Below are positions 1-64,000 of a stretch of DNA of 64,000 nucleotides, piece by piece; within the stretch, counting starts at the first letter, position 1; every line of letters begins with the position of its first letter. The translations under genes and the position numbers were made by a program. This DNA comes from Anaerolineales bacterium (GTDB taxonomy: Bacteria; Chloroflexota; Anaerolineae; Anaerolineales; UBA11657), in contig JAKUPR010000006.1 in assembly GCA_022450585.1 (NCBI GenBank), forward strand, positions 175 to 64,174. Reading direction: 5' to 3'. A model generated the notes under the pieces. It made no database searches. It worked only from the letters and a program-made list of their open reading frames with translations, and was not told the DNA's origin.

Positions 1-180
1 GATTCAAATGAATTCCCGACAGGGTTGTTGGCTGAAAGCCAAAACATGAGTGTGTGGCAGGTTGATGAGCCGGATGGAGAACGGACGTACCATCTCGAAC
101 TGGGTCAGGCCACACTTCATTTCTTTCGGGAGGAGTGGGAAGAATTCATGGAGCTAATGCGTTCTCTCGGGTCGGATTGA
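1..180 (+). CDS. 3' end of an unidentified ORF cut by the window edge
   Basis: Frame 1 is open from base 1 to the TGA at 178-180 (..RTYHLELGQATLHFFREEWEEFMELMRSLGSD*). No family recognised. Confidence 0.25.
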   Translation, partial: DSNEFPTGLLAESQNMSVWQVDEPDGERTYHLELGQATLHFFREEWEEFMELMRSLGSD

Positions 181-341
181 TTGTCATGGCGTTGCCGGTA
201 ATTGACTGGTAAGGCAAATTTGTAGGTTTTTCAGATAGCATGGTAGGGATTCGCCCAATTACAAATTACAATAGATACATAGGTTGGGACCTGGCTCTAA
301 CCAACACGCTTCCAAGACTGATAAATTGACGGTAATATCAC

Positions 342-1367
342 ATGACAGGGGCAATTAATCTAGGGATAATCGGAGCCGGAAGGATTGGTCGCGTCCACGC
401 TGGAAACCTAGTGAGCCGTATTCCTGGAGCCAATCTAGTTGCTGTAGCCGATGTCGTCCAAGAGGCAGCCGAGAAACTTGCTGCCGATTTTCAGATTCCA
501 AAAGTGTTTCAGGACTATCGTCATATTTTAGATGATAAAACAATAGACGCAGTGTTAGTTTGTTCTAGCACTGAGACTCACTCAGAGATGGTAATCGCTG
601 CCGCGGCGGTTGGAAAACATGTCTTCTGTGAGAAGCCAATTGACTTCCATCTTGGCAGAGTCGACAGAGTCTTGTCCGAAGTTGAGCAGGCTGGTGTTAA
701 GCTTCAGATTGGCTTTAACCGGAGATTTGATTCTGACTTTCGGCGTGTGCGTGATGTCGTATCCAATGGGGACATCGGTGTGCCTCACATAGTGAGAATC
801 ACTAGTCGTGACCCTGAACCTCCTGCTATGACATATATCAAGGACTCTGGTGGCATGTTCTTGGATATGACTATTCATGATTTTGATATGGCCAGATTCT
901 TGATAGATAGCGAAGTTGATGAAGTCTTTGCCGCTGGTGGTGTGATGGTGAATCCCCAAATTAGGGAGTTTGGTGACATTGATACTGCAATAATTACCTT
1001 GCGCTATTCCAATGGCGTAATTGGTGCTATTGACAATAGTCGTCAAGCTGTTTATGGTTACGATCAACGGGTAGAAGTATTTGGTTCTAAGGGTGTCGTA
1101 GTGGTATCCAATAACACTCCGGACACTGCCGTAGTAAGTGATAAATCTGGAGTACATTCTGCCCGTCCTCTATTCTTCTTTGTAGAGCGGTATCTTGAGT
1201 CTTACGTTGAGGAGATGAAAGAGTTCGTAGACTGTATTCAGGAAGATGTCGCACCCCCGGTGATCGGGAATGATAGTCGTATTGCGGTGATTATGGGATT
1301 GGCTGCTCAAAAGTCTTTGAGAGAGCATCGTCCAGTGCAATTGAGCGAAATTGACTCAGACCTGTAG
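342..1367 (+). CDS. iolG: Gfo/Idh/MocA oxidoreductase, myo-inositol 2-dehydrogenase-like
   Basis: N-terminal Rossmann motif GIIGAGRIG. Motifs VFCEKP, GFNRRFD and RITSRDP are typical of inositol dehydrogenases. 341 aa. Confidence 0.7.
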   Translation: MTGAINLGIIGAGRIGRVHAGNLVSRIPGANLVAVADVVQEAAEKLAADFQIPKVFQDYRHILDDKTIDAVLVCSSTETHSEMVIAAAAVGKHVFCEKPIDFHLGRVDRVLSEVEQAGVKLQIGFNRRFDSDFRRVRDVVSNGDIGVPHIVRITSRDPEPPAMTYIKDSGGMFLDMTIHDFDMARFLIDSEVDEVFAAGGVMVNPQIREFGDIDTAIITLRYSNGVIGAIDNSRQAVYGYDQRVEVFGSKGVVVVSNNTPDTAVVSDKSGVHSARPLFFFVERYLESYVEEMKEFVDCIQEDVAPPVIGNDSRIAVIMGLAAQKSLREHRPVQLSEIDSDL

Positions 1368-1373
1368 GAGAGT

Positions 1374-2303
1374 TTGGGAATTGACTACATGAATCGTACA
1401 TTAAGAAAAATAGGAAACGCCCCGTGTTCATGGGGGGTCATTGAAAGGACACATGAAGATCAGCGTTCTTATGGATATGATCATGTGCTAGATGAGATTC
1501 ATGAAACCGGCTTTGTGGGTACCGAGTTAGGTGATTGGGGGTTTATGCCCACTGATCCTGAGGTGTTGAAGGAGGAAATTCAGAAACGGAATCTTGTCCT
1601 ATGTGCATCGTGGGTTATGGGGGAACTAATTGACTCGGGCGGTCATGCCAACAGTATAGCGCGAGCATTACGTGCTGCACATTTATTGTCGGCGGTGTCT
1701 GAAGACGATCCGGTGATTGTGCTTGGGGGGAATCTTTTTGCTGACAGCGGCCGTAATGACATTGTTGGGCGGGTTACTTCTGAGTATAGTATGAGTGGTG
1801 AACAATGGAAGATCTACGTTGAAGGTATCCATAAGGTAGCTAGGAGCGTGAGGGAAGAAACTGGTCTGCGTACCGTTTTCCATCCCCATTGTTGCACCTG
1901 GGTTGAAGCTCCTGCGGAGATAGATGAGCTCCTGAAACGGACGGACCCGGAGTTAGTTGGCATATGTCTGGATACGGGACATTATCGTTTCGGCGGTGGT
2001 GATCCAGTATTGGGGTTACGGGAACATGCAGATCGTATTTGGCATGTTCATTTCAAGGATTGTGACCCTTTAGTTGCAGATCAGGCACGTAAAGAACGTT
2101 GGGAATACAATGTTGCGATAAGACAAGGGCTTTTTTGCGAATTGGGTAAGGGGGATGTGGACTTCGAAGAGATTGTTAGCATGCTAACTGCTATGCATTA
2201 TGATGGATGGATTGTTGTCGAGCAAGATGTTTTGCCGAGCATGGGAGCACCAAAACAAGCTTCTTGGGGGAACCGGGAATTCTTGCGCAGCATTGGTCTG
2301 TGA
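1374..2303 (+). CDS. Xylose-isomerase-like TIM-barrel protein, inosose dehydratase (IolE)-like
   Basis: Motifs LDTGH..., HVHFKD and GWIVVEQD resemble IolE / sugar phosphate isomerase-epimerase family proteins. Starts 7 nt after iolG. TTG start at 1374, alternative ATG at 1389. Confidence 0.6.
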   Translation: MGIDYMNRTLRKIGNAPCSWGVIERTHEDQRSYGYDHVLDEIHETGFVGTELGDWGFMPTDPEVLKEEIQKRNLVLCASWVMGELIDSGGHANSIARALRAAHLLSAVSEDDPVIVLGGNLFADSGRNDIVGRVTSEYSMSGEQWKIYVEGIHKVARSVREETGLRTVFHPHCCTWVEAPAEIDELLKRTDPELVGICLDTGHYRFGGGDPVLGLREHADRIWHVHFKDCDPLVADQARKERWEYNVAIRQGLFCELGKGDVDFEEIVSMLTAMHYDGWIVVEQDVLPSMGAPKQASWGNREFLRSIGL

Positions 2304-2443
2304 TAGCTTCAATCAACTTGCATGCTTCGATTAAAAAGGGATGGCGATTACGGGTAATTGGTGAATGTCGGTGATTTCATTTATGTTCGCCAATATAGCC
2401 ATAGGGAGTCATTCGTCCTAGCTGTAAAAGATCCGTTGATAAT

Positions 2444-3304
2444 GTGGAATTTCGCATGACATCCGACAGTTTTGTCCATCATCCAATTGACTACTTGTTA
2501 ATGGGTACTATAACTCAGGACATTACTTCGACCGGTGCTCGTGTGTTGGGTGGAACGGCTGCCTTCTCTGGATCCATGGCGCAATCTTTGGGGATGCGCG
2601 TAGGTATAGTGGCTTCAGTGGGTCCAGACGCGGATCTTTCTCCACTAGATAGCATATCTTTTGTGCGCCAGCTGTCGCCCGTCAGCACCACGATGGAGAA
2701 CATCTATGTTCCAAGTGGGCGCGTGCAGTTTATGCGTAAGTGCGCTGATCCGTTACGTTTCGATAGTGTACCGACGCAATGGTTGACGGCGCCGATTGTT
2801 CATTTTGGACCTTTGGCTAACGATGTAGACCCGGAATTCATAGCGCATTTCTCAGAATCCTTTGTTGGTGTAACTCCACAGGGTTGGTTACGGAAGTGGG
2901 ATGATACGGGACGCGTGTCGTTTACCGATTGGTCTCAAGCACTGGAGGTTTTGGGGAAAGTTGACGCTGTTGTCCTCAGCATAGAGGATGTTGAGGGGGA
3001 CTGGGATCGTCTAGAGAACTGGGCGAACCATGCCCGCGTTTTGGTAGTGACGCAGGGAGAAAAGGGTGCTACTGTATATGCGGGTTCAGAGAAGCGACAG
3101 TTTGCAGCGCAGCAGGTGCGGGTTGTGGATCCTACCGGAGCGGGAGATTTGTTCGCAGCTGCTTTTTTCGTGCATTACCAACAGAGTGGCGACCCCTGGG
3201 ATTCCGCACGTTTTGCGGTTTGTCTAGCCTCACACTCGGTCACACGTACTGGACTGGATGGTTTGCCCACGCCGGCGGAGATAGAATCTACGTCGGTTTA
3301 CTGA
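2444..3304 (+). CDS. PfkB-family carbohydrate kinase
   Basis: C-terminal PfkB signature DPTGAGDLFAAAF. N-terminal GG dipeptide region (VLGGTAAF). GTG start at 2444, alternative ATG at 2456. Confidence 0.7.
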   Translation: MEFRMTSDSFVHHPIDYLLMGTITQDITSTGARVLGGTAAFSGSMAQSLGMRVGIVASVGPDADLSPLDSISFVRQLSPVSTTMENIYVPSGRVQFMRKCADPLRFDSVPTQWLTAPIVHFGPLANDVDPEFIAHFSESFVGVTPQGWLRKWDDTGRVSFTDWSQALEVLGKVDAVVLSIEDVEGDWDRLENWANHARVLVVTQGEKGATVYAGSEKRQFAAQQVRVVDPTGAGDLFAAAFFVHYQQSGDPWDSARFAVCLASHSVTRTGLDGLPTPAEIESTSVY

Positions 3305-4562
3305 TGTTTTTAATTGCAGAGTCCAGGTTCCATTCGATGTGATCGGCAATTGCAACCGCAATTGCCGATTTTCCAACAGATTTTTGTGATTTACCCGTAT
3401 CGGACACAAGATGTGCAACGTGTTCACCATGTGGTCCCATCTCTTCTCCTCTATTGGCTACAACAAGTGGATATCCGTACTCTACTCGTTTGCGAGCAAT
3501 TGCAATCAAATTTCGATGGCTGATGTTTTCCTGATATTTGAAGGTCACCATATACAGTTCCGGAAAAGATTTCTTTACCGTTTGAATAATTTTCTCTGTG
3601 GGTACAAGCTGGAGTGAAAGTGTTTTCGTGCTCGCGGTTTTTCCCGGCAACACGTTTGTGATGCGGTAGTCAGCCACCGCTGCCGAGAATACCCCAGCCG
3701 CAAATGGTTTTTCTGCAAGTGTTTGCATTACCGTTGTGCTGTATTCATCGTAGCTATGTGTGTTGGTATGAGGTAGCCAGTCGTGTGGCTGTACTTTTCC
3801 AGTTCCGTTAATAAGCAGTGTTTCAGCGCCTCGGAGATATAGTTCTGTAGCGACCTGGAGACCGAGTTGACCAGTGAAACGGTTACTGATTTGGCGAACG
3901 TTGTCGATTGGGGTTGGTATTGGTCCACCAGTGACCAATATAGACAATCCCTTGAGTTGTGAGATGCTAGTAGTGCGGCATACTTCAGATACAAGACACT
4001 CTTCCGAAGGGATGTTGTGTTTGCCATAGTCCTCGCGAGGCGGGATTATGCGCACCCCCATGCCCGTAAGTTTTTCTAGCGATTCTGTAAGAAGTGAATT
4101 ATGCAAATATCCGTGCATAGTGGGCGCGAGCAATAATTGTGACTGTCCTCGTTCCATGCGACCAATAGCGATTGCTAAAGTGGTGGTTACCGGGCTGTCG
4201 GCTACGCCGTTTACCATTTTGTTTATGGTGTTGTATGTGGCTGGGGCAAGTAGGTAAGCATCGAATGGGGCTTTGTTACTAATGTGTTCCGCAGCTGCAC
4301 TCAGTTGGGTGATTACTGGGTTGTCAGAACTCCAAGTCAGCGCGTCGATAGTAGTGTAGCGTAATGCCTCTTTGGTGGCGAAGACTACTACAGACGCTGC
4401 GCGGCGTCGCAGTGCACGAGCAATCATGGGAGCTTTCATAGCTGCGATTCCACCTGAGAGTAGCAAAGCAATCCGTTGACCCTTGAGTTGAGTGCCGTCT
4501 AATGGCACCTCGTGATCACTGAGAGCAGACTCTGGTGGCGGGGATAAGTTCCAATCGTTCAT
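3288..4562 (-). CDS. coaBC: Bifunctional phosphopantothenoylcysteine decarboxylase / phosphopantothenate-cysteine ligase
   Basis: N-terminal flavoprotein domain (LLLSGGIAAMKAP..., LLAPATYNTINKMVNG). C-terminal CoaB domain (VTGGPIPTPIDNVRQISNRFTG..., AAVADYR). Its 3' end overlaps the convergent kinase gene by 17 nt. Confidence 0.85.
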   Translation of the reverse strand: MNDWNLSPPPESALSDHEVPLDGTQLKGQRIALLLSGGIAAMKAPMIARALRRRAASVVVFATKEALRYTTIDALTWSSDNPVITQLSAAAEHISNKAPFDAYLLAPATYNTINKMVNGVADSPVTTTLAIAIGRMERGQSQLLLAPTMHGYLHNSLLTESLEKLTGMGVRIIPPREDYGKHNIPSEECLVSEVCRTTSISQLKGLSILVTGGPIPTPIDNVRQISNRFTGQLGLQVATELYLRGAETLLINGTGKVQPHDWLPHTNTHSYDEYSTTVMQTLAEKPFAAGVFSAAVADYRITNVLPGKTASTKTLSLQLVPTEKIIQTVKKSFPELYMVTFKYQENISHRNLIAIARKRVEYGYPLVVANRGEEMGPHGEHVAHLVSDTGKSQKSVGKSAIAVAIADHIEWNLDSAIKNISKPT

Positions 4563-4620
4563 TGCTCGAATTATACTGTATCGGCATCATGGAAGTTATT
4601 CGTATGCCTTGTCTGTGGTA

Positions 4621-6408
4621 CTAAGGCGGAAAAGTAAATAGGTCACCCAGTGGAATCACATCGTGGGCAAATCTTTTCCGGTTTGCGTCAGCGGTCGGCA
4701 GACGTTGATTGTCGGTGAATCGATACATACCAGCAGTGAGCTGATATTCTCCGTCTTGAATTCCGCTAGTGGTTGTCAGTATATGTGTGTCTGCTAGCAA
4801 CTCACCTGGTGACCATACAGAGGCCGGATATGTCCGTTCCAGCGGCACGCTGTCGTGCCCGACGATAAAGTTACCGTGAGCATCAAACAGGTGCACGAAC
4901 ACAATGAGATTTTCATCGCTCCGCTCGAGAACTTCCCAGTGTAGTGTAACTTGCATCTCATCCGTGTCAGACTGGTCAATGTCAAAGCCGTGCAATTTTA
5001 CATTATTACCTAAATAAGCTTGCAGTGGGTATTGTACGTCAATGCCATCACGTGCCAATGGAGGTCGCAGCATTGCACGAGCATATGTCGGGCGGATAAA
5101 GATGAAGGGTGTAGCCAATGCAATCATAGCCATTACTGTCGATATCAGAATGACAGCTCGACGACGTAATTGGATTGGGATGGTGGTCAATAAGCCTACT
5201 GCAGCGAGCAAGCTGATAGCGCTAATTGCGGGATACGTCAGTCTTGCAGCTGGCCCCGGAGCAGTGCGGGTCCAGTACAGAGTGCCAATCAGTAATATAG
5301 CGCTATGCAGGATCGGTACAGATAGGATGTGACCAGCAATTTTTCTGTTACGCCATGCCCAGATAGCTAATCCGATTAAGGCTATGCAGCTGCCCGCAGC
5401 GTAAAATTGATAAATTCTTGGGGTCATTGCAATGTTTGACAATCCAAAAACTCCCCAGTATGAGGTATGGTGTCCCCAGAATTCTAGGATCACTTCCCAT
5501 AATGTGAGTGCTCGTGAGGTTACAAAAGAGCGGTGGATTTCGATTGGCAATATACTGCCATATGTAACAAAATTGCGAAAGTACCACCAACCAGACATAA
5601 GTGCACTGGAGCCGATGCAAAGTATTCCTAGCCAGAGGAACTGTTTCAGCGCGCGGAGTTTGGCGGCACACAGGCTGGCAGACAGCGCAACCACAATCGG
5701 AATCAGCAGTACGTTTAACTTGGTGAGAGCTGCCATGCCGCAGACAAGCGCCAAACCTATGGAGATCTGAGGCGAAAAACCACGATTCCATAATTTGGCT
5801 AGTAGTAGTACTGTTCCAGACCCAAGCAGGTTTGCCAGATTGTCGTTGTTTACCTGGGCGCTTGTGAAGAGGAAGCCAGGATTGAAAGCCACAATTGCAG
5901 CTGTCAGTAGTGCAATATGTGAACGAGCAGGGAAGAGTTCTAGAGATAGTGCATAGGCCATTATCACCACTCCGGTTGCCATGAGTAGTGAAATCCAGCG
6001 CCCTAGATGGACCGCTAGGGTTGTCTTGTGGTAGGGAAAATCCTCAGCGCGGGTATGATAGTACCAGAACTTTTCGCCCTGATTATCCGCCGGCAATCCT
6101 ATGGAGAGTTGTTTGCTTGTAAGAGTGCGGTGGGAGATATAGTCCGTAGTGTCCACCCAGGCAGTGGCTACGGCTAAGGTTGCATAGTAGAGTGGTGGTT
6201 GTACACCTTGTTGTCTCCAGGCGCTATCTACTTCTGGCTCGACTATGGGTAAACCTTCACCGTCAGCCATGCGTTTTACCATGGCATAGTGCCATACTTC
6301 GTCTAGGCCTTCGAAAATGGGTGTAACTGAATCGTATAATAGACCGCAAATGTAGAATAGGAACACAGTTGCTACAATGGACTTGTGTTTGTGAAACCAG
6401 GCAGTCAT
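4621..6408 (-). CDS. Polytopic membrane glycosyltransferase, GT39/ArnT-like
   Basis: 595 aa with many hydrophobic helices. The N-terminal loop (DEVWHYAMVKRM..GEGLP) resembles ArnT/PMT-type lipid-linked sugar transferases, and there is a soluble C-terminal domain. Family assignment is by resemblance only. Confidence 0.55.
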   Translation of the reverse strand: MTAWFHKHKSIVATVFLFYICGLLYDSVTPIFEGLDEVWHYAMVKRMADGEGLPIVEPEVDSAWRQQGVQPPLYYATLAVATAWVDTTDYISHRTLTSKQLSIGLPADNQGEKFWYYHTRAEDFPYHKTTLAVHLGRWISLLMATGVVIMAYALSLELFPARSHIALLTAAIVAFNPGFLFTSAQVNNDNLANLLGSGTVLLLAKLWNRGFSPQISIGLALVCGMAALTKLNVLLIPIVVALSASLCAAKLRALKQFLWLGILCIGSSALMSGWWYFRNFVTYGSILPIEIHRSFVTSRALTLWEVILEFWGHHTSYWGVFGLSNIAMTPRIYQFYAAGSCIALIGLAIWAWRNRKIAGHILSVPILHSAILLIGTLYWTRTAPGPAARLTYPAISAISLLAAVGLLTTIPIQLRRRAVILISTVMAMIALATPFIFIRPTYARAMLRPPLARDGIDVQYPLQAYLGNNVKLHGFDIDQSDTDEMQVTLHWEVLERSDENLIVFVHLFDAHGNFIVGHDSVPLERTYPASVWSPGELLADTHILTTTSGIQDGEYQLTAGMYRFTDNQRLPTADANRKRFAHDVIPLGDLFTFPP

Positions 6409-6600
6409 GACAAAGAATCAGGGCCTACTCTAGAATGTACCGGTGGATTGACGTAGCCTGTTTTTGCGGTCAGTATCAATTCTTGTTGACGTCGATTTCT
6501 ATGTTGGGAGTGTGTTGTACTAATGTAGTCCAGTGCCCGGTTGACATTTGTGAAGGATGTGAAAGTGATTAGCAATTAAACATTTGTCTTTGAGGTGGAA

Positions 6601-6804
6601 TTAGTTTCTCTTGGCGAGACCACTAATCTGGCGCATCAATTTCACCAACTCTATTCCAAGTGCCATTGCTTTTCTAGATGAAAAGGTTTTTCTTCCCCCT
6701 TCTTGCTCTTGGCTGTGTGCGAACATGTAAGCGGCGCTAATTCCAAGTAATGCGCCCAAAACAGCTCCAATAAATAAAACTCGCTTTTTGACTATATTAC
6801 CCAC
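6601..6804 (-). CDS. Small membrane protein (67 aa), function unknown
   Basis: One N-terminal TM helix (VLFIGAVLGALLGISAAYMF) followed by a basic amphipathic tail. Lies 15 nt downstream of the next ORF on the same strand. Confidence 0.45.
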   Translation of the reverse strand: MGNIVKKRVLFIGAVLGALLGISAAYMFAHSQEQEGGRKTFSSRKAMALGIELVKLMRQISGLAKRN

Positions 6805-6819
6805 TTGCTTCTTCTCTTT

Positions 6820-7269
6820 CTACCGATACAGCCGACGTACCTTTTCCCGCAAGTGACTTAGAATACGTGCGGGCGTTTCTGTTACCCGGTGAATGCGCTT
6901 CACTTGCGCTTCTGCGGTGTTTGAGTAATGCCAAGCAGTACTGTTAACGTTTGCGCTAATCCGTTCTCCGTTCCGTAACAATGCAGTGATTCCGTCGGAT
7001 GTTCTTGACAGAACTACTACCAGCGCTAAGATGGTCACTAGACCTAAAATGCCAATTAAGAGAGCAGGTGCCATTATCAGTATTAGGACGGTATCCGCGA
7101 GCAACCCGTGGTTTATACGTCCTGCAAATGCTCCGTATGCTAGGGCAGCGGCTCCAATTATTGCTGATAACCCGGCAAGGCATACCGGCAAGTAAACTTC
7201 TAATTGCAGCCCACGCTGTATGTCGCGAGCTTGGGCGCTTGAATCTGATTTATGTGACGAGTGATCCAT
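6820..7269 (-). CDS. Membrane protein, function unknown
   Basis: Two or three TM helices. The track start (GTG at 7326) overlaps the divergent PHP gene. The internal ATG at 7269 (MDHSSHKS..) removes that overlap, so the start is uncertain. Confidence 0.45.
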   Translation of the reverse strand: MDHSSHKSDSSAQARDIQRGLQLEVYLPVCLAGLSAIIGAAALAYGAFAGRINHGLLADTVLILIMAPALLIGILGLVTILALVVVLSRTSDGITALLRNGERISANVNSTAWHYSNTAEAQVKRIHRVTETPARILSHLREKVRRLYR

Positions 7270-7312
7270 CCTAATAATTCTACCACTGTGTAAGGAGGTA
7301 TACTTAGCGGAG

Positions 7313-7966
7313 ATGTCTCTAATCACTGTCGAAACCCACTGTCACACAAAATATTCCTCAGATTGCATGATGGCACCGCGACGATTGATCGCTGTCTGTC
7401 AGCGGCAGGGAATCCAACGTCTCTTCGTTACTGATCACAATACCGCCCGGGGTGCTTTTGAAATGGCATCTATGGCACCGGATTTGGTGATTCCGGGCGA
7501 AGAGATTAGGACTAGCCAGGGAGAATTACTAGCGTTTTTTCTTGAAAAGGAGGTTCTACCTGGTTTGCAACCTATGGAAACGATTGAGCAGTTACGATCT
7601 CAGGGAGCAGTGATTGCTGTGCCGCATCCATATGATTACCATCGTCGTGGTGGTTGGAGCGAGGATCAGCTGCGAGCAGTTTTACCATATGTAGACGCTG
7701 TTGAGACGTTCAACGCTCGTTCTCTGCGGTCAAACATGAACGAACGAGCTGCTGCACTTGCTAGAGAGTTGGGTGTGGCTGCAATAGTTGGCTCGGATGC
7801 GCATACATATGCTGAGGTTGGGTGTACAACTATGTGCATGCCAGTATGGACAGACGCGAATCAATTTCTGGCTACTCTTCCAATGGCTCAGCTCCGGCCA
7901 CGACGCTCATCAGCCTTGGTGCATCTGTCCTCGCGTTGGGCAGCCTTGTTGCATCGGATACGGTGA
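7313..7966 (+). CDS. PHP-domain metal-dependent phosphoesterase
   Basis: N-terminal VETHCHTKYSSDC motif and later HP/DAH histidine motifs typical of the PHP family. AAGGAGG lies upstream at 7292-7298. Confidence 0.7.
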   Translation: MSLITVETHCHTKYSSDCMMAPRRLIAVCQRQGIQRLFVTDHNTARGAFEMASMAPDLVIPGEEIRTSQGELLAFFLEKEVLPGLQPMETIEQLRSQGAVIAVPHPYDYHRRGGWSEDQLRAVLPYVDAVETFNARSLRSNMNERAAALARELGVAAIVGSDAHTYAEVGCTTMCMPVWTDANQFLATLPMAQLRPRRSSALVHLSSRWAALLHRIR

Positions 7967-7971
7967 CTGGA

Positions 7972-8000
7972 TTGTTCAGGTGTGTCCATAATGGTAGAAT
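7972..8000 (+). promoter_or_regulatory. Putative sigma-70 promoter for tRNA-Arg
   Basis: TTGTTC (7972-7977), a 17-nt spacer, then TGgTAGAAT as an extended -10 (7992-8000). The tRNA begins at 8011. Confidence 0.45.
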
Positions 8001-8010
8001 CTATTCTCTC

Positions 8011-8083
8011 GCCCCCGTAGCTCAGTGGATAGAGCGCTTGCCTCCGGAGCAAGAAGCCCCGCGTTCGAGTCGCGGCGGGGGTG
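8011..8083 (+). tRNA. tRNA-Arg (anticodon CCG)
   Basis: Cloverleaf folded by hand: acceptor GCCCCCG/CGGGGGT (G1-U72 wobble), D arm GCTC-AGTGGATA-GAGC, anticodon arm CTTGC-CTCCGGA-GCAAG, T arm CCGCG-TTCGAGT-CGCGG. No encoded CCA. Confidence 0.9.
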
Positions 8084-8553
8084 CTCTATTGCTGTAATTA
8101 GCTCAACGATCCAGGCGATGAGTCAACCCAACTTTAGTGTTGTAAACATATAGGATGTCGTGTCATCTAAATCCAGGCGACTACGTGCGTGAATTGAGTG
8201 ATGATGTCATACCCAGAGCATGTAGCGTCTCGGTATTCTTTTGGATGAGATGGGTCTAAATGGGGCTGCATATGCAAGTTAGGTAATTGCAATCGGGTTT
8301 GTAGGCAGATATGGTATGTAAATTGCAACTCTCCGTGTAATTGCTGGGGACAGATTTAAATCTGCTGAGATGCGTTCAGAGTGTGACTAGTAACAAGATA
8401 GTCAGGTAAGGTAACGTGCAGATGCAAAGATCACCCAGTAGCAAATTCAGTGTTGTTGGCCTTAGTACGGCAAAATTGACAAAATAATGAGTTTTTTGTC
8501 AAAGTGCATATGCCGGCATCAGGTTACAACACCTACGTCAGGGGAGGTATGTC

Positions 8554-9129
8554 ATGGAATATCCTGAAGAAGAGTCTACTAATCGACCTTTCATCATCGC
8601 GTCGGTAGCACTAGGAGGGCTCTTTGTCGCCGGTCTAGTAGCATTAGGTCTTTACGCATTTAAGTTAAGGCCTGCACAGGCTAGTGCTAGTGCGACCGAG
8701 GTTGCAGAAATAAACGTAAGTAATACGCAGGTTGCGGAGTACGCGGAGGCCACTTCTGTCGCGCAGGTTGCAGCGGTTCTGGTCCCGGATTCGGAACAGC
8801 AGGGACGCCTCGCGGATGCAGGCATCTCAGAATCTGGCAACGCCATACTGGTAGCTCCGGCAGAACCAGTAGCTGTGTCAGGGTTGTCTGAATCATCCAG
8901 TGTCTCAGTGGGAACATCTGGCTCAGCGAATAAGATACCTGACAGAAGCAACCGGGAGTTGGCTGTTGCTGCTACTGCTATTCCAGTGGTGTCAGTTTCT
9001 GCCGCGGAGGCTTTGCCTGATACGGGGTTTGCAGACGAAGTTGGTATACCTGTTTTGATCCTGACAGCTCTCGGTTTGCTTGCGGTTGTTGTTATCAGTC
9101 GCTCTATGCGGCATTTCGTCAGCGGATAA
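8554..9129 (+). CDS. Surface protein with N-terminal signal/anchor and C-terminal LPXTG-type sorting signal
   Basis: N-terminal hydrophobic segment (IIASVALGGLFVAGLVALGLYAF). Low-complexity A/S/V-rich middle. The C-terminus reads LPDTG, then hydrophobic IPVLILTALGLLAVVVI, then basic SRSMRH. GGGGAGG lies 6 nt upstream of the ATG. Confidence 0.7.
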   Translation: MEYPEEESTNRPFIIASVALGGLFVAGLVALGLYAFKLRPAQASASATEVAEINVSNTQVAEYAEATSVAQVAAVLVPDSEQQGRLADAGISESGNAILVAPAEPVAVSGLSESSSVSVGTSGSANKIPDRSNRELAVAATAIPVVSVSAAEALPDTGFADEVGIPVLILTALGLLAVVVISRSMRHFVSG

Positions 9130-9154
9130 ACAACAGAAGGAAGTTGTATTCAAA

Positions 9155-9211
9155 ATATCCAGCGCGTCTCTCATCTGTCTTTTGGCGATAATTCAGAGAC
9201 GTGCTGGATAT
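9155..9211. terminator. Long imperfect hairpin between convergent genes (possible bidirectional terminator)
   Basis: ATATCCAGCGCGTCTCT (9155-9171) pairs with AGAGACGTGCTGGATAT (9195-9211), 16 of 17 positions, around a 23-nt loop. No clear U-tract. Confidence 0.4.
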
Positions 9212-9248
9212 AGTTGGGATGTCGGGCAGTAATAAGTCTAGAAAAACC

Positions 9249-10706
9249 TTACGAACCTTGAGCCACCTGGCGTCCGTACTCTAGTAGTACCTTCACGTCG
9301 TTGACGGTACGTCCTTCTGCGTATACTCGTAAAACTGGCTCCGTTCCACTGGGCCTGATCAGTAGCCAGCTATCATTTTCCATAAGGTACTTTATCCCAT
9401 CTGTTGTCTGCAGTTCTTTTATGGATAGGTGACCGATAGTCTCTGGGGCTCTTTGTTGAAGGCGTCGTACTAATTCTTGTTTTTCAACCGGGTGATTAAG
9501 TCTCAAATCGTGGCGTGTATACTCCACAGGACCGAAATCACGAAGCACATTGTCCACTAATTCGTGCAGTGGGGAGTTAAAGGCGGCCATGACTTCTAGT
9601 AATAGTAGACCCATTAGGATGCCATCGCCCTCTGGGATGTGGCCCTTTATGCTGATGCCGCCAGATTCTTCACCGCCAATGAGAACATTGTTGGAGCGCA
9701 TCAAATCTGAGATGTGATTGAACCCTACCGGAGTTTCGTGCAGCGGTAGGTCGTAAAGTTCTGCCTGTCGATTTAACATACGTGTGGTTGATACAGTTTT
9801 TACTATTGCACCCGACTGATTTTTCTTTTCTACTAGGTAGCGTAGGCAAAGTGCCATTATGCGGTGGGCATCTATGAATTGCCCACGCCCATCTAAAGCG
9901 CCGATTCGGTCAGCGTCACCGTCCGTAATCAGCCCAACGTCCCCACGCCCGTTTGCAATGGCACTTGTAGTTGCACCAAGGTATTTCATAATTGGCTCTG
10001 GGTGCACGCCGCCAAAACCTGGATTCATCTCCCCTCGAATCTCCATTACCTCAAGACCGGTTCCTCCCAGAAGGTTTTTTAGGTAACTTCGTCCGGATCC
10101 GTACATAGCGTCGGCCACTACGTGCATGCGCTCGGGAAATCCGGATATTAGTTCCATGTCGATGATGTTACGTACATGGTCCGCATATGGCTGGAATGGG
10201 TTGAAACGGGTAATCATTCCAGACTGCAGCGCTTGGTCGAAATCCATTAGATTAGGTCCGCGCGCACGAGTTTCGTTGTCATTGAGGTAGATTTCTATTC
10301 GTCTGCACTGGGCAGGAAGAGCGCTACCACCATATGCGGATTTGAGTTTTATCCCGTTGTAACGGGGGGCGTTGTGAGAGGCTGTTACCATTACAGCACC
10401 CGCAGCATGCATGTGGGTTACCGCATAAGAAATTGCGGGTGTGGGTGCATCGGCGTGTGCGAGTTGCACCTTGATTCCATTAGCTGCGAGAACACGTGCT
10501 ACTTCCTGCGCGAATCGGTCGGAAAGGAAACGAGTATCGTGTCCGACTACCATGAGATGGGGGTCGTGGTGAGAATGGCTTTCATCTAGCCAATCCGGTG
10601 AGTTAACGGCGTCAGCTATGGCCTGAGCAACGAGGCGTAGATTACCAAATGTAAAAGTATCTGAGATGACGGCGCGCCATCCGTCTGTACCGAAATGAAT
10701 AGTCAA
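9249..10706 (-). CDS. Phosphoglucomutase/phosphomannomutase family protein
   Basis: Active-site loop TASHNAPRYNGIK, metal loop DGDADR and sugar loop GGEESGG. Confidence 0.85.
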   Translation of the reverse strand: MTIHFGTDGWRAVISDTFTFGNLRLVAQAIADAVNSPDWLDESHSHHDPHLMVVGHDTRFLSDRFAQEVARVLAANGIKVQLAHADAPTPAISYAVTHMHAAGAVMVTASHNAPRYNGIKLKSAYGGSALPAQCRRIEIYLNDNETRARGPNLMDFDQALQSGMITRFNPFQPYADHVRNIIDMELISGFPERMHVVADAMYGSGRSYLKNLLGGTGLEVMEIRGEMNPGFGGVHPEPIMKYLGATTSAIANGRGDVGLITDGDADRIGALDGRGQFIDAHRIMALCLRYLVEKKNQSGAIVKTVSTTRMLNRQAELYDLPLHETPVGFNHISDLMRSNNVLIGGEESGGISIKGHIPEGDGILMGLLLLEVMAAFNSPLHELVDNVLRDFGPVEYTRHDLRLNHPVEKQELVRRLQQRAPETIGHLSIKELQTTDGIKYLMENDSWLLIRPSGTEPVLRVYAEGRTVNDVKVLLEYGRQVAQGS

Positions 10707-10724
10707 CGAACGATACCCATAGCG

Positions 10725-12002
10725 TTATTCTGTGGAAATCTCCTGTATCACATCCTGAACGGCTGCAGATGTGTTGACGTGCCCACGGATAATATTACGC
10801 ACGGCTTTGCCTAGAGGGGGCCCAATTAGTGCCAAGGTGTCGTCATCTGGTCTTTCGTTGGCAGCAGCTAGTATCTCTAAGGCGAAATCTATCGGTGCTT
10901 CGTCAGGCCATGATTCTATTGCCTTTGTGCGTGGAGGCAAGTAACCTGCTTTCAGTGCCCATGTACCCATATTTTCTGGTTGCAGTAACCAGTCTACTAA
11001 TTCCCATGCGCCAGATTCGCGAGTCATGTCCTTGCTGATTAATGCGTAAAACCAGGACTCGGCCAATGTGTAGGGTTTTCCGCGTAGTGTTGGAGGTGCA
11101 CCTGCTGCGGTATTGGTGGCTAGGGACGCATCTTGAAGGTAACTGTGTGCATTTGTGATGACGAGGGGTGCGCGCAATTCTTGATATGCTGACCAAGTTT
11201 CTGGGCCTGAGGCGAAGTCCAAAGTGGAATTATTTAGTACCCCGGCGGTACGAGCTGCAACGTAATGATCCAGAAGCTGGGTCAATGCGGTAGTGCTTAT
11301 GGAGACAGAGACTGAGGAGCGTTCTTGGAGGGTGCCTCCAAGTGCGAGATATTGTTGTACTGCATAAATCGATTGTGGGTCTGCGGCGGGAAAAATTACC
11401 GGATATTTGCTATCCAGAACAGCTGCCCAGGTTGTTGGAGACTGTTTGTAAGCAGTGGTTGCGTAAGCAGCCACAAGCGCGTCGGTTGCAAAGGGTAAGG
11501 ACATTATGATTCCGTTGCGGCTGCCACTTTCTATGGCAAACTTGTAGTAATCGGCCTTGATGTCTGGGGTGACCAACTCATCTAGTTCAATAATCAGGCC
11601 ATTTGCTGCGGCCGCATCAAGGTTTCGTGCATTAATAACGATTATATCAGGCAATGCATCTGGTGCGGCTGACATCCCGGTTAGCAATGAATCAATCATG
11701 CCGCCTGCTCCAGAGGACCGTTTCACGCGTACTTTGATTTTTGTGTTCGCATTAGCTTGCTCGAATTGCTTCAATTGGTTGAGAAACTCTGCACCGGAAT
11801 CTGTGTCGGGCTTGGGTTCAAATTGGGGCGGCATCCACAGCCTTAGCGTTTTTCCCGGTGGATGGGGTGTATCGGTTACGATGGGTGCAGGCGTACTGCC
11901 AACTGCCATTGGGGACACCGCCGTTGGTTCGGGGGAGGCAGGCGTGGGAGTGACGCATGCGGCTAATAGTAGACCGCTGACCATGTACCAGCGTCGGAGC
12001 AT
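10725..12002 (-). CDS. ABC transporter extracellular solute-binding lipoprotein (family 1, sugar-type)
   Basis: Signal peptide with lipobox (MLRRWYMVSGLLLAAC) if started at the ATG at 12002. The track start at 12101 would overlap xseA. Pro/Thr-rich linker followed by an SBP_bac_1-like body. Confidence 0.7.
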   Translation of the reverse strand: MLRRWYMVSGLLLAACVTPTPASPEPTAVSPMAVGSTPAPIVTDTPHPPGKTLRLWMPPQFEPKPDTDSGAEFLNQLKQFEQANANTKIKVRVKRSSGAGGMIDSLLTGMSAAPDALPDIIVINARNLDAAAANGLIIELDELVTPDIKADYYKFAIESGSRNGIIMSLPFATDALVAAYATTAYKQSPTTWAAVLDSKYPVIFPAADPQSIYAVQQYLALGGTLQERSSVSVSISTTALTQLLDHYVAARTAGVLNNSTLDFASGPETWSAYQELRAPLVITNAHSYLQDASLATNTAAGAPPTLRGKPYTLAESWFYALISKDMTRESGAWELVDWLLQPENMGTWALKAGYLPPRTKAIESWPDEAPIDFALEILAAANERPDDDTLALIGPPLGKAVRNIIRGHVNTSAAVQDVIQEISTE

Positions 12003-12033
12003 CTCTGGATTATAGCATGGGCTGGGTGCTGAT

Positions 12034-12062
12034 TTGACAGTCATGCGGCGCTGGTTTACGAT
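12034..12062 (+). promoter_or_regulatory. Putative sigma-70 promoter for xseA
   Basis: TTGACA (12034-12039), a 17-nt spacer, then TACGAT (12057-12062), 28 nt upstream of the xseA ATG. Confidence 0.35.
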
Positions 12063-12089
12063 AGCTCGATAAGCTATACAGGATTTGCA

Positions 12090-13325
12090 ATGGAAACGCA
12101 ATTATCATTTCGTAGTCCCGGAGCCCAGTGGTCGGTTGCAGAGTTGACTAACTATCTGCGTGAACTGTTTGAAAGTGATCGAAAACTCCACGACGTAGCT
12201 GTTATTGGGGAAGTTTCGAATATTTCGCGACCTCGTTCTGGGCATATGTATTTCTCACTTACCGATGGAAAGGCTGCGCTTCAGTGCGTGATGTGGCGGA
12301 GCGATGTGGCACGGTTAGTTTTGGCTCCGCAGGATGGAGAACGTATGGTCGCTTATGGTAATGTTAGCGTCTATGCGGCATCTGGACGCTATCAATTGTA
12401 CGTCAACGCCATACAGCTTGCAGGTGAGGGTGAGCTATTGGCTCAGTTGGAAGTGCTGAAACGTAAACTGGCTGCGGAAGGCTTGTTTGATTTGGGTCAT
12501 AAAAGTCCGCTGCCCGCACTTCCGGAGCGTATAGCTGTAGTGACGTCACCAACTGGCGCTGCCTTTCAAGATATTAAACGGGTGCTCGCGCGCCGTTGGC
12601 CATTGGCGCAGATATCCCTTTTTGGCACTGCAGTTCAGGGTACCGGTGCATCAATGGAAATGGTGGCGGCTTTGCAAGCGGCTGACGAATTGCATCTAGA
12701 TGTCATCCTGCTTGCCCGTGGCGGTGGCGCAGCGGAAGATTTGTGGGCTTTCAATAATGAGGAAGTGGTTAGGGCTGTTGCTGCCACTACAACTCCGCTG
12801 GTGACTGGTATCGGTCATGAGACCGATTTCACTTTGGCGGATCTAGCATCTGACTTGCGGGCAGCGACTCCGTCTGCGGCTGCTGAAATTGCGACTCCCC
12901 ACCAGCGAGAGTTGCGCCAAGAGCTTGACAGACAATTTCAACGTCTTTCCGATAGTCTTAGAGTGCAGATTCAATTCCTTAGGGCAGAATTACGGGAATT
13001 AGAAATGGGTTTCCGGGATCTTTCGCCGCAGGTCCAGCTAGAGAGCGTGCAGCAGCGTCTACATCATCTTTCTTCTCAGGTTTTTTCCTCTGTACGCAAT
13101 TCCATAGAACTGCGTCGTCGAGATGTGTTCAGGATGGAACAGTCTCTTAGTAGTCTTGGGATTGAAGCAACGCTGGCGCGTGGATATGCGGTTGTGACCA
13201 ATAGATTCACTGGTGAGATTTTGCGGGAAGCAAGTGCCCTCACGGTGGGTGAAGTGCTCGATATACGTTTATACGATGGGGGTTTTTCGGCCGAGGTTGT
13301 GGGTATTCATAGAAGGGAGCAATGA
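12090..13325 (+). CDS. xseA: Exodeoxyribonuclease VII large subunit
   Basis: N-terminal OB-fold region (VSELTNYLRELFE.., GEVSN.SRPRSGHMYF.L.D), catalytic core (ARGGG..EDLW.FN.E) and a coiled C-terminus. Followed by xseB 1 nt later. Confidence 0.9.
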   Translation: METQLSFRSPGAQWSVAELTNYLRELFESDRKLHDVAVIGEVSNISRPRSGHMYFSLTDGKAALQCVMWRSDVARLVLAPQDGERMVAYGNVSVYAASGRYQLYVNAIQLAGEGELLAQLEVLKRKLAAEGLFDLGHKSPLPALPERIAVVTSPTGAAFQDIKRVLARRWPLAQISLFGTAVQGTGASMEMVAALQAADELHLDVILLARGGGAAEDLWAFNNEEVVRAVAATTTPLVTGIGHETDFTLADLASDLRAATPSAAAEIATPHQRELRQELDRQFQRLSDSLRVQIQFLRAELRELEMGFRDLSPQVQLESVQQRLHHLSSQVFSSVRNSIELRRRDVFRMEQSLSSLGIEATLARGYAVVTNRFTGEILREASALTVGEVLDIRLYDGGFSAEVVGIHRREQ

Positions 13326-13326
13326 G

Positions 13327-13542
13327 ATGGAGAAATATTCTGAATTGGAAACTCTTTCTTTCGAAGATGCCCTAAACGAACTAGAATCTGTAGTAGCAAA
13401 GCTCGAATCCGGAAAACTATCATTGGAGGAATCAATAAGTCTGTACCATCGTGGGCAACAGCTTTCGCATTATTGCAACTTGTTGTTAGATAGGGCGGAG
13501 TCGCAAATCGAATCGGACACGTCCGTGCTACACGATAAGTGA
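13327..13542 (+). CDS. xseB: Exodeoxyribonuclease VII small subunit
   Basis: MEKYSELETLSFEDALNELESVVAKLESGKLSLEESISLYHRGQQL is the classic XseB sequence. The ATG at 13327 lies just after the xseA stop, and the longer track ORF from 13213 overlaps xseA. Confidence 0.85.
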   Translation: MEKYSELETLSFEDALNELESVVAKLESGKLSLEESISLYHRGQQLSHYCNLLLDRAESQIESDTSVLHDK

Positions 13543-13549
13543 ACCATGC

Positions 13550-15115
13550 CTATCTTAAATGACGGAGATTGTTCCGGATTATGGCGGGTATTCGGAATGC
13601 CTGCTCGCTTCCCAGTAGAGCAGTAACCACCCAGAAAGTCATTCCTCCAAGTGCTACGCCTGAAAGGGTAAGAACAAGAACCGATGCTGGCCCTAGATTC
13701 ATCCAAATTGTCAGAACTAAAGCCATAGCGATCACGCCGCCTATTGTGCGGGCTATGCTGAACAGCATGGATTTGTCAATCGTCCAGCCGATTTTGGAAC
13801 GCAGTATCCACAAGAGTACGATCATCTCAAGTGTCGTTGCAATTGTATTTGCCAGCGCTAAAGCGCCGTGCGGCATCAGTCTGAAAGATTGGAAAGCTGC
13901 AGTGAGAATGATGCTAAGAGTGACGTTAATGAGCATAGTCATCAGTCCGATGGTGACGGGAGTACGGGTATCCTTCTGCGCGTAATAGGCCCGTGTGACT
14001 ATTTCAACTACAGAATGTGATACGAGCCCAAGTGCGTACCAGCTGAGTGCCCATACGACCATATCAGTGGATTGTGCTGAGAATCTGCTATTCTGGAACA
14101 ACGTGGAGATGAGTGGTTTTCCTAGCAGCCACAAACCTACGCTAGCTGGCATGGCAAGGTAGAGTGCAGCACGCAGGCTGGCGTCCAGAGAATTACGCAT
14201 AGCTTGTCTATCTCCAATAGCTGCCTGTGATGAGAATGTGGGAAACATTGCTGTCGCAATCGCCTGCGCGATGACAGCTAGTGGAAAGGTGAAGACTTGA
14301 AAAGCAATGATCAGGGCAGAAAGGCTGCCGGCGGTCAAACCGGAGGCAATGACCGTATTTACCCAGAAGTTGATTTGCCATACAGCTAGTCCGAACGTAC
14401 GTGGCAACATCAGGCGTGCGACTTCGCGGATGGATGCGTTATTGCGTCCTAGGTTCAGATGATATCGGCCTTGGTACTTTCTCAGCACTGGTAATTGCAC
14501 ACCTAGATGGAGCCCGGCCCCAATCAATACACCGAATGCTAGACCGCGTATACCCCAGTGCGGGGCTAGTGAAATAGCGCCTGCTATGATGCCGGCATTG
14601 TACAAGACAGGTGCAAGAGCAGGTGACAGGAAATGATGCTTGGAATGGTGCACTGCCATCAGTAATCCGCTGATTCCAAACACTACTGTTGACAACAACA
14701 TAATGCGCATTAGTGAGGCGGTCAGCTCAATTTGCTCCGGTGAGAACCCTGGTGCGAGGAAACGTTGTGTAAGCCATGGGGACAGCCCAGCTGCTAAAGC
14801 AGCCAGTGCTGTGGATGTAATTATGACCCAATTTAACATAGCGCTTGCCAATCTCCACGCACTATCTTGGTCGTTCTTTGTGAGCAATGCGGTAAAAGTG
14901 GGAATGAACGCAGATCCGAGTGCGCCTCCAGCAATGACATGAAAAATCAGATCTGGCACTCGAAACGCTGCGAAATACGCGTCTAAATCGGCACTTGTTC
15001 CGAATGCGCGATTAATGATCATCTGGCGCAGTAAACCTACGAGGTTGGATGCAATGAAAGCAATCATTACAATCCCCGCAGCCTTACTTGGGTTGCTGCT
15101 ACCATTTTTTGTCAT
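13550..15115 (-). CDS. murJ: Lipid II flippase MurJ (MviN family)
   Basis: 521 aa with about 14 TM helices. N-terminal SRLLGLLR-like motif (SNLVGLLRQMIINRAFG) and DAYFAAFRVPD, both typical of MurJ. Confidence 0.85.
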   Translation of the reverse strand: MTKNGSSNPSKAAGIVMIAFIASNLVGLLRQMIINRAFGTSADLDAYFAAFRVPDLIFHVIAGGALGSAFIPTFTALLTKNDQDSAWRLASAMLNWVIITSTALAALAAGLSPWLTQRFLAPGFSPEQIELTASLMRIMLLSTVVFGISGLLMAVHHSKHHFLSPALAPVLYNAGIIAGAISLAPHWGIRGLAFGVLIGAGLHLGVQLPVLRKYQGRYHLNLGRNNASIREVARLMLPRTFGLAVWQINFWVNTVIASGLTAGSLSALIIAFQVFTFPLAVIAQAIATAMFPTFSSQAAIGDRQAMRNSLDASLRAALYLAMPASVGLWLLGKPLISTLFQNSRFSAQSTDMVVWALSWYALGLVSHSVVEIVTRAYYAQKDTRTPVTIGLMTMLINVTLSIILTAAFQSFRLMPHGALALANTIATTLEMIVLLWILRSKIGWTIDKSMLFSIARTIGGVIAMALVLTIWMNLGPASVLVLTLSGVALGGMTFWVVTALLGSEQAFRIPAIIRNNLRHLR

Positions 15116-15743
15116 GATTATTTTGTGGTCACATATGAATGTGCGGGCGATTATAACCTAGCTAGGTCACAAGGTCATCTACTGGTATTTAGTGTCATGG
15201 AGGTTGTGGAAGTTTGCCTAATTTTTTTGCGTATCACGTGGAAACTATTTGAAGTTTATCAATTATGAACCGTAATGTATTGGATGAATTTGTTAGATAG
15301 CTTAGATAATATTAGGTCATCATTGCCATGAAAAATTCAATTAGAAGAGTGAGAGCCGGGAGGACACCCGGCTCTCCAGAAAGGAGGAGTGAAGAAGTGT
15401 TGCTGTCCTAAGCACAAATTTAAGCACATCTAAACTTGTCTATCATCAGCTTTTCCCTATGTTTCCCCTCCGTTCGTCCTATGAATAGCCCAGTATTTGT
15501 GTTTTTACCCAATATGTATGGGTACTGAGGAGACTGTATCCCTCAAATAGTGATTATTAGTGACGTACAAATCTATCAAAATAGGCGATAATTCTCTATT
15601 CTTGGGCATTTTCTGTGGAGTAAAAGAGTTTATACATTTCTTAAGATCGTTAAATATGTTATAAGGATGTTATGACAACGTGCTGTTATGTATAAAGGGC
15701 ATGTTTTCTCCAAGTATCTGATGATATTTTATGAGGGTATTTT

Positions 15744-17066
15744 ATGCAAATAGAGAATGGCAAAACTTTTGACATAGTTTGCAGATTGCTTGTAGCATTG
15801 GCTCTGTTTGTTGCTATTACCTTCAGCTTAACTGCTGGCAGCAGTTTTGCTGCCTCTGGGGACGCAGATGATGATGGAGTCGCGGATAGTGATGACAATT
15901 GTGGTTATGTATCCAACGCAGACCAGGTCGATGATGTCAGTGCGTTTTTGGTCCCAGGAGGTTACAACGAATATGGAAAAGCGGTGCATACACCTTTGTG
16001 GGCTCCGGCTGATAAAGGCAAGACGCGAATCTTTGTAGATGATGTACTAAAGATATCCGGGATCGACTACATTTGGAATACTGACGGACAGATTGAGTGG
16101 ATCAATGCACCCGTGAACAGTGTGTGGTTGGTAGTACTTGGAGATTCTGATGGAGCAGGTGACAAATGTTCTCCTAACCTCGGGGTTGATTTTGACGGCA
16201 TTCCAGACAAAGCGGACAATTGTCCTCTAATCTACAATCCATATCAGGAAGATACTTGGGGAACAAGTGCTGGCGATGCCTGTGAGAGTGGAGATGCTTC
16301 TCCTACGGATGTTTATCAGGTGTGGGCCAAGATGTACGAGCATGCCAATTATACAGGAGTGGAGGAAGTAATTCGTGTAAATGACATACTCCTCACTGGC
16401 AATGCGATCGGTGACAATGCCCTGTCATCGATTAGGGTTGGTCCCCATACAGCTGTATATGTTTATACATTACCTAATTATGGTGGTACTAGCGAATTTT
16501 TCGGCAGTGACGACTCGGATTTTATGGACAACACTGTTGGACATGATACGGTCTCATCCATTCGCATGTTCAGCACTGCTCCAATTTCTGTCACCAAGAT
16601 ATCCGTAGGGTTGGATTTCTGGTCGGGTATAAAGGGGCACGTCGGACTTATTATTGACTCGGAATTGGAAACTCTGGTGGGTTCTGGGTCAGGTAGTGCG
16701 GTCACTTTGCAACATGATTTTGTGGACAGTGTGCAGTCCATCACGGTCACCTATAATGGTGGTGGTGATTATCTGGTTTCCACGACAAATCTGGATGGTT
16801 CGGCAGGAGAGATTGCACATTTTCATTATGAAGGCATTACTGAGACTGTCGCAGCCGTTGCTAGCACTGTAGTTACTGCGACTGCTACTCCAACTCCTGC
16901 TCCTGCTGCTACACAGATAACATCCTCAAGTTATATCGTACAGAGTGGAGATTACCTTTTCAAGATTGCGACTCTCTATAATACAAGCGTTCAAGTGTTG
17001 GCACTGACCAACAATATTACAAACGCCGACTTGATTTTCGTCGGCCAAATTCTGACAATCCCTTAG
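15744..17066 (+). CDS. Secreted calcium-binding protein: two TSP type-3 repeats, beta-gamma-crystallin domain, C-terminal LysM
   Basis: - Signal peptide: ..LALFVAITFSLTAGSSFAAS.
- TSP3 repeats: DADDDGVADSDDNC...N..Q.D and DFDGIPDKADNCPLIYNPYQED.
- Two Greek-key motifs: YEHANYTG...DNALSSIRV and YTLPNYGG...HDTVSSIRM.
- LysM: YIVQSGDYLFKIATLYNTSVQVLALTNNI...IFVGQILTIP. Confidence 0.75.
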   Translation: MQIENGKTFDIVCRLLVALALFVAITFSLTAGSSFAASGDADDDGVADSDDNCGYVSNADQVDDVSAFLVPGGYNEYGKAVHTPLWAPADKGKTRIFVDDVLKISGIDYIWNTDGQIEWINAPVNSVWLVVLGDSDGAGDKCSPNLGVDFDGIPDKADNCPLIYNPYQEDTWGTSAGDACESGDASPTDVYQVWAKMYEHANYTGVEEVIRVNDILLTGNAIGDNALSSIRVGPHTAVYVYTLPNYGGTSEFFGSDDSDFMDNTVGHDTVSSIRMFSTAPISVTKISVGLDFWSGIKGHVGLIIDSELETLVGSGSGSAVTLQHDFVDSVQSITVTYNGGGDYLVSTTNLDGSAGEIAHFHYEGITETVAAVASTVVTATATPTPAPAATQITSSSYIVQSGDYLFKIATLYNTSVQVLALTNNITNADLIFVGQILTIP

Positions 17067-17099
17067 GATTAGACTCCCAAAGAAGGGTACCTGCAAAAG

Positions 17100-17591
17100 T
17101 CATTGGTGTAGGGTCCCATCTGGTAAGGTGGCCCCTGACAGGGTATTTGTAGTTGCCAATTGCTCTGAGGTAACAAGCGCTCCCTTCAGGTTTGCATCCG
17201 CGAGATAAGCGCCACGTAGGTCTGCGCCTCGCAAATCTACGTTGGTCATGTTGCTGCTGTTGAGCACTGCATTACGCAGTATCGCGTTTTGTAGAATTGC
17301 CCCTGAAAGATCGGCGTAACGCATGAATGCTCCCGTGAAATTTGAATCGCTTAGATTTGCGTCCACTAGCACTGCGTATTCGAGATCTGCTCCAGCCAAA
17401 CCAGTTTCAGGTTTGTGGTACCCGCTCAAATTAATGCCCTGAAGATTGCAACCTAGATTCTGTCCGGTAATTACGCGTGTGAGACTGTAAATGTCGGTGT
17501 TTCCGATTGCAGCGATGCCGAAATATGCAGCTAGGATAATTATCCCGGACATCGCTATGAACCATTTCTCACGTGGTATGAGTGTTTTCAT
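17100..17591 (-). CDS. Membrane-anchored pentapeptide-repeat protein
   Basis: N-terminal TM helix followed by about 20 consecutive A(D/N)LXX pentapeptides (ADLRGADLRGAYLADANLKGA...). Confidence 0.8.
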   Translation of the reverse strand: MKTLIPREKWFIAMSGIIILAAYFGIAAIGNTDIYSLTRVITGQNLGCNLQGINLSGYHKPETGLAGADLEYAVLVDANLSDSNFTGAFMRYADLSGAILQNAILRNAVLNSSNMTNVDLRGADLRGAYLADANLKGALVTSEQLATTNTLSGATLPDGTLHQ

Positions 17592-17673
17592 TCCCTCGCC
17601 TCGCTAAATGTGCATTTGTTGTGGGACCGTGGCAGTGAAGTGCAACGTGGACTCTAAACGGTATCCGGTAAAA

Positions 17674-18249
17674 TCAGAATGCGCCCAATTGCAAGGCTGT
17701 TATTAGTAGAGCAATACCAGCTAATCCCAAGGCAGCCGCCACCCAAATTATCCATAGTGGTTGCTGATTCTGATGATCCGTGTCTACTTGTCCTGCAGTG
17801 TTTCCTCTACTGGATTTATCACTATTCTGAAGTAGGGTATCAGTGGGTGGGCTATCCGGGGTTTGTGGGATAGAGGCAACTTCTGGGCCACTATCCGCGA
17901 CTGTTTTCTCCAGTGTAGTACTCTCTACTATTGGATTTGTGGGTGGCTTGGCTGTGGGAAGACTACGGTTAAGAGGCCGACGATGCTTCTTCGCTTCGAT
18001 TACCCACGGATCTCCGGGTGCTAGCAGCTGTGCCCTACGAATTGCCCCTGAACGTTCTTTAGAGTTTTCCGCAATATCCGCAAGCCATTTCCAGGCAAGC
18101 AGCGTACTTGGGTGATGTTGAACGAACTGTCGCAGTCCCTTACGCGCTGTTTTGATTTCTCCATTTTCTGCTTCGGCAATTAGGGCCAGCAATTCGGAGG
18201 ATTCTTGATGCATGTCATAACTATACATGATGATTATGCTTGTTGCCAT
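17674..18249 (-). CDS. Hypothetical tail-anchored protein
   Basis: Helical N-terminal region, Pro/Thr-rich linker and one C-terminal TM helix (LWIIWVAAALGLAGIALLITAL). No family recognised. Confidence 0.4.
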   Translation of the reverse strand: MATSIIIMYSYDMHQESSELLALIAEAENGEIKTARKGLRQFVQHHPSTLLAWKWLADIAENSKERSGAIRRAQLLAPGDPWVIEAKKHRRPLNRSLPTAKPPTNPIVESTTLEKTVADSGPEVASIPQTPDSPPTDTLLQNSDKSSRGNTAGQVDTDHQNQQPLWIIWVAAALGLAGIALLITALQLGAF

Positions 18250-18294
18250 ACAGATATTAAGTTACCTTCTGTATGATTCTGGTACAATTCGCGT

Positions 18295-18648
18295 ATGGTC
18301 ACAGATTCACATCATCTGATTACAGAGATAGAATCTGAGCTCCAAAAAGCTGAGATTGCGAGCCTTGGTGGCAACAAGGGCAAGGCGAGAGTTTGCGCTA
18401 GACGCGCAGCAGGGTGGGCGATTCGCGAATGGCAGTCCCAGAATGGTGTTTTCGAGCCACACCGGTCGGCATACTGGTATTTGCAGGTAGCAGCTGTAGA
18501 TTATTCCTTGCCTACTCATGTTCGAACGGCAGCGGGCCATTTGATTATGCGTATCAATGAAGATCACAATCTCCCAGTTGATGCTGATGTTTTGGCCGAT
18601 GCACGCGTACTAGTAGATTTCTTTTTAGATTCTAATCATGGCTCATAA
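18295..18648 (+). CDS. Hypothetical protein (117 aa)
   Basis: ORF of reasonable length, divergent from the previous gene. No recognisable motifs. Confidence 0.35.
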   Translation: MVTDSHHLITEIESELQKAEIASLGGNKGKARVCARRAAGWAIREWQSQNGVFEPHRSAYWYLQVAAVDYSLPTHVRTAAGHLIMRINEDHNLPVDADVLADARVLVDFFLDSNHGS

Positions 18649-18682
18649 ATTGCTCAATCTACGGGGATTGATATGACAACAA

Positions 18683-19219
18683 ATGCATGAAATCGTTTCA
18701 AATGAGTTGGGCTATGAAGGTCGATTACTGAAGCTGCGTGTTGAAACAGTCAGAGTAGGGGGTGGCCAGACTGTGACCAGGGAGGTGATCGAGCATCCCG
18801 GTAGTGTATCCATTGTCCCCATTGACGATGAGGATCGGGTTATCCTTGTGAGACAATATCGTCCGGCGGTAGCAAACATGTTGTTTGAAATACCAGCTGG
18901 CACATTAGAGCCAGGAGAGTCTCCTGAGGAGACCGCTCTCCGAGAACTGCGCGAAGAGATTGGGATGCGAGCGGAGCGGTTACGAGAGATTGGAAGCTAT
19001 TATCTGGCACCTGGGTATTCTTCGGAGCTCATGCATGCCTATGTCGCTAGTGGATTGAGGCCTGCTCCACTTCCCCGAGATTTGGATGAGGACATTAGAC
19101 TGGAGTCAATACCATTTACAGAATTGGCGGAGCAAGTTGTACGGGGAGTTTTGCGTGATGCCAAGACTGTGTCTGCTGTGCTACTTTTGGCCTATGAGCG
19201 TGGCTTACACGGGTGTTGA
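18683..19219 (+). CDS. NUDIX hydrolase, ADP-ribose pyrophosphatase-like
   Basis: Nudix box GTLEPGESPEETALRELREEIG. Architecture resembles NudF-type enzymes. Confidence 0.8.
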   Translation: MHEIVSNELGYEGRLLKLRVETVRVGGGQTVTREVIEHPGSVSIVPIDDEDRVILVRQYRPAVANMLFEIPAGTLEPGESPEETALRELREEIGMRAERLREIGSYYLAPGYSSELMHAYVASGLRPAPLPRDLDEDIRLESIPFTELAEQVVRGVLRDAKTVSAVLLLAYERGLHGC

Positions 19220-19281
19220 CTGCAGATTGATCTTCGTAATCTTCATTGTTGGATTGCTAGAGTACAGCGATTCGCCGCGCG

Positions 19282-19290
19282 TGCTATAAT
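19282..19290 (+). promoter_or_regulatory. Putative extended -10 promoter element upstream of dnaE
   Basis: TGcTATAAT at 19282-19290, about 97 nt upstream of the dnaE ATG. No good -35 element. Confidence 0.3.
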
Positions 19291-19386
19291 CACATAGTCG
19301 TAAATAATAGTCTAAAATCATTATGTCACTAGCCTCAAGACGGCTCGGACGTGAAGATATGTTTTAGACCGCGAACAGCCTACCGA

Positions 19387-22300
19387 ATGTCCTTCGTCCA
19401 TCTGCATACCCATTCCTCGTACTCGTTGCTAGACGGTCTCAGCAATGTGCGTACTTTGGCTGCGCATGCGAGTGATTTAGGAATGCCCGGTCTTGCTCTC
19501 ACTGACCACGGTGCAATGCATGGAGTGATTGATTTCTATCGCGCTTGCCGAGAATCTAAAATCAACCCAATTATTGGCATGGAGGCTTATATGGCCTCTC
19601 GCAAGATGACGGATCGGGTGGCTCAACATGATGCAAAGAATTTTCATTTGCTGCTTCTCGCGGAAAACCAGACCGGTTATCAGAATCTCTTACAGATTGC
19701 CACCTCTGCTCAGCTCCAAGGTTTTTATCATCGTCCACGTATTGACCATGATTTCTTAGCCAGTCACGCCGATGGGCTGATTTGTACAACTGGTTGTCTC
19801 TCAGGTGAGATCCCACGGGCACTACATTCGGGCAACATTGAGCGGGCAGAAAACCTGATGGATTTCTATATACAGGTGTTTGGTAGCCGACGTTTCTTCA
19901 TCGAGCTTCAAGACCATGACATTCCCAGCCTTAACGAGGTAAATCGCACTCTCCTAGAATTCGGACCGCGCTATGGACTTGAATTTGTTGCGACGAATGA
20001 TGTTCACTATGTGAAGCAGGAGGATTCGCGATTACACGATGTTTTATTGTGTGTGCAAACCAATGCTGTTCTCAATGATACGAAACGCATGCGAATGAAC
20101 GGAGACTCATATTATCTGCGCTCAGTAGAGGAAATGAAAAAACTATTTGGGCATGTGCCCGGGGCGTTAGAGAATACACTCTTGGTGTCTGAACGCTGCA
20201 ATGTCAATCCTGAAACTGATGGAGTGCACTTGCCAGTGTTTGCGGTTCCAGATGGACATGATACCTCAGGATACTTACGGCATTTGTGCGAGCAAGGTTT
20301 GGAAATGCGTTATGGAGATCGTGCTACTGACGTGACTGTTCGTGAACGCATAGACATGGAACTGAAAGTCATTGGCGACATGAATTTTGACGCGTATTTT
20401 CTAATAGTGTGGGATTTGTGTAAATTTGCTTCTGAACGGGGCATTTGGTATAACGCTCGCGGTTCCGCTGCTGGATCAATTGTTGCGTATGCTCTTGGGA
20501 TTACTCTGGTATGTCCCCTTGAACATGGTCTAATTTTCGAGCGTTTCCTCAATCCTGGTCGTATATCAATGCCGGACATTGACCTTGATTTCCAGGATGA
20601 TCGTCGCTACGAACTCCTGGAATATACAGCTCAGAAATATGGCGAAGATAAGGTGGCGCAGATTATTACTTTTGGGACCTTAAAAGCGCGGGCTGCTATT
20701 AGGGACGTGGGACGGGTTATGGATATTCCCCTTAACGAGGTGGATCGGGTGGCGAAGTTAGTACCTAATATTCCCGGGAAGCCGGTCAGTATTGCCGCGG
20801 CTCTAGAAGATGTTCCGGAATTTCAGTCAGTTTACTCCCAAGAGTCAAGCTTGCGTGAGATGATTGACACTGCTCGTCAACTGGAAGGGGTACATCGTAA
20901 TGCTGGCACGCATGCTGCGGGAGTGGTTATTGCGGATAGGCCCCTGGTGGAATATATACCATTGCATAGATCTACGGGAAGCAATGCGCAACATACAGTG
21001 ATTGCTGCTACTACTCAATATGAGATGGAGATATTGGATAGTCTTGGATTGCTGAAAGTTGATTTTCTCGGTTTGCGCACTCTCACGGTGATGGCCAGAG
21101 CTTGTGCACTGATCAAGGAGCGCCACGGTGTGGATTTGAATCTCTACAATATTCCGACTGATGACCCAGACAGTTTTGATTTGTTGGGTCGGGGCGATGT
21201 GGCTGGAGTGTTTCAGGTTGAGGGTGCGGGTATGCGCCGTTTTCTGCGTGCTATGAAGCCTAGTCGACTGGAGCATGTTATAGCAATGGTGGCCCTGTAT
21301 CGGCCCGGACCAATGGACTTCATCCCGCATTACATTCGTCGTATGCACGGCGAGGAGAAGGTCACTTATTTGCATCCTGCTTTGGAACCGCTCTTTGAGG
21401 AGACCTATGGCAGACCTGTATATCAGGAACAACTGATGTTTGCAGCCATGGATTTGGCAGGATATAGTGCTGAGGAAGCTGATGATTTACGTAAGGCGGT
21501 AGGAAAAAAGATTAGAGATAAGCTAATGAAGCACCGTGGTAAATTCGTCGATGGTGCTACATCTAATGGAATCGGTGAACGTACTGCTAACGCTATTTTT
21601 GATGATTGGGAAGAGTTCGCTCGCTACGGTTTCAACAAAGCTCACGCTGCGGATTATGGTGTTATATCCGTCCAAACTGCCTATCTAAAGGCTCATTACC
21701 CTTCGGAATATATGACGGCCATGCTCACGGCGGAGCGTGATGACACTGAAAAGTTGGCATTGTATGTGGCTGACGCGAGACGCATGGGAATTGAAGTATT
21801 GCCCCCGGAAATTAATTATAGCGATCTGGATTTTCGCGTGCAGGATAACGCTAGTGGCAGCAATTCAGTACGTTTTGGTTTGTGCGCTGTGAAGAATGTA
21901 GGAGAGGGTGCTGTTCAGGAGATTATGCGAGCTCGTACGGAAAACGGACAGTTCGCGAACGTTGATGAGTTCTGTGCTCAGGTTGACTTACGTAAAGTGG
22001 GAAAACGTGCTCTAGAGAGTTTGGTGAAAGTAGGTGCGTTAGACTCCTTGGCTTCGCGCTCTCAGCTCCTTGTCGCCATAGAGCAGTTGCTTGGTGCTAG
22101 TGCATCGGTGCACAAGGCAGCGGAGGTTGGGCAAGCAACGATGTTTGATATTATCTCTCTCGACAATGGAAACAAGAATATAGATTTGCAGTCTGATGTG
22201 GAGGAGATTTCTGAACATCAATTACGAAAATGGGAGAAAGAATTAATAGGAGTATATGTTAGTGAGCATCCGCTACTATCTCATATTTCCGAAATAGAAA

Positions 22301-23094
22301 ATGTGATTACGGCATATAGCGCCGACCTGACCGAGATGGACGGGAAAATAGTCACACTTGCAGGCACCATTGCTCATATTCGGCCACACATCACTAAGAG
22401 AGGAGATCCGATGGCATTTATGTCGCTCGAGGATTTGCAGGGCTTTGCTGATCTTGTGGTCTTTCCTGATGTGTGGCGTCAGGTTCAGGGATGGATTCAG
22501 TTAGACAACCTTGTAGTGGTTACCGGCAAAGTGGATGCTAAGAGAGGTGATGCTAATCTACTGGTAAATCGTATTGAAAGGGAGCTGAACATAGTGCAGC
22601 CGGCTGACCAAAAGATGGTTGCACCCGTCTTAGAAGAGGGTGGTAGCGTCTCCAATCAAGAAGATCGACCTCCAGTCGATATATGGGAGGGTGTTACTCC
22701 TGAAGAGTTAGTTCATTCGAGGGAGACGCGAGTTAGTACAGAGGCTGCCTCGATATCTCCGGACTCAGTTTCGGGGCGACAGGTGGAACCGATAGTGGCT
22801 GTTCCACCGCCCGATACCACTGCTGGCGGTCTACCGGTTAAACGTATCGTCGTTATCCTTCGGCCTGAACAGGACATGACTAGCTACAAATTGAGAGTAA
22901 AGTGGGCGTTTAATCTAATCACTAGTTTTCCTGGTTCCGATCGTTTTGCAATAATTGTTTTTGAAGACGACGGGCGATGCTTTGAGTTGGACTTCTCCAA
23001 TCACACTACAGGGCACTGTGTGGAATTGATGGACAAGCTTGCTAGTGTGGTCAAGTCTCCGGAAGATATTGAAGTCCAGGCACTTCTTTTGTAA
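19387..23094 (+). CDS. dnaE: DNA polymerase III alpha subunit
   Basis: PHP domain start MSFVHLHTHSSYSLLDG. Palm/fingers motifs (PDIDLDF, GLLKVDFLGL, YRPGP), OB fold and a C-terminal domain. The ATG at 19387 is preferred over the upstream GTG at 19351. Confidence 0.92.
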   Translation: MSFVHLHTHSSYSLLDGLSNVRTLAAHASDLGMPGLALTDHGAMHGVIDFYRACRESKINPIIGMEAYMASRKMTDRVAQHDAKNFHLLLLAENQTGYQNLLQIATSAQLQGFYHRPRIDHDFLASHADGLICTTGCLSGEIPRALHSGNIERAENLMDFYIQVFGSRRFFIELQDHDIPSLNEVNRTLLEFGPRYGLEFVATNDVHYVKQEDSRLHDVLLCVQTNAVLNDTKRMRMNGDSYYLRSVEEMKKLFGHVPGALENTLLVSERCNVNPETDGVHLPVFAVPDGHDTSGYLRHLCEQGLEMRYGDRATDVTVRERIDMELKVIGDMNFDAYFLIVWDLCKFASERGIWYNARGSAAGSIVAYALGITLVCPLEHGLIFERFLNPGRISMPDIDLDFQDDRRYELLEYTAQKYGEDKVAQIITFGTLKARAAIRDVGRVMDIPLNEVDRVAKLVPNIPGKPVSIAAALEDVPEFQSVYSQESSLREMIDTARQLEGVHRNAGTHAAGVVIADRPLVEYIPLHRSTGSNAQHTVIAATTQYEMEILDSLGLLKVDFLGLRTLTVMARACALIKERHGVDLNLYNIPTDDPDSFDLLGRGDVAGVFQVEGAGMRRFLRAMKPSRLEHVIAMVALYRPGPMDFIPHYIRRMHGEEKVTYLHPALEPLFEETYGRPVYQEQLMFAAMDLAGYSAEEADDLRKAVGKKIRDKLMKHRGKFVDGATSNGIGERTANAIFDDWEEFARYGFNKAHAADYGVISVQTAYLKAHYPSEYMTAMLTAERDDTEKLALYVADARRMGIEVLPPEINYSDLDFRVQDNASGSNSVRFGLCAVKNVGEGAVQEIMRARTENGQFANVDEFCAQVDLRKVGKRALESLVKVGALDSLASRSQLLVAIEQLLGASASVHKAAEVGQATMFDIISLDNGNKNIDLQSDVEEISEHQLRKWEKELIGVYVSEHPLLSHISEIENVITAYSADLTEMDGKIVTLAGTIAHIRPHITKRGDPMAFMSLEDLQGFADLVVFPDVWRQVQGWIQLDNLVVVTGKVDAKRGDANLLVNRIERELNIVQPADQKMVAPVLEEGGSVSNQEDRPPVDIWEGVTPEELVHSRETRVSTEAASISPDSVSGRQVEPIVAVPPPDTTAGGLPVKRIVVILRPEQDMTSYKLRVKWAFNLITSFPGSDRFAIIVFEDDGRCFELDFSNHTTGHCVELMDKLASVVKSPEDIEVQALLL

Positions 23095-23138
23095 CATCTA
23101 GACAGTTGTGGTTCGAGGAAATGGTCTATAGTCTCTGA

Positions 23139-24518
23139 TCATCTGTCTGATTTCGGGAATTCTATGCGTATACGTGATGCAGCGTGGCCTTCGACTGCGA
23201 TTACAGTGAAGGTTGTGTCAATATAAGTGTATCGGTCGCCTAACTGCGGCGGTCGTCCTAGCCATGTCATTAGCAATCCGCTCACTGTCTCCACCGGAGG
23301 CAATTTATTGGGTTCGCCTAATCTGACTATCTCGTCTAAATCTTCGACTGGGCAATCTCCTGCGGTTTCTAATATACCAGGTGCAATATGTATGAGTTTC
23401 TCTGAATCCATATCGAATTCGTCTTGTATTTCGCCTACAATCTCTTCGAACAAATCTTCAAGGGTAACGATTCCTGCGGTGCCTCCATATTCATCCAATA
23501 CGATGGCCATGTGAGATGGACCATCCTTTAAGGATGACAGTACCGTTCCCAACGGGGCGTTTTCTGGTAGATGATGCGCCGGATGTAAGAGTGTGTGCAG
23601 ATTAAAAGTGTTCAGTGTATCCATATGCTGTCGGGCCAGATCCTTTACATGTAGGATTCCTATAATGTGGTCTAGATTGTCCTGATAAACTGGAAAGCGG
23701 CTGAAACTACTGGATACAACATCGTTCAAGATATCTTCTAGGGCAGTGTCGTGCGCAATTGCTTTCAATCTGTTGCGTGGCGTCATAACCTGATTCAGGC
23801 GACGTTTAGAGAAATCGAACACTCCTAGCAACAAAGCTCTTTCATTATCTTTTAATAGGCCGCTCAAAGCGCTTTCACTGACAATTTGTACTAATTCTTG
23901 GGGTGAGTGAAGTCGAGCTTCATCGTTAGATGTTCGCATGCGCATCATGGCCAGCAATTTGAGACCGACTGCGTTTAGCGCAGTGACTGGAATGAAAAGC
24001 AATTTTTGTGCCCAGTGCATCATGTCGACTATTACTAGTGCAGTGCGACGGGGTGCACTGAGGGCAAGTGCTTTGGGTGCCATTTCACCTAGGACTACAT
24101 GAAGGTAAGTCAACAGGGTTAGTGCAATAATTGTAGCGAGCGAGTGTGTAAGAGCGGGACGCAGACCTACAGATGTGATATGCGTTAAATACGGTTCGAT
24201 GAAATGGGCGATACGCGGTTCCGCATACATTGCCAGCCCAATCGATGCAAGGGTTATCCCGAGTTGCGCAGTGGCTATATAGCGATCTTGTGTGGCAGAT
24301 GTTTCGAGAATAGATAGTACGCGGCTCGCGCGTGCGTTACCTTCTTTGGCAAGTTGTTCCATCTGGGTTCGGCGGACACCTATAATTGCAAACTCTGCTG
24401 CAACGAACACACCATTGACGAAGATCAGAGCAGCGGTGATGAGAACAGGTACAACGATTATAAGTGGTTCATTGAGAGCGGTGCTGATACCGGAAGAGAT
24501 GCTATTGATGAGGGTCAC
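23139..24518 (-). CDS. CNNM/DUF21-CBS-CorC_HlyC family membrane protein (hemolysin/TlyC-like, putative divalent cation efflux)
   Basis: N-terminal 4-TM DUF21 (AEFAIIGVRR), a CBS pair and a C-terminal CorC_HlyC-like domain (..FTVIAVEGHAASRIRIE). Confidence 0.8.
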   Translation of the reverse strand: MTLINSISSGISTALNEPLIIVVPVLITAALIFVNGVFVAAEFAIIGVRRTQMEQLAKEGNARASRVLSILETSATQDRYIATAQLGITLASIGLAMYAEPRIAHFIEPYLTHITSVGLRPALTHSLATIIALTLLTYLHVVLGEMAPKALALSAPRRTALVIVDMMHWAQKLLFIPVTALNAVGLKLLAMMRMRTSNDEARLHSPQELVQIVSESALSGLLKDNERALLLGVFDFSKRRLNQVMTPRNRLKAIAHDTALEDILNDVVSSSFSRFPVYQDNLDHIIGILHVKDLARQHMDTLNTFNLHTLLHPAHHLPENAPLGTVLSSLKDGPSHMAIVLDEYGGTAGIVTLEDLFEEIVGEIQDEFDMDSEKLIHIAPGILETAGDCPVEDLDEIVRLGEPNKLPPVETVSGLLMTWLGRPPQLGDRYTYIDTTFTVIAVEGHAASRIRIEFPKSDR

Positions 24519-25635
24519 GATCTGGCTTGTTCTGATTAGTGTCTGCTATGAAATCTTGCTCATGCTCTGTTTGGTGATTGGAAACCTTACCTGTTGTTGT
24601 ATCAAATTCGTCCTGTAGTTCTCCAAATACCTGTTCTAGGAGGTCTTCGTATGTGATGAGACCAACAGTATTGCCACCCACGTCTTGTACTATTGTTATG
24701 TGCTGATTTTGGGCCGTGATTCTTTCCCATATCGCTGCTACATTCATTGTTTCTGGAATGAATGTTACTGTTCGCAGTATGCCAGAGGTGTTGTTGGTAC
24801 CATCCACTCTTGAGCGTAGCAGATCCTTAATGTGAACGAAGCCGACGATTCGGCTCAAGTTGTCTTGGAAAATTGGTATGCGGCTGAACCCTGTTTGTAG
24901 GCAGATACGCAGTACGCTTGAGACTGAACTAGTTGAGGATGTTGCAACAATAATTTCTCTCGGAGTCATTATTGCGCCGGCGTTCAGGTCGCGTAATCTC
25001 AAAGAATTACGTAGCATGTGGCGTGCTCCTGGGATCAGGAGTCCTCCTGCCTGACTATCCGCTGCCAGTAATTCAATTTCTTCGGGTGTATGTGCTCCTG
25101 AGTGCTGTTCTCTAATGTTGATGCGCAGTATCCTTAAGAGTAGATTTCCACTACCGTTGAATAGCCAAATTAGAGGTTGAAAGAGACGTAAAGACCATTG
25201 CATAGGAAGTACTGTTGCTAGGGCTAGTCTTTCTGGATGTTGGATGGCGATTGATTTGGGAAGCAATTCTCCTATAATCATCTGCAGACTTGTTAGTAGC
25301 AGTAACATACTAGTGACCGCTATGGAATGGGCTGCTGGGATAGCGAGGCCTCCCATTCGCGATAGAATCGGTGTCAATTGGGAGGCTAGTACGTTTTGTC
25401 CGTATGCGCCTAGCAGTAAGGAAGTAGCAGTGATACCCACCTGACAAGCAGCCACATATCTGTCGAGGGCATGGCTATTACTCACTATCGGCAGGAGTTG
25501 CTTCGCCAAGCGGTTTCCCGAGTCGGCCATCTGGGTGATGCGAGTGCGGCGTGCGCTGACCGTTGCGAATTCCGCCGCAACGTAAAGAGCGTTAATCAGC
25601 ACTAACACAGTGACTATAGTGGCGATAGTCATCAA
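24502..25635 (-). CDS. CNNM/DUF21-CBS protein, paralog lacking the C-terminal CorC_HlyC domain
   Basis: Has the same DUF21 start (AEFATVSARRTR) and CBS pair. It ends shortly after the CBS pair in a short hydrophilic tail. Overlaps the downstream paralog by 17 nt. Confidence 0.75.
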   Translation of the reverse strand: MMTIATIVTVLVLINALYVAAEFATVSARRTRITQMADSGNRLAKQLLPIVSNSHALDRYVAACQVGITATSLLLGAYGQNVLASQLTPILSRMGGLAIPAAHSIAVTSMLLLLTSLQMIIGELLPKSIAIQHPERLALATVLPMQWSLRLFQPLIWLFNGSGNLLLRILRINIREQHSGAHTPEEIELLAADSQAGGLLIPGARHMLRNSLRLRDLNAGAIMTPREIIVATSSTSSVSSVLRICLQTGFSRIPIFQDNLSRIVGFVHIKDLLRSRVDGTNNTSGILRTVTFIPETMNVAAIWERITAQNQHITIVQDVGGNTVGLITYEDLLEQVFGELQDEFDTTTGKVSNHQTEHEQDFIADTNQNKPDRDPHQ

Positions 25636-26090
25636 ACTAGTGGCATGGCCGTTTTACACTTCCGGGCCGCCTATTTAGATTAGAAGCGACATTCGGACGA
25701 ATCGTTTTTGTGGTAATCAAAAAATTGGAGTAGGCATTTTGAGTTTACAATCAGTATTGTATCAAAAAACATGCGTTACAATTGTGTCCATATATCAGGG
25801 ATTCTATTGGAAGTCAATTCTAATCGGTGCGATGAGTGTAGCGGGAAAAGAATATGCCTACTAGATTGTCCCGAATATACTGTTTCCATTTGTAAGGTAT
25901 TGGGGAGAAAAGGTGCTTTCTTAATTCATGGATGTTCACGTAAAGGCGCTTATAATGAGAGTAGTCTTCGGTAAGTAATGCTTTTGCCATCTAAGTCATA
26001 CCTTAGAGTATGCAGAATATTTCAATGCGTCTACGGTGGGTCTCCCATTTCGTAGTGCACTGTATTCTCTAGTGTTGGGAAAATGTACAT

Positions 26091-27530
26091 ATGAATGAAA
26101 GTTTGTCATGCCCACAAGTGATGCTGATTTCGTGCTATGAACTTGGGCATCAACCGTTTAGTCTTGGCTCTACGCTCGGTATTCTTGACGGGGAGGGCGT
26201 TAAAGCAGCTGCGGTTGATCTAGCTGTTGAGGAGATGAGTGCGTACACTGGCTTTCTTGAAAAAGTGCGTCTTGTGGCAATTTCTGCTCCTATGCACACC
26301 GCGCTGCGTATTGGAACGGAGACTGCACGCCAGGTTCGTTTACTCAACCCGGATGTGCATATATGTTTTTTTGGCTACTATGCCGGTCTGAACACTGATT
26401 ACCTAATAAACTCTGGATATGCTGACAGTACTATCGCGGGTGAGTTTGAGTCCGCGCTTTTAGATCTGGTTCTGGATGTACTATGTTCAGAATTCGACCC
26501 TGCTGCTCCACCAGAGGGTGTAAGTACTGCCAACTTTGTTTCCGTGCCATCGATGAAGCGAGTTGCTTTTGAGCCGCCGCAGCGTGATGGTTTGCCAACT
26601 CTAGAGCGTTATGCTCGTATGCGCAGCGATGGCGAGTTGAGGCTGGCGGGCTATACTGAAAGTTCGCGTGGATGTAAATATGTGTGTCGCCATTGCCCGG
26701 TTACGCCAGTTTACAACGGGCGTTTTTTTGTTGTTCCGCACGATATTGTCTTGGGTGATGTTCGGTCTCAGGTGAATTCAGGTGCAAAGCACATTACTTT
26801 TGGTGATCCAGATTTTTTGAACGGACCGCGTCACGCGCAACGGGTAGTGCGCTCACTACACGCTGAGTTCCCAGAGGTGACATTTGATTTCACGGCTCGG
26901 ATACCGCACTTGTTGCGATATAGTGACCTATTACCAGAAATGGCTGACTCAGGATGCGCGTTTGTTGTTTCTGCCATTGAATCACTGAGCGATGATGTGT
27001 TAGCCTCGTTGGATAAAGGTCATGTCAGGGCAGATATTCTTCGCGCGCTTGATCTCCTTGATGATGCGGGTATTCCATTGCGACCTTCGTTGCTCCCTTT
27101 TACGCCGTGGACAACCTTGGATGATTATCTTGAATTGCTTGCTTTTGTCCGAGAAAATGATTTAGTGGATTATATTGACCCAGTTCAGTATAGCTTAAGG
27201 CTGCTCATACCTCCGGGATCAGCCATCTTGGAAAAACACGCGCAAGCCCCTTGGATTGGGGAGCTGGACCCTGCGAGTTTCAGTTATGTTTGGAATCATC
27301 CAGATGGTCGAATGGAAAATTTGCAGAAACAAGTGAGTCTTCGGGTGGCTAACGATGATAGAGCAGGTGAGCCAGTACGTAGTACTTTCGCGGCGATTGA
27401 AGAAATAGCTGCTGGTATCGGCTGTGTATCACCTCCTTACCCCCGCACAGTGCCGTCGCGTCGTAAAGTACCTGCTGGTTTGACGGAAAGCTGGTTTTGC
27501 TGAGCAGAGCCTGTAAGCGAGTCAGGTTGA
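26091..27530 (+). CDS. B12-binding-domain radical SAM protein with probable selenocysteine tail (..C-U-A-E-P..), read through the TGA at 27501
   Basis: Radical SAM cluster motif SSRGCKYVCRHCPV (CX3CX2C) after an N-terminal B12-like domain. The track ORF ends ..ESWFC at TGA 27501-27503. The in-frame continuation GCA GAG CCT GTA AGC GAG TCA GGT TGA gives C-U-A-E-P-V-S-E-S-G*. A SECIS-like hairpin follows. Confidence 0.7.
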
Positions 27531-27555
27531 CTCGCCAAACTCTGGCCGGCTCTGC
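27504..27555 (+). promoter_or_regulatory. Putative bacterial SECIS element
   Basis: Apical stem GCGAGTC (27517-27523) / GACTCGC (27529-27535) with loop AGGTT containing GU, starting 13 nt after the TGA. Lower stem GCAGAGCC (27504-27511) / GGCTCTGC (27548-27555). Confidence 0.55.
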
Positions 27556-27836
27556 AAGATTGTTGCTAGTGTGGCTACGTGCTCTGCGAATGCCTGCTGT
27601 CCCAGAGCGGTAACAGATATATATGTACGTGGTTTGCGGCCGACAAATGCCTTCTCTACGGTAATGTGACCTGCGGTCTCTAGCGTGCGCAGATGCGAGC
27701 CGAGGTTGCCGTCGGTTGCTTCAAGGAAATCCCGGAGAGCAGTGAAGTCCACACGTGAGCCAGAATCTAGTCCGGTCAGTGCTGCCATAATGCGTAGACG
27801 TACTGGTTGGTGAATTGTCTGGTTGAGATCATCCAT
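27522..27836 (-). CDS. Winged-helix (ArsR/MarR-like) transcriptional regulator
   Basis: 104 aa. HQPVRLRIMAAL... then LGSHLRTLETAGHITVEK..GRKPRTYISVT fits a wHTH recognition helix plus wing. Confidence 0.65.
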   Translation of the reverse strand: MDDLNQTIHQPVRLRIMAALTGLDSGSRVDFTALRDFLEATDGNLGSHLRTLETAGHITVEKAFVGRKPRTYISVTALGQQAFAEHVATLATILQSRPEFGEST

Positions 27837-27933
27837 ATTGTTCTTGAAAGTCGTTCAAAGGAATGGAACCCTTCCATTGCTCGCAGTTACGTTGGCACTG
27901 TATCCGCGCTGAATTCCAGAGCAGTTTATAGAG

Positions 27934-28977
27934 CTAATCGATGATTGTCAAGTCGTGGTCTTTTCTGGCGGTTGATATTAACGCAACCCATTGGCTCGTG
28001 TCGGAATCTATGTCAGGTGCCTTTTCGCTTGCAAGTAGGCTCATACCCGATGCATTGAGAGCATCGTGTGTTTCGCGTTCTTGTTCTGCCAAAATGCCCG
28101 CTAGGATCATAATCCCTGTAGGTGCTATTGTCTGAGCAAGACCGTCCTCTAAGAAATGCGTGATGACTCTTGAAAGGATGTTGACCACAACTATGTCAAA
28201 TTTGGCTTTGCGTTGTACTGCTGTCAGAGAACCCTGAACCAGTATCAAGCTGTTGGATACGCCGTTAGCCCTCGCGTTTTTTTGTGCAGCGTGAATTGCA
28301 TCTGGATCAGTGTCAAATCCCACTGCAAGGTTTGCACCCAACTTCAATGCTGCGATTGCAAGGATTCCTGATCCGCACCCCAAGTCCAACACACTTTCTC
28401 CGGGGCGGAGATACTTTTCGATGGCCGCTAGGCATAGTTGGGTAGAGGGATGCGCGCCAGTACCGAAGGCCTGTCCAGGGTCAATGATGATAGGAACATC
28501 TTTCTTGGTAATTCTTGGCTCCATCCATGCAGGGATTACAAGTAGTCTGTTGCCCACCCGTAGAGGTCGGTAGTGCTTCTTCCATTGTGCAATCCAGTCC
28601 GTATCACTTACGGGTTTGTAGTCTGCTATGGGAGGTGTCAATCCGGATTCGCGCGCAATTAACTGGAGTGGCCAGAGCTCGCGTTCAATTTCTAACAGGG
28701 CGGGTAACAGATTGTAGTCTACTTCTAGGAATGACCTTACTATCAATCTACCACTAGGGGATTGTGTTGGCGTACCAATAGATTCTGGGAAGTTGTGTTT
28801 ACATACTGGTTCGACTGGTTCTATGGCTACCCCGGAGGGACAATAACGTCCAAGTGCTTCTGCTGATACTTCTGCTGTTTCAGGGTCGACCGTCAGTGAG
28901 ATTTCGATCCAGCGGTACTCATTGATATTCTCTAGCAAATCATCAAACTGCGTGCGATGTGATGCAGTGGTGCTCAC
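27934..28977 (-). CDS. prmA: Ribosomal protein L11 methyltransferase
   Basis: SAM motif VLDLGCGSGILAIAALKLGA, FGTGAHPSTQLCL and DIVVVNIL. Lies directly downstream of dnaJ with a 4-nt overlap, as in Bacillus-type dnaK operons. Confidence 0.85.
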   Translation of the reverse strand: MSTTASHRTQFDDLLENINEYRWIEISLTVDPETAEVSAEALGRYCPSGVAIEPVEPVCKHNFPESIGTPTQSPSGRLIVRSFLEVDYNLLPALLEIERELWPLQLIARESGLTPPIADYKPVSDTDWIAQWKKHYRPLRVGNRLLVIPAWMEPRITKKDVPIIIDPGQAFGTGAHPSTQLCLAAIEKYLRPGESVLDLGCGSGILAIAALKLGANLAVGFDTDPDAIHAAQKNARANGVSNSLILVQGSLTAVQRKAKFDIVVVNILSRVITHFLEDGLAQTIAPTGIMILAGILAEQERETHDALNASGMSLLASEKAPDIDSDTSQWVALISTARKDHDLTIID

Positions 28978-30104
28978 AGACCTAAGACGTCTCGCATTTG
29001 CTTGAAAAATCCTTTTTCGTGTTTGTTCTCGCGCGGTTTTGCTCCGTTTTCGAAGGTTTTGTCGAGCTCTGTCAATATCCGGCGTTGGTCTGCGGTCATT
29101 TCGGTTGGTACTACAACAGCAGTAATCACAATTTGGTCTCCACGACCTCTGCCGCGTACGTGAGGTACTCCTCTACCACGCAGCCTGAATATTTCTCCTG
29201 GCTGGGTGCCAGGTGGGATGTCTAGTCTTTCCTCTCCGTCGATTGTGGGTACCATCACCTCTGCTCCAAGTGCTGCTTGGGAGACATTGATTTCTAGCTC
29301 GACGACAATGTCAGTTTGGCGCCTACTGAAAAAAGCATGAGGTGTAACGCTCAAGACTACGTAAAGGTTTCCATTCGGACCACCTTGGTCACCTGGTGAT
29401 CCTTCTCCGGAAAGTCTAATCTGTGTTTCATCGTCTACTCCAGCCGGAATCTTCACCGAGAGTTTCCGTCTGGCGTTTTCATGACCATTACCTTGACACT
29501 GCTTACATGGAGAAAGGACAGCCTCACCACTCCCCCGGCAGTTTGGACAGGCGTTGACGTTCACCATCGATCCTAGGAATGTCTGGCGCACTTGTCGTAC
29601 CTCTCCGCTGCCATTGCACTGGGAACAGCGCGATGGACTGGTGCCGGGCTCAGCGCGGCTTCCCTTACAACGAGAACAGGTCTCCGGACGTGTAATTTCT
29701 ATTTCTCTTGTGGCGCCATGTACCGCTTCTTCAAATGTGATGGTTAGGTCATAGCGGAGGTCTGTTCCCGGTCTTGCACCTCTGCGACCATCACGCCGTG
29801 CTCCGCCGAAGCCTCCAAAAAACTGATCGAATATATCATCAAATGGAAAGCCGCCTGAGAAATCCATATTGCCCATTCCTTGCAAACCTGCGTGTCCATA
29901 CTGGTCATAGGCAGCGCGTTTTTCTGGATCGGAGAGAATACCATAGGCTTCGTTGATTTCCTTGAAGCGTGCATCTGCGCCAACATCTTTGCTTACATCG
30001 GGATGAAGCTTTTTGGCTAGCCTTCGGTACGCGTTCTTGAGTGTGCTGGGGTCTGTGTCCTGCGGCACGCCCAGAATCTCGTAATAGTCTCGTTTATCTG
30101 CCAT
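28974..30104 (-). CDS. dnaJ: Molecular chaperone DnaJ
   Basis: J domain (DYYEILGV...HPD), G/F region and four CxxCxGxG zinc motifs. Confidence 0.95.
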   Translation of the reverse strand: MADKRDYYEILGVPQDTDPSTLKNAYRRLAKKLHPDVSKDVGADARFKEINEAYGILSDPEKRAAYDQYGHAGLQGMGNMDFSGGFPFDDIFDQFFGGFGGARRDGRRGARPGTDLRYDLTITFEEAVHGATREIEITRPETCSRCKGSRAEPGTSPSRCSQCNGSGEVRQVRQTFLGSMVNVNACPNCRGSGEAVLSPCKQCQGNGHENARRKLSVKIPAGVDDETQIRLSGEGSPGDQGGPNGNLYVVLSVTPHAFFSRRQTDIVVELEINVSQAALGAEVMVPTIDGEERLDIPPGTQPGEIFRLRGRGVPHVRGRGRGDQIVITAVVVPTEMTADQRRILTELDKTFENGAKPRENKHEKGFFKQMRDVLGL

Positions 30105-30184
30105 CTATCGCAACGTTTTTCTGTGATTCCAATATACAAGGTGTGATTTTGGCTGGTGGCACGCCTTCGATTGCACGTTTTTGA

Positions 30185-32104
30185 TCACTCTTCCTTGAAT
30201 TCGCCCTCAAAAATTTCCTGGTCAGGTTCTTCTTCCTGACCGTCTGGGTCCAAATCTGCTTTCGAATCTTGGGTATTAACATCCGCTTCACTGTCCTGTT
30301 GCTGTTGGTGAGCATCCTCACCTATTCTCTGAATTTCCTGCTGTAATGTGTTAGTGGCAGCGCGGATGGCCTCCAGGTCCTCTCCGGCAAGTGTCTTGCG
30401 AAGAGCGTCAAGAGCATCTTCCACGCCAGCTTTTATTTCCGGGTCGGCTTGCTCGCCTAGGTCTTTTAGTGCGCGCTCGGCGGAGTACGTGGCTGTATCT
30501 CCAGCATTAATTACCTCTATCCGTTCCTTACGTTGTCGATCTTCGTCATGGTGCTCTCTTGCTGCCGATACCATGCTCTCAATCTCATCTTCTGAGAGTC
30601 CAGATGACCCTTGAATTGTAATGTTCTGACTACGGTTTGTAGCTTTGTCTTGAGCTGCAACGTTTAATATTCCATCTGAGTCCAAATCAAAAGTAACTTC
30701 GATTTGTGGTACTCCGCGCGGTGCCGGAGGGATTCCATCAAGCACAAATTTTCCTAGACTTTTGTTGTCGGTGGCCATTTGGCGTTCGCCTTGCAATACA
30801 TTAATTTCGACTGAACTTTGCATATCTGAGGCGGTGGAAAATACCTGGCTTTTGCTAGTAGGTATGGTTGTGTTTCGTTCAATTAATGCTGTAGATACGC
30901 CGCCAAGAGTTTCTATGCTGAGGGTGAGAGGTGTGACATCTAGCAGAAGGACGTCCGTTACGTCGCCTCCGAGAACTCCTGCTTGGATTGCAGCTCCAAC
31001 AGCTACCACCTCATCTGGATTGACTTTCTTGTGAGGTTCGCGTCCAAATAGTTCTCTGACGGCTTGCTGTACTGCAGGCATACGCGTCATTCCTCCGACG
31101 AGAACAACTTCGTCCACGTTTTCTGGTTTCAAGCGCGCGTCTTCAAGAGCTGCCTGTACGGGCAGCATTGACTGCTCTACCAGATCCGCTGTAAGCTGCT
31201 CCAACTTTGCTCGCGTAAGAGTGTAATTCAAGTGTTTTGGGCCGCTAGTGTCCGCAGTGATAAAGGGAAGGTTAATTTCAGTTTGCATTACAGTGCTGAG
31301 CTCAATCTTTGCCTTTTCGGCAGCTTCTCTTAGACGTTGCAGTGCTTGACGGTCCTGGCGTAAATCGATGCCATGGTCTTTTTGATATTCGTCTGCCAGC
31401 CATTCAAGTACCCGTAAGTCGAAATCATCTCCGCCTAGATGAGTGTTGCCATTGGTGGCACGCACTTCGAAAACACCGTCCCCTACATCTAGAACAGAAA
31501 TATCAAAGGTGCCACCTCCTAGGTCAAACACTGCAATAGTTTCCTCAGATTTTTCTTCAAGTCCATAAGCAAGGGATGAAGCTGTGGGCTCGTTGATTAT
31601 TCGCAGCACTTCCAAGCCAGCAATGCGGCCCGCATCTTTGGTAGCTTGCCTTTGTGTGTCGTTGAAGTAAGCTGGTACGGTAATTACTGCCTGAGTAATG
31701 GCTTCTCCTAAATAAGCCTCAGCATCATCTTTTAGTTTTGCGAGCACCATAGCTGATATTTCCTGGGGGGAGTATTCCTTTTCACCCATATGAACCCTTA
31801 AATCTCCGTTGGGGGCTGCGGAAATCTCGTATGGTGTGTGGCTCATGGCACGCTGTACTTCGGGGTCATCAAATTTTCTGCCGATGAATCGCTTAATGGA
31901 GAAGAGTGTATTTTCAGGATTTGTAATAGCCTGTCTACGCGCAACTTGACCCACTAGACGCTCCCCGGTTTTAGTGTTCATGGCTACAACTGAAGGCACT
32001 AGTCGGCCACCCTCAGAGCTGGAAATCACTGTGGGCTCCCCGGCTTCCATAATTGACACAACTGAGTTGGTAGTACCGAGGTCGATGCCTATTATCTTAC
32101 CCAT
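30185..32104 (-). CDS. dnaK: Molecular chaperone DnaK (Hsp70)
   Basis: [17 protein letters not shown] and [10 protein letters not shown] signatures. 639 aa. Confidence 0.97.
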
Positions 32105-32125
32105 AATTACTGTTTCCTTTGCGTT

Positions 32126-32752
32126 TTATTTGGCCACGCGCACTTGAGTTGGCCGTAACACGCGCTCACCTAATTGATATCCAGATCGTACGACGGCGAT
32201 TATAACGTCGGTCTCGTATTCCGGATGCTCTTCTTGGACGATCGCCTCATGGAAATGTGGGTCGAATTCATGCCCTGCTTCGGCTTCAATTGGTGTGACC
32301 CCCTCTCCCTCAAGCACAGACACAAGCTTTCGATGTACCATGTTTACTCCTTCACTCCACGCAGCGCCATCTCCGCTGTTTGGCAGCGAATCTAGGGCTA
32401 GTACTAGGTCGTCTAGAATCGGGAAGAACATTGTTAGTAAAGATGCGGCAGCGTTCTGGCGAATCAGCTGCATGTCTCGCGTGGTGCGACGTTTGTAGTT
32501 TTGGAAATCCGCCAGAGAACGCTGCTGTCCATCTAATCTCTCTGCCGCCAATGCTTCGGCAGCGGCAAGTTTATCTATCAACTGTTCGACAGTGAGTTCG
32601 TCCGGTGAAACCTCCGCTATGTCGTCTTCATCATGTACTGTTGCTTCTTCTCCGTCTTCCTGATTGTGTTCAGGAGTTGCGCTTGTTGGCTCATCATCTA
32701 GGCTTTTTTTTGTAGGCTGCTCTTTCAGTATATTTTTTTCTTCGTCAATCAC
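32126..32752 (-). CDS. grpE: Nucleotide exchange factor GrpE
   Basis: Acidic N-terminus, the coiled region (..DFQNYKRR) and a C-terminal beta domain (F.P..HEA). Position is between hrcA and dnaK. Confidence 0.9.
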   Translation of the reverse strand: MIDEEKNILKEQPTKKSLDDEPTSATPEHNQEDGEEATVHDEDDIAEVSPDELTVEQLIDKLAAAEALAAERLDGQQRSLADFQNYKRRTTRDMQLIRQNAAASLLTMFFPILDDLVLALDSLPNSGDGAAWSEGVNMVHRKLVSVLEGEGVTPIEAEAGHEFDPHFHEAIVQEEHPEYETDVIIAVVRSGYQLGERVLRPTQVRVAK

Positions 32753-32827
32753 AGAATCACTCCATTATTGATGGTCGATTGGGATTCTTCGCTCCGGGGT
32801 TGCTTGCTATTTTGCGGCTCCCATTTG

Positions 32828-33865
32828 TCACCCGTAGCTTTCGTGTACTAGACTGGTCATTAGGTGTGCAACGTGGCGCACGGCTCCTATGGCGCGCTCA
32901 TAGGCCATGCGCGTTGGGCCAAAAACACCGATTGCACCAGTAGCCACGTTGGGAGAACCGTAACGCGCCAGTACCATAGAGTATTCACGAAGCTCGCTCC
33001 AATCTCCTTCTCCGGCGATGACCACCTGTACGCCGCCAATACGTGGACTGAGCGCTGAAGCCAGAAAATCCTCGAGGAAGGTTCGTTTCTCCAGTAGTTG
33101 CAGTGCCTTACGCGCCTTGGCAGAATCGGTGAACTCTTGCTCAGAGAGCACATTTTGTACTCCGTCTAGATACAGCTCGCCAGCTACGAACGAATCGGCT
33201 TGGCGCATCGTTGTGGCCATTTGTACTAGAATCGTGCGTTCTAACCAGCTTGCGACCGAATTGCTCCTATTTTCGACGGCGTCGGCTCCATGTCTCCGAC
33301 ATTTCTCCGTTAATCGCGATGCGATTTTCGATAGTTCTGCTTGTAATACTGGCTGCTTCAGCGTGCAGAGTTGCTGCAACACTTCTCCACCTTGGAGCAC
33401 TAAAACCATTAGAATTTGATGCCCATGGGTTGATATGAGCTCAATATGTTTACATCTTGCTTGTGGACTGTGTAGTGCAGTAACTAGTGAGGCGGCTTGT
33501 GTGTGATGCGCAAGTACGGCTGCGGCCAGACGGCCCCATTGGTCTACACTGGTACGAGCCTGATGGAACTGGTGGCTTATCAGGCGCCGCTCCGCTGAGG
33601 GTAGGGAATCGTCATTTACCAATCGCCCTACGAAGTAGCGGTATCCAGATTCAGTAGGGATGCGACCTGCGGAGGTGTATGGCTGATTGAGGAATCCTAG
33701 TCGTGTGAGAGCTGCCATCTCGTTACGTACTGTGGCGGAACTATAGTCGAGCTTGTGTTTCTCCACAAGCCTTTTTGAGCTTACCCCGCTCTTACGGGGG
33801 AACTCCACATATTCGCGCACAATCAGGCCTAGTAGCCTTTCTTGGCGACCAGTAAGTGTTTCCAT
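32828..33865 (-). CDS. hrcA: Heat-inducible transcription repressor HrcA
   Basis: N-terminal wHTH (LTGRQERLLGLIVREYV...VSSKRLV....SSATVRNEMAALT..GFL.QPYTSAGRIPT). First gene of the operon, with CIRCE upstream. Confidence 0.92.
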   Translation of the reverse strand: METLTGRQERLLGLIVREYVEFPRKSGVSSKRLVEKHKLDYSSATVRNEMAALTRLGFLNQPYTSAGRIPTESGYRYFVGRLVNDDSLPSAERRLISHQFHQARTSVDQWGRLAAAVLAHHTQAASLVTALHSPQARCKHIELISTHGHQILMVLVLQGGEVLQQLCTLKQPVLQAELSKIASRLTEKCRRHGADAVENRSNSVASWLERTILVQMATTMRQADSFVAGELYLDGVQNVLSEQEFTDSAKARKALQLLEKRTFLEDFLASALSPRIGGVQVVIAGEGDWSELREYSMVLARYGSPNVATGAIGVFGPTRMAYERAIGAVRHVAHLMTSLVHESYG

Positions 33866-33893
33866 AGGTGTTAGAAATGTCTCAGAGTGCTAA

Positions 33894-33920
33894 TTAGCAC
33901 TCTCAATATGAGAGTGCTAA
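33894..33920. promoter_or_regulatory. CIRCE operator (HrcA binding site)
   Basis: TTAGCACTC-N9-GAGTGCTAA, a perfect match to the CIRCE consensus, 29 nt upstream of the hrcA start codon. Confidence 0.9.
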
Positions 33921-33932
33921 GGAATGAAGTCC

Positions 33933-33962
33933 ATGATACCATGAGGGATTAATACGTGTCAA
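33933..33962 (-). promoter_or_regulatory. Sigma-A-type promoter of the hrcA-grpE-dnaK-dnaJ-prmA operon
   Basis: On the minus strand: TTGACA (33962-33957), an 18-nt spacer, then TATCAT (33938-33933). CIRCE begins 12 nt downstream of the -10 element. Confidence 0.6.
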
Positions 33963-34005
33963 GAAACGCGGTATAATCGTGATTTGTAGTTGTAGGGAGA
34001 TTATT

Positions 34006-34416
34006 ATGGGTAAACATCCAATTCGGGTGCTTATTGCAAAACTTGGGCTTGATGGCCATGATCGTGGAGCGAAAATCATTGCCCGGTCCTTGCGGGATGC
34101 TGGAATGGAGGTGGTCTACACTGGCCTACGCCAAACTCCGGCGATGATAGCAGAGGCAGCCTTGCACGAGGATGTTAATGTGGTAGGTATTTCTATTCTG
34201 TCCGGGGCACACAATACTCTACTTCCAACTTTGATGGATAAACTGAGGGAACAAAACTTGGCTCATATTCCAGTTATTGTGGGCGGGATTGTCCCTGATT
34301 GTGACGTAAACACTCTGATGGATGCGGGCGTCTCGGCTGTTTTTGGTCCTGGAACACTGACAAGTGATATTGTCACATCAATTGCTAATGTCATTGAGAG
34401 TGATCTCCAAGACTGA
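34006..34416 (+). CDS. Cobalamin-binding subunit/domain of a methylmalonyl-CoA-mutase-family enzyme
   Basis: RVLIAKLGLDGHDRGAKIIARSLRDAGMEVVYTG contains the DxHxxG B12 motif. The ATG at 34006 follows AGGGAGA. The track start at 33979 is less likely. Confidence 0.85.
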   Translation: MGKHPIRVLIAKLGLDGHDRGAKIIARSLRDAGMEVVYTGLRQTPAMIAEAALHEDVNVVGISILSGAHNTLLPTLMDKLREQNLAHIPVIVGGIVPDCDVNTLMDAGVSAVFGPGTLTSDIVTSIANVIESDLQD

Positions 34417-34455
34417 TTATTTGACTTAATTATCCATATTATCTTTTGCACGCCA

Positions 34456-35460
34456 ATGTCTCTAGCAAAAAAAATCATATCTGGTGATCGGAGGGCACTA
34501 GCGCGTGTGCTGACTCTTGTAGAGAATGGAGATGCTCATAGTAAGGATATTCTTGCGGAGCTGCATCCTTATGGGGGAAAAGCGCATTTTGTGGGAGTGA
34601 CCGGTGCTCCTGGTGTGGGTAAATCTAGTTTGGTGAATTTTTTAGCACAATCATTGCGTGTACTGGGGGATACGGTCGGTGTGTTGGCGGTAGATCCCTC
34701 TAGTCCTTTTGGTAGCGGAGCGATCCTTGGTGACCGGGTGCGTATGGCAGACTTGACGGGTGATGACGGTATTTACATTCGGAGTATGGCGAGTCGTGGC
34801 GCAGTGGGAGGTTTGGCATATGCGACTGGAGCAGCGGCGGATGTGCTTGATGCCGCTGGCTTTAATTATGTGATCATAGAAACTGTAGGTGTTGGTCAGT
34901 CCGGAGTTGAGATATCTAACCATGTTCACACCACAATAGTGTTGGTTGCATCTGGCGCTGGTGATGATGTTCAGGCAATAAAGTCTGGTATTTTGGAGAC
35001 AGCCGATATTTTGGTGGTCAACAAGGCTGACCTTCCTGGTGCTGAACATGTTCTTGCTGACATGAGGTCTAATGTGGTGATGAATCCAAGCCCAGCGCCT
35101 AGTGATCATCATGCTAAATCGAAGCAGTTTGATGGCAGTGATTTAGCATGGCGAGTGCCTCTACTGTCCACTGTAGCTAGGTCTGGGGACGGTGTGGATT
35201 TGCTGATCAAAAGTTTGCTGCAGCACTGGGAGTATCTGGAGAATAGTGCTGAGATAGACAATCGTCGGCGGACACGCATTCGCGCTATACTTGAGTCTCT
35301 TCTTCGTAATCGGTTGTATACTAGGTTCATGGAAGACATTTCTCGAAAGCAATTTGATGCTCTCTTGGAGTCGATTGTGTTGCGGGATATAGATCCTTAC
35401 AGTGCTGCTGCTAGACTGATTGAAGAAAAATACAAAGCATCTTGCTTGGACAAGGCTTGA
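34456..35460 (+). CDS. meaB: Methylmalonyl-CoA mutase-associated GTPase MeaB/ArgK
   Basis: P-loop GVTGAPGVGKSS, ETVGVGQS and NKAD motifs typical of the G3E family MeaB. Confidence 0.88.
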   Translation: MSLAKKIISGDRRALARVLTLVENGDAHSKDILAELHPYGGKAHFVGVTGAPGVGKSSLVNFLAQSLRVLGDTVGVLAVDPSSPFGSGAILGDRVRMADLTGDDGIYIRSMASRGAVGGLAYATGAAADVLDAAGFNYVIIETVGVGQSGVEISNHVHTTIVLVASGAGDDVQAIKSGILETADILVVNKADLPGAEHVLADMRSNVVMNPSPAPSDHHAKSKQFDGSDLAWRVPLLSTVARSGDGVDLLIKSLLQHWEYLENSAEIDNRRRTRIRAILESLLRNRLYTRFMEDISRKQFDALLESIVLRDIDPYSAAARLIEEKYKASCLDKA

Positions 35461-35463
35461 GTT

Positions 35464-36444
35464 ATGACACAGACAAACTTACGTGACCCACGCATGTACG
35501 GTGAAATTCGACTATACGCCGGTTCCGCCAGCCCGGAGCTTGCCGGGGAAATTAGTGATTATCTTGGAGTACCTTTGAGTGGTCGCGATTTGTTGAGTTT
35601 TCCCAACGAGAATCTTTTCTGCAGATTGCACGCTAGTGCACGAGGACAGGATGCTTATGTAATTCAGAGCACAACGTCACCAGTGAATGACAATTTAATG
35701 GAATTACTCATCATGCTTCAGACTCTGCGTCTGGATTCAGTTGGTCGGTTAACTGCGGTTGTGCCCTATCTGTGTTATTCACGCTCCGACAAAAAGGATC
35801 AGCCGCGCGTGGCCATTGCCGCACGCTTAGTGGCCAACATGATTGAGGTGGCTGGTACAGATCGTTACATGACCCTTGATTTGCATGCTGGACAGATTCA
35901 GGGCTTTTTTTCTATTCCTGGTGATGCTTTGACTGCCTTTCACATCTTAAGTGACCATTTTGAACAGCACTCCGAGAATATGCACAATCCAGTCGTTGTG
36001 ACTGCAGATTTGGGATTTGCAAAGAAAGGGCGCAACTTTGCCGCCAGACTGGGTTTGCCGATAGCATTTATTGAGAAGCGCCGACAGCAAAATGATTCCC
36101 GGGCTGAGGCCGTTGGAGTGATCGGAGATGTGAATGACCGCGATGTAATCATTGTTGATGATGAAGTGGATACGGCCGGCTCTGTTACAGAGGCCTATCA
36201 CATTGTCAAAGACAATGGAGCGCGAGATGTGTACCTTTCTTTTGTGCATGCCGTCCTGTCGGATCCGGCGATCGAACGATTGCAGGCAACTGATTTCAAG
36301 GCGATTGTTACCACTAATACAGTACATATTCCTGTGGCCAAGAAGCTTCCCAATATGACTGTGCTGTCTATCGCCCCTTTGCTCGCAGAAGTTATTTTGC
36401 GTGCTCATGAGGGTCGCAGTGTCGGAGAGATGTTTAACGAATAG
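35464..36444 (+). CDS. prs: Ribose-phosphate pyrophosphokinase
   Basis: Motifs YLCYSRSDKK, DLHAGQIQGFF and the PRPP loop VIIVDDEVDTAGS. Confidence 0.9.
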   Translation: MTQTNLRDPRMYGEIRLYAGSASPELAGEISDYLGVPLSGRDLLSFPNENLFCRLHASARGQDAYVIQSTTSPVNDNLMELLIMLQTLRLDSVGRLTAVVPYLCYSRSDKKDQPRVAIAARLVANMIEVAGTDRYMTLDLHAGQIQGFFSIPGDALTAFHILSDHFEQHSENMHNPVVVTADLGFAKKGRNFAARLGLPIAFIEKRRQQNDSRAEAVGVIGDVNDRDVIIVDDEVDTAGSVTEAYHIVKDNGARDVYLSFVHAVLSDPAIERLQATDFKAIVTTNTVHIPVAKKLPNMTVLSIAPLLAEVILRAHEGRSVGEMFNE

Positions 36445-36453
36445 CACGGTAGT

Positions 36454-39400
36454 ATGTTTAAGAAGCTGCTAACAGCGGTCGGGGGAAACCCGACTGAGCG
36501 CGACCTGGAAGAGTATGAAATTGTCGCTGATGCAATCTCCGCCTTAGAACCTGAATATCAGGCGCTTACCGATTCTGAGCTTTGCCACAAAACAGACTTT
36601 TTTCGAGAGCACCTGAGTAGCGCCATCTCTGGAATTACCGATGAAGAAGCCATAGCCGATGCTGAAGCAATTGCTCTTGATGACATTCTGGTTCCGGCGT
36701 TTGCCACGGTCAGGGAAGCTGCAGTCCGTACCATCGGATTGCGCCATTACCCAGTTCAACTAATTGGCGGCCAGGTGCTTCACGCAGGTCGCATTGCGGA
36801 AATGCGTACCGGCGAGGGAAAAACTTTGGTGGCGACTCTGCCTCTTTACCTGAACGCGCTTCTGGGCCGTGGCTCGCATCTGGTGACGGTCAACGATTAC
36901 CTGGCTCGCCGTGATGCGAAATGGATGGGCCCAATATTTCATTTGCTTGGCATGCGAGTTGGTATTCTCCAGGACGCTGGTCGTACTGACAACGCACAAA
37001 TGGCCTTCGTTTTTGATCCTGAGCACGAGACGTCGCAAGAGGATAGCAACCGTATGCGGATTGTGCCTCGACGTGAGGCTTACGATGCTGATATCACTTA
37101 CGGTACAAACAATGAATTTGGATTTGATTATCTGCGTGATAATATCGCTAATCGCTTGGATGAAAGACGGCAGGGAATGTTGCATTACGCCATAATTGAT
37201 GAAGTAGATAATGTACTCATTGATAGTGCGCGTACTCCACTGATTATCTCTGGGCCTGCACAGCACGATCCGACTATGTACGCGGAGCTAGCACAGGTTG
37301 TGCGTCAGTTAAAACCTAATCATTATGATATTGATGACCGCGCACGTGGAATATCCATTACCGATGAAGGCTACGATCGGGTTGAAGAACTACTTGGCCG
37401 GATGCTCCGTGATCCCGATCGTCCGGAGGACATCACCCCAGAGCAAGCGCAGATTCAATCGCATTTGGAACAGGCGATGCGAGCCGAATTCATTTTTAAG
37501 CGGAACAAAGATTATCTAGTGAGAAGCGGTCATGTGGTCATTGTAGACGATTTCACTGGTCGGGTGATGCCAGGACGCCGCTGGTCTGATGGACTACATC
37601 AAGCTGTGGAGGCTAAGGAAGGAGTGGATATTCAGGCGGAGAATGCTACATACGCTACCATCACTCTGCAGAACTTTTTTCGCATGTATACGAAGCTTTC
37701 TGGTATGTCTGGTACCGCCCTGACTGAAGCTGAGGAATTTGACAAGATTTACAAGATTGACGTTGTTGCAATCCCTACTCATCTTGACTATCGTGCTCGT
37801 GTCGACCCTGATTTGACCGAGGTTGCTTTCCGTGAAAATGGCTCGAGATTTACCTTTATTGCGCATGTGAATGACCCTGATATACCATTACTTCACAGGC
37901 GTAAAGATTATGATGACCTAGTCTTTCGTACCGAGGAGGCCAAGCTCCGTGCCCTTATGCGGGAAGTACTTACCCGTCATGTACGTGGTCAGCCCATGTT
38001 GATTGGTACCACTTCGGTGGAGGCATCTGAACAATTGGCGTCCCGCTTCCGGGGAGATGCCCTACGCATGTTGGCTTTGGTCTGGATACTACGGGATACA
38101 TGGTTCGAGGCCAATGATCGAGAGGAGGATGGTCGCGTAGTGCCGGAACTTGCGCTGTTCAATATGTCGTTGCAGAAACTGAAGACATCGCAATTGAGAC
38201 CCCTCGCAAAAGAGCTGAAACTGCGCTTAAATCCTAATTCTGCTGAAAACATCTCGAGGTTGGGCGATATACTCGGCATTGAATCACAGCTGCATTCAAA
38301 ACTAAGCAAAGTACTTCAGTCGGGTATTTCTTGCCAAGTGTTGAACGCCAAGAAGCATGATGAAGAATCACAAATTATAGCGAGCGCCGGGGAACTTGGA
38401 GCGGTTACTATTGCTACTAATATGGCCGGTCGAGGTGTAGATATCAAGCTAGGCGGTGAAATTACCGAAGAGGCGCTTGCCAACGTCAACCGCGTTTTGA
38501 AGCGCACGGGCAGCAGTGATCCTTTTAGTATGAATCATGAGGAACGTGCTGAGGCAATCTCCGCACTTTCTTCTGATGACTACGGAATTTATGAAGAGGA
38601 GGTGCGGGCATTTCTACAGTATATTGATGACGAACAGAAAGTGCGTGGGTTGGGAGGACTACACGTGGTTGGATCGGAACGCCACGAAGCGCGTCGCATT
38701 GATAACCAACTTCGTGGGCGCGCCTCCCGTCAGGGGGATCCGGGCTCTAGCCGTTTCTACCTTTCCCTAGAGGATGAGCTTATGCGTAGGTTTGGCGGTG
38801 CCAATGTCTCAAACCTTATGGAGCGCTTGAGCATTGATGAGGCAATGCCTATTGAGCATGGCATTGTGAATAAGAGCATAGAGCAGTCACAGACGAGAGT
38901 AGAAGGTGCTAATTTCGACGTGCGCAAACATTTGCTCGAATATGACGATGTACTCAATGTGCAGCGCAACAAATTTTACCAGCAGCGAAATCGTATTTTC
39001 CGCAAGGATGACCTCAGCGAAGACATCGAGGCAATTCTGGTAGCTGAAGTGCGAAGACGGGTGACAGCGTCCAGTGCGGATGAGGAGGGTCATTGGCGGT
39101 TGCTGGCTTGGCTAGATAGCACTCAACCTACGTTACAGCATCCGGATGGCAGCCTTTTCTTTCCCTTCAGCATAGAGTTGATTCTGGATTCATTGGCGCA
39201 GGCGGTACCGGCATTGGGGAACCTCTGGCAGGTGCAGCATCATGCGGGGGATGTTGAAGATTGTGCTCGGGCACTTTCTGGACAACAAACTGAAATTAGA
39301 ACCACACTTTTGCAAATGGCCCGGAGTGCTGCCGATTTAGCACTGGAACGTATGCTGCTTTCATATGATGCCGAGTTAAATACTCTAGCTGCGCAATTGC

Positions 39401-40665
39401 CTGAGCGGATACGCGAAAGATGCGAACTTGCAGAAATGACGTATGAAGGAGCTGTGATGGATGCGCGGGAAGCCGGACATGCTTTGCCAGTTACGCAGGT
39501 AGCAAGAGAAATGCTCGACACTGCTGGGGTGTCTCTGCAGTTAGGTCGTGAAGAGCTCCAAGAGTTGAACATGGATAACCTTCAGGATAAGGTGAAGACA
39601 CTCATTGAGAGTGTGCTAGGTATAGAACTGGTTAGTGGTGCAATGCGTCGAATTGAAACGCGTACGCGGTTGGAGTTACTGCTGGACCTGCCTGCTTGGG
39701 ATCAATTTGACTGGGATGACTGGCACGATAATGTGTTGGAAATACTGGCGATTGAGCAGAATGTTCGCATTGAGAAGCACATTGGCGAAATAGAATACTT
39801 CCTTGAGCAGAATGTTACCCATTCAGCAGATATGACGCGCAGTGATTGGGGACGCCTAATTTTAGACTTGGCATATAGTCGTGATGTCAGTTTCCATGAG
39901 AAGACTCGTGAGCGGGTGGTTCGTATGGAGCAACGCTTCCCGTATGTGTATCACTCGGCGGAGTTGGTGCATCGAGATGACGATGAAACTTTGTCGAAAC
40001 ATGTGCTAGATCATTTGACGCGGGCAGGTGAAGTGTTGAAACACTCGTGGGGCGAGACAGAATTACAGCGTTTGCATCTGCAGCGTCTCGATGATTTGGA
40101 TGAAAAGCACGCAACTATGCTGCGCGCTAGGATTGGTAGAACTGAATACGAAGCTATTAAGGGACAACAGCTAAGTGTGCTGTCCGGTAAGGTGCGCGAG
40201 GAAGTGCGAGAGGCGCTTGGGCGAGGTGTTGTAATCGGGGCCTATCGACAGATATTACTTTCTATTAGTAGTCAATTGTGGGTGGATTATCTCACGTCTA
40301 TGGAGGCACTACGTACGTCTGTTGGTCTTGAGGCATATGCGCAGCGCGACCCGTTGATAGCTTACAAGAGTCGTGCATTTGATTTATTTCAACAGCTAAT
40401 TCTTGATATGCGCAATGGTCTTGTTGCTTGTATGTTTACATCTGGCCCTGGGGAGTTGACCGGCGTCCGTACGGATAGGCCCCAAGACGAATCGAAATCA
40501 GGTGGGACCGACCTTGGTCGTAACGACCCATGTTGGTGTGGGAGTGGAAAGAAGTTCAAGAGTTGTCACATGGGACATTCGGGAGACAAAACTGCTCGGT
40601 CGGTTAGACACCCTTCGAGGAATACTAAAAAGAAAAAGCGCAAGAAGCGGCGCGCCCGTCGTTAG
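36454..40665 (+). CDS. secA: Preprotein translocase ATPase SecA, unusually long (1403 aa)
   Basis: Walker A MRTGEGKTLVATLP, DEAD-like box IIDEVDNVLIDSARTPLIISG, TGMSGTA, ATNMAGRGVDIKLGG, RIDNQLRGRASRQGDPGSS, and C-terminal zinc motif CWCGSGKKFKSCH. Large extra segments at about 38050-38330 and 39000-40245. Confidence 0.93.
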   Translation: MFKKLLTAVGGNPTERDLEEYEIVADAISALEPEYQALTDSELCHKTDFFREHLSSAISGITDEEAIADAEAIALDDILVPAFATVREAAVRTIGLRHYPVQLIGGQVLHAGRIAEMRTGEGKTLVATLPLYLNALLGRGSHLVTVNDYLARRDAKWMGPIFHLLGMRVGILQDAGRTDNAQMAFVFDPEHETSQEDSNRMRIVPRREAYDADITYGTNNEFGFDYLRDNIANRLDERRQGMLHYAIIDEVDNVLIDSARTPLIISGPAQHDPTMYAELAQVVRQLKPNHYDIDDRARGISITDEGYDRVEELLGRMLRDPDRPEDITPEQAQIQSHLEQAMRAEFIFKRNKDYLVRSGHVVIVDDFTGRVMPGRRWSDGLHQAVEAKEGVDIQAENATYATITLQNFFRMYTKLSGMSGTALTEAEEFDKIYKIDVVAIPTHLDYRARVDPDLTEVAFRENGSRFTFIAHVNDPDIPLLHRRKDYDDLVFRTEEAKLRALMREVLTRHVRGQPMLIGTTSVEASEQLASRFRGDALRMLALVWILRDTWFEANDREEDGRVVPELALFNMSLQKLKTSQLRPLAKELKLRLNPNSAENISRLGDILGIESQLHSKLSKVLQSGISCQVLNAKKHDEESQIIASAGELGAVTIATNMAGRGVDIKLGGEITEEALANVNRVLKRTGSSDPFSMNHEERAEAISALSSDDYGIYEEEVRAFLQYIDDEQKVRGLGGLHVVGSERHEARRIDNQLRGRASRQGDPGSSRFYLSLEDELMRRFGGANVSNLMERLSIDEAMPIEHGIVNKSIEQSQTRVEGANFDVRKHLLEYDDVLNVQRNKFYQQRNRIFRKDDLSEDIEAILVAEVRRRVTASSADEEGHWRLLAWLDSTQPTLQHPDGSLFFPFSIELILDSLAQAVPALGNLWQVQHHAGDVEDCARALSGQQTEIRTTLLQMARSAADLALERMLLSYDAELNTLAAQLPERIRERCELAEMTYEGAVMDAREAGHALPVTQVAREMLDTAGVSLQLGREELQELNMDNLQDKVKTLIESVLGIELVSGAMRRIETRTRLELLLDLPAWDQFDWDDWHDNVLEILAIEQNVRIEKHIGEIEYFLEQNVTHSADMTRSDWGRLILDLAYSRDVSFHEKTRERVVRMEQRFPYVYHSAELVHRDDDETLSKHVLDHLTRAGEVLKHSWGETELQRLHLQRLDDLDEKHATMLRARIGRTEYEAIKGQQLSVLSGKVREEVREALGRGVVIGAYRQILLSISSQLWVDYLTSMEALRTSVGLEAYAQRDPLIAYKSRAFDLFQQLILDMRNGLVACMFTSGPGELTGVRTDRPQDESKSGGTDLGRNDPCWCGSGKKFKSCHMGHSGDKTARSVRHPSRNTKKKKRKKRRARR

Positions 40666-40684
40666 CGGCTTAATTAATGTGCAC

Positions 40685-41494
40685 TTAGGGCTTGTGCTCG
40701 GGTTGGCAACCGGGGCAGAAATATGTACCACGCTGTGCTACTGTAGTACGAGTAATAGGTAGGCTGCATCTGTGGCACGGATCTCCACGTCGACCGTAGA
40801 CGCGAAAATGGTGCTGTTGGCTCCCACCCTTGTAAACCCAGTCGATGCTGGCACCGTTGTTTCGAATTCCGTCTCGTAATACTCTCCGTAGACTTCGCCA
40901 CAATAATCGTGCTTGCGCTGGCACGAGCGTATCGCTGCGTCTCATGGGATGTATCCCTGCGAGATGTAGAGCTTCGTCGGTATAGATGTTCCCCATCCCG
41001 GCGAGGAAGCTCTGATCGAGTAGTAGAGGCTTTAACATGCGTTTTCGTTTTGCGAGCGAACGAGCAAAACTATTTGACGTGAATTGTTTTGATAATGGTT
41101 CTGGACCAAGCCTTGCGGTAATTTCTTCTGCTGTTCTAACTAGATAGACTCTGCCAAATTTGCGTGGATCAGAGAAGCGTAATTGTTGATAGTTGTCCAA
41201 GGTCATAATTGTGTGGGCATACTTGTCAACAGTTGTAGATTCTTCGGTTATGTATAAGTCTCCACTCATACGTAGATGAAATAGTAATGCGTCTTCGCTA
41301 AGTTGAAAGACGAGAAACTTGCCACGTCGTCTTACTGCTGTAATCCGCTGTCCACGTATGCGCTTGGTGAATACGGCAGGTAAAGGTCTGTCAATCTGAC
41401 GGGGCCAGCCTATGTGTGTGTTTCTGATGGACCGGCCAACGCAGGGCCCTCGTAACTGACGCACGCGGGTTTCGACTTCAGGTAGTTCAGGCAT
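40685..41494 (-). CDS. mutM: Formamidopyrimidine-DNA glycosylase (Fpg/Nei family)
   Basis: MPELPEVET N-terminus (catalytic Pro2), which requires the ATG at 41494 rather than the track start at 41518. H2TH region and C-terminal zinc finger C..C.......YFCPGCQ. Confidence 0.88.
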   Translation of the reverse strand: MPELPEVETRVRQLRGPCVGRSIRNTHIGWPRQIDRPLPAVFTKRIRGQRITAVRRRGKFLVFQLSEDALLFHLRMSGDLYITEESTTVDKYAHTIMTLDNYQQLRFSDPRKFGRVYLVRTAEEITARLGPEPLSKQFTSNSFARSLAKRKRMLKPLLLDQSFLAGMGNIYTDEALHLAGIHPMRRSDTLVPAQARLLWRSLRRVLRDGIRNNGASIDWVYKGGSQQHHFRVYGRRGDPCHRCSLPITRTTVAQRGTYFCPGCQPEHKP

Positions 41495-41545
41495 TGTTTG
41501 GCCTTGGCCAGCGTCCATAAAGGGGACACTAGCCTTGTGTTGGAG

Positions 41546-41618
41546 CTCCCCGGCCAGGACTTGAACCTGGAACCAATCGGTTAACAGCCGATCGCTCTGC
41601 CAATTGAGCTACCGAGGA
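41546..41618 (-). tRNA. tRNA-Asn (anticodon GUU)
   Basis: Minus strand: TCCTCGG-TA-GCTC-AATTGGCA-GAGC-G-ATCGG-CTGTTAA-CCGAT-TGGTT-CCAGG-TTCAAGT-CCTGG-CCGGGGA-G. No encoded CCA. Confidence 0.9.
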
Positions 41619-41654
41619 AGGACTTGGGATTATATCCGCAGCAGCATTGGCGTG

Positions 41655-42155
41655 TCAAGGATTATTCGGGGTAGGAGAGATCAAGTTGAATGGCGGATAG
41701 CGCTGCCCTATCCATAAGTACAGCTGTGCTAGTCCATTTTTCGCTTGGTATCGCTCTTGGGTGGAAATCTGTAACTGTGCGAATTCATCCTCGTCCAAAA
41801 GCCTGTGATTGCCGTATTTGTCTACCCAAAGATCCAGGGCAAGATCAACTGTGTGGATTTCGGAATTTGCTATATGCGCTGGACGAGTAATGTTGCAATA
41901 CCAACCTTTTAGATCGTCATCTATATGTGAGTGAATCTGATAAATTGAATACCAATTCTTGGTGAAAAACCATTCTACAAATCGGTCTCCACGCTCGAAT
42001 ACTGCATAACCAAGATCAATGTATGGGTAAAGGTCAAAGTGTGCTTCAATTTGCAGCCAGTCAGCTGTATGCTCACGTAGTTTCCCTGTCCATGTTAATT
42101 CCGTCTCACCGGCAATGTTCAATTTACGTACAGTCATGTGGTCGCCGATTTTCAT
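41655..42155 (-). CDS. DUF402-family protein (Ntdp/FomD-like phosphohydrolase fold)
   Basis: Motifs GWYCNITRPA and DLALDLWV....LLDEDEF resemble DUF402. The start overlaps the ABC ATPase stop by 4 nt. Internal ATG alternative at MTVRK. Confidence 0.6.
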   Translation of the reverse strand: MKIGDHMTVRKLNIAGETELTWTGKLREHTADWLQIEAHFDLYPYIDLGYAVFERGDRFVEWFFTKNWYSIYQIHSHIDDDLKGWYCNITRPAHIANSEIHTVDLALDLWVDKYGNHRLLDEDEFAQLQISTQERYQAKNGLAQLYLWIGQRYPPFNLISPTPNNP

Positions 42156-43210
42156 GCATTACCCTTAGGCAACCAGGTTACTGCGTCCGGTGGCAACTTT
42201 AGTCGGATTTGCGTGCCCACTTGCGGTAGTTCATCTGGTGTCGGCAACTCGAAAATGAGCGGAGGACTTTGTTTAGGTTGAAGCTGCAGACGTATTGAGG
42301 AACCGCGAAAAGAGACTCCCGTCACCTTGCCAAGCAAATTTCCCTGTGGCGATATTATTGCGCCAGTCGGACGCAGAAGTACACTAACAGGCGCGTGACC
42401 ACCTGATGGCTGTTTATGAAAGTTGGTAAGCGGGTGCCATCCCGCAGCTGGAAGCTGTACACCGATTTCCCCATTCTGTCTTTCCGGTGTGGCTGAAATG
42501 ATATTTGTCATTCCCAAAAAGCGTGCTACATACTCCGAGGCTGGGTGGGTATAGATCTCATTGGGAGTTCCGACCTGTTTAATCTTTCCGGAGCGCATTA
42601 TGATGATTCGATCGGCAATGGTGAAGGCTTCTTCCTGGTCGTGGGTGACATAGATTGCTGTCTGGTGAAGGGCACGCAGGATTTGACTCAATTCGCTGAG
42701 TAGATGCTCGCGCAATGGGCGGTCAAGTGAACCTAGAGGTTCATCCAACATCAATAGACGTGGTTGTGGCGCTAGTGCTCGTGCTAGAGCTACCCGTTGT
42801 TGCTCGCCCCCAGACAGAGTGTTCACATCACGATGCGAGTAGTTCGTAAGACCGACCTTTTTGAGAATTGTAGTGACTTTCTGCTGTATGGTTGTCAGTG
42901 GAAGACTCTGTTGCTGTAGACCAAATGCGACATTGCCGAAGACATCACGGTGCGGGAAAAGTGCATAATCTTGGAACATCAGGCCGAAATTGCGTTGGTG
43001 TGGCGGGATATCCGTAATCGGCTTACCGTCAAAGCATACTGTGCCGTCTTCTGCCGTCATGAGACCCGCGATAATGTTTAGGAGAGTTGATTTTCCGCAT
43101 CCGCTAGGACCGAGTATTGCGACAATCTCTTCTTTTGCTACTGAGAAGGAAACTTCACTCAGTGCCGCAGTTTTATCAAAGGATTTGGAGACACACTGGA
43201 TTTCAAGCAT
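42152..43210 (-). CDS. ABC transporter ATP-binding protein (thiamine/iron/polyamine-type importer)
   Basis: Walker [10 protein letters not shown], signature LSGGEQQRV, Walker B LLMLDEP, and a C-terminal TOBE-like extension. Confidence 0.85.
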   Translation of the reverse strand: MLEIQCVSKSFDKTAALSEVSFSVAKEEIVAILGPSGCGKSTLLNIIAGLMTAEDGTVCFDGKPITDIPPHQRNFGLMFQDYALFPHRDVFGNVAFGLQQQSLPLTTIQQKVTTILKKVGLTNYSHRDVNTLSGGEQQRVALARALAPQPRLLMLDEPLGSLDRPLREHLLSELSQILRALHQTAIYVTHDQEEAFTIADRIIIMRSGKIKQVGTPNEIYTHPASEYVARFLGMTNIISATPERQNGEIGVQLPAAGWHPLTNFHKQPSGGHAPVSVLLRPTGAIISPQGNLLGKVTGVSFRGSSIRLQLQPKQSPPLIFELPTPDELPQVGTQIRLKLPPDAVTWLPKGNA

Positions 43211-43216
43211 TTGGGT

Positions 43217-44950
43217 TTAGATTTCTCCGGTGTGACCAAAACGCAGTGATTCAATAGCTAACATTCCGCTTCCGCAGAATATCATCAAGATTGTACTCAA
43301 TGCTAGTGCTTGACCGTAATTGAGAGCACCGGGTTGCGATAGGTAACGATAGATTGCAACCGGGACAGTGGGGAATTCTGGCCGGGATAGGAGCGCGGTT
43401 GCCCCAAACTCTCCCAAAGAAATGGTGAATGCAAAAGCTGCGGCTACTATTGCTGCTCGTCCAACAAGGGGTAGGTCAATTTCACGCCATACACGTGCTG
43501 GACTACTGCCTAGAACAGCGGCGGCGTGCCGTAGTTGTGGTCTTATACTCTGCCACGCTGGTAGCAAGCTGCGGATGACAAATGGGAAAGCTACTAAGGT
43601 ATGTGCTAGTGGTAGCAATAGAGGGGAGGCACGGAGGTTAAGTGGTGGGCGACTGAAGGCGATAATGAAGCCAAATCCAAGAGTCACTGCAGAAGTGCCT
43701 AAAGGGAGCATTATGATTGGGTCTAGCCACCGGGCCAATCGTGTTTTACGTGCCAGCATTCCTGCGGTAGGTATGCCTAGTCCTAATGATAGTACTATTG
43801 TTAACAACGCGTTTTTCAAGGATATCCCGATTGTTTCAATTGGCGTGATGAAAAAGAGTGCCTGTTGTCTGTTGATAAAAAGTTCACGATAGTAGTTTAG
43901 GGTAAAGCCTGTTGTCAGGACACCGCGCTCAGCTCTGTCTGCTTCGAGTTTGAAGGTAGAGCGGACCACTAGGGCACCTAGCGGAGCAACCAGCAAAGCT
44001 AATAAGCCGATTATTATTACCCAGGCAGCTAGACGCGTACGCCATTTCCTCAATTTACGCTGGGTTGTCTGCGCTGTTTGTGTTCTTAGAGGTCGACTAA
44101 TACGAGCTGCCATACGGGTATATGCGAAAGTAAGTCCTAGGGTACATAGTAGTTGTATCAGACAGAGAAGCGCCGCCAGAGGCATGTTGAAAAAATTGAG
44201 AGTCTGACGATAGATGGCGACTTCAAGCGTAGCGAAACGGGGACCTCCTAGAATCAGGATGACCCCAAAGGAAGTGAAATTGAAGATGAAGACCAGTATG
44301 GCGGCAGTTAGTACAGCCGGTCCAAGTATAGGAGCAGTGATACGGGTGAATGTACTCCACGGCGTGGCGCCTAATGTACGTGCGGCCTGTGTCAAATGCG
44401 GATCCAGTCGTGCCCAGAAATCTCCCACCAGTCGCATTACAATGGTGGTATTGTAGAATACGTGCGCAAGCAGAATAGCGTACAAAGTATTAACGACTAT
44501 TAGTGGAGGTGTCTCCAAATGCAACGCGCGCATCAATCCTAGATTGATCCACCCGCGTGCTCCCAGAAGCGCATTGAACCCGGATGCCACAACAACCGTG
44601 GGCATCATGAAAGGAATCGCTGTCAAGGTGCGGAGCAGCGCTTTGCCTCGAAAACGGTATGTGCCGATCAGGTAAGCTCCCGGAAGACCGACCAGCAGTG
44701 TGAGTATCGTGGAAAGGCATGCTTGCCATATGGTAAAAGTCAGCGTGCGGAAAATATAGGAGTCTCTTAGATATTCTAGGGCACTGACTGTACGCTCCAC
44801 ATCAGCAAGGCTGTATGTAAGGACAGCGCCCAGAGGATAGAAGTAGAACACTCCTAGGAATGAGAGAGGTAGCAACCAAAGCGCAGGTCGCAGGTAAACC
44901 GTCAAAGTTCTTGTCCTTCGGCTTACATCTGAGTCTCTAGTATTTAACAT
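43217..44950 (-). CDS. Two-module ABC importer permease (ThiP/FbpB-like)
   Basis: 577 aa with about 12 TM helices. Two BPD_transp_1 EAA-like loops (AARTLGATPWSTFTRIT.P and AAAVLGSSPARVWREIDLPL). Confidence 0.8.
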   Translation of the reverse strand: MLNTRDSDVSRRTRTLTVYLRPALWLLPLSFLGVFYFYPLGAVLTYSLADVERTVSALEYLRDSYIFRTLTFTIWQACLSTILTLLVGLPGAYLIGTYRFRGKALLRTLTAIPFMMPTVVVASGFNALLGARGWINLGLMRALHLETPPLIVVNTLYAILLAHVFYNTTIVMRLVGDFWARLDPHLTQAARTLGATPWSTFTRITAPILGPAVLTAAILVFIFNFTSFGVILILGGPRFATLEVAIYRQTLNFFNMPLAALLCLIQLLCTLGLTFAYTRMAARISRPLRTQTAQTTQRKLRKWRTRLAAWVIIIGLLALLVAPLGALVVRSTFKLEADRAERGVLTTGFTLNYYRELFINRQQALFFITPIETIGISLKNALLTIVLSLGLGIPTAGMLARKTRLARWLDPIIMLPLGTSAVTLGFGFIIAFSRPPLNLRASPLLLPLAHTLVAFPFVIRSLLPAWQSIRPQLRHAAAVLGSSPARVWREIDLPLVGRAAIVAAAFAFTISLGEFGATALLSRPEFPTVPVAIYRYLSQPGALNYGQALALSTILMIFCGSGMLAIESLRFGHTGEI

Positions 44951-44965
44951 TGATTACAGGGGCAA

Positions 44966-46021
44966 TCATCGCAGCATGATGTTACTCCAGGCTTGTATCC
45001 ATGCTTCGCGGTACTTGTTGATGTCATTGGGTTCGACAACTGCCGGCTGCGCGGCGATTTGTGCGTGCTGGATGAATTCTGCCGGTAGTTCTGCTAGAGG
45101 GTTTACTGGGAACATGAACATTTGCATTGGTACATCGTTCTGGAAAGTGGAAGTTAACATGAAGTCAATCCATGCTTCCGCAAGGTCGCGGTTCTCAGTA
45201 TCACGCAATATGCCAATGAATTCAATTTGACGGAAGCATGTGTCAGGTGCTATTACACTGCCGGTGGGTGCTTCTTCTGGGGTTTCTTCAGCAAAAATCA
45301 CCTCGGCAGGTGGACTGGAAGCATACGAGACTACTAATGGGTATGGGCCTTGTCCACTGCTACCGCTGAACTCGGTGAAATAGGCTGTCTCCCAGTTTTC
45401 TACGACTTTGACGCCGTTGGCGCGTAGCTTGGTCCAGAAATCCAAGTATCCATTCGGGCCAAAATGTCCTATGGTGGTCAATAGAAAGGCTAATCCCGGC
45501 GATGAGGCTGCAGGATTTTCAACCACCAACAAGTTTGCGTATTCCGGAGCGATCAGGTCTTCTAGGGAATCTGGTATTGGCAGATTGTTATTCCTGAAAT
45601 AGGTTTTGTCATAGTTTATGCAGACGTCTCCATAGTCCACTGGCGTGACACGATGCATCTCATCCAACTTGAATTCAGGGGGTATCTCTGATAGCAACGG
45701 TGAGGAATATGGTTCTAGGATGTCAGCTTTGAGTGCACGTGTTAGCATCGTGTTGTCGATGCCAAATATTAGGTCTGCCAATGGAGCGTCTTTGTTAATT
45801 ATGGCCTGACTTAATACTGTGCCTGCGTCTCCGGAAGTTATAATCTGCAAAGCAACGTTGTGCTGTTCCTGAAATTTAGCAACTACTTCCTCAGATACCG
45901 CAAATGAGTCGTGTGTCATCACGGTCAGTGTTTGTGTCTTGTCCGTGGTGGGAGTGGCACCCCCACACGCGGCCACAAACAGAGCGAGCGCAGCATTTAT
46001 GAGTATATATTTTTGTTTCAC
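44966..46021 (-). CDS. Thiamine-type ABC transporter substrate-binding lipoprotein
   Basis: Lipobox LFVAAC-GG. Resembles ThiB/TbpA/FbpA-family SBPs. The operon lies behind a TPP riboswitch. Confidence 0.7.
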   Translation of the reverse strand: MKQKYILINAALALFVAACGGATPTTDKTQTLTVMTHDSFAVSEEVVAKFQEQHNVALQIITSGDAGTVLSQAIINKDAPLADLIFGIDNTMLTRALKADILEPYSSPLLSEIPPEFKLDEMHRVTPVDYGDVCINYDKTYFRNNNLPIPDSLEDLIAPEYANLLVVENPAASSPGLAFLLTTIGHFGPNGYLDFWTKLRANGVKVVENWETAYFTEFSGSSGQGPYPLVVSYASSPPAEVIFAEETPEEAPTGSVIAPDTCFRQIEFIGILRDTENRDLAEAWIDFMLTSTFQNDVPMQMFMFPVNPLAELPAEFIQHAQIAAQPAVVEPNDINKYREAWIQAWSNIMLR

Positions 46022-46647
46022 TTTTGTCTCCGTGTTATATTGTTCAGCACTATGCAGATGAGTAATCCCTCTTGGAGTGATATGGTTGCCTCAGATGCCG
46101 TCATTATGTTGCTGACGCCTAGCGTTGCCCCAAACGGCAGGTGTCCACGTTGCAGTGGGTATTCCAATCCGCTGGTGGTTAATGTCTTCACATCTCCTCT
46201 GATGGGTATGAGTGATACTATGTCTCCCGGGCTTCCTTGAATGACATGTGGTTCTCCCGGGCGCAGCAGCGTAATTTCTTGATCACCGTCTATGAGTTGG
46301 ATGTTCGCCGCTGAGAAACGTGGCATGCCCAGCAGCATCAAATTTGCAAGAGCATGATCCAAGCGGCCACCCAACGCAGCAAGGATTAGAATGTTACGGA
46401 TTTTTCGTTGGATTGCTAGGTCAACCGCCAACTCCAGATCAGTTGCATCTTTGTTAATTGGGTGACGGTATACTTGTGTGTTGGCATTCGTAATTTGGTC
46501 CACTTCTGTACCCGATAACGAGTCGAAGTCTCCAATCAAAATATGGGGCATGCAACCGGATTCCAAGCAATAACGACCGCCACCATTTGCAGCAATGATA
46601 AGATCATCGGCGTGCAGTAGCGATGCCATGTCTATGCTGGTGGCCAT
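46018..46647 (-). CDS. Thiamine pyrophosphokinase (TPK/ThiN)
   Basis: GDFDS motif (ILIGDFDSLSG), DLELA and GGRLDH motifs, and a C-terminal thiamine-binding beta domain. The true start probably lies upstream of 46647 (see findings). Confidence 0.8.
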   Translation of the reverse strand: MATSIDMASLLHADDLIIAANGGGRYCLESGCMPHILIGDFDSLSGTEVDQITNANTQVYRHPINKDATDLELAVDLAIQRKIRNILILAALGGRLDHALANLMLLGMPRFSAANIQLIDGDQEITLLRPGEPHVIQGSPGDIVSLIPIRGDVKTLTTSGLEYPLQRGHLPFGATLGVSNIMTASEATISLQEGLLICIVLNNITRRQK

Positions 46648-46713
46648 TACTCCATTTGCTACGATGACCGCACGTGTGCTGTTCTCTAAATTCCCATTCT
46701 TGTCAATAACAAG

Positions 46714-46743
46714 AAACCACCTTTCTGGGGAGGAGAGGTGGTT
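46714..46743 (-). terminator. Riboswitch expression-platform hairpin (putative intrinsic attenuator)
   Basis: On the minus strand, AAACCACCT-loop-AGGTGGTTT is followed by CTTGTTATT. It sits between the TPP aptamer and the TPK coding region. Confidence 0.45.
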
Positions 46744-46751
46744 TGCGTAAT

Positions 46752-46846
46752 CGTAGTTTTCCCTTCGCCGGCATTACCCGGAGCAGGTTCCGTGGGTCGC
46801 AGGGCGGGGCCTGCCTCTCAGTCTGAAACTATAGACTCCCCAGTGT
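46752..46846 (-). promoter_or_regulatory. TPP (THI-box) riboswitch
   Basis: Minus strand: CTGGGGAGTCT..AGACTGAGAGG....ACCCACGGAACCTGCTCCGGGTAATGCCGGCGAAGGGA. This matches the conserved GGGG / CUGAGA / ACCC / GAACCUGAUC.GG.UAAU.CC.GCG.AGGGA core. Confidence 0.88.
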
Positions 46847-46863
46847 TATTATGATGTGCGGAA

Positions 46864-46872
46864 ATTATATCA
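46864..46872 (-). promoter_or_regulatory. Putative extended -10 promoter for the riboswitch-thiamine operon
   Basis: On the minus strand, TGaTATAAT lies about 20 nt upstream of the aptamer 5' end. Confidence 0.35.
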
Positions 46873-46937
46873 TAGCCCGCAGCGGCCTGTACATTGGTTG
46901 CTGCGCCGTTCTCCGCCCCTTATAATTATGTCAATCC

Positions 46938-49772
46938 ATGGTCTCTCGAGATATGAAAACTCTTTATCTGATTGATGGCCACGCACTGGCGTACCGTACT
47001 TATTTTGCGCTGACAGGGTCAGGGTTCCAAGGGAGTTCGCGCAGCGGCGAGCCTACAGCAGGAGTGTTTGGATTCACATCGGTGCTACTGCGTCTTCTGG
47101 AAAAGGAATCGCCTGATTATTTGGCAGTGAGCTTTGATGTTGGTAAGACTTTTCGTGACGATATGTTTCCCGACTACAAAGCTACGCGTGAGAAAATGCC
47201 TGATGACTTGCGGGCACAAATCGAGCGTATCCATGATGTTGTGACTGCCTTCAATATCCCAGTGTTCACAGAGGAGGGTTACGAGGCCGATGATGTACTC
47301 GGTTCACTTAGTCGGCTTGCAGCGCTTGATGGTGTGCGCGTAGTTATCGTTACCGGCGACCGTGACTTGCTGCAGCTTGTCACCGATCAAGTTTTCGTCA
47401 GTCTGCCAGGTAACAGTTTAGCGGACGCACAGCTTTATGGCCCTCGTGATGTGGCCCAAAAGTATGGTGTGACTCCGGAGCAGTTTGTCGATTATAAGGC
47501 ACTAGTGGGCGACAAATCTGACAATATACCTGGTGTGCGCGGAGTGGGGGAAAAGACGGCCAAAGTATTACTGCAACAATATTTGACTTTGGACAACGTT
47601 TATAAGCACCTAGACGAGGTAGCCCCACGTTTTCAGAAAAAGCTTGTGGCGGACAAGGACAACGCTTTTTTGTCCAGAAAATTGGCAGCGATTGTGACTG
47701 ACCTGCATCTGGATTTTGACCTTGAATCCTGTGCAGTGCCAGCGGATGGAAATTTTGATCGAGCTGCGGTGGTGGAGCTCTTTCGCGAACTTGATTTCCG
47801 TACTCTGCTCAGGCGTCTGTCAGTTCTGGGTATAACGCAAGTTGACACTTCCGCATTGACCGATGGCAAGCAATTGGGATTGTTCCCGAGTGTTTCTGAA
47901 CATGGTGACTCTGATGCTGCGTTCGAGACTGCACCGACTGACACTACTGTTGTGGACGACTTAGTGTCTCTGCGGAATCTCGCAGATAAACTTGCAGCAG
48001 CGAGGGTAATCGCTTTTGATACTGAAACTACGTCCACAGACCCGATTAACGCTGAATTGGTAGGCCTATCCTTTGCCGTCGAACCAGGTAAGGGTTATTA
48101 CGTACCCGTTGGTCATCATGAGGAAGCTGCTCCGGGTGGACAGTTGGATTGGGAGCAGGTACGCGATTCACTTGCTGGTCCGTTATCCGATACAAATATC
48201 GAGAAGGTAGCACATAACGCGAAATATGATTATATCGTGTTGCATCGCAATGGAATCGAGGTAACTCCGCTAACTGTTGACACAATGATATCTGAGTGGT
48301 TGTGCGATCCCGGGTCTCGTAACAAGGGCTTGAAGAATCTTGCATGGGCGCGTCTAGGTTTGGAAATGAAAGGTATTGAAGTGCTCATAGGCACGGGCAA
48401 GAAGCAAATAAGTATGGCTGATGTGCCAGTGAAGGATGCTGCTACCTACGCAGCCTCTGACGCTGATGTGACGTTACGCTTGCTACCTCTTCTCCGAGCT
48501 GAACTGGAGAAAAATGATGCTGTCAGTTTACTGAAGCTGGAGATGGAAACAATCCCTGTGTTAGCACAGATGGAAATGAACGGGGTGCTTCTTGACAGTG
48601 GTTATCTAATCAAGCTGGGTGTGGAATTGGAGGAACAGCTTAAAGGTCTTCGTGACGACGTTAGGCAGATGGTCGGATATGATTTTAATCTGAACTCCAC
48701 GCAACAGCTCTCCAAAGCCCTTTTCGAGCATATGGGTATTGTGCCGCCGCGTGGCACAAAGCGTACTGCCTCTGGGCATTTTTCCACAGCTGTTGGTGTA
48801 CTAACGGAATTGGCAGCAGAATATGAAGTGGTTCGAGATCTTTTGCGATTCCGAGAATTGGCGAAATTGAAATCTACGTATGTTGATGCACTTCCGATGG
48901 CGGTCAACAAGGACACCGGACGAGTGCATACGTCTTTCAATCAGACCGGTACTGTTACTGGAAGGCTGGCTTCTTCCGAACCTAATCTACAGAACATACC
49001 AATTCGTAGCGAGGTCGGGCGGCAGGTGAGAAGGGCGTTTGTTGCACCGCCTGGAAGCAAACTCGTGGCTATGGACTATTCTCAGATCGAGCTCAGAGTC
49101 GCTGCACATTTATCCGAAGATGAATTCCTGCTTCATGCCTTTGAGCGTGATGAGGACATTCATTCGGTTACGGCTGCTGCCGTGTTCGATGTTGCGCCAG
49201 ATCTGGTAACCGCCGACCAACGCCGGCATGCAAAAGCGGTGAACTTTGGGCTTCTGTATGGTATGGGGCCTTTCCGTTTAGCTAGCTCTACTGGAATCAC
49301 GCTTGGCGAGGCGGAGGAATTCATCGAGACCTATTTCTCCCGGATACCTGGGATAAAGCTATATCTGGATACCGTACGTGAACAGGCGCAGCGAGATGGG
49401 TATGTAACAACCTTATTGGGGAGGCGTCGCTATTTCCCGCTATTGCTGACAGCAGAGACCAGTGACCAGAACGCGCGCGCGCGCGCTGAGCGAGAGGCCA
49501 TCAATGCACCCATTCAGGGAACGGCAGCCGATATCATCAAGCTGGCAATGGTTGAGGTGGGTCGGCAGCTGTCTGCGGGTCTGTCCGATGCGAGTCTGTT
49601 GCTGCAGGTCCACGATGAGTTGCTCTTCGAGTGCCCGGATGGCGAGGTGGATGCACTTGTGGGATTGGCGCGCCCAATAATGGAGGACGCTTTCAAGCTG
49701 GCCGTGCCGCTCAAGGTTGATGTTCATGTGGGCCAAAATTGGGAGCAAATTAAGGCATTTCCCTCGGATTGA
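46938..49772 (+). CDS. polA: DNA polymerase I
   Basis: 5'-3' exonuclease domain (LIDGHALAYRTYFAL, GDKSDNIPGV.GVGEKTA), 3'-5' exonuclease domain (FDTETTS) and polymerase motifs (DYSQIELRV, KAVNFGLLYGMG, QVHDELLFE). Alternative start ATG at 46953. Confidence 0.95.
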   Translation: MVSRDMKTLYLIDGHALAYRTYFALTGSGFQGSSRSGEPTAGVFGFTSVLLRLLEKESPDYLAVSFDVGKTFRDDMFPDYKATREKMPDDLRAQIERIHDVVTAFNIPVFTEEGYEADDVLGSLSRLAALDGVRVVIVTGDRDLLQLVTDQVFVSLPGNSLADAQLYGPRDVAQKYGVTPEQFVDYKALVGDKSDNIPGVRGVGEKTAKVLLQQYLTLDNVYKHLDEVAPRFQKKLVADKDNAFLSRKLAAIVTDLHLDFDLESCAVPADGNFDRAAVVELFRELDFRTLLRRLSVLGITQVDTSALTDGKQLGLFPSVSEHGDSDAAFETAPTDTTVVDDLVSLRNLADKLAAARVIAFDTETTSTDPINAELVGLSFAVEPGKGYYVPVGHHEEAAPGGQLDWEQVRDSLAGPLSDTNIEKVAHNAKYDYIVLHRNGIEVTPLTVDTMISEWLCDPGSRNKGLKNLAWARLGLEMKGIEVLIGTGKKQISMADVPVKDAATYAASDADVTLRLLPLLRAELEKNDAVSLLKLEMETIPVLAQMEMNGVLLDSGYLIKLGVELEEQLKGLRDDVRQMVGYDFNLNSTQQLSKALFEHMGIVPPRGTKRTASGHFSTAVGVLTELAAEYEVVRDLLRFRELAKLKSTYVDALPMAVNKDTGRVHTSFNQTGTVTGRLASSEPNLQNIPIRSEVGRQVRRAFVAPPGSKLVAMDYSQIELRVAAHLSEDEFLLHAFERDEDIHSVTAAAVFDVAPDLVTADQRRHAKAVNFGLLYGMGPFRLASSTGITLGEAEEFIETYFSRIPGIKLYLDTVREQAQRDGYVTTLLGRRRYFPLLLTAETSDQNARARAEREAINAPIQGTAADIIKLAMVEVGRQLSAGLSDASLLLQVHDELLFECPDGEVDALVGLARPIMEDAFKLAVPLKVDVHVGQNWEQIKAFPSD

Positions 49773-49785
49773 AAAACACTTTGTG

Positions 49786-50694
49786 ATGATAAGGTGGCTT
49801 CCCCCGGCAGCCGCATTACTTGCGGTGTCTCTCTGGGCTCTTTCGTTTGTTGCAATCAAGGTGGCACTGTCTGAGATGCGTCCAGAAAGCATGATATGGC
49901 TGCGTCAGCTACTGGGAGCTCTCACAGCAGGCATTATTGTGTGGGTACGTGGTTCATGGGAGAAGCCAGCTCGTAGAGATTTGTCTCAGCTTGCGCTAGC
50001 CGGCTTCGTGGGTGTCGTGCTTCATCAGTGTTTTCAGGCATACGGCATGCTTACCACAACGGCGACTGTCTCAGCGTGGCTTTCGGCGCTGTCCCCAGTG
50101 CTTATGGCAGCAATGGCATGGATATGGTTGCGCGAACAGTTCGTGCCACGACAGGCTCTTTGGATACTTCTGGCCGGCCTCGGAGCAGTGATGGTGTCAG
50201 CCGGTAGTTGGCAAAGTCTGCTGCTCGGCAGTTTCGGCAAACGCGGGGATTTGCTCGTGCTTGCTAGTGCTATTGCTTGGTCGCTGTATGCAATTTTGCT
50301 TAAAAGGTTGGTGCGCACCCGGAGAGCGAGCAATGTGACGCTGGCCACGTTGTTTATTGGGTGGTTGTTGCTGCTGCCGCTCTTTATACTGCGTCATAGT
50401 TGGCTTGATTTTGCCCATATAAGCCGATCGGGATGGGCGGCGGTGCTAGTGCTTGGAGTTGGAAGTACCGGGGTGGCAAGTATTTTGTACAATTACGCCC
50501 TCAAGAATATGTCTGGTACATTAGCGGCCATCCTACTATACCCTGAGCCGTTGCTGACAGCGGCCATCGCTGGCGTTTTGCTTCGAGAAGATTTCACGCC
50601 GGCGATGGCCGCTGGCGGTTCTCTGATCCTATTCGGAGTGTGGCAAGTGGAGCGTATCGCGGGGCGCGCTAGGAACGTTTTTCAACAGGAATAG
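49786..50694 (+). CDS. DMT-superfamily (EamA) transporter
   Basis: Ten hydrophobic helices in two EamA-like halves. The ATG at 49786 (or GTG at 49783) avoids the overlap with polA implied by the track start at 49717. Confidence 0.7.
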   Translation: MIRWLPPAAALLAVSLWALSFVAIKVALSEMRPESMIWLRQLLGALTAGIIVWVRGSWEKPARRDLSQLALAGFVGVVLHQCFQAYGMLTTTATVSAWLSALSPVLMAAMAWIWLREQFVPRQALWILLAGLGAVMVSAGSWQSLLLGSFGKRGDLLVLASAIAWSLYAILLKRLVRTRRASNVTLATLFIGWLLLLPLFILRHSWLDFAHISRSGWAAVLVLGVGSTGVASILYNYALKNMSGTLAAILLYPEPLLTAAIAGVLLREDFTPAMAAGGSLILFGVWQVERIAGRARNVFQQE

Positions 50695-50770
50695 CGGTTT
50701 ACTAACGTGGCCATGATACAATGTGGATGTGGCCCAAAATTGGAGGTTTCTCATGATGGAGGGCGCCCAA

Positions 50771-51451
50771 TTACTCCGGATCATATACATTGAGTTCTGT
50801 CAGTTTCCCGCTCGTCATGAAAATCACGCGTTCGGCTATGTTGGTGGCTCGATCACCGATCCGCTCTAGATTATGTGCTACGAAGAGCACTGATAGTAGA
50901 TGGTCAGTTGACTTACTCGCGTCGCGTGTCTCCGCCACTGTTTTGTGAAACAGTAAGCGGTACTGGGTGTCCAGATTGTCGTCGTTTGCCGCGACAGCGT
51001 AAGCTTTACTCGCATCTCTTTGGATGAAAGCCTCTACGGAGCGACGCAGCATATCCCGGCATTGGGTGGATATTTGAAAAATCCCTCCAGGCACATCCCT
51101 TTTTGGTACCTCTTCTACACGAACTGCTAGTCTTGCGATTCCAGCAGCATGGTCTCCCATACGCTCCAATTCCGTGACGATGTTCATGCCGGTTACTATC
51201 ATGCGCATGTCACCGGCAACTGGCTGCTGTGTGACCATGATCTGCAGACATCTTTCCTCGATCTCGAAACGCTTTTCGTTGATTATTGTGTCTTCGCTGA
51301 TGATTTGCTGAGCTAGTTCTATGTCGCAATTGGAATACGCTTGTACGCTCTGCTCAATGGCGGTGTCGATTTTGCTGCTCAGTCGCACGAGATCGTCAGT
51401 CAGCGCGTTCAGACTGTCATCTAAGGTTACGCGGGTTTGGATGTTGTCCAT
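50771..51451 (-). CDS. phoU: Phosphate signalling complex protein PhoU
   Basis: Two PhoU repeats with E(R/L)xGD motifs (ELERMGDHA, NLERIGDRATNIAE). Confidence 0.9.
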   Translation of the reverse strand: MDNIQTRVTLDDSLNALTDDLVRLSSKIDTAIEQSVQAYSNCDIELAQQIISEDTIINEKRFEIEERCLQIMVTQQPVAGDMRMIVTGMNIVTELERMGDHAAGIARLAVRVEEVPKRDVPGGIFQISTQCRDMLRRSVEAFIQRDASKAYAVAANDDNLDTQYRLLFHKTVAETRDASKSTDHLLSVLFVAHNLERIGDRATNIAERVIFMTSGKLTELNVYDPE

Positions 51452-51477
51452 GACATTTCTCCTTTGTCAAAGATGTC

Positions 51478-52212
51478 TCAGGCAGGTAGGTGAGGCACTC
51501 CTCCAGTTTCAAGCCCAATGGCAAAATCATGCGGCAGCCCGCTCGCTCGTACGGCGTGCGCGGTCTTGGCCACATCGTAATCCACTCGCCTAAACTCCAC
51601 GTCTATTGTGCCTGTTCCCAAGGTTAGCATAACATATCCTGCACGCGGGTCACCATCTTTTGGTTTGCCGACAGATCCTGTGTTGACAAACAATGTGCCG
51701 CCTACTTGTTTTTTATAATGCATGTGCGTGTGTCCGAAGAGCAATAAATCACAATTGGCTGCTTTGGCAATGCGCGCAAATGTAGCCTCCGGACGGTCGG
51801 CAAACATATATTCATTTATCGCTCTGGGGCTGCCATGCACGAACAAAAGGCGTTTCCCAGCATGTTTTGCTTCTATAGTCATTGGGAGATTTCGCAGGAA
51901 GGTTTTATTCTGTGGACTGGTATGTTCTCGCGCCCACTTCAAAGATAAATTGCCGAGCGCAATATCAGCTGGGTGCTGATATACGCATCCACAGTCACCT
52001 AGATCAAACCCTACACCTTTATCATAATTACCCATTAGCGTTGGCACGTTGTTGGTGCGAACAAACTGTACTACTTCGTTGGGATGTGGTCCGTAGCCCA
52101 CCAGATCGCCCAAGCAATATATTTCCTCTGGATGTATAGTTTTGATATCCTTCCATACAGCATCAAGTGCTTGCTGGTTAGCATGAATGTCGGAAAACAG
52201 AGCGATTTTCAT
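51478..52212 (-). CDS. Metallophosphoesterase (YfcE/MJ0936-like)
   Basis: Motifs DIHAN, GDLVGYGP, GNYD and GHTH of calcineurin-like phosphoesterases. Starts 3 nt after the pstB stop. Confidence 0.8.
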   Translation of the reverse strand: MKIALFSDIHANQQALDAVWKDIKTIHPEEIYCLGDLVGYGPHPNEVVQFVRTNNVPTLMGNYDKGVGFDLGDCGCVYQHPADIALGNLSLKWAREHTSPQNKTFLRNLPMTIEAKHAGKRLLFVHGSPRAINEYMFADRPEATFARIAKAANCDLLLFGHTHMHYKKQVGGTLFVNTGSVGKPKDGDPRAGYVMLTLGTGTIDVEFRRVDYDVAKTAHAVRASGLPHDFAIGLETGGVPHLPA

Positions 52213-52214
52213 TA

Positions 52215-52988
52215 TTATCCGAACCGTCCGGTTATGTATTCTTCGGTGCGCTGCACGGTCGGTCGTGTGAAGATGGTGTTGGTTTCATCAAATTCCACCA
52301 GTTCACCCAGCCAGAAAAATCCAGTCTTGTCAGATACCCGGGCAGCCTGCTGCATGCTGTGTGTGACGACTACAATAGTATATTGCTCCTTTAGCTGGCG
52401 CATCAACTCCTCTACTTTGGTGGTGGCAATTGGGTCTAGCGCAGAACAGGGCTCGTCCATCAGGATGACATCTGGTTTCACTGCTAGCAAACGAGCTATA
52501 CATAGTCGCTGTTGTTGACCTAGGGAGAGCGACAAGGCCGGACTTGTCAGTGTCGTGGCTACTTCGTCCCACAACGCTGCGCCACGCAGGGAATCCTCCA
52601 CCAACTCTTGCAAATTCCTCCCCGATACTGTTCCCAGAACGCGAGGCCCGAAGGCTACATTGTCAAAGATAGATTGGGGGAACGGGTTGGGTCTTTGGAA
52701 GACTAAGCCTACGCGTTGACGTAACTCAGTCGTATCAGCGTCTGGGGCGTATATATCCCGCCCTTCCAGTCTAATACGACCACTTATTTCGGTATCAGGA
52801 ATTGTGTCATTCATACGGTTAAGGCAGCGTAGAAAGGTGGATTTTCCGCAGCCAGAAGGCCCGATTAGCGCAGTGATTTCGCGTGGCATAATATCGATGG
52901 ACACGTTATGTAGTGCCTGAGTTGCTCCGTAATGGAAGTTGAGCATCTCAATCTGAAATGTCGGTTGTAATGTCATTTCTATTCCCAT
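52215..52988 (-). CDS. pstB: Phosphate ABC transporter ATP-binding protein PstB (copy 2)
   Basis: [50 protein letters not shown] and the C-terminal YITGRFG typical of PstB. Start taken at the ATG at 52988 (or 52976), since the track start at 53072 overlaps copy 1. Confidence 0.88.
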
Positions 52989-52993
52989 TTTGC

Positions 52994-53770
52994 CTAACCA
53001 AATCTTCCGGTGATGTAATCTTCGGTCTTTTTGTTGCGCGGTGCGCTGAAAAGATCCTCGCCTCTGTTCCATTCCACTAGTTCACCCTGAAGCATGAATG
53101 CGGCCCAGTCTGCGATGCGCGCAGTCTGCTGGATACTGCTTGGCGCGATGATCACAGTGTAATCCTGCTTTAGTAGTTGCAGCGAGGCCTCTACTTTTGC
53201 GGTTGATATTGGATCCAGACCGGATGTTGGTTCATCGAGCATCAGAACTTCGGGCTCTAGGGCCAGCACGCGCGCGATACACAGCCGTTGTTGCTGTCCT
53301 CCGGAGAGTGCTATGGCCGGGTCTCCCAACCTATCTTTGACCTCGTCCCACAAAGCGGCTGCTCGCAGACTCCTTTCCACTGCATCGTCGAGCCGTGAGC
53401 GTCGATTTTCTCCGGCGAGTTCCAGTCCGTATCGGATGTTCCGGCTTATGGAAAAGGGTAAAGGGATGGGTTGCGCAAATACAATGCCAACTCTTCGGCG
53501 TAGCGTGACTACATCGATGTTGGAACTAAATATATCAACTCCATCGAGCAGTACGGATCCGCGGGTACTGACATCCACCATATCGTTAAGTCTGTTGAGC
53601 GTGCGTAGCAGCGTGCTCTTGCCGCCACCTGCGGGACCAAACAGCGCGGTGATGGCGTGGATTGGGATATCGAAATGAATGTCGCGCAGCGATTCGGTGC
53701 CGTCATCCTCGTAACGCACGTAGAGATGGTCGATACTAATTTTGGTTTCAGTCTTAGCTATGTTTACCAT
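52994..53770 (-). CDS. pstB: Phosphate ABC transporter ATP-binding protein PstB (copy 1, more divergent)
   Basis: [44 protein letters not shown] and the C-terminal YITGRFG. Confidence 0.85.
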
Positions 53771-54615
53771 TGTCTTTTCCGGCGCTGCCAGCTCCGCACG
53801 CTGGCAGCTAATATATTCATAGTTAGCACAAAAACGAGCAATACGGATGCAGTGCCATATTGAATCTGAAGGGGCATACCGGGGACCTGGGTAGAGATGA
53901 CAAATAGGTGGTAGGGCAATGCCATGGTCTGGTCAAAAATAGAACTAGGTAAACGTGGCAGGAAGAATGCTGCTCCAGTAAACAGAATCGGTGCGGTTTC
54001 TCCTGCGGCCCTATTCAGTCCGAGTATTACTCCGGTCAGGATACCGGGCATTGCCTGCGGAAGTACGATGCGACGAATAGTCTGCCAGCGCGTGCCGCCC
54101 ATGCCAATACTAACCACTCGGAAGCTCTGTGGAACAGCTCGTAACGCTTCCTCCGCAGTGCTGATTATCACCGGAAGAGTCATAATTGAAAGTGTCAGAC
54201 AGGCAGCTATGATGGACGAGCCAAGCTTTAGGAAGAGTACAAATAGTCCCAGTCCGAATAGACCGTAGACCACAGATGGGATACCAGCAAGATTGACGAT
54301 TGCCACCCTGATAGTGCGCGTCCATGCGCTTTCACGTGCATATTCAGAGAGATAGATGGCTGCGCCCAAGCCGAGAGGGACCGAAATGAGCCCGGTGCCA
54401 ATTGCGAGATAGGTAGTCCCGACTATGGCTGGCCATATTCCTCCAGCACGCATTCCATCACGAGGCATTTCCACTATAAATTCCCATGAGATAGCCTCAG
54501 CGCCGGAGATGAAAATTGCGCTGATAACTATGATAATAGGGGCCACTGTCAGCAGCGTGGCACTGCCGATGACCATGAAAGCGATGCGTTCTGTTTGATA
54601 TCGAGACAAATGCAT
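53764..54615 (-). CDS. pstA: Phosphate ABC transporter permease PstA
   Basis: Six TM helices. EAA-loop region AEEALRAVPQSFRVVSIGMGGTRWQTIRRIVLPQA. Position is after pstC. Confidence 0.88.
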   Translation of the reverse strand: MHLSRYQTERIAFMVIGSATLLTVAPIIIVISAIFISGAEAISWEFIVEMPRDGMRAGGIWPAIVGTTYLAIGTGLISVPLGLGAAIYLSEYARESAWTRTIRVAIVNLAGIPSVVYGLFGLGLFVLFLKLGSSIIAACLTLSIMTLPVIISTAEEALRAVPQSFRVVSIGMGGTRWQTIRRIVLPQAMPGILTGVILGLNRAAGETAPILFTGAAFFLPRLPSSIFDQTMALPYHLFVISTQVPGMPLQIQYGTASVLLVFVLTMNILAASVRSWQRRKRQW

Positions 54616-54632
54616 GTGTGGTTATTCCTGTG

Positions 54633-55580
54633 TCAGGAGAGTAATCTCTCCGACCTTCTACGTGCTCGGAATAGCACTGCTGAAGCGGTTAAATTGACCG
54701 TCAGACTAATCAGGAACAGTGCCAGTCCGATATAGAATAGTGCGTGATAATGTACGCTGCCATTTGCTACCTCACCCATTTCAGCTGCGATGGTCGCTGT
54801 CATGGTGCGTAGCGGCATAAATATTGCGCTCAATCCTGAAGCGATCTGCGGGGCGTTTCCCGTGACCATCATCACCGTCATGGTTTCCCCAATTGCGCGC
54901 CCAATGCCCAGCATTGTCGCGGTCAGTACTCCTGAACGGGCAGCGGGTACAGTTATGCGCCAGATAGTCTGCCAACGGGTGGCTCCCAAAGCCAGAGCTG
55001 CATCACGGTAGGATTTGGGTACTGTATCCAGTGCATCTTCTGCAACGCTGACAATGGTTGGGATGGCCATGCCTGCTAGCAGCACCGCGCCTGTGAAAGC
55101 TGTAAGTCCAGTCGGAATGTGCAATATTTCTCGTACCAGCGGAGCCAACACAAGAATCCCTAGGAAACCGAGAACTACTGAGGGAATGCCCCCCAGAACC
55201 TCTACCAGAGGTTTCAGGAATTCGCGCAGCCAGCGAGGTGCTATTTCGGATATGTACACTGCTGTCATCAGACCAAACGGGACAGCAATCAACGCAGCTC
55301 CAAGAGTGATGACTAGTGACCCAGTTAGTAGTGGCAAGGTGCCGAAGTAATCCTCGATTGGATACCAGCGGCGGCTAAATAACTCTGAGATAGATATCTC
55401 GTTGAAGGTCGGCAGCGCCTCCCGCATCAGAAATATAAAAATCAAGGCTACGAATACTACAGCTGAATATCCTGCTACCCGCACCAATGCCTCCAACAGA
55501 ATCTCCAACGGTTTACGGTGCGTGGATTTGCGTGTAGTGGTAGTCATAACCCTTGTCCCATCTTCCGGATTCATGTGCAT
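54633..55580 (-). CDS. pstC: Phosphate ABC transporter permease PstC
   Basis: EAA loop AEDALDTVPKSYRDAALALGATRWQTIWRITVPAA. Start set at the first ATG after the pstS stop (55580, alternative 55547). The track start at 55685 overlaps pstS. Confidence 0.85.
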   Translation of the reverse strand: MHMNPEDGTRVMTTTTRKSTHRKPLEILLEALVRVAGYSAVVFVALIFIFLMREALPTFNEISISELFSRRWYPIEDYFGTLPLLTGSLVITLGAALIAVPFGLMTAVYISEIAPRWLREFLKPLVEVLGGIPSVVLGFLGILVLAPLVREILHIPTGLTAFTGAVLLAGMAIPTIVSVAEDALDTVPKSYRDAALALGATRWQTIWRITVPAARSGVLTATMLGIGRAIGETMTVMMVTGNAPQIASGLSAIFMPLRTMTATIAAEMGEVANGSVHYHALFYIGLALFLISLTVNLTASAVLFRARRRSERLLS

Positions 55581-55587
55581 GAGCGAA

Positions 55588-56496
55588 TCATTTGAGAGGC
55601 ACGAAACCCAAGCTCTTGACAATCGCTTGGGCGTCCGGACCAAAAATCCAATCCAGGTAATCTTTAGTTGTTCCGCGCGGTTCACCAGGTGTATACATAT
55701 AAAGCGACCGTGAGACCGGATAGCTGCTATCCATAACAGTCTCTACAGTGGGTGACACATATGGTCTGGTGTCGTCTACGGCGAGAGCAATAGTTTTTAC
55801 AGCATCTGTGACATAGCCGAGTCCCTCGTACCCAATGGCGTTCCTATTCTGGGCAATTTCTGCCGTGATGCCCTCTGATGAAGGCAGCAGCAATGTACTG
55901 GTCGAGAACAGGGCCTCATCTTTTTTGTCGCCCATGCGGACCACTGCTTCGAGAAAATAAACGTGGGTGCCCGAATTAACCTCACGCGAGAGTCGTACGA
56001 TAGGTCGATCTTCGCCGCCCACTTCAGTCCAGTTGTTGATCTTCCCGCTGAAAATGTCAGCTACTTGTTGCATTGTTAGTCTATCTATCGGGTTATCAGG
56101 ATGGACAATTACCGCGATACCATCGCTCGCTATCACAAATTCCACTGGAGTTATACCGTTTTCTTTGGCATTTGCGATTTCTTTATCTTTCATTCTACGG
56201 GAAGCGTTAGCGATGTCTACTGTGTTGTTTATCATCGCAGCAATGCCAGTGCCTGAACCTCCGCCCGTCACGGAGATGTTTACGTCAGGGCGCACTTCGT
56301 GGTAGGCTTCGGCCCACGCGAGAGCTAGATTGACGATTGTGTCGGAACCCTTGTTGGTCAGAATATTATCTATGACTGGTATTTCGTCTTTAGTCTGCTG
56401 TTGGATAGAACTGCAAGCACATAAGATGATTGTAGCAATTGTCAGTGCAACGAAGTGTCTGCAGTGGTTTAGGGAGTGCATGTGCGGACTATACAT
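55588..56496 (-). CDS. pstS: Phosphate-binding lipoprotein PstS (PBP-like_2 type)
   Basis: Lipobox IILCAC-SS and phosphate-binding motifs (GSDT.., GGGSGTG, SR). First gene of the pst operon. Confidence 0.85.
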   Translation of the reverse strand: MYSPHMHSLNHCRHFVALTIATIILCACSSIQQQTKDEIPVIDNILTNKGSDTIVNLALAWAEAYHEVRPDVNISVTGGGSGTGIAAMINNTVDIANASRRMKDKEIANAKENGITPVEFVIASDGIAVIVHPDNPIDRLTMQQVADIFSGKINNWTEVGGEDRPIVRLSREVNSGTHVYFLEAVVRMGDKKDEALFSTSTLLLPSSEGITAEIAQNRNAIGYEGLGYVTDAVKTIALAVDDTRPYVSPTVETVMDSSYPVSRSLYMYTPGEPRGTTKDYLDWIFGPDAQAIVKSLGFVPLK

Positions 56497-56607
56497 TAAT
56501 CAGATTATCTGAAGGTAAAATGTGTATTAAATAGGATGCATCGTTTGTTTAAGGATTCTTAATTGAAACCAAGTACTCTGGCAGCTTGATCCGCGGCTGT
56601 TTGTAGT

Positions 56608-57786
56608 TCAGGTTGCGTCGGCACGTATTAAAGTTAGGCTTATCTGAGTACCTCCACTCGGAGTATTTTCAGCCCAGATTGTGCCACCGTGGGCTTGTAT
56701 CACATGCTTGGCAATTGCCAGTCCTAGGCCGGTACCGGCACCGTGCCGGGAGCGGTCGCCACGATAGAAGCGCTCGAATATACGTGGCAGATCTGGTGTG
56801 GGGATACCAGGGCCGCTATCGAGCACGTCGATGCGCACCTGTTCGTCTTCGGTGGTTGCTCGTACGTTCACCAAACTATTTTCTGGGGAGAATTTAATGG
56901 CATTGTGTAGTACATTGCCCAGCGCACGATGCAATTGGTCTTGGTCCGCCAAGACTGGAGTTTCTGGCAGCGCATCGTAGCGCAACAGAATAGCGTTGCG
57001 CTCGGCCTGTGGACGGAACCGGTTTATGGCTGTTTTCACCAGTGGCGTCAATTCTGTGGAGACCAACTTCACGGAGGCGCGTCCGGATTCAATACGCGAG
57101 ATGTCCAATAGTTCTTGAGCCATATGCTGCAGCGTTTCAGTTTCCACCATAATGTTCTCCAGCGCGCTACTGGTCTCAGCGGGATGTTCGCGGGATTCAA
57201 GGGTTTCCAGAAGCAGCCTTATAGCGGTCAGAGGGGTACGCAGCTCATGGGATATATTTGCCACCAGATCGCGCCGTGCTTGGTCGAGATACTGCAGACG
57301 CGAGACATCGGTCAGGGCAAGGGCAGTACCACCTTCAAAGGTTTGCGCACGTACTCGGAAGGTGCGTTCGTGAATTTGTGTCTGCCACTCCAATGGTTCC
57401 TCCAAGTTTTCCAGTGGCTCCTCCAAACTGTCCGCAGCAAGTGCTTCTTGGCAAAATTGTTCCAATTCCTCAGAGCGCGTGTAGGATACGAGACTGACAT
57501 CGGTGTCCGGCATCATACCGAATAGGTCCTCTGCACCCGGGCTACCGAAGCGTACATTTAGGTTAGTATCAACAAACAATATCACCTCCAGGAGGGCATT
57601 TCCTGCAGCCTGCCAGCGTGCTGAGTTTTCTTTCGAGGCTGCGATCGCAGTTTCAAGATTGTGTCTGAGTTGCTTAATGGTGTGATTAAGCGCAGCAGCG
57701 TCTCGTCGTGTCTGCAGGCGATGGCGTGTAAATGCAGTGGCCGTCAGCGCTAATGCTAATATTAGAACCCAGGTGAGCGAAGTCAT
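56608..57786 (-). CDS. Sensor histidine kinase, PhoR-like
   Basis: N-terminal TM helix, a PAS-like region, H box SHELRTPLTAI, N box NAIKFSP, G boxes DSGPGI and GTGLGLAI. Overlaps the response regulator gene by 4 nt. Confidence 0.8.
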   Translation of the reverse strand: MTSLTWVLILALALTATAFTRHRLQTRRDAAALNHTIKQLRHNLETAIAASKENSARWQAAGNALLEVILFVDTNLNVRFGSPGAEDLFGMMPDTDVSLVSYTRSEELEQFCQEALAADSLEEPLENLEEPLEWQTQIHERTFRVRAQTFEGGTALALTDVSRLQYLDQARRDLVANISHELRTPLTAIRLLLETLESREHPAETSSALENIMVETETLQHMAQELLDISRIESGRASVKLVSTELTPLVKTAINRFRPQAERNAILLRYDALPETPVLADQDQLHRALGNVLHNAIKFSPENSLVNVRATTEDEQVRIDVLDSGPGIPTPDLPRIFERFYRGDRSRHGAGTGLGLAIAKHVIQAHGGTIWAENTPSGGTQISLTLIRADAT

Positions 57787-58511
57787 GCTTCGAATCGGTA
57801 TCCTATTCCGCGTATGGTTACAATGCGCTGTGGTTTCGATGGCTCATCCTCGATTTTCTCGCGGAGCCATCGCACATGCACATCTACGGTGTGTGTGCTG
57901 CCAACGTAGTCGTAACCCCACACCTTTTCGAGTAACAGGTCACGGGAGAGTACAGCTCCACTGTTTCGCATGAGTTCAGCTAGCAGGTTGAATTCCTTCT
58001 GCGTTAGATGGATTTCGTCTTGACCAAGGGTTACTCTATGGGAGCTCAGGTCAAGTTTGAGTGTGCCGGAAACTAATCTCAGTTGGTCTTTTGCATTGCC
58101 ACTGCGAGACCGACGTAACAGCGAACGTACCCGCGCCAAGAGTTCGCCAAGACTGAACGGTTTCACTACATAATCATCCGCCCCGGTTTCTAAGCCAATG
58201 ATCTTGTCCATTTCGGTGCTGCGAGCGGTCAGCATGATTATGGGTATGTCTGAGTCACGACGCAAAGCCCGACAAAGCGACAAACCGTCCATTTCGGGTA
58301 GCATGAGATCCAAAAGTACTAGGTCGGGTTTGGTGTCTCGGGCTTTGCGCAAACCGGAGAGCCCATCTGTAGCTGTCACCACACTAAATCCTTCGTCTTG
58401 CAAGGCTTGCGTGATTGTCTCTCGTACCGTGGTTTCATCCTCGACCACGAGGATTCTGGCATCTTCTGGTCTTTGTCGTCGGTCTGTAGCGTGATAGTTG
58501 GTATCAATCAT
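57783..58511 (-). CDS. OmpR/PhoB-family response regulator
   Basis: Receiver domain (ILVVEDE..., DLVLLDLMLPEMDG, KPF) plus a winged-helix output domain (LT.KEF.LL..L......V.SR..L...VWG). Adjacent to pst genes. Confidence 0.85.
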   Translation of the reverse strand: MIDTNYHATDRRQRPEDARILVVEDETTVRETITQALQDEGFSVVTATDGLSGLRKARDTKPDLVLLDLMLPEMDGLSLCRALRRDSDIPIIMLTARSTEMDKIIGLETGADDYVVKPFSLGELLARVRSLLRRSRSGNAKDQLRLVSGTLKLDLSSHRVTLGQDEIHLTQKEFNLLAELMRNSGAVLSRDLLLEKVWGYDYVGSTHTVDVHVRWLREKIEDEPSKPQRIVTIRGIGYRFEA

Positions 58512-58561
58512 TAGAAATAGAATACCGTGTCATTCTAATGGCAAGGAATGATACATTGAAG

Positions 58562-59461
58562 TCAATGCTGTCCGATAACGGTTAGAAGTAGGTCAGGGTA
58601 ATCAGTTATAATGCCATCTACCCCTAATTTGTGCACAATCTGCATGTTGTCCTCTTTATTTATAGACTGTGCATGTACTTTCAGACCTCGTCCGTGGGCA
58701 GCTTGCACAAATCCTAGTGTAATTATACGTATTCCGTTGCGTTGTTGAGGAACCTGCAAGGCGTGGAAATCAGGGTTGTAGGCTGGCGAAAGAAATGTGA
58801 GGTTGAGCATAAGAAACGTGTCCTCCTCCTTGTTACTGGCAGATGTCGCTACGTCTGGGCAAACCTCACGGAATTTCTGTAACACGCTTTCAGTGCTGGC
58901 CTTTGCTAATACTCGTTCTATCGCATCATATGTGTGAATGAGAGCGCACAGATTGATAGCTATCATTTCGTCCGAATCTTTCATTTCTATACTCATTCGT
59001 ATCTCTGGAAATGTGACAAATACCTCTGCCATCGTAGGTATGGTAATAGCATGATTGCGGTAGCGGTGGCTTTTACCGTTGTCATCTGACCAGTAGAAAG
59101 CTGCATCCAGAACCTGTAGTTCTGCAACCGTCATCTGTGCCACAGGCCCCTGACCGTTGGTGGTTTGGTCAACTGAGTGGTCATTCATGAGTATTAGGAC
59201 ACCATCAGCGCTAGTGCGTACGTCCATGTCGAGTATGTCAACACCCAAGGCTGTTGCTTGCTTAAAAGCATAGAGTGTATTCTCTGGCCAAAGACCGGCG
59301 CCGCCGCGGTGCGCGATTACAGCGGGGTTGCTATGTTGTGTCTCCGGTTCGAAAAATGGGTGCTCTTTAGCTGGCAGCGCTAGGGCTGCCAGTATTCCGA
59401 AAGCTGCTATGGAGGTGACAACTGTAGCTATGATAGCAGCCAGGGGGAGGGATAAGCGCAT
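58562..59461 (-). CDS. Glycerophosphodiester phosphodiesterase (GlpQ/UgpQ family), membrane-anchored or secreted
   Basis: N-terminal hydrophobic anchor. GDPD motifs VIAHRGGAGLWPENT and ILDMDVR.S.DG..I.MND. Confidence 0.8.
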   Translation of the reverse strand: MRLSLPLAAIIATVVTSIAAFGILAALALPAKEHPFFEPETQHSNPAVIAHRGGAGLWPENTLYAFKQATALGVDILDMDVRTSADGVLILMNDHSVDQTTNGQGPVAQMTVAELQVLDAAFYWSDDNGKSHRYRNHAITIPTMAEVFVTFPEIRMSIEMKDSDEMIAINLCALIHTYDAIERVLAKASTESVLQKFREVCPDVATSASNKEEDTFLMLNLTFLSPAYNPDFHALQVPQQRNGIRIITLGFVQAAHGRGLKVHAQSINKEDNMQIVHKLGVDGIITDYPDLLLTVIGQH

Positions 59462-59475
59462 TGAGGTCTACAGGT

Positions 59476-60867
59476 CTATCCCCGCGACTGGTTGCTACGG
59501 ACCGGTTGGTTTGTGGTACCTCTGTACATAGGTGCTGTGATAGGACAAATGATACTGAGTTGTGGGTCTAGTAGTCTACTCTGCAACCTGCTGCCTAGCT
59601 CCGATTTGTCCACCGCGGTAGTTACGACGGTAGGCAGACGCATAACATAGCGGTGGTCTATAAGTTGCATCATTTTTTCTCTGGCCCACGGAGTTGCACT
59701 TTGCATAGTTAGGTCGTCTAGCACAAGTAGAGGTGTGTTGCGCAGTTCGAAAAACTGCTTGTCAAAGCGCACCGGTGAGTCCGGACTAAAGGCAGCGCGC
59801 AGATGGTCGAGCAAGTCAGCAGCTGTAATGAACAGGGAAGGATCACCGTTACGGATACGTTGGTTAGCAATGGCAGCCGCGAGGTGTGTCTTCCCGCAGC
59901 CATGGCCACCTGTGAGGATTAGCCATCCCTGTGGTTGTTCGGCAAATTGCTGTGCTGCTTGCGCTGCTGTGCGTAGACGTTTCTGATGTTCGGGTGCGAT
60001 TTCCCCTGCTCGTAGGTCAAATTTTTCAAATGTCTGACGCGAGTGCATTGCTAATGAGGAAAGATTGGTCTGGTCAGATTCTGCGCGACGAAAATCCGGC
60101 GCATCTATTACGAATTTGCGGACAAGGTCCATGTCCACAAGTCGGCTTCGCACGCGCGGTTCGATGTGCTCAAGCTGCACGTTGCAGGTAATCACTGTCG
60201 GTAGGGCAGCGTTATATCGATGATTGATGATCTGATAAAGTTTTTCCTGCGCCCATTGAGTGGGGTTCTCGGCGCCTAGATCGTCTATAATCAGCAACGG
60301 GACGTTGCGAGTTTGCTCGAATAGATTGTCGTAAGCCACTGGAGAACCCGGCCCAAAAGTAGCACGTAGGTGATCAAGCAAATCGGGTGCGTTGATAAAA
60401 AACACATCGGTGCCTTGTAATAAGCAATGGTTTGCGATAGCAGCCGCAAGATGCGTTTTGCCGCACCCGTAACCGCCGTGTAACAGTACCCATCCTTGGA
60501 GATTCTCAGCAAAGCTACGTGCCTGCTCATATGCGCGCTGCAGGCTGTCGCGTTGACGCTGATTATGGGTGTTGCCTTTGGGTTGGAAGTTTTCGAAAGT
60601 CTTTTGAGTCAGTGGTCCTAGGCTGGAAAACTGTTGTCTTTGCGCTGTCATCTCTTGTTGCAGGTCATCAAGACGACAGATGCATACGGACAGGCGACCA
60701 AACTCTGGGTCTTCTACATCTACATCGGTACGGACAAAACCCAGACCGCGACACTGAGTGCACCGAGGTGAACCTGGGCCCGGCAGCGAGTCATGTACTG
60801 GGTCAGCTCTCGAGGTAGTCGAGGTATCGTCTGCGAGTTTTTTCAGAGTCTGTTTTGCTTTTTCCAT
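59476..60867 (-). CDS. Helicase-loader-like protein with two tandem DnaC/DnaI(IstB)-type AAA+ modules and an N-terminal Cys-cluster
   Basis: - N-terminal Cys cluster: CTQCRGLGF...CICR.
- Module 1: Walker A GGYGCGKTHLAAAIAN, Walker B LLIIDDLG, then HRY..LPTVITCN.
- Module 2: Walker A GGHGCGKTHLAAAIAN, Walker B LLVLDDLT, then HRY..LPTVVTT.
- Start: taken at the ATG at 60867, preceded by AAGGA. The track start is TTG at 60900. Confidence 0.75.
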   Translation of the reverse strand: MEKAKQTLKKLADDTSTTSRADPVHDSLPGPGSPRCTQCRGLGFVRTDVDVEDPEFGRLSVCICRLDDLQQEMTAQRQQFSSLGPLTQKTFENFQPKGNTHNQRQRDSLQRAYEQARSFAENLQGWVLLHGGYGCGKTHLAAAIANHCLLQGTDVFFINAPDLLDHLRATFGPGSPVAYDNLFEQTRNVPLLIIDDLGAENPTQWAQEKLYQIINHRYNAALPTVITCNVQLEHIEPRVRSRLVDMDLVRKFVIDAPDFRRAESDQTNLSSLAMHSRQTFEKFDLRAGEIAPEHQKRLRTAAQAAQQFAEQPQGWLILTGGHGCGKTHLAAAIANQRIRNGDPSLFITAADLLDHLRAAFSPDSPVRFDKQFFELRNTPLLVLDDLTMQSATPWAREKMMQLIDHRYVMRLPTVVTTAVDKSELGSRLQSRLLDPQLSIICPITAPMYRGTTNQPVRSNQSRG

Positions 60868-61489
60868 GGTCATCCTTACCTTCGCGCTGCCAGCGTTCAA
60901 GAATAGCCGTTACGTAGCGCCACGAGCGCGCGTTGTTGGTGACTGCCAGGCTTATGGCTTCCTTTACCCAGTCGGCAGGGAAGTTTCGTTCTGCATCACG
61001 TAGTTCCTCTGCGATGAGTGGAGTCAGTGCTCCGATATTTTGCTCGTACAATGAGAAGATGTTGGGTAGCTCAATTGCCATACTGATAGGAGTATCTTGC
61101 GCATCAGGTGGACTCCAATCTCCGCGGGAGGCGCTATCTAGGGCTGCACGGCCTTTGGGGGTGTTCATGAAGAAATATTCTTCGTATCCATCGGCCTGCT
61201 CTACCTTGATGCGAAGGAGTGTGCCACGCGCGCATGCTCTTTCAAGAGCGTGGCCTAGGCTGGATGTAACTGGATGCTGGAAGCTGGATAGCAACTCTTT
61301 ATCCTGTTCCAACTCTCTGAGGCGTATGTGAAAGATCCGTCCTGCTTTCAGGTTTAGTCTCCAGAAGCAATACAGCGTGAGTTTAAGTTCGTCCAGGTCA
61401 TCAATCTGAGGTAACAACTCGCTAAAGAACTGATTTGGTACCGGAGTGTAACGTGTTTTACCGGTGGGAAAACCGGAGAAACCTTTCAC
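60803..61489 (-). CDS. DnaD-domain (DnaB_2) replication initiation / primosome protein
   Basis: The C-terminal part (IFSLYEQNIGALTPLIAEELRDAERNFPADWVKEAISLAVTNNARSWRYVTAILERW) is a typical DnaD/DnaB_2 repeat. Lies between dnaB and the loader. Confidence 0.7.
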   Translation of the reverse strand: MKGFSGFPTGKTRYTPVPNQFFSELLPQIDDLDELKLTLYCFWRLNLKAGRIFHIRLRELEQDKELLSSFQHPVTSSLGHALERACARGTLLRIKVEQADGYEEYFFMNTPKGRAALDSASRGDWSPPDAQDTPISMAIELPNIFSLYEQNIGALTPLIAEELRDAERNFPADWVKEAISLAVTNNARSWRYVTAILERWQREGKDDHGKSKTDSEKTRRRYLDYLES

Positions 61490-61491
61490 TA

Positions 61492-62901
61492 TTAATCCTC
61501 GAGTATTACACTTCTATGAGCAGCATCGACGAATTGGGCGTATGGTGGCAGAAATACCAACTCCAAAGACCCCGTTTTTCCATTGCGGTGTTTTGAGACC
61601 AGTAGTTCGGTAACCTGTTTCCGCTGTGGGTCTTCGTCCCATGAATCTGGGTGATGCAAGAACATCACTACGTCGCTATCTTGCTCAATACTTCCGGACT
61701 CGCGCAAATCGGAAAGCAATGGACGCTGTCCGGTACGTTGCTCGATTCCGCGTGATAGCTGTGCTCCGGCTAATACTGGTACGTGTAATTCGCGGGCTAA
61801 AGCTTTCAGGCTGCGCGAAATCTCTGACACTTCTTGTACCCGGTTTGTCTCGCGGCGTCCTGCTGTAACCATTAGTTGGAGGTAGTCTATGATTATCAGA
61901 TCAAGTTTCACCTCAGCGGCCAAACGGCGGCTTTTTGCACGCAATTCCATTGTCGATATGGACGGTGTGTCATCTAGATAAATTCCCAATTCACTCAATA
62001 GGTTCACAGAATGTATGAAACCATCCATTTGCTTGTCTTCGAGTTCACCAAGACGCAGTCGATGTGTGTCAATATGTGTCTCCTGAGCCACCATGCGTTG
62101 CATCACTTGCTCATTGGACATCTCAAGTGAAAAAAGTGCCACTCGCTGTTGGTGATGACGGGCAGCGTTTAGAGCGACAGAAACCATGAAGGCAGATTTT
62201 CCTTTACCAGGTCTTCCTGCAACTACAATCAGGTCGGACTTCTGCATGCCTCCGAGAAGAACATCCAGGTCTCGGAAACCGCTGGGTACACCAACAAGTT
62301 GGCCGCGATTCTCATATAGCTGCTGTACGCGGTCGTAATAATCATGGGCTACTTTCTGGATAAGGGTTAGGTCACTGATAGAGCGTCCCTCAGTAACTCC
62401 GAACAGAGTTTGTTCGGCTTGATTTACGACTTCGTTGATATCCGTTTTCTCGTCGTATGCAAGCTTGGCAACCTCGCCAGCTGCTCGAATTAGTCTACGG
62501 CGTGTGGCAGCTTCTCCCACCAGCTTTCCGTAAGCGGCTACATTGAAAGCAGACGGCACGCGAGTAACTAGTTGTGTGAGATACGCGAAGCCGCCTATAT
62601 CATCTAATTGCCCTTTCGCATCCAGCTCTTCCTGGGTGGTTAACTGATCGATTGGAGTTTGGCGGTCGTGCAATGCAGCAAAAGCATTCCATATCCATCG
62701 GTGTTTTACTGAGTAGAAGTCTTCCGCTCGCAGTGTCGAGGCGACCTCGTAATATGCATCTGGGTTAATTAGCACTGAGCCTATAACAGCCTCTTCGGCT
62801 TCTACGTTATAGGGTTGAACGAAATCTTCGCTTGTCCTTTCCATTAGCTTGTGGGGGGTATTCATTGGCGTGATATCAGATAGAGCTTTGCGCTGACCCA
62901 T
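61492..62901 (-). CDS. dnaB: Replicative DNA helicase DnaB
   Basis: N-terminal domain (PYNVEAEEAVIGSVLI), Walker A AGRPGKGKSAF, Walker B IIIDYLQLM, and SLKALARELHVPVLAGAQLSR. No intein. Confidence 0.93.
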   Translation of the reverse strand: MGQRKALSDITPMNTPHKLMERTSEDFVQPYNVEAEEAVIGSVLINPDAYYEVASTLRAEDFYSVKHRWIWNAFAALHDRQTPIDQLTTQEELDAKGQLDDIGGFAYLTQLVTRVPSAFNVAAYGKLVGEAATRRRLIRAAGEVAKLAYDEKTDINEVVNQAEQTLFGVTEGRSISDLTLIQKVAHDYYDRVQQLYENRGQLVGVPSGFRDLDVLLGGMQKSDLIVVAGRPGKGKSAFMVSVALNAARHHQQRVALFSLEMSNEQVMQRMVAQETHIDTHRLRLGELEDKQMDGFIHSVNLLSELGIYLDDTPSISTMELRAKSRRLAAEVKLDLIIIDYLQLMVTAGRRETNRVQEVSEISRSLKALARELHVPVLAGAQLSRGIEQRTGQRPLLSDLRESGSIEQDSDVVMFLHHPDSWDEDPQRKQVTELLVSKHRNGKTGSLELVFLPPYAQFVDAAHRSVILED

Positions 62902-62984
62902 GTCTCGCCAGCGGTTGTTTTCAGCAAAGTTATGCTTGCAGCAAACCCTGAAGATGAACTAATCTTGCAGAGTGCGCGCTCACT

Positions 62985-63512
62985 TTAGTCTTGTGTGTCG
63001 TCATTGTCCAAATCATTCACATCGAGCCTGTCCACAAAATTAGAGAATACTGAAAGGTCAGTGTCATCTATCGCTACGTTCTCCTCTTCGTTCTGATCTC
63101 TCTCCATATCTTCTTCTGTACTGATACCAGCCTGCTCCATCACTTTCTCTGCAACGTAGATAGGTACTTGTGTCCGTACTGCCAATGCCATTGCATCAGA
63201 AGGGCGCGCGTCGATTTCGAGACGCTCACCGTTTTGGTTGACTAATATTTGGGCGTAAAATACATCGTTCTGCAAATCTCGGATAATAATGTGAGTCACA
63301 TTGCCACCCAGATCCGAAATAGTTTGAGCCAGTATGTCGTGGGTAAGCGGGCGTGCCATTTCCATTTCCTGTAGTTCTACCGTGATGGCATCAGCTTCGT
63401 ATGGGCCAATCCATATAGGCAAGTAGCGTTGGCTCTCTTCGTCTTTGAGTATAGCTACCCGATGTTGCGACATTAGACTCACTCGGATGCTGTCAATGGT
63501 TACTTCAATCAT
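62985..63512 (-). CDS. Bifunctional nuclease family protein (DUF151/BFN) with acidic tail
   Basis: LPIWIGPYEADAI....RPLTHD and ARPSDAMALAVR motifs of the BFN domain. D/E-rich C-terminus. Confidence 0.7.
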   Translation of the reverse strand: MIEVTIDSIRVSLMSQHRVAILKDEESQRYLPIWIGPYEADAITVELQEMEMARPLTHDILAQTISDLGGNVTHIIIRDLQNDVFYAQILVNQNGERLEIDARPSDAMALAVRTQVPIYVAEKVMEQAGISTEEDMERDQNEEENVAIDDTDLSVFSNFVDRLDVNDLDNDDTQD

Positions 63513-63594
63513 GTGCTTGATGCCATTCTAGCACAATACTGTCTGGTTCTGGGAACTAGTTTGTTGAAGTCAGTGCGAGACTCGCCCTTAGTAG

Positions 63595-63978
63595 TTAGTC
63601 AAGGTCACCTAAATGCCATCGTGCAATCATCACACCAGTTGCCTCAAATGCTATATTGGGCAGTTCGTCTGGCCCGAACCAACCGACTGCATCAGCGTCG
63701 TCCCCGGCCTTCATCTCGCCGCTGGTGACTTGTCCACGGTAGAAGATCACGAAGCCTGCTCCACCTGGGTACTCATGACCCGGTACTAGATCGAGCAGCT
63801 TGCTTGGGGATACCGTGAGGCCTGTCTCCTCACTACATTCTCTTGCGGCGGCTTTGGCTGGGTCCTCCCAGGCATTGACGAATCCTCCCGGCACGGTCCA
63901 GAGTCCGAGCGCTGGTTTGATGGCGCGCCGCACCAGCAATATTTTTCCATCTTTCTCTACCCACATGGCCGCAGCCAC
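63595..63978 (-). CDS. NUDIX hydrolase (5' end may lie beyond the window)
   Basis: Nudix box GGFVNAWEDPAKAAARECSEETG. The frame stays open from the GTG at 63978 to base 64000, so the start is uncertain (alternative ATG at 63966). Confidence 0.7.
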   Translation of the reverse strand: MAAAMWVEKDGKILLVRRAIKPALGLWTVPGGFVNAWEDPAKAAARECSEETGLTVSPSKLLDLVPGHEYPGGAGFVIFYRGQVTSGEMKAGDDADAVGWFGPDELPNIAFEATGVMIARWHLGDLD

Positions 63979-64000
63979 TTTGGGGTCAAAGAAATGAGTG

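Follow-up and report, generated by a model that had tools for sequence, protein, structure and literature searches.

The gene at positions 26091 to 27530 of the 64-kb stretch of DNA analyzed here (the window) codes for a radical SAM selenoprotein of 479 residues that belongs to the family NF040546. The gene is an ordinary member, of a kind already catalogued and curated by NCBI. As judged from comparison with related loci, the UGA at 27501-27503 is very probably decoded as selenocysteine (Sec), with the hairpin at 27517-27535 acting as a bacterial SECIS element. The explanation as a whole, which combines membership in NF040546 and recoding with the protein anatomy and a proposed chemistry, is considered likely. 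The features of the locus are listed in Table 1.

Table 1. Features of the CUAEP-tail selenoprotein locus (positions in the window)
Feature	Positions	Strand	Basis
CUAEP-tail radical SAM selenoprotein CDS	26091-27530	+	479 codons plus stop; NF040546 match over residues 10-477
Radical SAM CxxxCxxC motif (Cys195, Cys199, Cys202), [4Fe-4S] ligands	26673-26696	+	Invariant in 89 sequences
Codons of the vicinal Cys470 (TGC) and predicted Sec471 (TGA), the "CU" of the family name	27498-27503	+	Sequence; codon 471 is TGA or TGY in 159 related loci
Translated tail Ala-Glu-Pro-Val-Ser-Glu-Ser-Gly	27504-27527	+	AEP kept in 159/159 loci
Predicted true stop TGA, within the 3' arm of the hairpin	27528-27530	+	Same stop position in loci L081-L085 and L001-L003
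Putative SECIS upper stem-loop (stem of 7-8 bp; loop (A)GGU(U), 20-21 nt past the UGA)	27517-27535	+	Fold, covariation, covariance-model match, bSECIS rules
Possible extended lower stem (27504-27511 pairing with 27548-27555)	27504-27555	+	Perfect 8-bp complement; in the minimum-energy fold
Convergent 104-aa winged-helix gene (HTH_34)	27522-27836	-	PF13601, 82.6 bits

Reading frame, family membership and annotation

The open reading frame (ORF) at 26091-27503 closes with TGG TTT TGC (Cys470, 27498-27500) and TGA (27501-27503). Beyond this TGA, the same frame continues with GCA GAG CCT GTA AGC GAG TCA GGT up to a second TGA at 27528-27530, exactly to the base as an earlier, sequence-only reading of this DNA had described. 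The read-through product ends in WFC-U-AEPVSESG, and the CUAEP motif is spelled by the codons TGC TGA GCA GAG CCT at 27498-27512. Between the window and the related locus L081, the tail codons show four synonymous and no nonsynonymous differences. The start at 26091 is uncertain; an alternative is the ATG at 26121 (Met11), and the alignment to the window protein begins at residue 10 in most relatives.

The sequence-only reading had named a family of CUAEP/CCAEP-tail radical SAM (seleno)proteins, and the membership it suspected was borne out. With Sec entered as Cys, the extended 479-aa protein scored 638 bits against the corresponding NCBIfam model NF040546 (E = 8.6e-192; cutoff, 500), and the match covers profile positions 1-464 of 468. 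Besides this full-length match above the curated cutoff, the window protein has three traits in common with the family, namely, its radical SAM motif, a tail of the form WFC-[U/C]-AEP and a hairpin that follows the UGA. It differs in the length of the tail, which has 8 residues after Sec in the window clade and 10-19 in most members, and in the stem, which has one additional pair and is displaced by one base. The family is large (no fewer than 7,996 proteins in the database at E ≤ 1e-20) and occurs widely among aerobic phyla of soils and the sea; about 90% of the sampled members use selenocysteine. A cultured carrier of the gene is Thermomicrobium roseum (TRD_RS12835, Sec form), and a Cys-form enzyme is found, for instance, in Thermogemmatispora. 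Our literature search found a single preprint that names the family, which describes it as uncharacterized, as the sequence-only reading had supposed; the search returned no characterization and no report of selenium incorporation for any NF040546 member.

It had further been predicted that standard ORF callers would shorten the protein, and public annotation agrees. The public gene calls shown for the exact window protein are 470 aa long, and the identical protein was seen on 21 of the contigs that we read in public metagenome assemblies. Among 120 database homologues, 102 end at WFC and 18 read WFCCAEP, and the T. roseum coding sequence in PLSDB likewise stops at the TGA. The gene is miscalled as 470 residues in the public assemblies checked, and the part lost includes the Cys-Sec pair that gives the family its name.

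Probable recoding of the UGA and the hairpin downstream

The codon after WFC was compared across 159 related loci from many phyla. It is TGA in 143 of them and a Cys codon (TGY) in the remaining 16, and AEP follows directly in every case. The window TGA aligns with Cys codons of homologues, in agreement with the selenocysteine proposed earlier at this position.

The apical stem, GCGAGUC(A)/(U)GACUCGC, begins 13 nt downstream of the TGA. It can be drawn with 7 bp and the loop AGGUU, which is the hairpin that the sequence-only reading had claimed, or with 8 bp and the loop GGU. The hairpin alone folds with -11.1 kcal/mol, and folding of the region 27495-27565 gave -29.3 kcal/mol, compared to -20.3 ± 2.9 kcal/mol for shuffled sequences (z = -3.1; 1 of 200 shuffles as stable).

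Lack of covariation in relatives had been named beforehand as counting against a SECIS-like stem-loop. Compensatory changes among related loci were observed at seven of the eight stem pairs. Doubly changed cells numbered 111, versus 46 ± 9 in shuffled alignments (0 of 500 shuffles reached 111) and at most 39 with the pairing partners slid. An independent set of loci gave a similar picture, with 89% of cells paired, compensatory changes at six of seven pairs and 94 doubly changed cells versus 36 ± 9. A covariance model trained on distant relatives alone, with the window clade left out, yielded one significant match in a scan of the 64 kb, located at 27501-27546 on the plus strand (26.8 bits; rough E = 4.6e-8; next match, E = 0.18). 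In the independent set, the same model detected all 72 loci of the TGA form but only one of the seven of the Cys form. The mean hairpin energy was -10.5 kcal/mol in Sec forms versus -6.9 kcal/mol in Cys forms (P = 0.005). The structure is conserved by compensatory change and tied to the UGA form.

The consensus rules for bacterial SECIS elements, as set out in PMC13188914, comprise an upper stem with 4-16 bp that carries an apical loop of 3-9 nt, a G in loop position 1 or 2 that is usually followed by G or U, a spacing of 16-37 nt from the UGA to that loop, and a minimum free energy of -7.5 kcal/mol or lower. The window hairpin agrees with all four published rules: stem and loop are within range in either drawing, the loop (A)GGU(U) has a G that is invariant at that position in 72 relatives, the spacing is 20-21 nt (27504-27523 or 27504-27524), and the energy given above lies below the limit. 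With the E. coli fdhF type of SECIS it shares the in-frame position shortly past the UGA, the spacing and the small apical loop with G-U, whereas the consensus of the CUAEP family has a C:G closing pair and the loop A-G-U-U-N. Rfam searches, of the whole window at the gathering threshold and of 27440-27620 at a permissive threshold, returned chance matches only and no SECIS family.

By analogy to fdhF, SelB-GTP-Sec-tRNA(Sec) would bind the apical loop with its conserved G-U while the ribosome stands on the UGA 20-21 nt upstream. After insertion of Sec, the ribosome would read the eight codons for AEPVSESG, melt the hairpin and terminate at the UGA at 27528-27530.

An additional 8-bp lower stem had also been put forward, and this claim stood in part. 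The pairing is perfect in the window, where 27504-27511 (GCAGAGCC) and 27548-27555 (GGCUCUGC) are exact reverse complements of each other, but the stem lies outside the family consensus and is loosely kept in the closest relatives only; other lower pairings occur in L081, L082 and L001-L003. Its role is possibly clade specific, the independent sequences being too few for a covariation test.

Protein anatomy and candidate chemistry of the tail

Three parts make up the protein: a Rossmann-like domain at the N terminus, a radical SAM barrel that carries a [4Fe-4S] cluster on Cys195, Cys199 and Cys202, and the Cys470-Sec471 tail at the C terminus. Pfam PF04055 was matched with 44.5 bits (cutoff, 29.5), and the Pfam B12-binding domain scored 16.5 bits (cutoff, 32.1). 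As a structural stand-in for the window protein, we used a model of the Cys-form homologue P0027 (pLDDT, 94.6), the tail of which has moderate confidence (pLDDT, 69-78). Foldseek searches with this model retrieved the Rossmann-domain radical SAM structures AprD4, OxsB, TsrM and MgmA (TM scores of 0.56-0.71), with MiaB also among the matches. The first four have the same two-domain fold, but their identity is only 14-19% and none has a Cys-Sec tail. When the PDB was searched by sequence, the sole match was a weak one, to MgmA (9ccb), and neither the CUAEP family nor ArsL was represented by a structure. Across the family, Cys15, Cys92 and Cys289 are near-invariant and His20 and His311 (also His69 and His201) are invariant. 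All are replaced in the single RCCLKC-tail relative compared, which suggests an additional metal or cluster site.

The closest characterized relative is ArsL; over 411 residues, which span the Rossmann-like and radical SAM domains, the identity to an RCCLKC-tail protein is 38%. Against the ArsL model NF040542 (arsinothricin biosynthesis), the window protein scored 290.9 bits, under the cutoff of 450. The Cys-rich C-terminal tail of ArsL (RCCLKC) binds As(III) and is needed for formation of the C-As bond; among ArsL variants, MCCA has the highest catalytic efficiency. ArsL splits SAM into methylthioadenosine and a 3-amino-3-carboxypropyl radical. Both families have a Cys-rich motif at the extreme C terminus and adjoining ATP-grasp genes. 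They differ in the motif itself, which is RCCLKC in ArsL and CUAEP (FCUAEPVSESG) here, and ArsL is not a selenoprotein.

Based on this comparison, the Cys-Sec tail might work as a mobile arm, as in ArsL. The pair would bind a soft atom, either a metalloid or a chalcogen, and offer it to a SAM-derived radical for formation of a carbon-heteroatom bond; a neighboring ATP-grasp amino-acid ligase would, in many relatives, take over the product. We regard ArsL-like chemistry of the tail as a tentative proposal. Several observations speak against it, namely, the low model score (291 versus 450), the other tail motif and the absence of ars genes nearby. Further points on this side are the family-specific set of Cys and His residues, neighbors that are Fe or Fe-S helpers rather than metalloid genes, and the moderate confidence of the tail in the P0027 model. 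No arsM, arsQ or ars island was found among the neighbors of the window gene. Quite unlikely is a more specific version of the same analogy, in which the tail of CUAEP enzymes holds selenium or another soft metalloid and gives rise to an unrecognized seleno- or metalloid-amino acid that is passed on to the ATP-grasp ligase; if true, Chloroflexota, Acidobacteriota and further phyla of soils and the sea would share a widespread pathway not yet described.

With Sec inserted, the pair could instead form a redox-active selenenylsulfide or act as a hydrogen-atom relay that reduces or quenches an intermediate, holding no substrate atom. Mammalian thioredoxin reductase ends in Gly-Cys-Sec-Gly, and a vicinal Cys-Sec near a flexible C terminus is its defining geometry. 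The window protein likewise carries vicinal Cys-Sec on a C-terminal extension, the majority of bacterial selenoproteins are redox enzymes, and locus L046 has an RclA/MerA-like disulfide oxidoreductase close to the gene. However, the folds are unrelated, at least 8 residues follow the pair in the window family, where a redox role is putative, and the tail of the nearest characterized relative, ArsL, serves substrate binding, not redox. The family neighborhoods also showed no conserved thioredoxin-like partner beside the gene. We consider this redox role doubtful.

Rather unlikely is a third possibility, in which the tail and Cys15, Cys92 and Cys289 ligate or service a second Fe-S cluster and the enzyme inserts sulfur or selenium. 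Such a cluster would resemble the auxiliary ones of MiaB or LipA, which donate sulfur and are rebuilt by NfuA. Consistent with such a role, the three extra Cys residues are replaced in the RCCLKC-tail relative, MiaB is among the structural matches, and the commonest family neighbors are not metalloid genes but helpers for Fe and Fe-S: YggX was seen near the gene in 44 of 89 loci, in many of them directly upstream, and Nfu in 15 of 89. An ATP-grasp ligase, a formyltransferase-like gene and sometimes selD also recur; selD adjoins the operon at seven loci, including one Cys-form locus. Yet YggX and Nfu may merely support the main cluster in aerobic hosts, and the selD neighbors all seem to come from one lineage. 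For experimental work on the family, leads are provided by the identity to ArsL, the extra conserved Cys residues, the recurrent neighbors and the cultured carrier T. roseum.

Decoding capacity and genomic setting

Pfam and NCBIfam scans of most long ORFs revealed no selA, selB or selD in the 64-kb window, E. coli SelA, SelB and SelD as tblastn queries against the entire window detected no Sec machinery, and ARAGORN found no tRNA-Sec in the window or in any fetched locus. Because none of these genes occurs in the 64 kb, we infer Sec decoding in the window organism from conservation. In loci L028 and L046, the neighboring selD has an in-frame TGA of its own within a CAG-TGA-AAK motif, which we take to correspond to the GAGCGCK motif of E. 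coli SelD; this may be counted as a sign that carriers decode Sec. When E. coli SelD was searched against plasmids by tblastn, the T. roseum megaplasmid was not among the matches listed.

It is very improbable that the gene is a relic in an organism that has lost Sec decoding, so that the UGA terminates a shortened, perhaps inactive protein. Sec-to-Cys and Sec-loss events are frequent across bacteria, according to PMC1794560, and the lack of Sec machinery within 64 kb would fit such a loss. The ORF is intact, though, with only synonymous change in its tail; the hairpin stem is near-identical among relatives at 56-76% protein identity, and the identical protein recurs on the 21 metagenome contigs.

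TGA is the commonest stop in the window, where 27 out of 54 ORFs end with it, dnaK, dnaJ and hrcA among them, so that recoding at 27501 would be site specific. Genome-wide reassignment of UGA was ruled out by the same count. The stop and last codons of the convergent HTH_34 gene overlap the selenoprotein tail by 9 nt, inside the hairpin, and this arrangement is also present in L001-L003. Most relatives have no convergent gene there, longer tails and a hairpin wholly inside the reading frame. An intrinsic terminator at the hairpin was rejected, as there is no T-run on either strand and no terminator call.

That translation really stops at the TGA of 27501, with a protein ending in WFC and a hairpin that serves as a terminator between convergent genes or reflects the HTH_34 overlap, is hardly credible at all: the frequent use of TGA as a stop, the overlapping gene and the missing Sec machinery would suit it, but every related locus has AEP codons downstream, 16 of these loci have a Cys codon in place of TGA, the hairpin sits within longer reading frames where the convergent gene is absent, no terminator is seen, and Cys forms lose the hairpin yet keep the peptide tail.

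Around the predicted selenoprotein gene, the window contains dnaE, two CNNM genes, HTH_34, prmA and the dnaK operon. In comparison to its NF040546 relatives, the gene is without the usual YggX, formyltransferase-like, ATP-grasp and Nfu neighbors and has the HTH_34 gene and the dnaK operon instead.

The reading frame across the TGA

The radical SAM gene contains a 470-codon open reading frame (ORF) that ends in TGG TTT TGC TGA. Beyond this TGA, the same frame continues with GCA GAG CCT GTA AGC GAG TCA GGT to a second TGA, exactly as given in the sequence-only reading, which had proposed selenocysteine (Sec) at the first TGA. The 479-residue protein, with Sec entered as Cys, scored 638 bits against the NCBIfam equivalog model NF040546, "CUAEP/CCAEP-tail radical SAM (seleno)protein" (cutoff 500), bearing out the family membership suspected earlier. 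The runner-up model, ArsL (NF040542), reached 291 bits and is under its cutoff of 450. Pfam searches found the radical SAM domain, with a B12-binding-like domain below threshold. The sole paper that we found naming the family places it in the small group of selenoproteins that carry a Cys-Sec motif and, like the sequence-only reading, calls it uncharacterized. The feature is already catalogued, and the NCBI model would name the instance in the window automatically; rather than a discovery, the gene is a well-documented case from a selenoprotein family that is known but functionally uncharacterized. The analysis usefully adds a family-specific SECIS model, a 90:10 Sec:Cys ratio, the comparison with ArsL and the conserved neighbors.

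A protein search with an E threshold of 1e-20 gave no fewer than 7,996 relatives; among the best 120, 102 end in ..WFC and 18 read ..WFCCAEP... DNA was compared for 80 genome loci (Chloroflexota, Acidobacteriota, Planctomycetota, Gemmatimonadota, Nitrospirota, Rokubacteria, Poribacteria and others) and 80 metagenome loci. In all 159 loci reaching the 3' end, the codon after WFC is TGA (143) or TGC/TGT (16), and Ala-Glu-Pro follows, so that homologue tails take both anticipated forms. Since Ala-Glu-Pro is kept throughout and the tail codons differ from those of a 72%-identical relative at four of eight sites, all synonymous, the tail appears to be translated and under purifying selection.

A TGA-form gene (WFC-TGA-AEPLEDPSGP..) also lies on the megaplasmid of Thermomicrobium roseum DSM 5159 (NC_011961.1), flanked by genes for an aminotransferase, an MFS transporter and a large GNAT protein. 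It is annotated with the family name, yet its CDS stops at the TGA. This carrier of the TGA form is cultured and completely sequenced and would be a good experimental system.

The predicted SECIS hairpin

Recoding of the UGA as Sec is computationally well supported and very probably correct. Of 54 ORFs in the window, 27, among them dnaK, dnaJ and hrcA, terminate normally at TGA, more than at any other stop codon, which rules out reassignment of the genetic code; read-through must therefore be site-specific.

The apical hairpin, GCGAGUCA-GGU-UGACUCGC, begins 13 nt past the first TGA, just as had been described. The region folds with -29.3 kcal/mol (z = -3.1 versus shuffles) and the isolated apical hairpin with -11.1 kcal/mol. 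The hairpin agrees with published bacterial SECIS criteria on all four counts, namely, loop size and stem length, a G at loop position 1 or 2, a spacing of 16 to 37 nt, and a minimum free energy of ≤ -7.5. Across 72 aligned TGA-form sequences, seven of eight stem pairs show compensatory double changes, while the closing C:G pair and one loop G are invariant. Doubly changed cells numbered 111 versus 46 ± 9 after shuffling (0/500 shuffles as high) and no more than 39 with the pairing partners slid.

A covariance model was built from 56 relatives (protein identity ≤ 55%), none of them from the window or its clade, and run over the entire window on both strands with filters off. It gave one significant match (26.8 bits, rough E of 4.6e-8), at the hairpin, with 7/7 modeled pairs formed; the next-best match had an E of 0.18. 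In the independent metagenome set, the element was at the expected place in 72/72 TGA-form loci, and 1/7 Cys-form loci matched, weakly. In that set, 89% of cells were paired and six of seven pairs compensatory, in an alignment itself fitted to the model. Covariation in relatives, on which the hairpin had been staked, was thus seen in both sets. Hairpins of the Sec form fold more stably than the corresponding stretch of Cys forms (-10.5 versus -6.9 kcal/mol; Mann-Whitney p = 0.005), and Cys forms keep the AEPT..Q peptide despite the less stable region. From such comparisons, the hairpin is a predicted SECIS element. Of the 8-bp lower stem also claimed, the perfect complementarity exists in this sequence, but the nearest relatives form other pairings and the family consensus lacks it; as part of the element it is unproven.

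The convergent HTH_34 gene does not explain the hairpin, which most relatives keep although they lack such a gene. A terminator was rejected, with neither a T-run nor a terminator call on either strand. The overlap of the HTH_34 gene with the selenoprotein tail recurs in three related loci (L001 to L003). Because the stop codon of the HTH_34 gene falls within the hairpin, this stretch bears two coding constraints plus RNA structure.

Selenocysteine machinery and gene neighborhood

No tRNA-Sec, selA, selB or selD was found within the 64-kb window; the only source for the organism is marine metagenome scaffolds of ≤70 kb. selD is close to the gene in seven related loci (L028, L046, L050, L123, L136, L153 and L159), of which L050 is a Cys form. 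In the genome loci L028, L046 and L050, it is divergent from an ATP-grasp/radical SAM/Nfu operon. The adjacent selD of the acidobacterial L028 and L046 has an in-frame TGA of its own (..SCAG-TGA-AAK..), indirectly indicating that TGA-form carriers decode Sec. Its CAG-TGA-AAK motif aligns with the GAGCGCK motif of Escherichia coli SelD. In L046, selD is followed by genes for an RclA/MerA-like oxidoreductase and two EgtB-like proteins.

The window gene lies between dnaE plus two CNNM genes and HTH_34, prmA, dnaJ, dnaK, grpE and hrcA, an order common to the closest genomes, Anaerolineales UBA3499 and UBA3001. The upstream CNNM/CorC-family tandem paralogues (459 and 377 aa) overlap slightly and are kept in L001 to L003. 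The dnaK operon also adjoins the radical SAM gene in L002, L003, L028, L046, L059 and L070, across Anaerolineales, other Chloroflexota, Acidobacteriota and Nitrospinae. Among 89 relatives whose flanks each extend 2.5 kb or more, genes within 5 kb encode a YggX-type oxidative-damage/iron protein (44 loci), an Fmt-like formyltransferase (36), an ATP-grasp L-amino-acid-ligase-like protein (30, including 8/8 Cys forms), Nfu (15) and an ArsB-like permease (12); none of them occurs in the window.

Elsewhere in the window, a TPP riboswitch (Rfam RF00059, 58.8 bits) precedes a thiamine pyrophosphokinase gene and thiamine ABC transporter operon. At 1403 aa, SecA is unusually long; its gene comes after those for a B12-binding small subunit, MeaB and PRPP synthetase, in one reading frame with TGA stops between. 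One gene, whose 474-aa product matches DnaC/IstB-like ATPases twice, is flanked by a DnaB_2 (DnaD-like) gene and by dnaB, the replicative helicase gene.

Coordinates of features in the window and in related loci
Feature	Position	Strand	Remark
470-codon ORF	26091-27503	+	to first TGA
First TGA	27501-27503	+	proposed Sec codon
Second TGA	27528-27530	+	stop
Apical hairpin	27517-27535	+
Covariance-model match	27501-27546	+
Lower stem	27504-27511/27548-27555	+	unproven
HTH_34 gene	27522-27836	-	convergent
Overlap with HTH_34 gene	27522-27530		9 nt
CNNM/CorC paralogues	23139-25635	-
hrcA-grpE-dnaK-dnaJ	28974-33865	-
TPP riboswitch	46743-46852	-
Thiamine genes	46647 down to 42152	-
595-aa ORF	4621-6408	-	no Pfam or NCBIfam match at thresholds used
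Other ORFs	6820-7326, 8554-9129, 17674-18249, 18295-18648		no Pfam match
SecA gene	36454-40665	+
DnaC/IstB-like region	59476-62901	-
selD, L028	6476-7498	-
selD, L046	7454-8455	-
selD, L050	3995-4912	-
T. roseum gene, L167	11935-13371		TGA form
RCCLKC-tail radical SAM gene and related ATP-grasp gene, L168	1441-2664 and 5998-7272		Bacillus cereus pAH820_272, arsenic island

Protein anatomy and possible chemistry

The AlphaFold model of a 53%-identical Cys-form homologue (P0027) had a pLDDT of 94.6 and a pTM of 0.92, with moderate confidence in the tail (pLDDT 69 to 78). Its top structural matches were AprD4, OxsB, TsrM and MgmA, two-domain radical SAM proteins with a Rossmann-like N-terminal domain; MiaB matched more distantly. 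Cys195, Cys199, Cys202 and Cys470 are invariant, and Cys15, Cys92 and Cys289 at least 90% conserved. The latter three, together with His20, His69, His201 and His311, are replaced in the ArsL-like RCCLKC-tail protein of B. cereus (38% identity over 411 residues), pointing to a probable site for a metal or cluster in the CUAEP family, absent from ArsL.

ArsL cleaves SAM to an aminocarboxypropyl radical, which is added to As(III) held by C-terminal cysteines; among its variants, one named MCCA has the highest catalytic efficiency. ArsL is the best lead for the chemistry; by analogy, the Cys-Sec tail would deliver a soft atom to the active site, a tentative proposal. Two rivals are only somewhat less probable: a redox tail like that of thioredoxin reductase, and involvement with an additional Fe-S cluster, as suggested by the extra cysteines and the YggX and Nfu neighbors.

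The B. cereus RCCLKC-tail gene lies within an ars island, whose ATP-grasp gene is related to the CUAEP-linked one (E about 1e-22). Other genes of the island encode ArsR, an MIP channel, a GNAT protein, ACR3 and ArsC/D/A.

Follow-up and report, generated by a model that had tools for sequence, protein, structure and literature searches.

Organization of the secA locus

The secA gene described here lies in a 64,000-nucleotide stretch of DNA from an Anaerolineales bacterium (the window), where it occupies a single intact frame on the + strand from an ATG start codon at 36454 to a TAG stop codon at 40663–40665, with prs upstream and mutM downstream (Table 1). SecA is the ATPase that drives unfolded preproteins through the SecYEG channel. 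Few bacterial machines have been studied as closely, yet little is understood of what its wing domain does.

The encoded protein matches SecA structures in the PDB with a best E of 1e-185 and contains five SecA domains from Pfam: SecA_DEAD (PF07517, E 7e-112), PPXD (PF01043, E 9e-33), P-loop_SecA (PF21090, E 4e-71), SecA_SW (PF07516, E 8e-40) and SEC-C (PF02810, E 2e-9). The SecA_SW match falls in two stretches with the enlarged wing between them. Walker A (GEGKT, within MRTGEGKTL at residues 117–125) and Walker B (DEVD, within IIDEVDNVLID at residues 247–257) are invariant across homologues, as are motifs V/VI and the arginine finger of NBD2 (IRA2), present as ATNMAGRGVDI and RIDNQLRGRASRQGDPG. 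The arginine-finger motif RGRxxRQGDPG is likewise present, and the scaffold and IRA1 align to the E. coli and PDB SecAs. The Pfam and PDB matches, together with the invariant motif residues, bear out the original prediction that this is a true SecA with all of its motor motifs.

Canonical SecAs (E. coli; B. subtilis, 1M6N/1TF5; M. tuberculosis SecA1, 1NKT) share the domain order, all ATPase motifs and the SEC-C zinc finger with this protein, and E. coli SecA is 47% identical to it over aligned regions. However, ~500 extra residues at six sites are found here, the wing measures 398 aa as opposed to ~80–100 aa, and the insert at the NBD1/NBD2 junction is without counterpart in the solved-structure alignments viewed. 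Moreover, E. coli has a longer linker ahead of the zinc finger, and a further 31 aa, ending in a polybasic run, follow the finger here.

Table 1 Features of the secA gene and its product, with positions numbered along the window
Feature	Position	Strand	Residues	Size	Basis or remark
secA	36454..40665	+		1,403 aa	Coordinates include the stop codon; ORF, five SecA Pfam domains, PDB SecA matches
Insert I0	36622..36672	+	57–73	~16 aa	N-terminal helical region; MAFFT
Insert I1	36967..37041	+	172–196	25 aa	NBD1; MAFFT
Preprotein cross-linking domain (PPXD)	37273..37611	+	274–386		PF01043
Insert I2	37783..37899	+	444–482	38 aa	NBD1/NBD2 junction; MAFFT
Insert I3	38053..38316	+	534–621	88 aa	NBD2; MAFFT
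Enlarged variable (VAR) subdomain of NBD2	38479..38631	+	676–726	~31 aa more than E. coli	
Giant wing domain	39034..40227	+	861–1258	398 aa (usually ~80–100)	Alignment and AlphaFold2 model
C-terminal scaffold helices / IRA1 two-helix finger	40228..40443	+	1259–1330		E. coli 757–830 and PDB SecA alignment; second PF07516 stretch
SEC-C zinc finger (metal-binding domain)	40519..40572	+	1356–1373		PF02810, E 2e-9
Post-zinc-finger extension	40570..40662	+		31 residues	
Polybasic end KKKKRKKRRARR	40627-40662	+		12 residues	Last residues of SecA

Insertions in the motor

Where does the extra length reside? Alignment with MAFFT against E. coli SecA (901 aa) places it at six discrete sites, five of them motor inserts and the sixth the wing. 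The excess of ~500 residues over the E. coli type that had been predicted is confirmed, and the alignment resolves it into discrete insertions as opposed to an even lengthening of the chain. Both of the large insertions originally described are real, but the count of two was too low.

Insert I0 is found in only about 74% of homologues, and insert I1 is widespread among Chloroflexota SecAs. A 50-aa NBD1 insert has been reported for Thermotoga maritima SecA (PMC7023208), and the residue numbering (residue 201 of the present SecA pairs with 204 of T. maritima), read together with that report, places I1 probably at the same site. The T. maritima protein (3DIN/4YS0) thus appears to carry an NBD1 surface insert of 50 aa where the present SecA has 25. 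Insert I2 is predicted to form a helix and a beta hairpin at a pLDDT of only 51–70, and it is not covered by any of the PDB alignments viewed (1NKT, 1TF2, 2IPC). The SecA of genome G121 has a 41-aa insert at the I2 site.

In NBD2, about 90 extra residues had been predicted. Between the end of the anchor ...SVEASEQLASRF at residue 532 and the start of CQVLNAKKH at residue 627 there are 94 residues, compared with 6 in E. coli, a net gain of ~88. Insert I3, which lies in this interval, is predicted to form a five-helix subdomain with helices at a pLDDT of 80–91, and the SecA of G210 carries an 86-aa insert at the same site. This insertion is real, but its site is not novel: Thermus thermophilus SecA contains a 76-aa conserved signature insert in NBD2 (Khadka & Gupta 2019, PMC7023208). 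In the T. thermophilus structure (2IPC, 997 aa) that insert is similar in size to I3 and lies at the same position, with the SxExSE helix on one side and the VLNAK motif on the other. HMMER aligns residues 483–800 here to residues 414–725 of 2IPC in one stretch that runs through 533–625, with only scattered identities between the two inserts, and because the similarity inside the insert is weak this alignment does not show their common descent. The published link of the Thermus insert to thermophily is not obviously applicable here.

The VAR region is predicted to be helical (pLDDT 82–86), and the M. tuberculosis and T. thermophilus SecAs have a VAR region at the same place, that of T. thermophilus being long, as here. 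The giant wing, the junction insert and the polybasic tail of the present protein are all missing from T. thermophilus SecA.

The model of the motor (residues 1–870; pLDDT 65.5, pTM 0.45) served only to read off secondary structure locally within the inserts, its poor quality being a consequence of an input alignment that was shallow and too uniform. A Pfam search with four insert and tail segments returned no family at E <= 0.05 except SEC-C in the tail. Open-frame lengths overestimate protein length in high-GC genomes (e.g. G210 and G290) and were not taken unchecked.

The giant wing domain

In model organisms the wing comprises ~90 aa. Here, the flanking anchor ...VQRNKFYQQRNRIF ends at residue 848 and RQILLSIS starts at residue 1265, and the 416 residues counted between them agree with the ~415 aa originally given. 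The corresponding E. coli segment had been put at ~125 aa, which alignment corrects to about 97, for a net gain of ~320 aa in the wing region. An AlphaFold2 model of the domain reaches a pLDDT of 92.4 and a pTM of 0.82 for the wing residues and is all-alpha, with a 63-residue helix and one beta hairpin. On the evidence of this model, the wing is a real, independently folding domain. The original description of a helical addition to the scaffold/wing region therefore holds for its helical character and for the wing, and not for the scaffold.

To what is this domain related? Foldseek, run on the PDB with the wing model as query, returned chance-level helical matches only (best E 0.12, TM <= 0.18), and Pfam gave no match to the wing. 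No internal repeat or tandem duplication emerged when five wing pieces were compared with each other by hhalign, and similarity to the wing of E. coli or to that of G247 SecA was not detectable. A profile of the wing matched 412 representative clusters out of 1.84 billion. The best 149 of the 412 were checked, and the 135 that were BLAST-aligned to the present SecA are all co-linear with it, being SecAs or SecA fragments, and mostly extend into the flanking scaffold. These alignments (135 among the best 149 of 412) indicate a wing that appears to occur only inside SecA, with no stand-alone relatives.

The wing is conserved yet faster-evolving: identity among homologues is 19–29% in the wing versus 56–63% in the motor, and the wing carries residues that are invariant across homologues. 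A search of the literature on SecA in Chloroflexi/Anaerolineae, or on SecA with wing insertions, found no paper on this form. SecA sequence diversity was reportedly surveyed by del Val and Bondar in 2020.

Zinc finger and polybasic end

The SEC-C zinc finger is present in most SecAs, though not in all. Its Cys/His ligands here lie within CWCGSGKKFKSCH, and the finger matches the PDB zinc-finger peptides 1SX0 and 1OZB. The polybasic tail that had been proposed to follow it is present as quoted, with 31 residues after CWCGSGKKFKSCH. The C-terminal tail has a net charge of +15, and the C-terminus of SecA is the most basic among the ~1,675 ORFs of at least 100 aa in its own genome.

Among the 119 best-scoring homologue clusters, a zinc finger is found in 54, a polybasic end in 90 and both in 25, and no cluster has neither. 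This sequence pattern suggests that the zinc finger and the polybasic end are interchangeable devices. The net charges of wing and tail are inversely correlated across homologues (rho -0.44); since the sequences behind both observations are related and non-independent, the independent support that they seem to offer is overstated. The net charge of the present wing is -26, and an argument that pairs an acidic wing with a basic tail is weak because the wing of E. coli, with -15 over 97 aa, is acidic too.

Highly basic C-termini are known from alternative SecA tails, for instance in Actinobacteria (Jamshad et al. 2019, PMC6620043), and in many members of the present clade basic tails replace the zinc finger. 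In contrast to the tails described in that work, the polybasic run here sits after an intact zinc finger, and it takes the form of a short terminal (K/R)6–12 motif that is found clade-wide. Ribosome binding has been shown for the zinc finger of E. coli SecA, and it has been suggested that other highly positive SecA C-terminal tails may keep the ribosome contact (PMC6620043).

Distribution and genome context

The 119 homologue clusters are 1,319–1,474 aa long and have the same layout. The wing profile matches 27/27 genomes of the same order (E 1e-88 to 1e-138) and 21 of the 117 genomes sampled from other orders of the class, and this survey of phylogenetic distribution identifies the long form as the norm for a large Anaerolineae clade. 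A wing specific to one order was also considered and is ruled out by the wider sampling of the class.

By sequence length, the 1,403-aa form is not the largest in Anaerolineae. Some SecAs in other orders of the class reach ~2,000–2,200 aa; their motor is the same and their wing module is homologous to the one here. Unlike the present protein, they have ~800 more residues beyond that module, and some of the motor inserts are missing. In L048 SecA (2,053 aa), the wing region comprises 1,247 aa, the first 434 of which match the present wing by hhalign (probability 98.6%, E 1e-15), and the equivalent of residues 1–870 is 740 aa. Wing regions in other lineages range from 160 to 1,247 aa, and G247 SecA combines an unrelated 369-aa wing with a 210-aa VAR.

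A second, canonical SecA had been raised as a point to check, and none was found: the organism's own genome, whose assembly is 87.5% complete, contains one PF07517 match, as does each of the same-order genomes (27/27; 96–100% complete, some closed). No secY2, asp or glycosyltransferase genes were found near secA. YidC was found in the own genome, and a search for SecB gave no match. The search for SecY (PF00344) in the 87.5%-complete assembly was also without a match, most likely owing to an assembly gap.

Discussion

The gene is odd by textbook standards and ordinary for its lineage. As judged from sequence, its product is very likely SecA in the long form typical of its Anaerolineae (Chloroflexota) clade and would be the housekeeping export motor of this uncultured bacterium. 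The explanation as a whole, which adds proposed roles of wing and tail to this identity and clade form, is likely to be the best one, and the roles themselves are tentative.

A fundamental question is how the added parts would serve the motor. Six lineage-specific insertions have built up on the surface of a canonical motor, and we hypothesize that ATP-driven translocation would proceed as in other SecAs. The wing would line one side of the preprotein groove and face the cytosol, and a larger wing would probably give substrates or partners an additional surface on which to dock or be held, or would serve as a regulatory platform. For the polybasic end, the probable job is that of the basic zinc finger, which would be to tether SecA to a partner of negative charge (the ribosome or anionic lipids, for instance); alternatively, it may dock back on the acidic wing. 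The original suggestion that the insertions provide new partner, ribosome or lipid contacts is plausible, and in the case of the tail the either/or pattern of zinc finger and polybasic end lends it indirect support. A more specific proposal treats the ~400-residue wing as an autonomous domain not described before, which would give SecA its own platform for holding substrates or docking partners and would act as an internal chaperone, or as a targeting module, in a lineage that has no SecB; the polybasic run would substitute for the zinc finger as a ribosome or membrane tether, and the module would have been extended to ~1,250 aa in sister lineages. In this full form we consider the proposal rather improbable.

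Alternatively, the insertions could be neutral or near-neutral decoration at tolerant surface loops that is at most stabilizing and brings no new interaction. The same sites do carry unrelated insertions elsewhere (NBD2 of Thermus, the 369-aa wing and 210-aa VAR of G247, wings of 160–1,247 aa), the wing evolves far faster than the motor, and no insert contains a known domain or motif. However, every same-order genome sampled has kept the wing at full length and in frame, and the wing occurs across several orders. Its fold is predicted with very high confidence, it has invariant residues, and that a 2-Mb genome retains ~1.2 kb of coding sequence for it points to selection. We regard such decoration as possible but doubtful.

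Could the protein instead be an accessory, SecA2-type paralogue that handles special substrates beside a canonical housekeeping SecA? Accessory SecAs are known to depart from canonical ones in wing and C-terminal tail, and the M. tuberculosis SecA2 structure (4UAQ) is among the PDB matches; mycobacterial SecA2 is not known to have a wing domain. Such a paralogue is very hard to reconcile with the single SecA_DEAD match in the own genome (87.5% complete) and in each sampled same-order genome, and with the lack of secY2, asp and glycosyltransferase genes nearby. An origin of the long ORF in faulty assembly or annotation, whether as two fused genes, a concern raised at the outset, or as foreign DNA (an intein or mobile element) in secA, has unusual length as its sole support, in a 130-contig metagenome-type assembly, and is refuted to near certainty by the recurrence of the architecture across 119 protein clusters that are independent of one another, with contigs of 0.66 to 6.4 Mb among their sources, and across 27 near-complete genomes of which some are closed, and by the co-linear wing matches, with further evidence against it in a secA free of stops and frame changes and uniform in base composition, in the absence of intein, homing-endonuclease and transposase domains (Pfam, inserts at E <= 0.05), and in a wing that is a conserved helical domain bordered on both sides by SecA scaffold sequence.

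Read as the long, clade-typical form of the export motor, the present SecA falls within a series of wing sizes that extends from ~90 aa in model organisms through ~400 aa here to ~1,250 aa in lineages related to it. At four times the usual size, folded with confidence, seen only inside SecA among the matches checked and maintained in many Anaerolineae families, the wing offers a handle on this face of the motor, and the strict either/or distribution of zinc finger and polybasic end leads to a simple, testable hypothesis on a conserved function of the SecA C-terminus other than SecB binding. If the wing does act as a platform, Anaerolineae would offer a natural series in which to follow a core translocation motor as it gains functions. 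For annotation, Anaerolineae SecAs of 1,300–2,200 aa are genuine and should be neither split nor flagged as fusions.

Position of the additional SecA residues

Alignment of the 1,403-residue window protein with the SecA of E. coli K-12, taken from its annotated record, and with 7 to 120 homologues places the extra residues in six blocks rather than spreading them evenly. Because these blocks are discrete, the two insertions and C-terminal tail of the original prediction are real, but four smaller sites had been missed, and the E. coli segment corresponding to the second insertion comprises about 97 aa and not about 125. Compared with E. coli SecA, the linker preceding the zinc finger is shortened, and the 31 residues past the finger terminate in KKKKRKKRRARR.

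Insert blocks of the window SecA, adjacent genes and related loci (G, sampled genomes, with G000 the window's own; L, fetched loci)
Feature	Location	Strand	Size	Remarks
I0	residues 57-73		~16 aa	N-terminal helical region
I1	residues 172-196		25 aa	NBD1
I2	residues 444-482		38 aa	NBD1/NBD2 junction
I3	residues 534-621		88 aa	NBD2
VAR	residues 676-726		+31 aa	variable subdomain of NBD2
Wing	residues 861-1258		398 aa vs ~78 in E. coli; net ~+320	helical wing domain
prs	window 35464-36444			secA start 9 nt past prs stop
secA	window 36454-40665	+	1,403 codons
mutM/fpg	window 40685-41518			convergent to secA; stop 19 nt from secA end
L048 SecA	L048:2958-9116	+	2,053 aa	other Anaerolineae order; 1,247-aa wing region
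Largest SecA open frames	G303, G308, G324, G338, G342, G345, G358, G368, G372, G374, G409 and locus L048		2,009-2,208 aa	other orders, same class
G247 SecA	locus L086		1,443 aa	another Chloroflexota class; 369-aa wing, 210-aa VAR
336-aa ORF	G000 C120:27732-28742	+	336 aa	no function identified; ends ...SGGRRRRGRRR
338-aa protein	G000 C49:8039-9055	-	338 aa	maybe helicase-related by eye; ends ...RHRRRRNRKKKGRN

A single-copy long-form SecA

The secA gene is one unbroken open reading frame of even base composition. The start codon is correct, since the N-terminal sequence MFKKLLTAVGG lines up with the beginning of the E. coli protein; no obvious Shine-Dalgarno sequence is seen at the start (36454). 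The short gap between the secA and mutM stops leaves almost no space for terminators. The full SecA set of Pfam domains is present (SecA_DEAD, PPXD, P-loop_SecA, SecA_SW in two pieces, and SEC-C), and SecA structures in the PDB match with E down to 1e-185.

Could the length reflect a fusion artefact, or the protein be a spare copy beside a canonical SecA? A search over 5.8 billion proteins returned at least 119 homologue clusters besides the window's own. The matches listed all have the same domain set and a length of 1,319-1,474 aa; wherever a cluster is named, the name is Chloroflexi or Anaerolineales, and contigs of 0.66 to 6.4 Mb carry some of them. One SecA_DEAD match is present in the own genome, an assembly of 2.07 Mb in 130 contigs that is 87.5% complete. 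When 300 Chloroflexota genomes were sampled, the 27 belonging to the same order (96-100% complete) likewise contained exactly one each, with open frames of 1,303-1,425 aa. The same long layout thus recurs in at least 119 clusters and 27/27 same-order genomes, which together with the large contigs refutes a fusion artefact, and the single matches make a spare copy very unlikely. These results make the window gene a true long-form SecA present in single copy, and the lone match in its own and each same-order genome marks it, at the level of sequence, as probably the housekeeping SecA. In the 87.5%-complete own genome YidC is present and SecB was not found. SecY (PF00344) gave no match in this assembly and was matched in 14/14 control genomes; this result is attributed to incomplete assembly, the secY-bearing region probably being unassembled.

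Fold and relatives of the wing domain

The wing was aligned over residues 856-1262 in 29 sequences, comprising the window protein and Anaerolineae loci from public genomes. AlphaFold2 yields a wing model of very high confidence (pLDDT 92.4, pTM 0.82). The fold is all-alpha apart from a single beta hairpin near residues 1141-1160 and includes a helix of 63 residues, in keeping with the helical addition originally proposed. Comparison of this model with the PDB gave matches at chance level only (Foldseek; best E 0.12, TM ≤ 0.18); no Pfam domains or internal repeats were found in the wing, and no similarity to the E. coli wing could be detected. The enlarged wing is a strongly acidic domain, with a net charge of -26 in the window SecA and a median of -19 in homologues.

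A wing profile searched against 1.84 billion representative proteins matched only 412 clusters. Among the best 149 of these, 135 gave BLAST alignments to the window SecA, all co-linear and mostly extending into the flanking scaffold, and represent SecA or short-contig SecA fragments; for the other 14, BLAST returned nothing at E ≤ 1e-5. Examination of the best 149 of the 412 clusters revealed no stand-alone donor protein.

Recurrent expansion of SecA

In the first sample of 300 genomes the wing profile matched 27/27 same-order genomes and 0/273 other Chloroflexota, but confinement to one order was overturned by wider sampling across the class, in which the wing was present in 21/117 genomes from other orders, covering at least ten families. 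Wing-bearing SecAs of these orders measure about 1,290-1,490 aa in some cases and about 2,000-2,200 aa in others. By hhalign (98.6%, E 1e-15), the first 434 aa of the L048 wing region are homologous to the window wing; Pfam finds nothing in the ~800 aa that follow. The wing of G247 has no detectable similarity to that of the window, and close relatives in its family carry SecAs of ~1,000 aa; the G247 protein seems to have expanded independently at the same positions. These varied enlargements in relatives establish the wing site and NBD2 as recurrent expansion hot spots, and the window SecA as a mid-sized member of a size series.

The smaller inserts also have counterparts. T. thermophilus SecA (2IPC) aligns in a single stretch across I3 and VAR, which places I3 at the site of the published NBD2 insert of Thermales (PMC7023208), 76 aa there against 88 aa here. 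In G210, a genome from a different order of the same class, the I3 site is occupied by an 86-aa insert yet the wing is normal, and an I2-like insert is found in another sampled genome (G121). I1 is common across Chloroflexota SecAs; judged from residue numbering, it probably corresponds in position to the insert of T. maritima SecA. The 870-residue motor model is poor overall (pLDDT 65.5); its local predictions give I3 five helices (pLDDT 80-91), I2 one helix and a hairpin, and VAR a helical structure.

The C-terminal tail

Among the 119 listed long-form clusters, 54 have the zinc finger and 90 a polybasic end; 25 have both and none lacks both. Terminal runs of the KKRRRH type occur in most fetched loci. 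Besides SecB, the zinc finger of E. coli SecA binds ribosomes, and other highly positive SecA tails may retain the ribosome contact (PMC6620043). From this binding and the absence of clusters lacking both features, we infer that zinc finger and polybasic run may do one job by alternative means, that of contacting a negatively charged partner. Candidates for this partner are the ribosome, anionic lipid and, in cis, the acidic wing.

SecA proteins are already known to carry lineage-specific inserts. In the literature searched, we found no published account of the wing's size, confident fold and structural novelty, of relatives whose wing has grown to about 1,250 aa, or of the zinc-finger/polybasic complementarity.

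No other C-terminus among the roughly 1,675 ORFs of 100 aa or more in the own genome is as basic as that of the window SecA, where 11 of the 12 final residues are K or R. Two other proteins of that genome, on contigs C120 and C49, have polybasic ends like the SecA tail.
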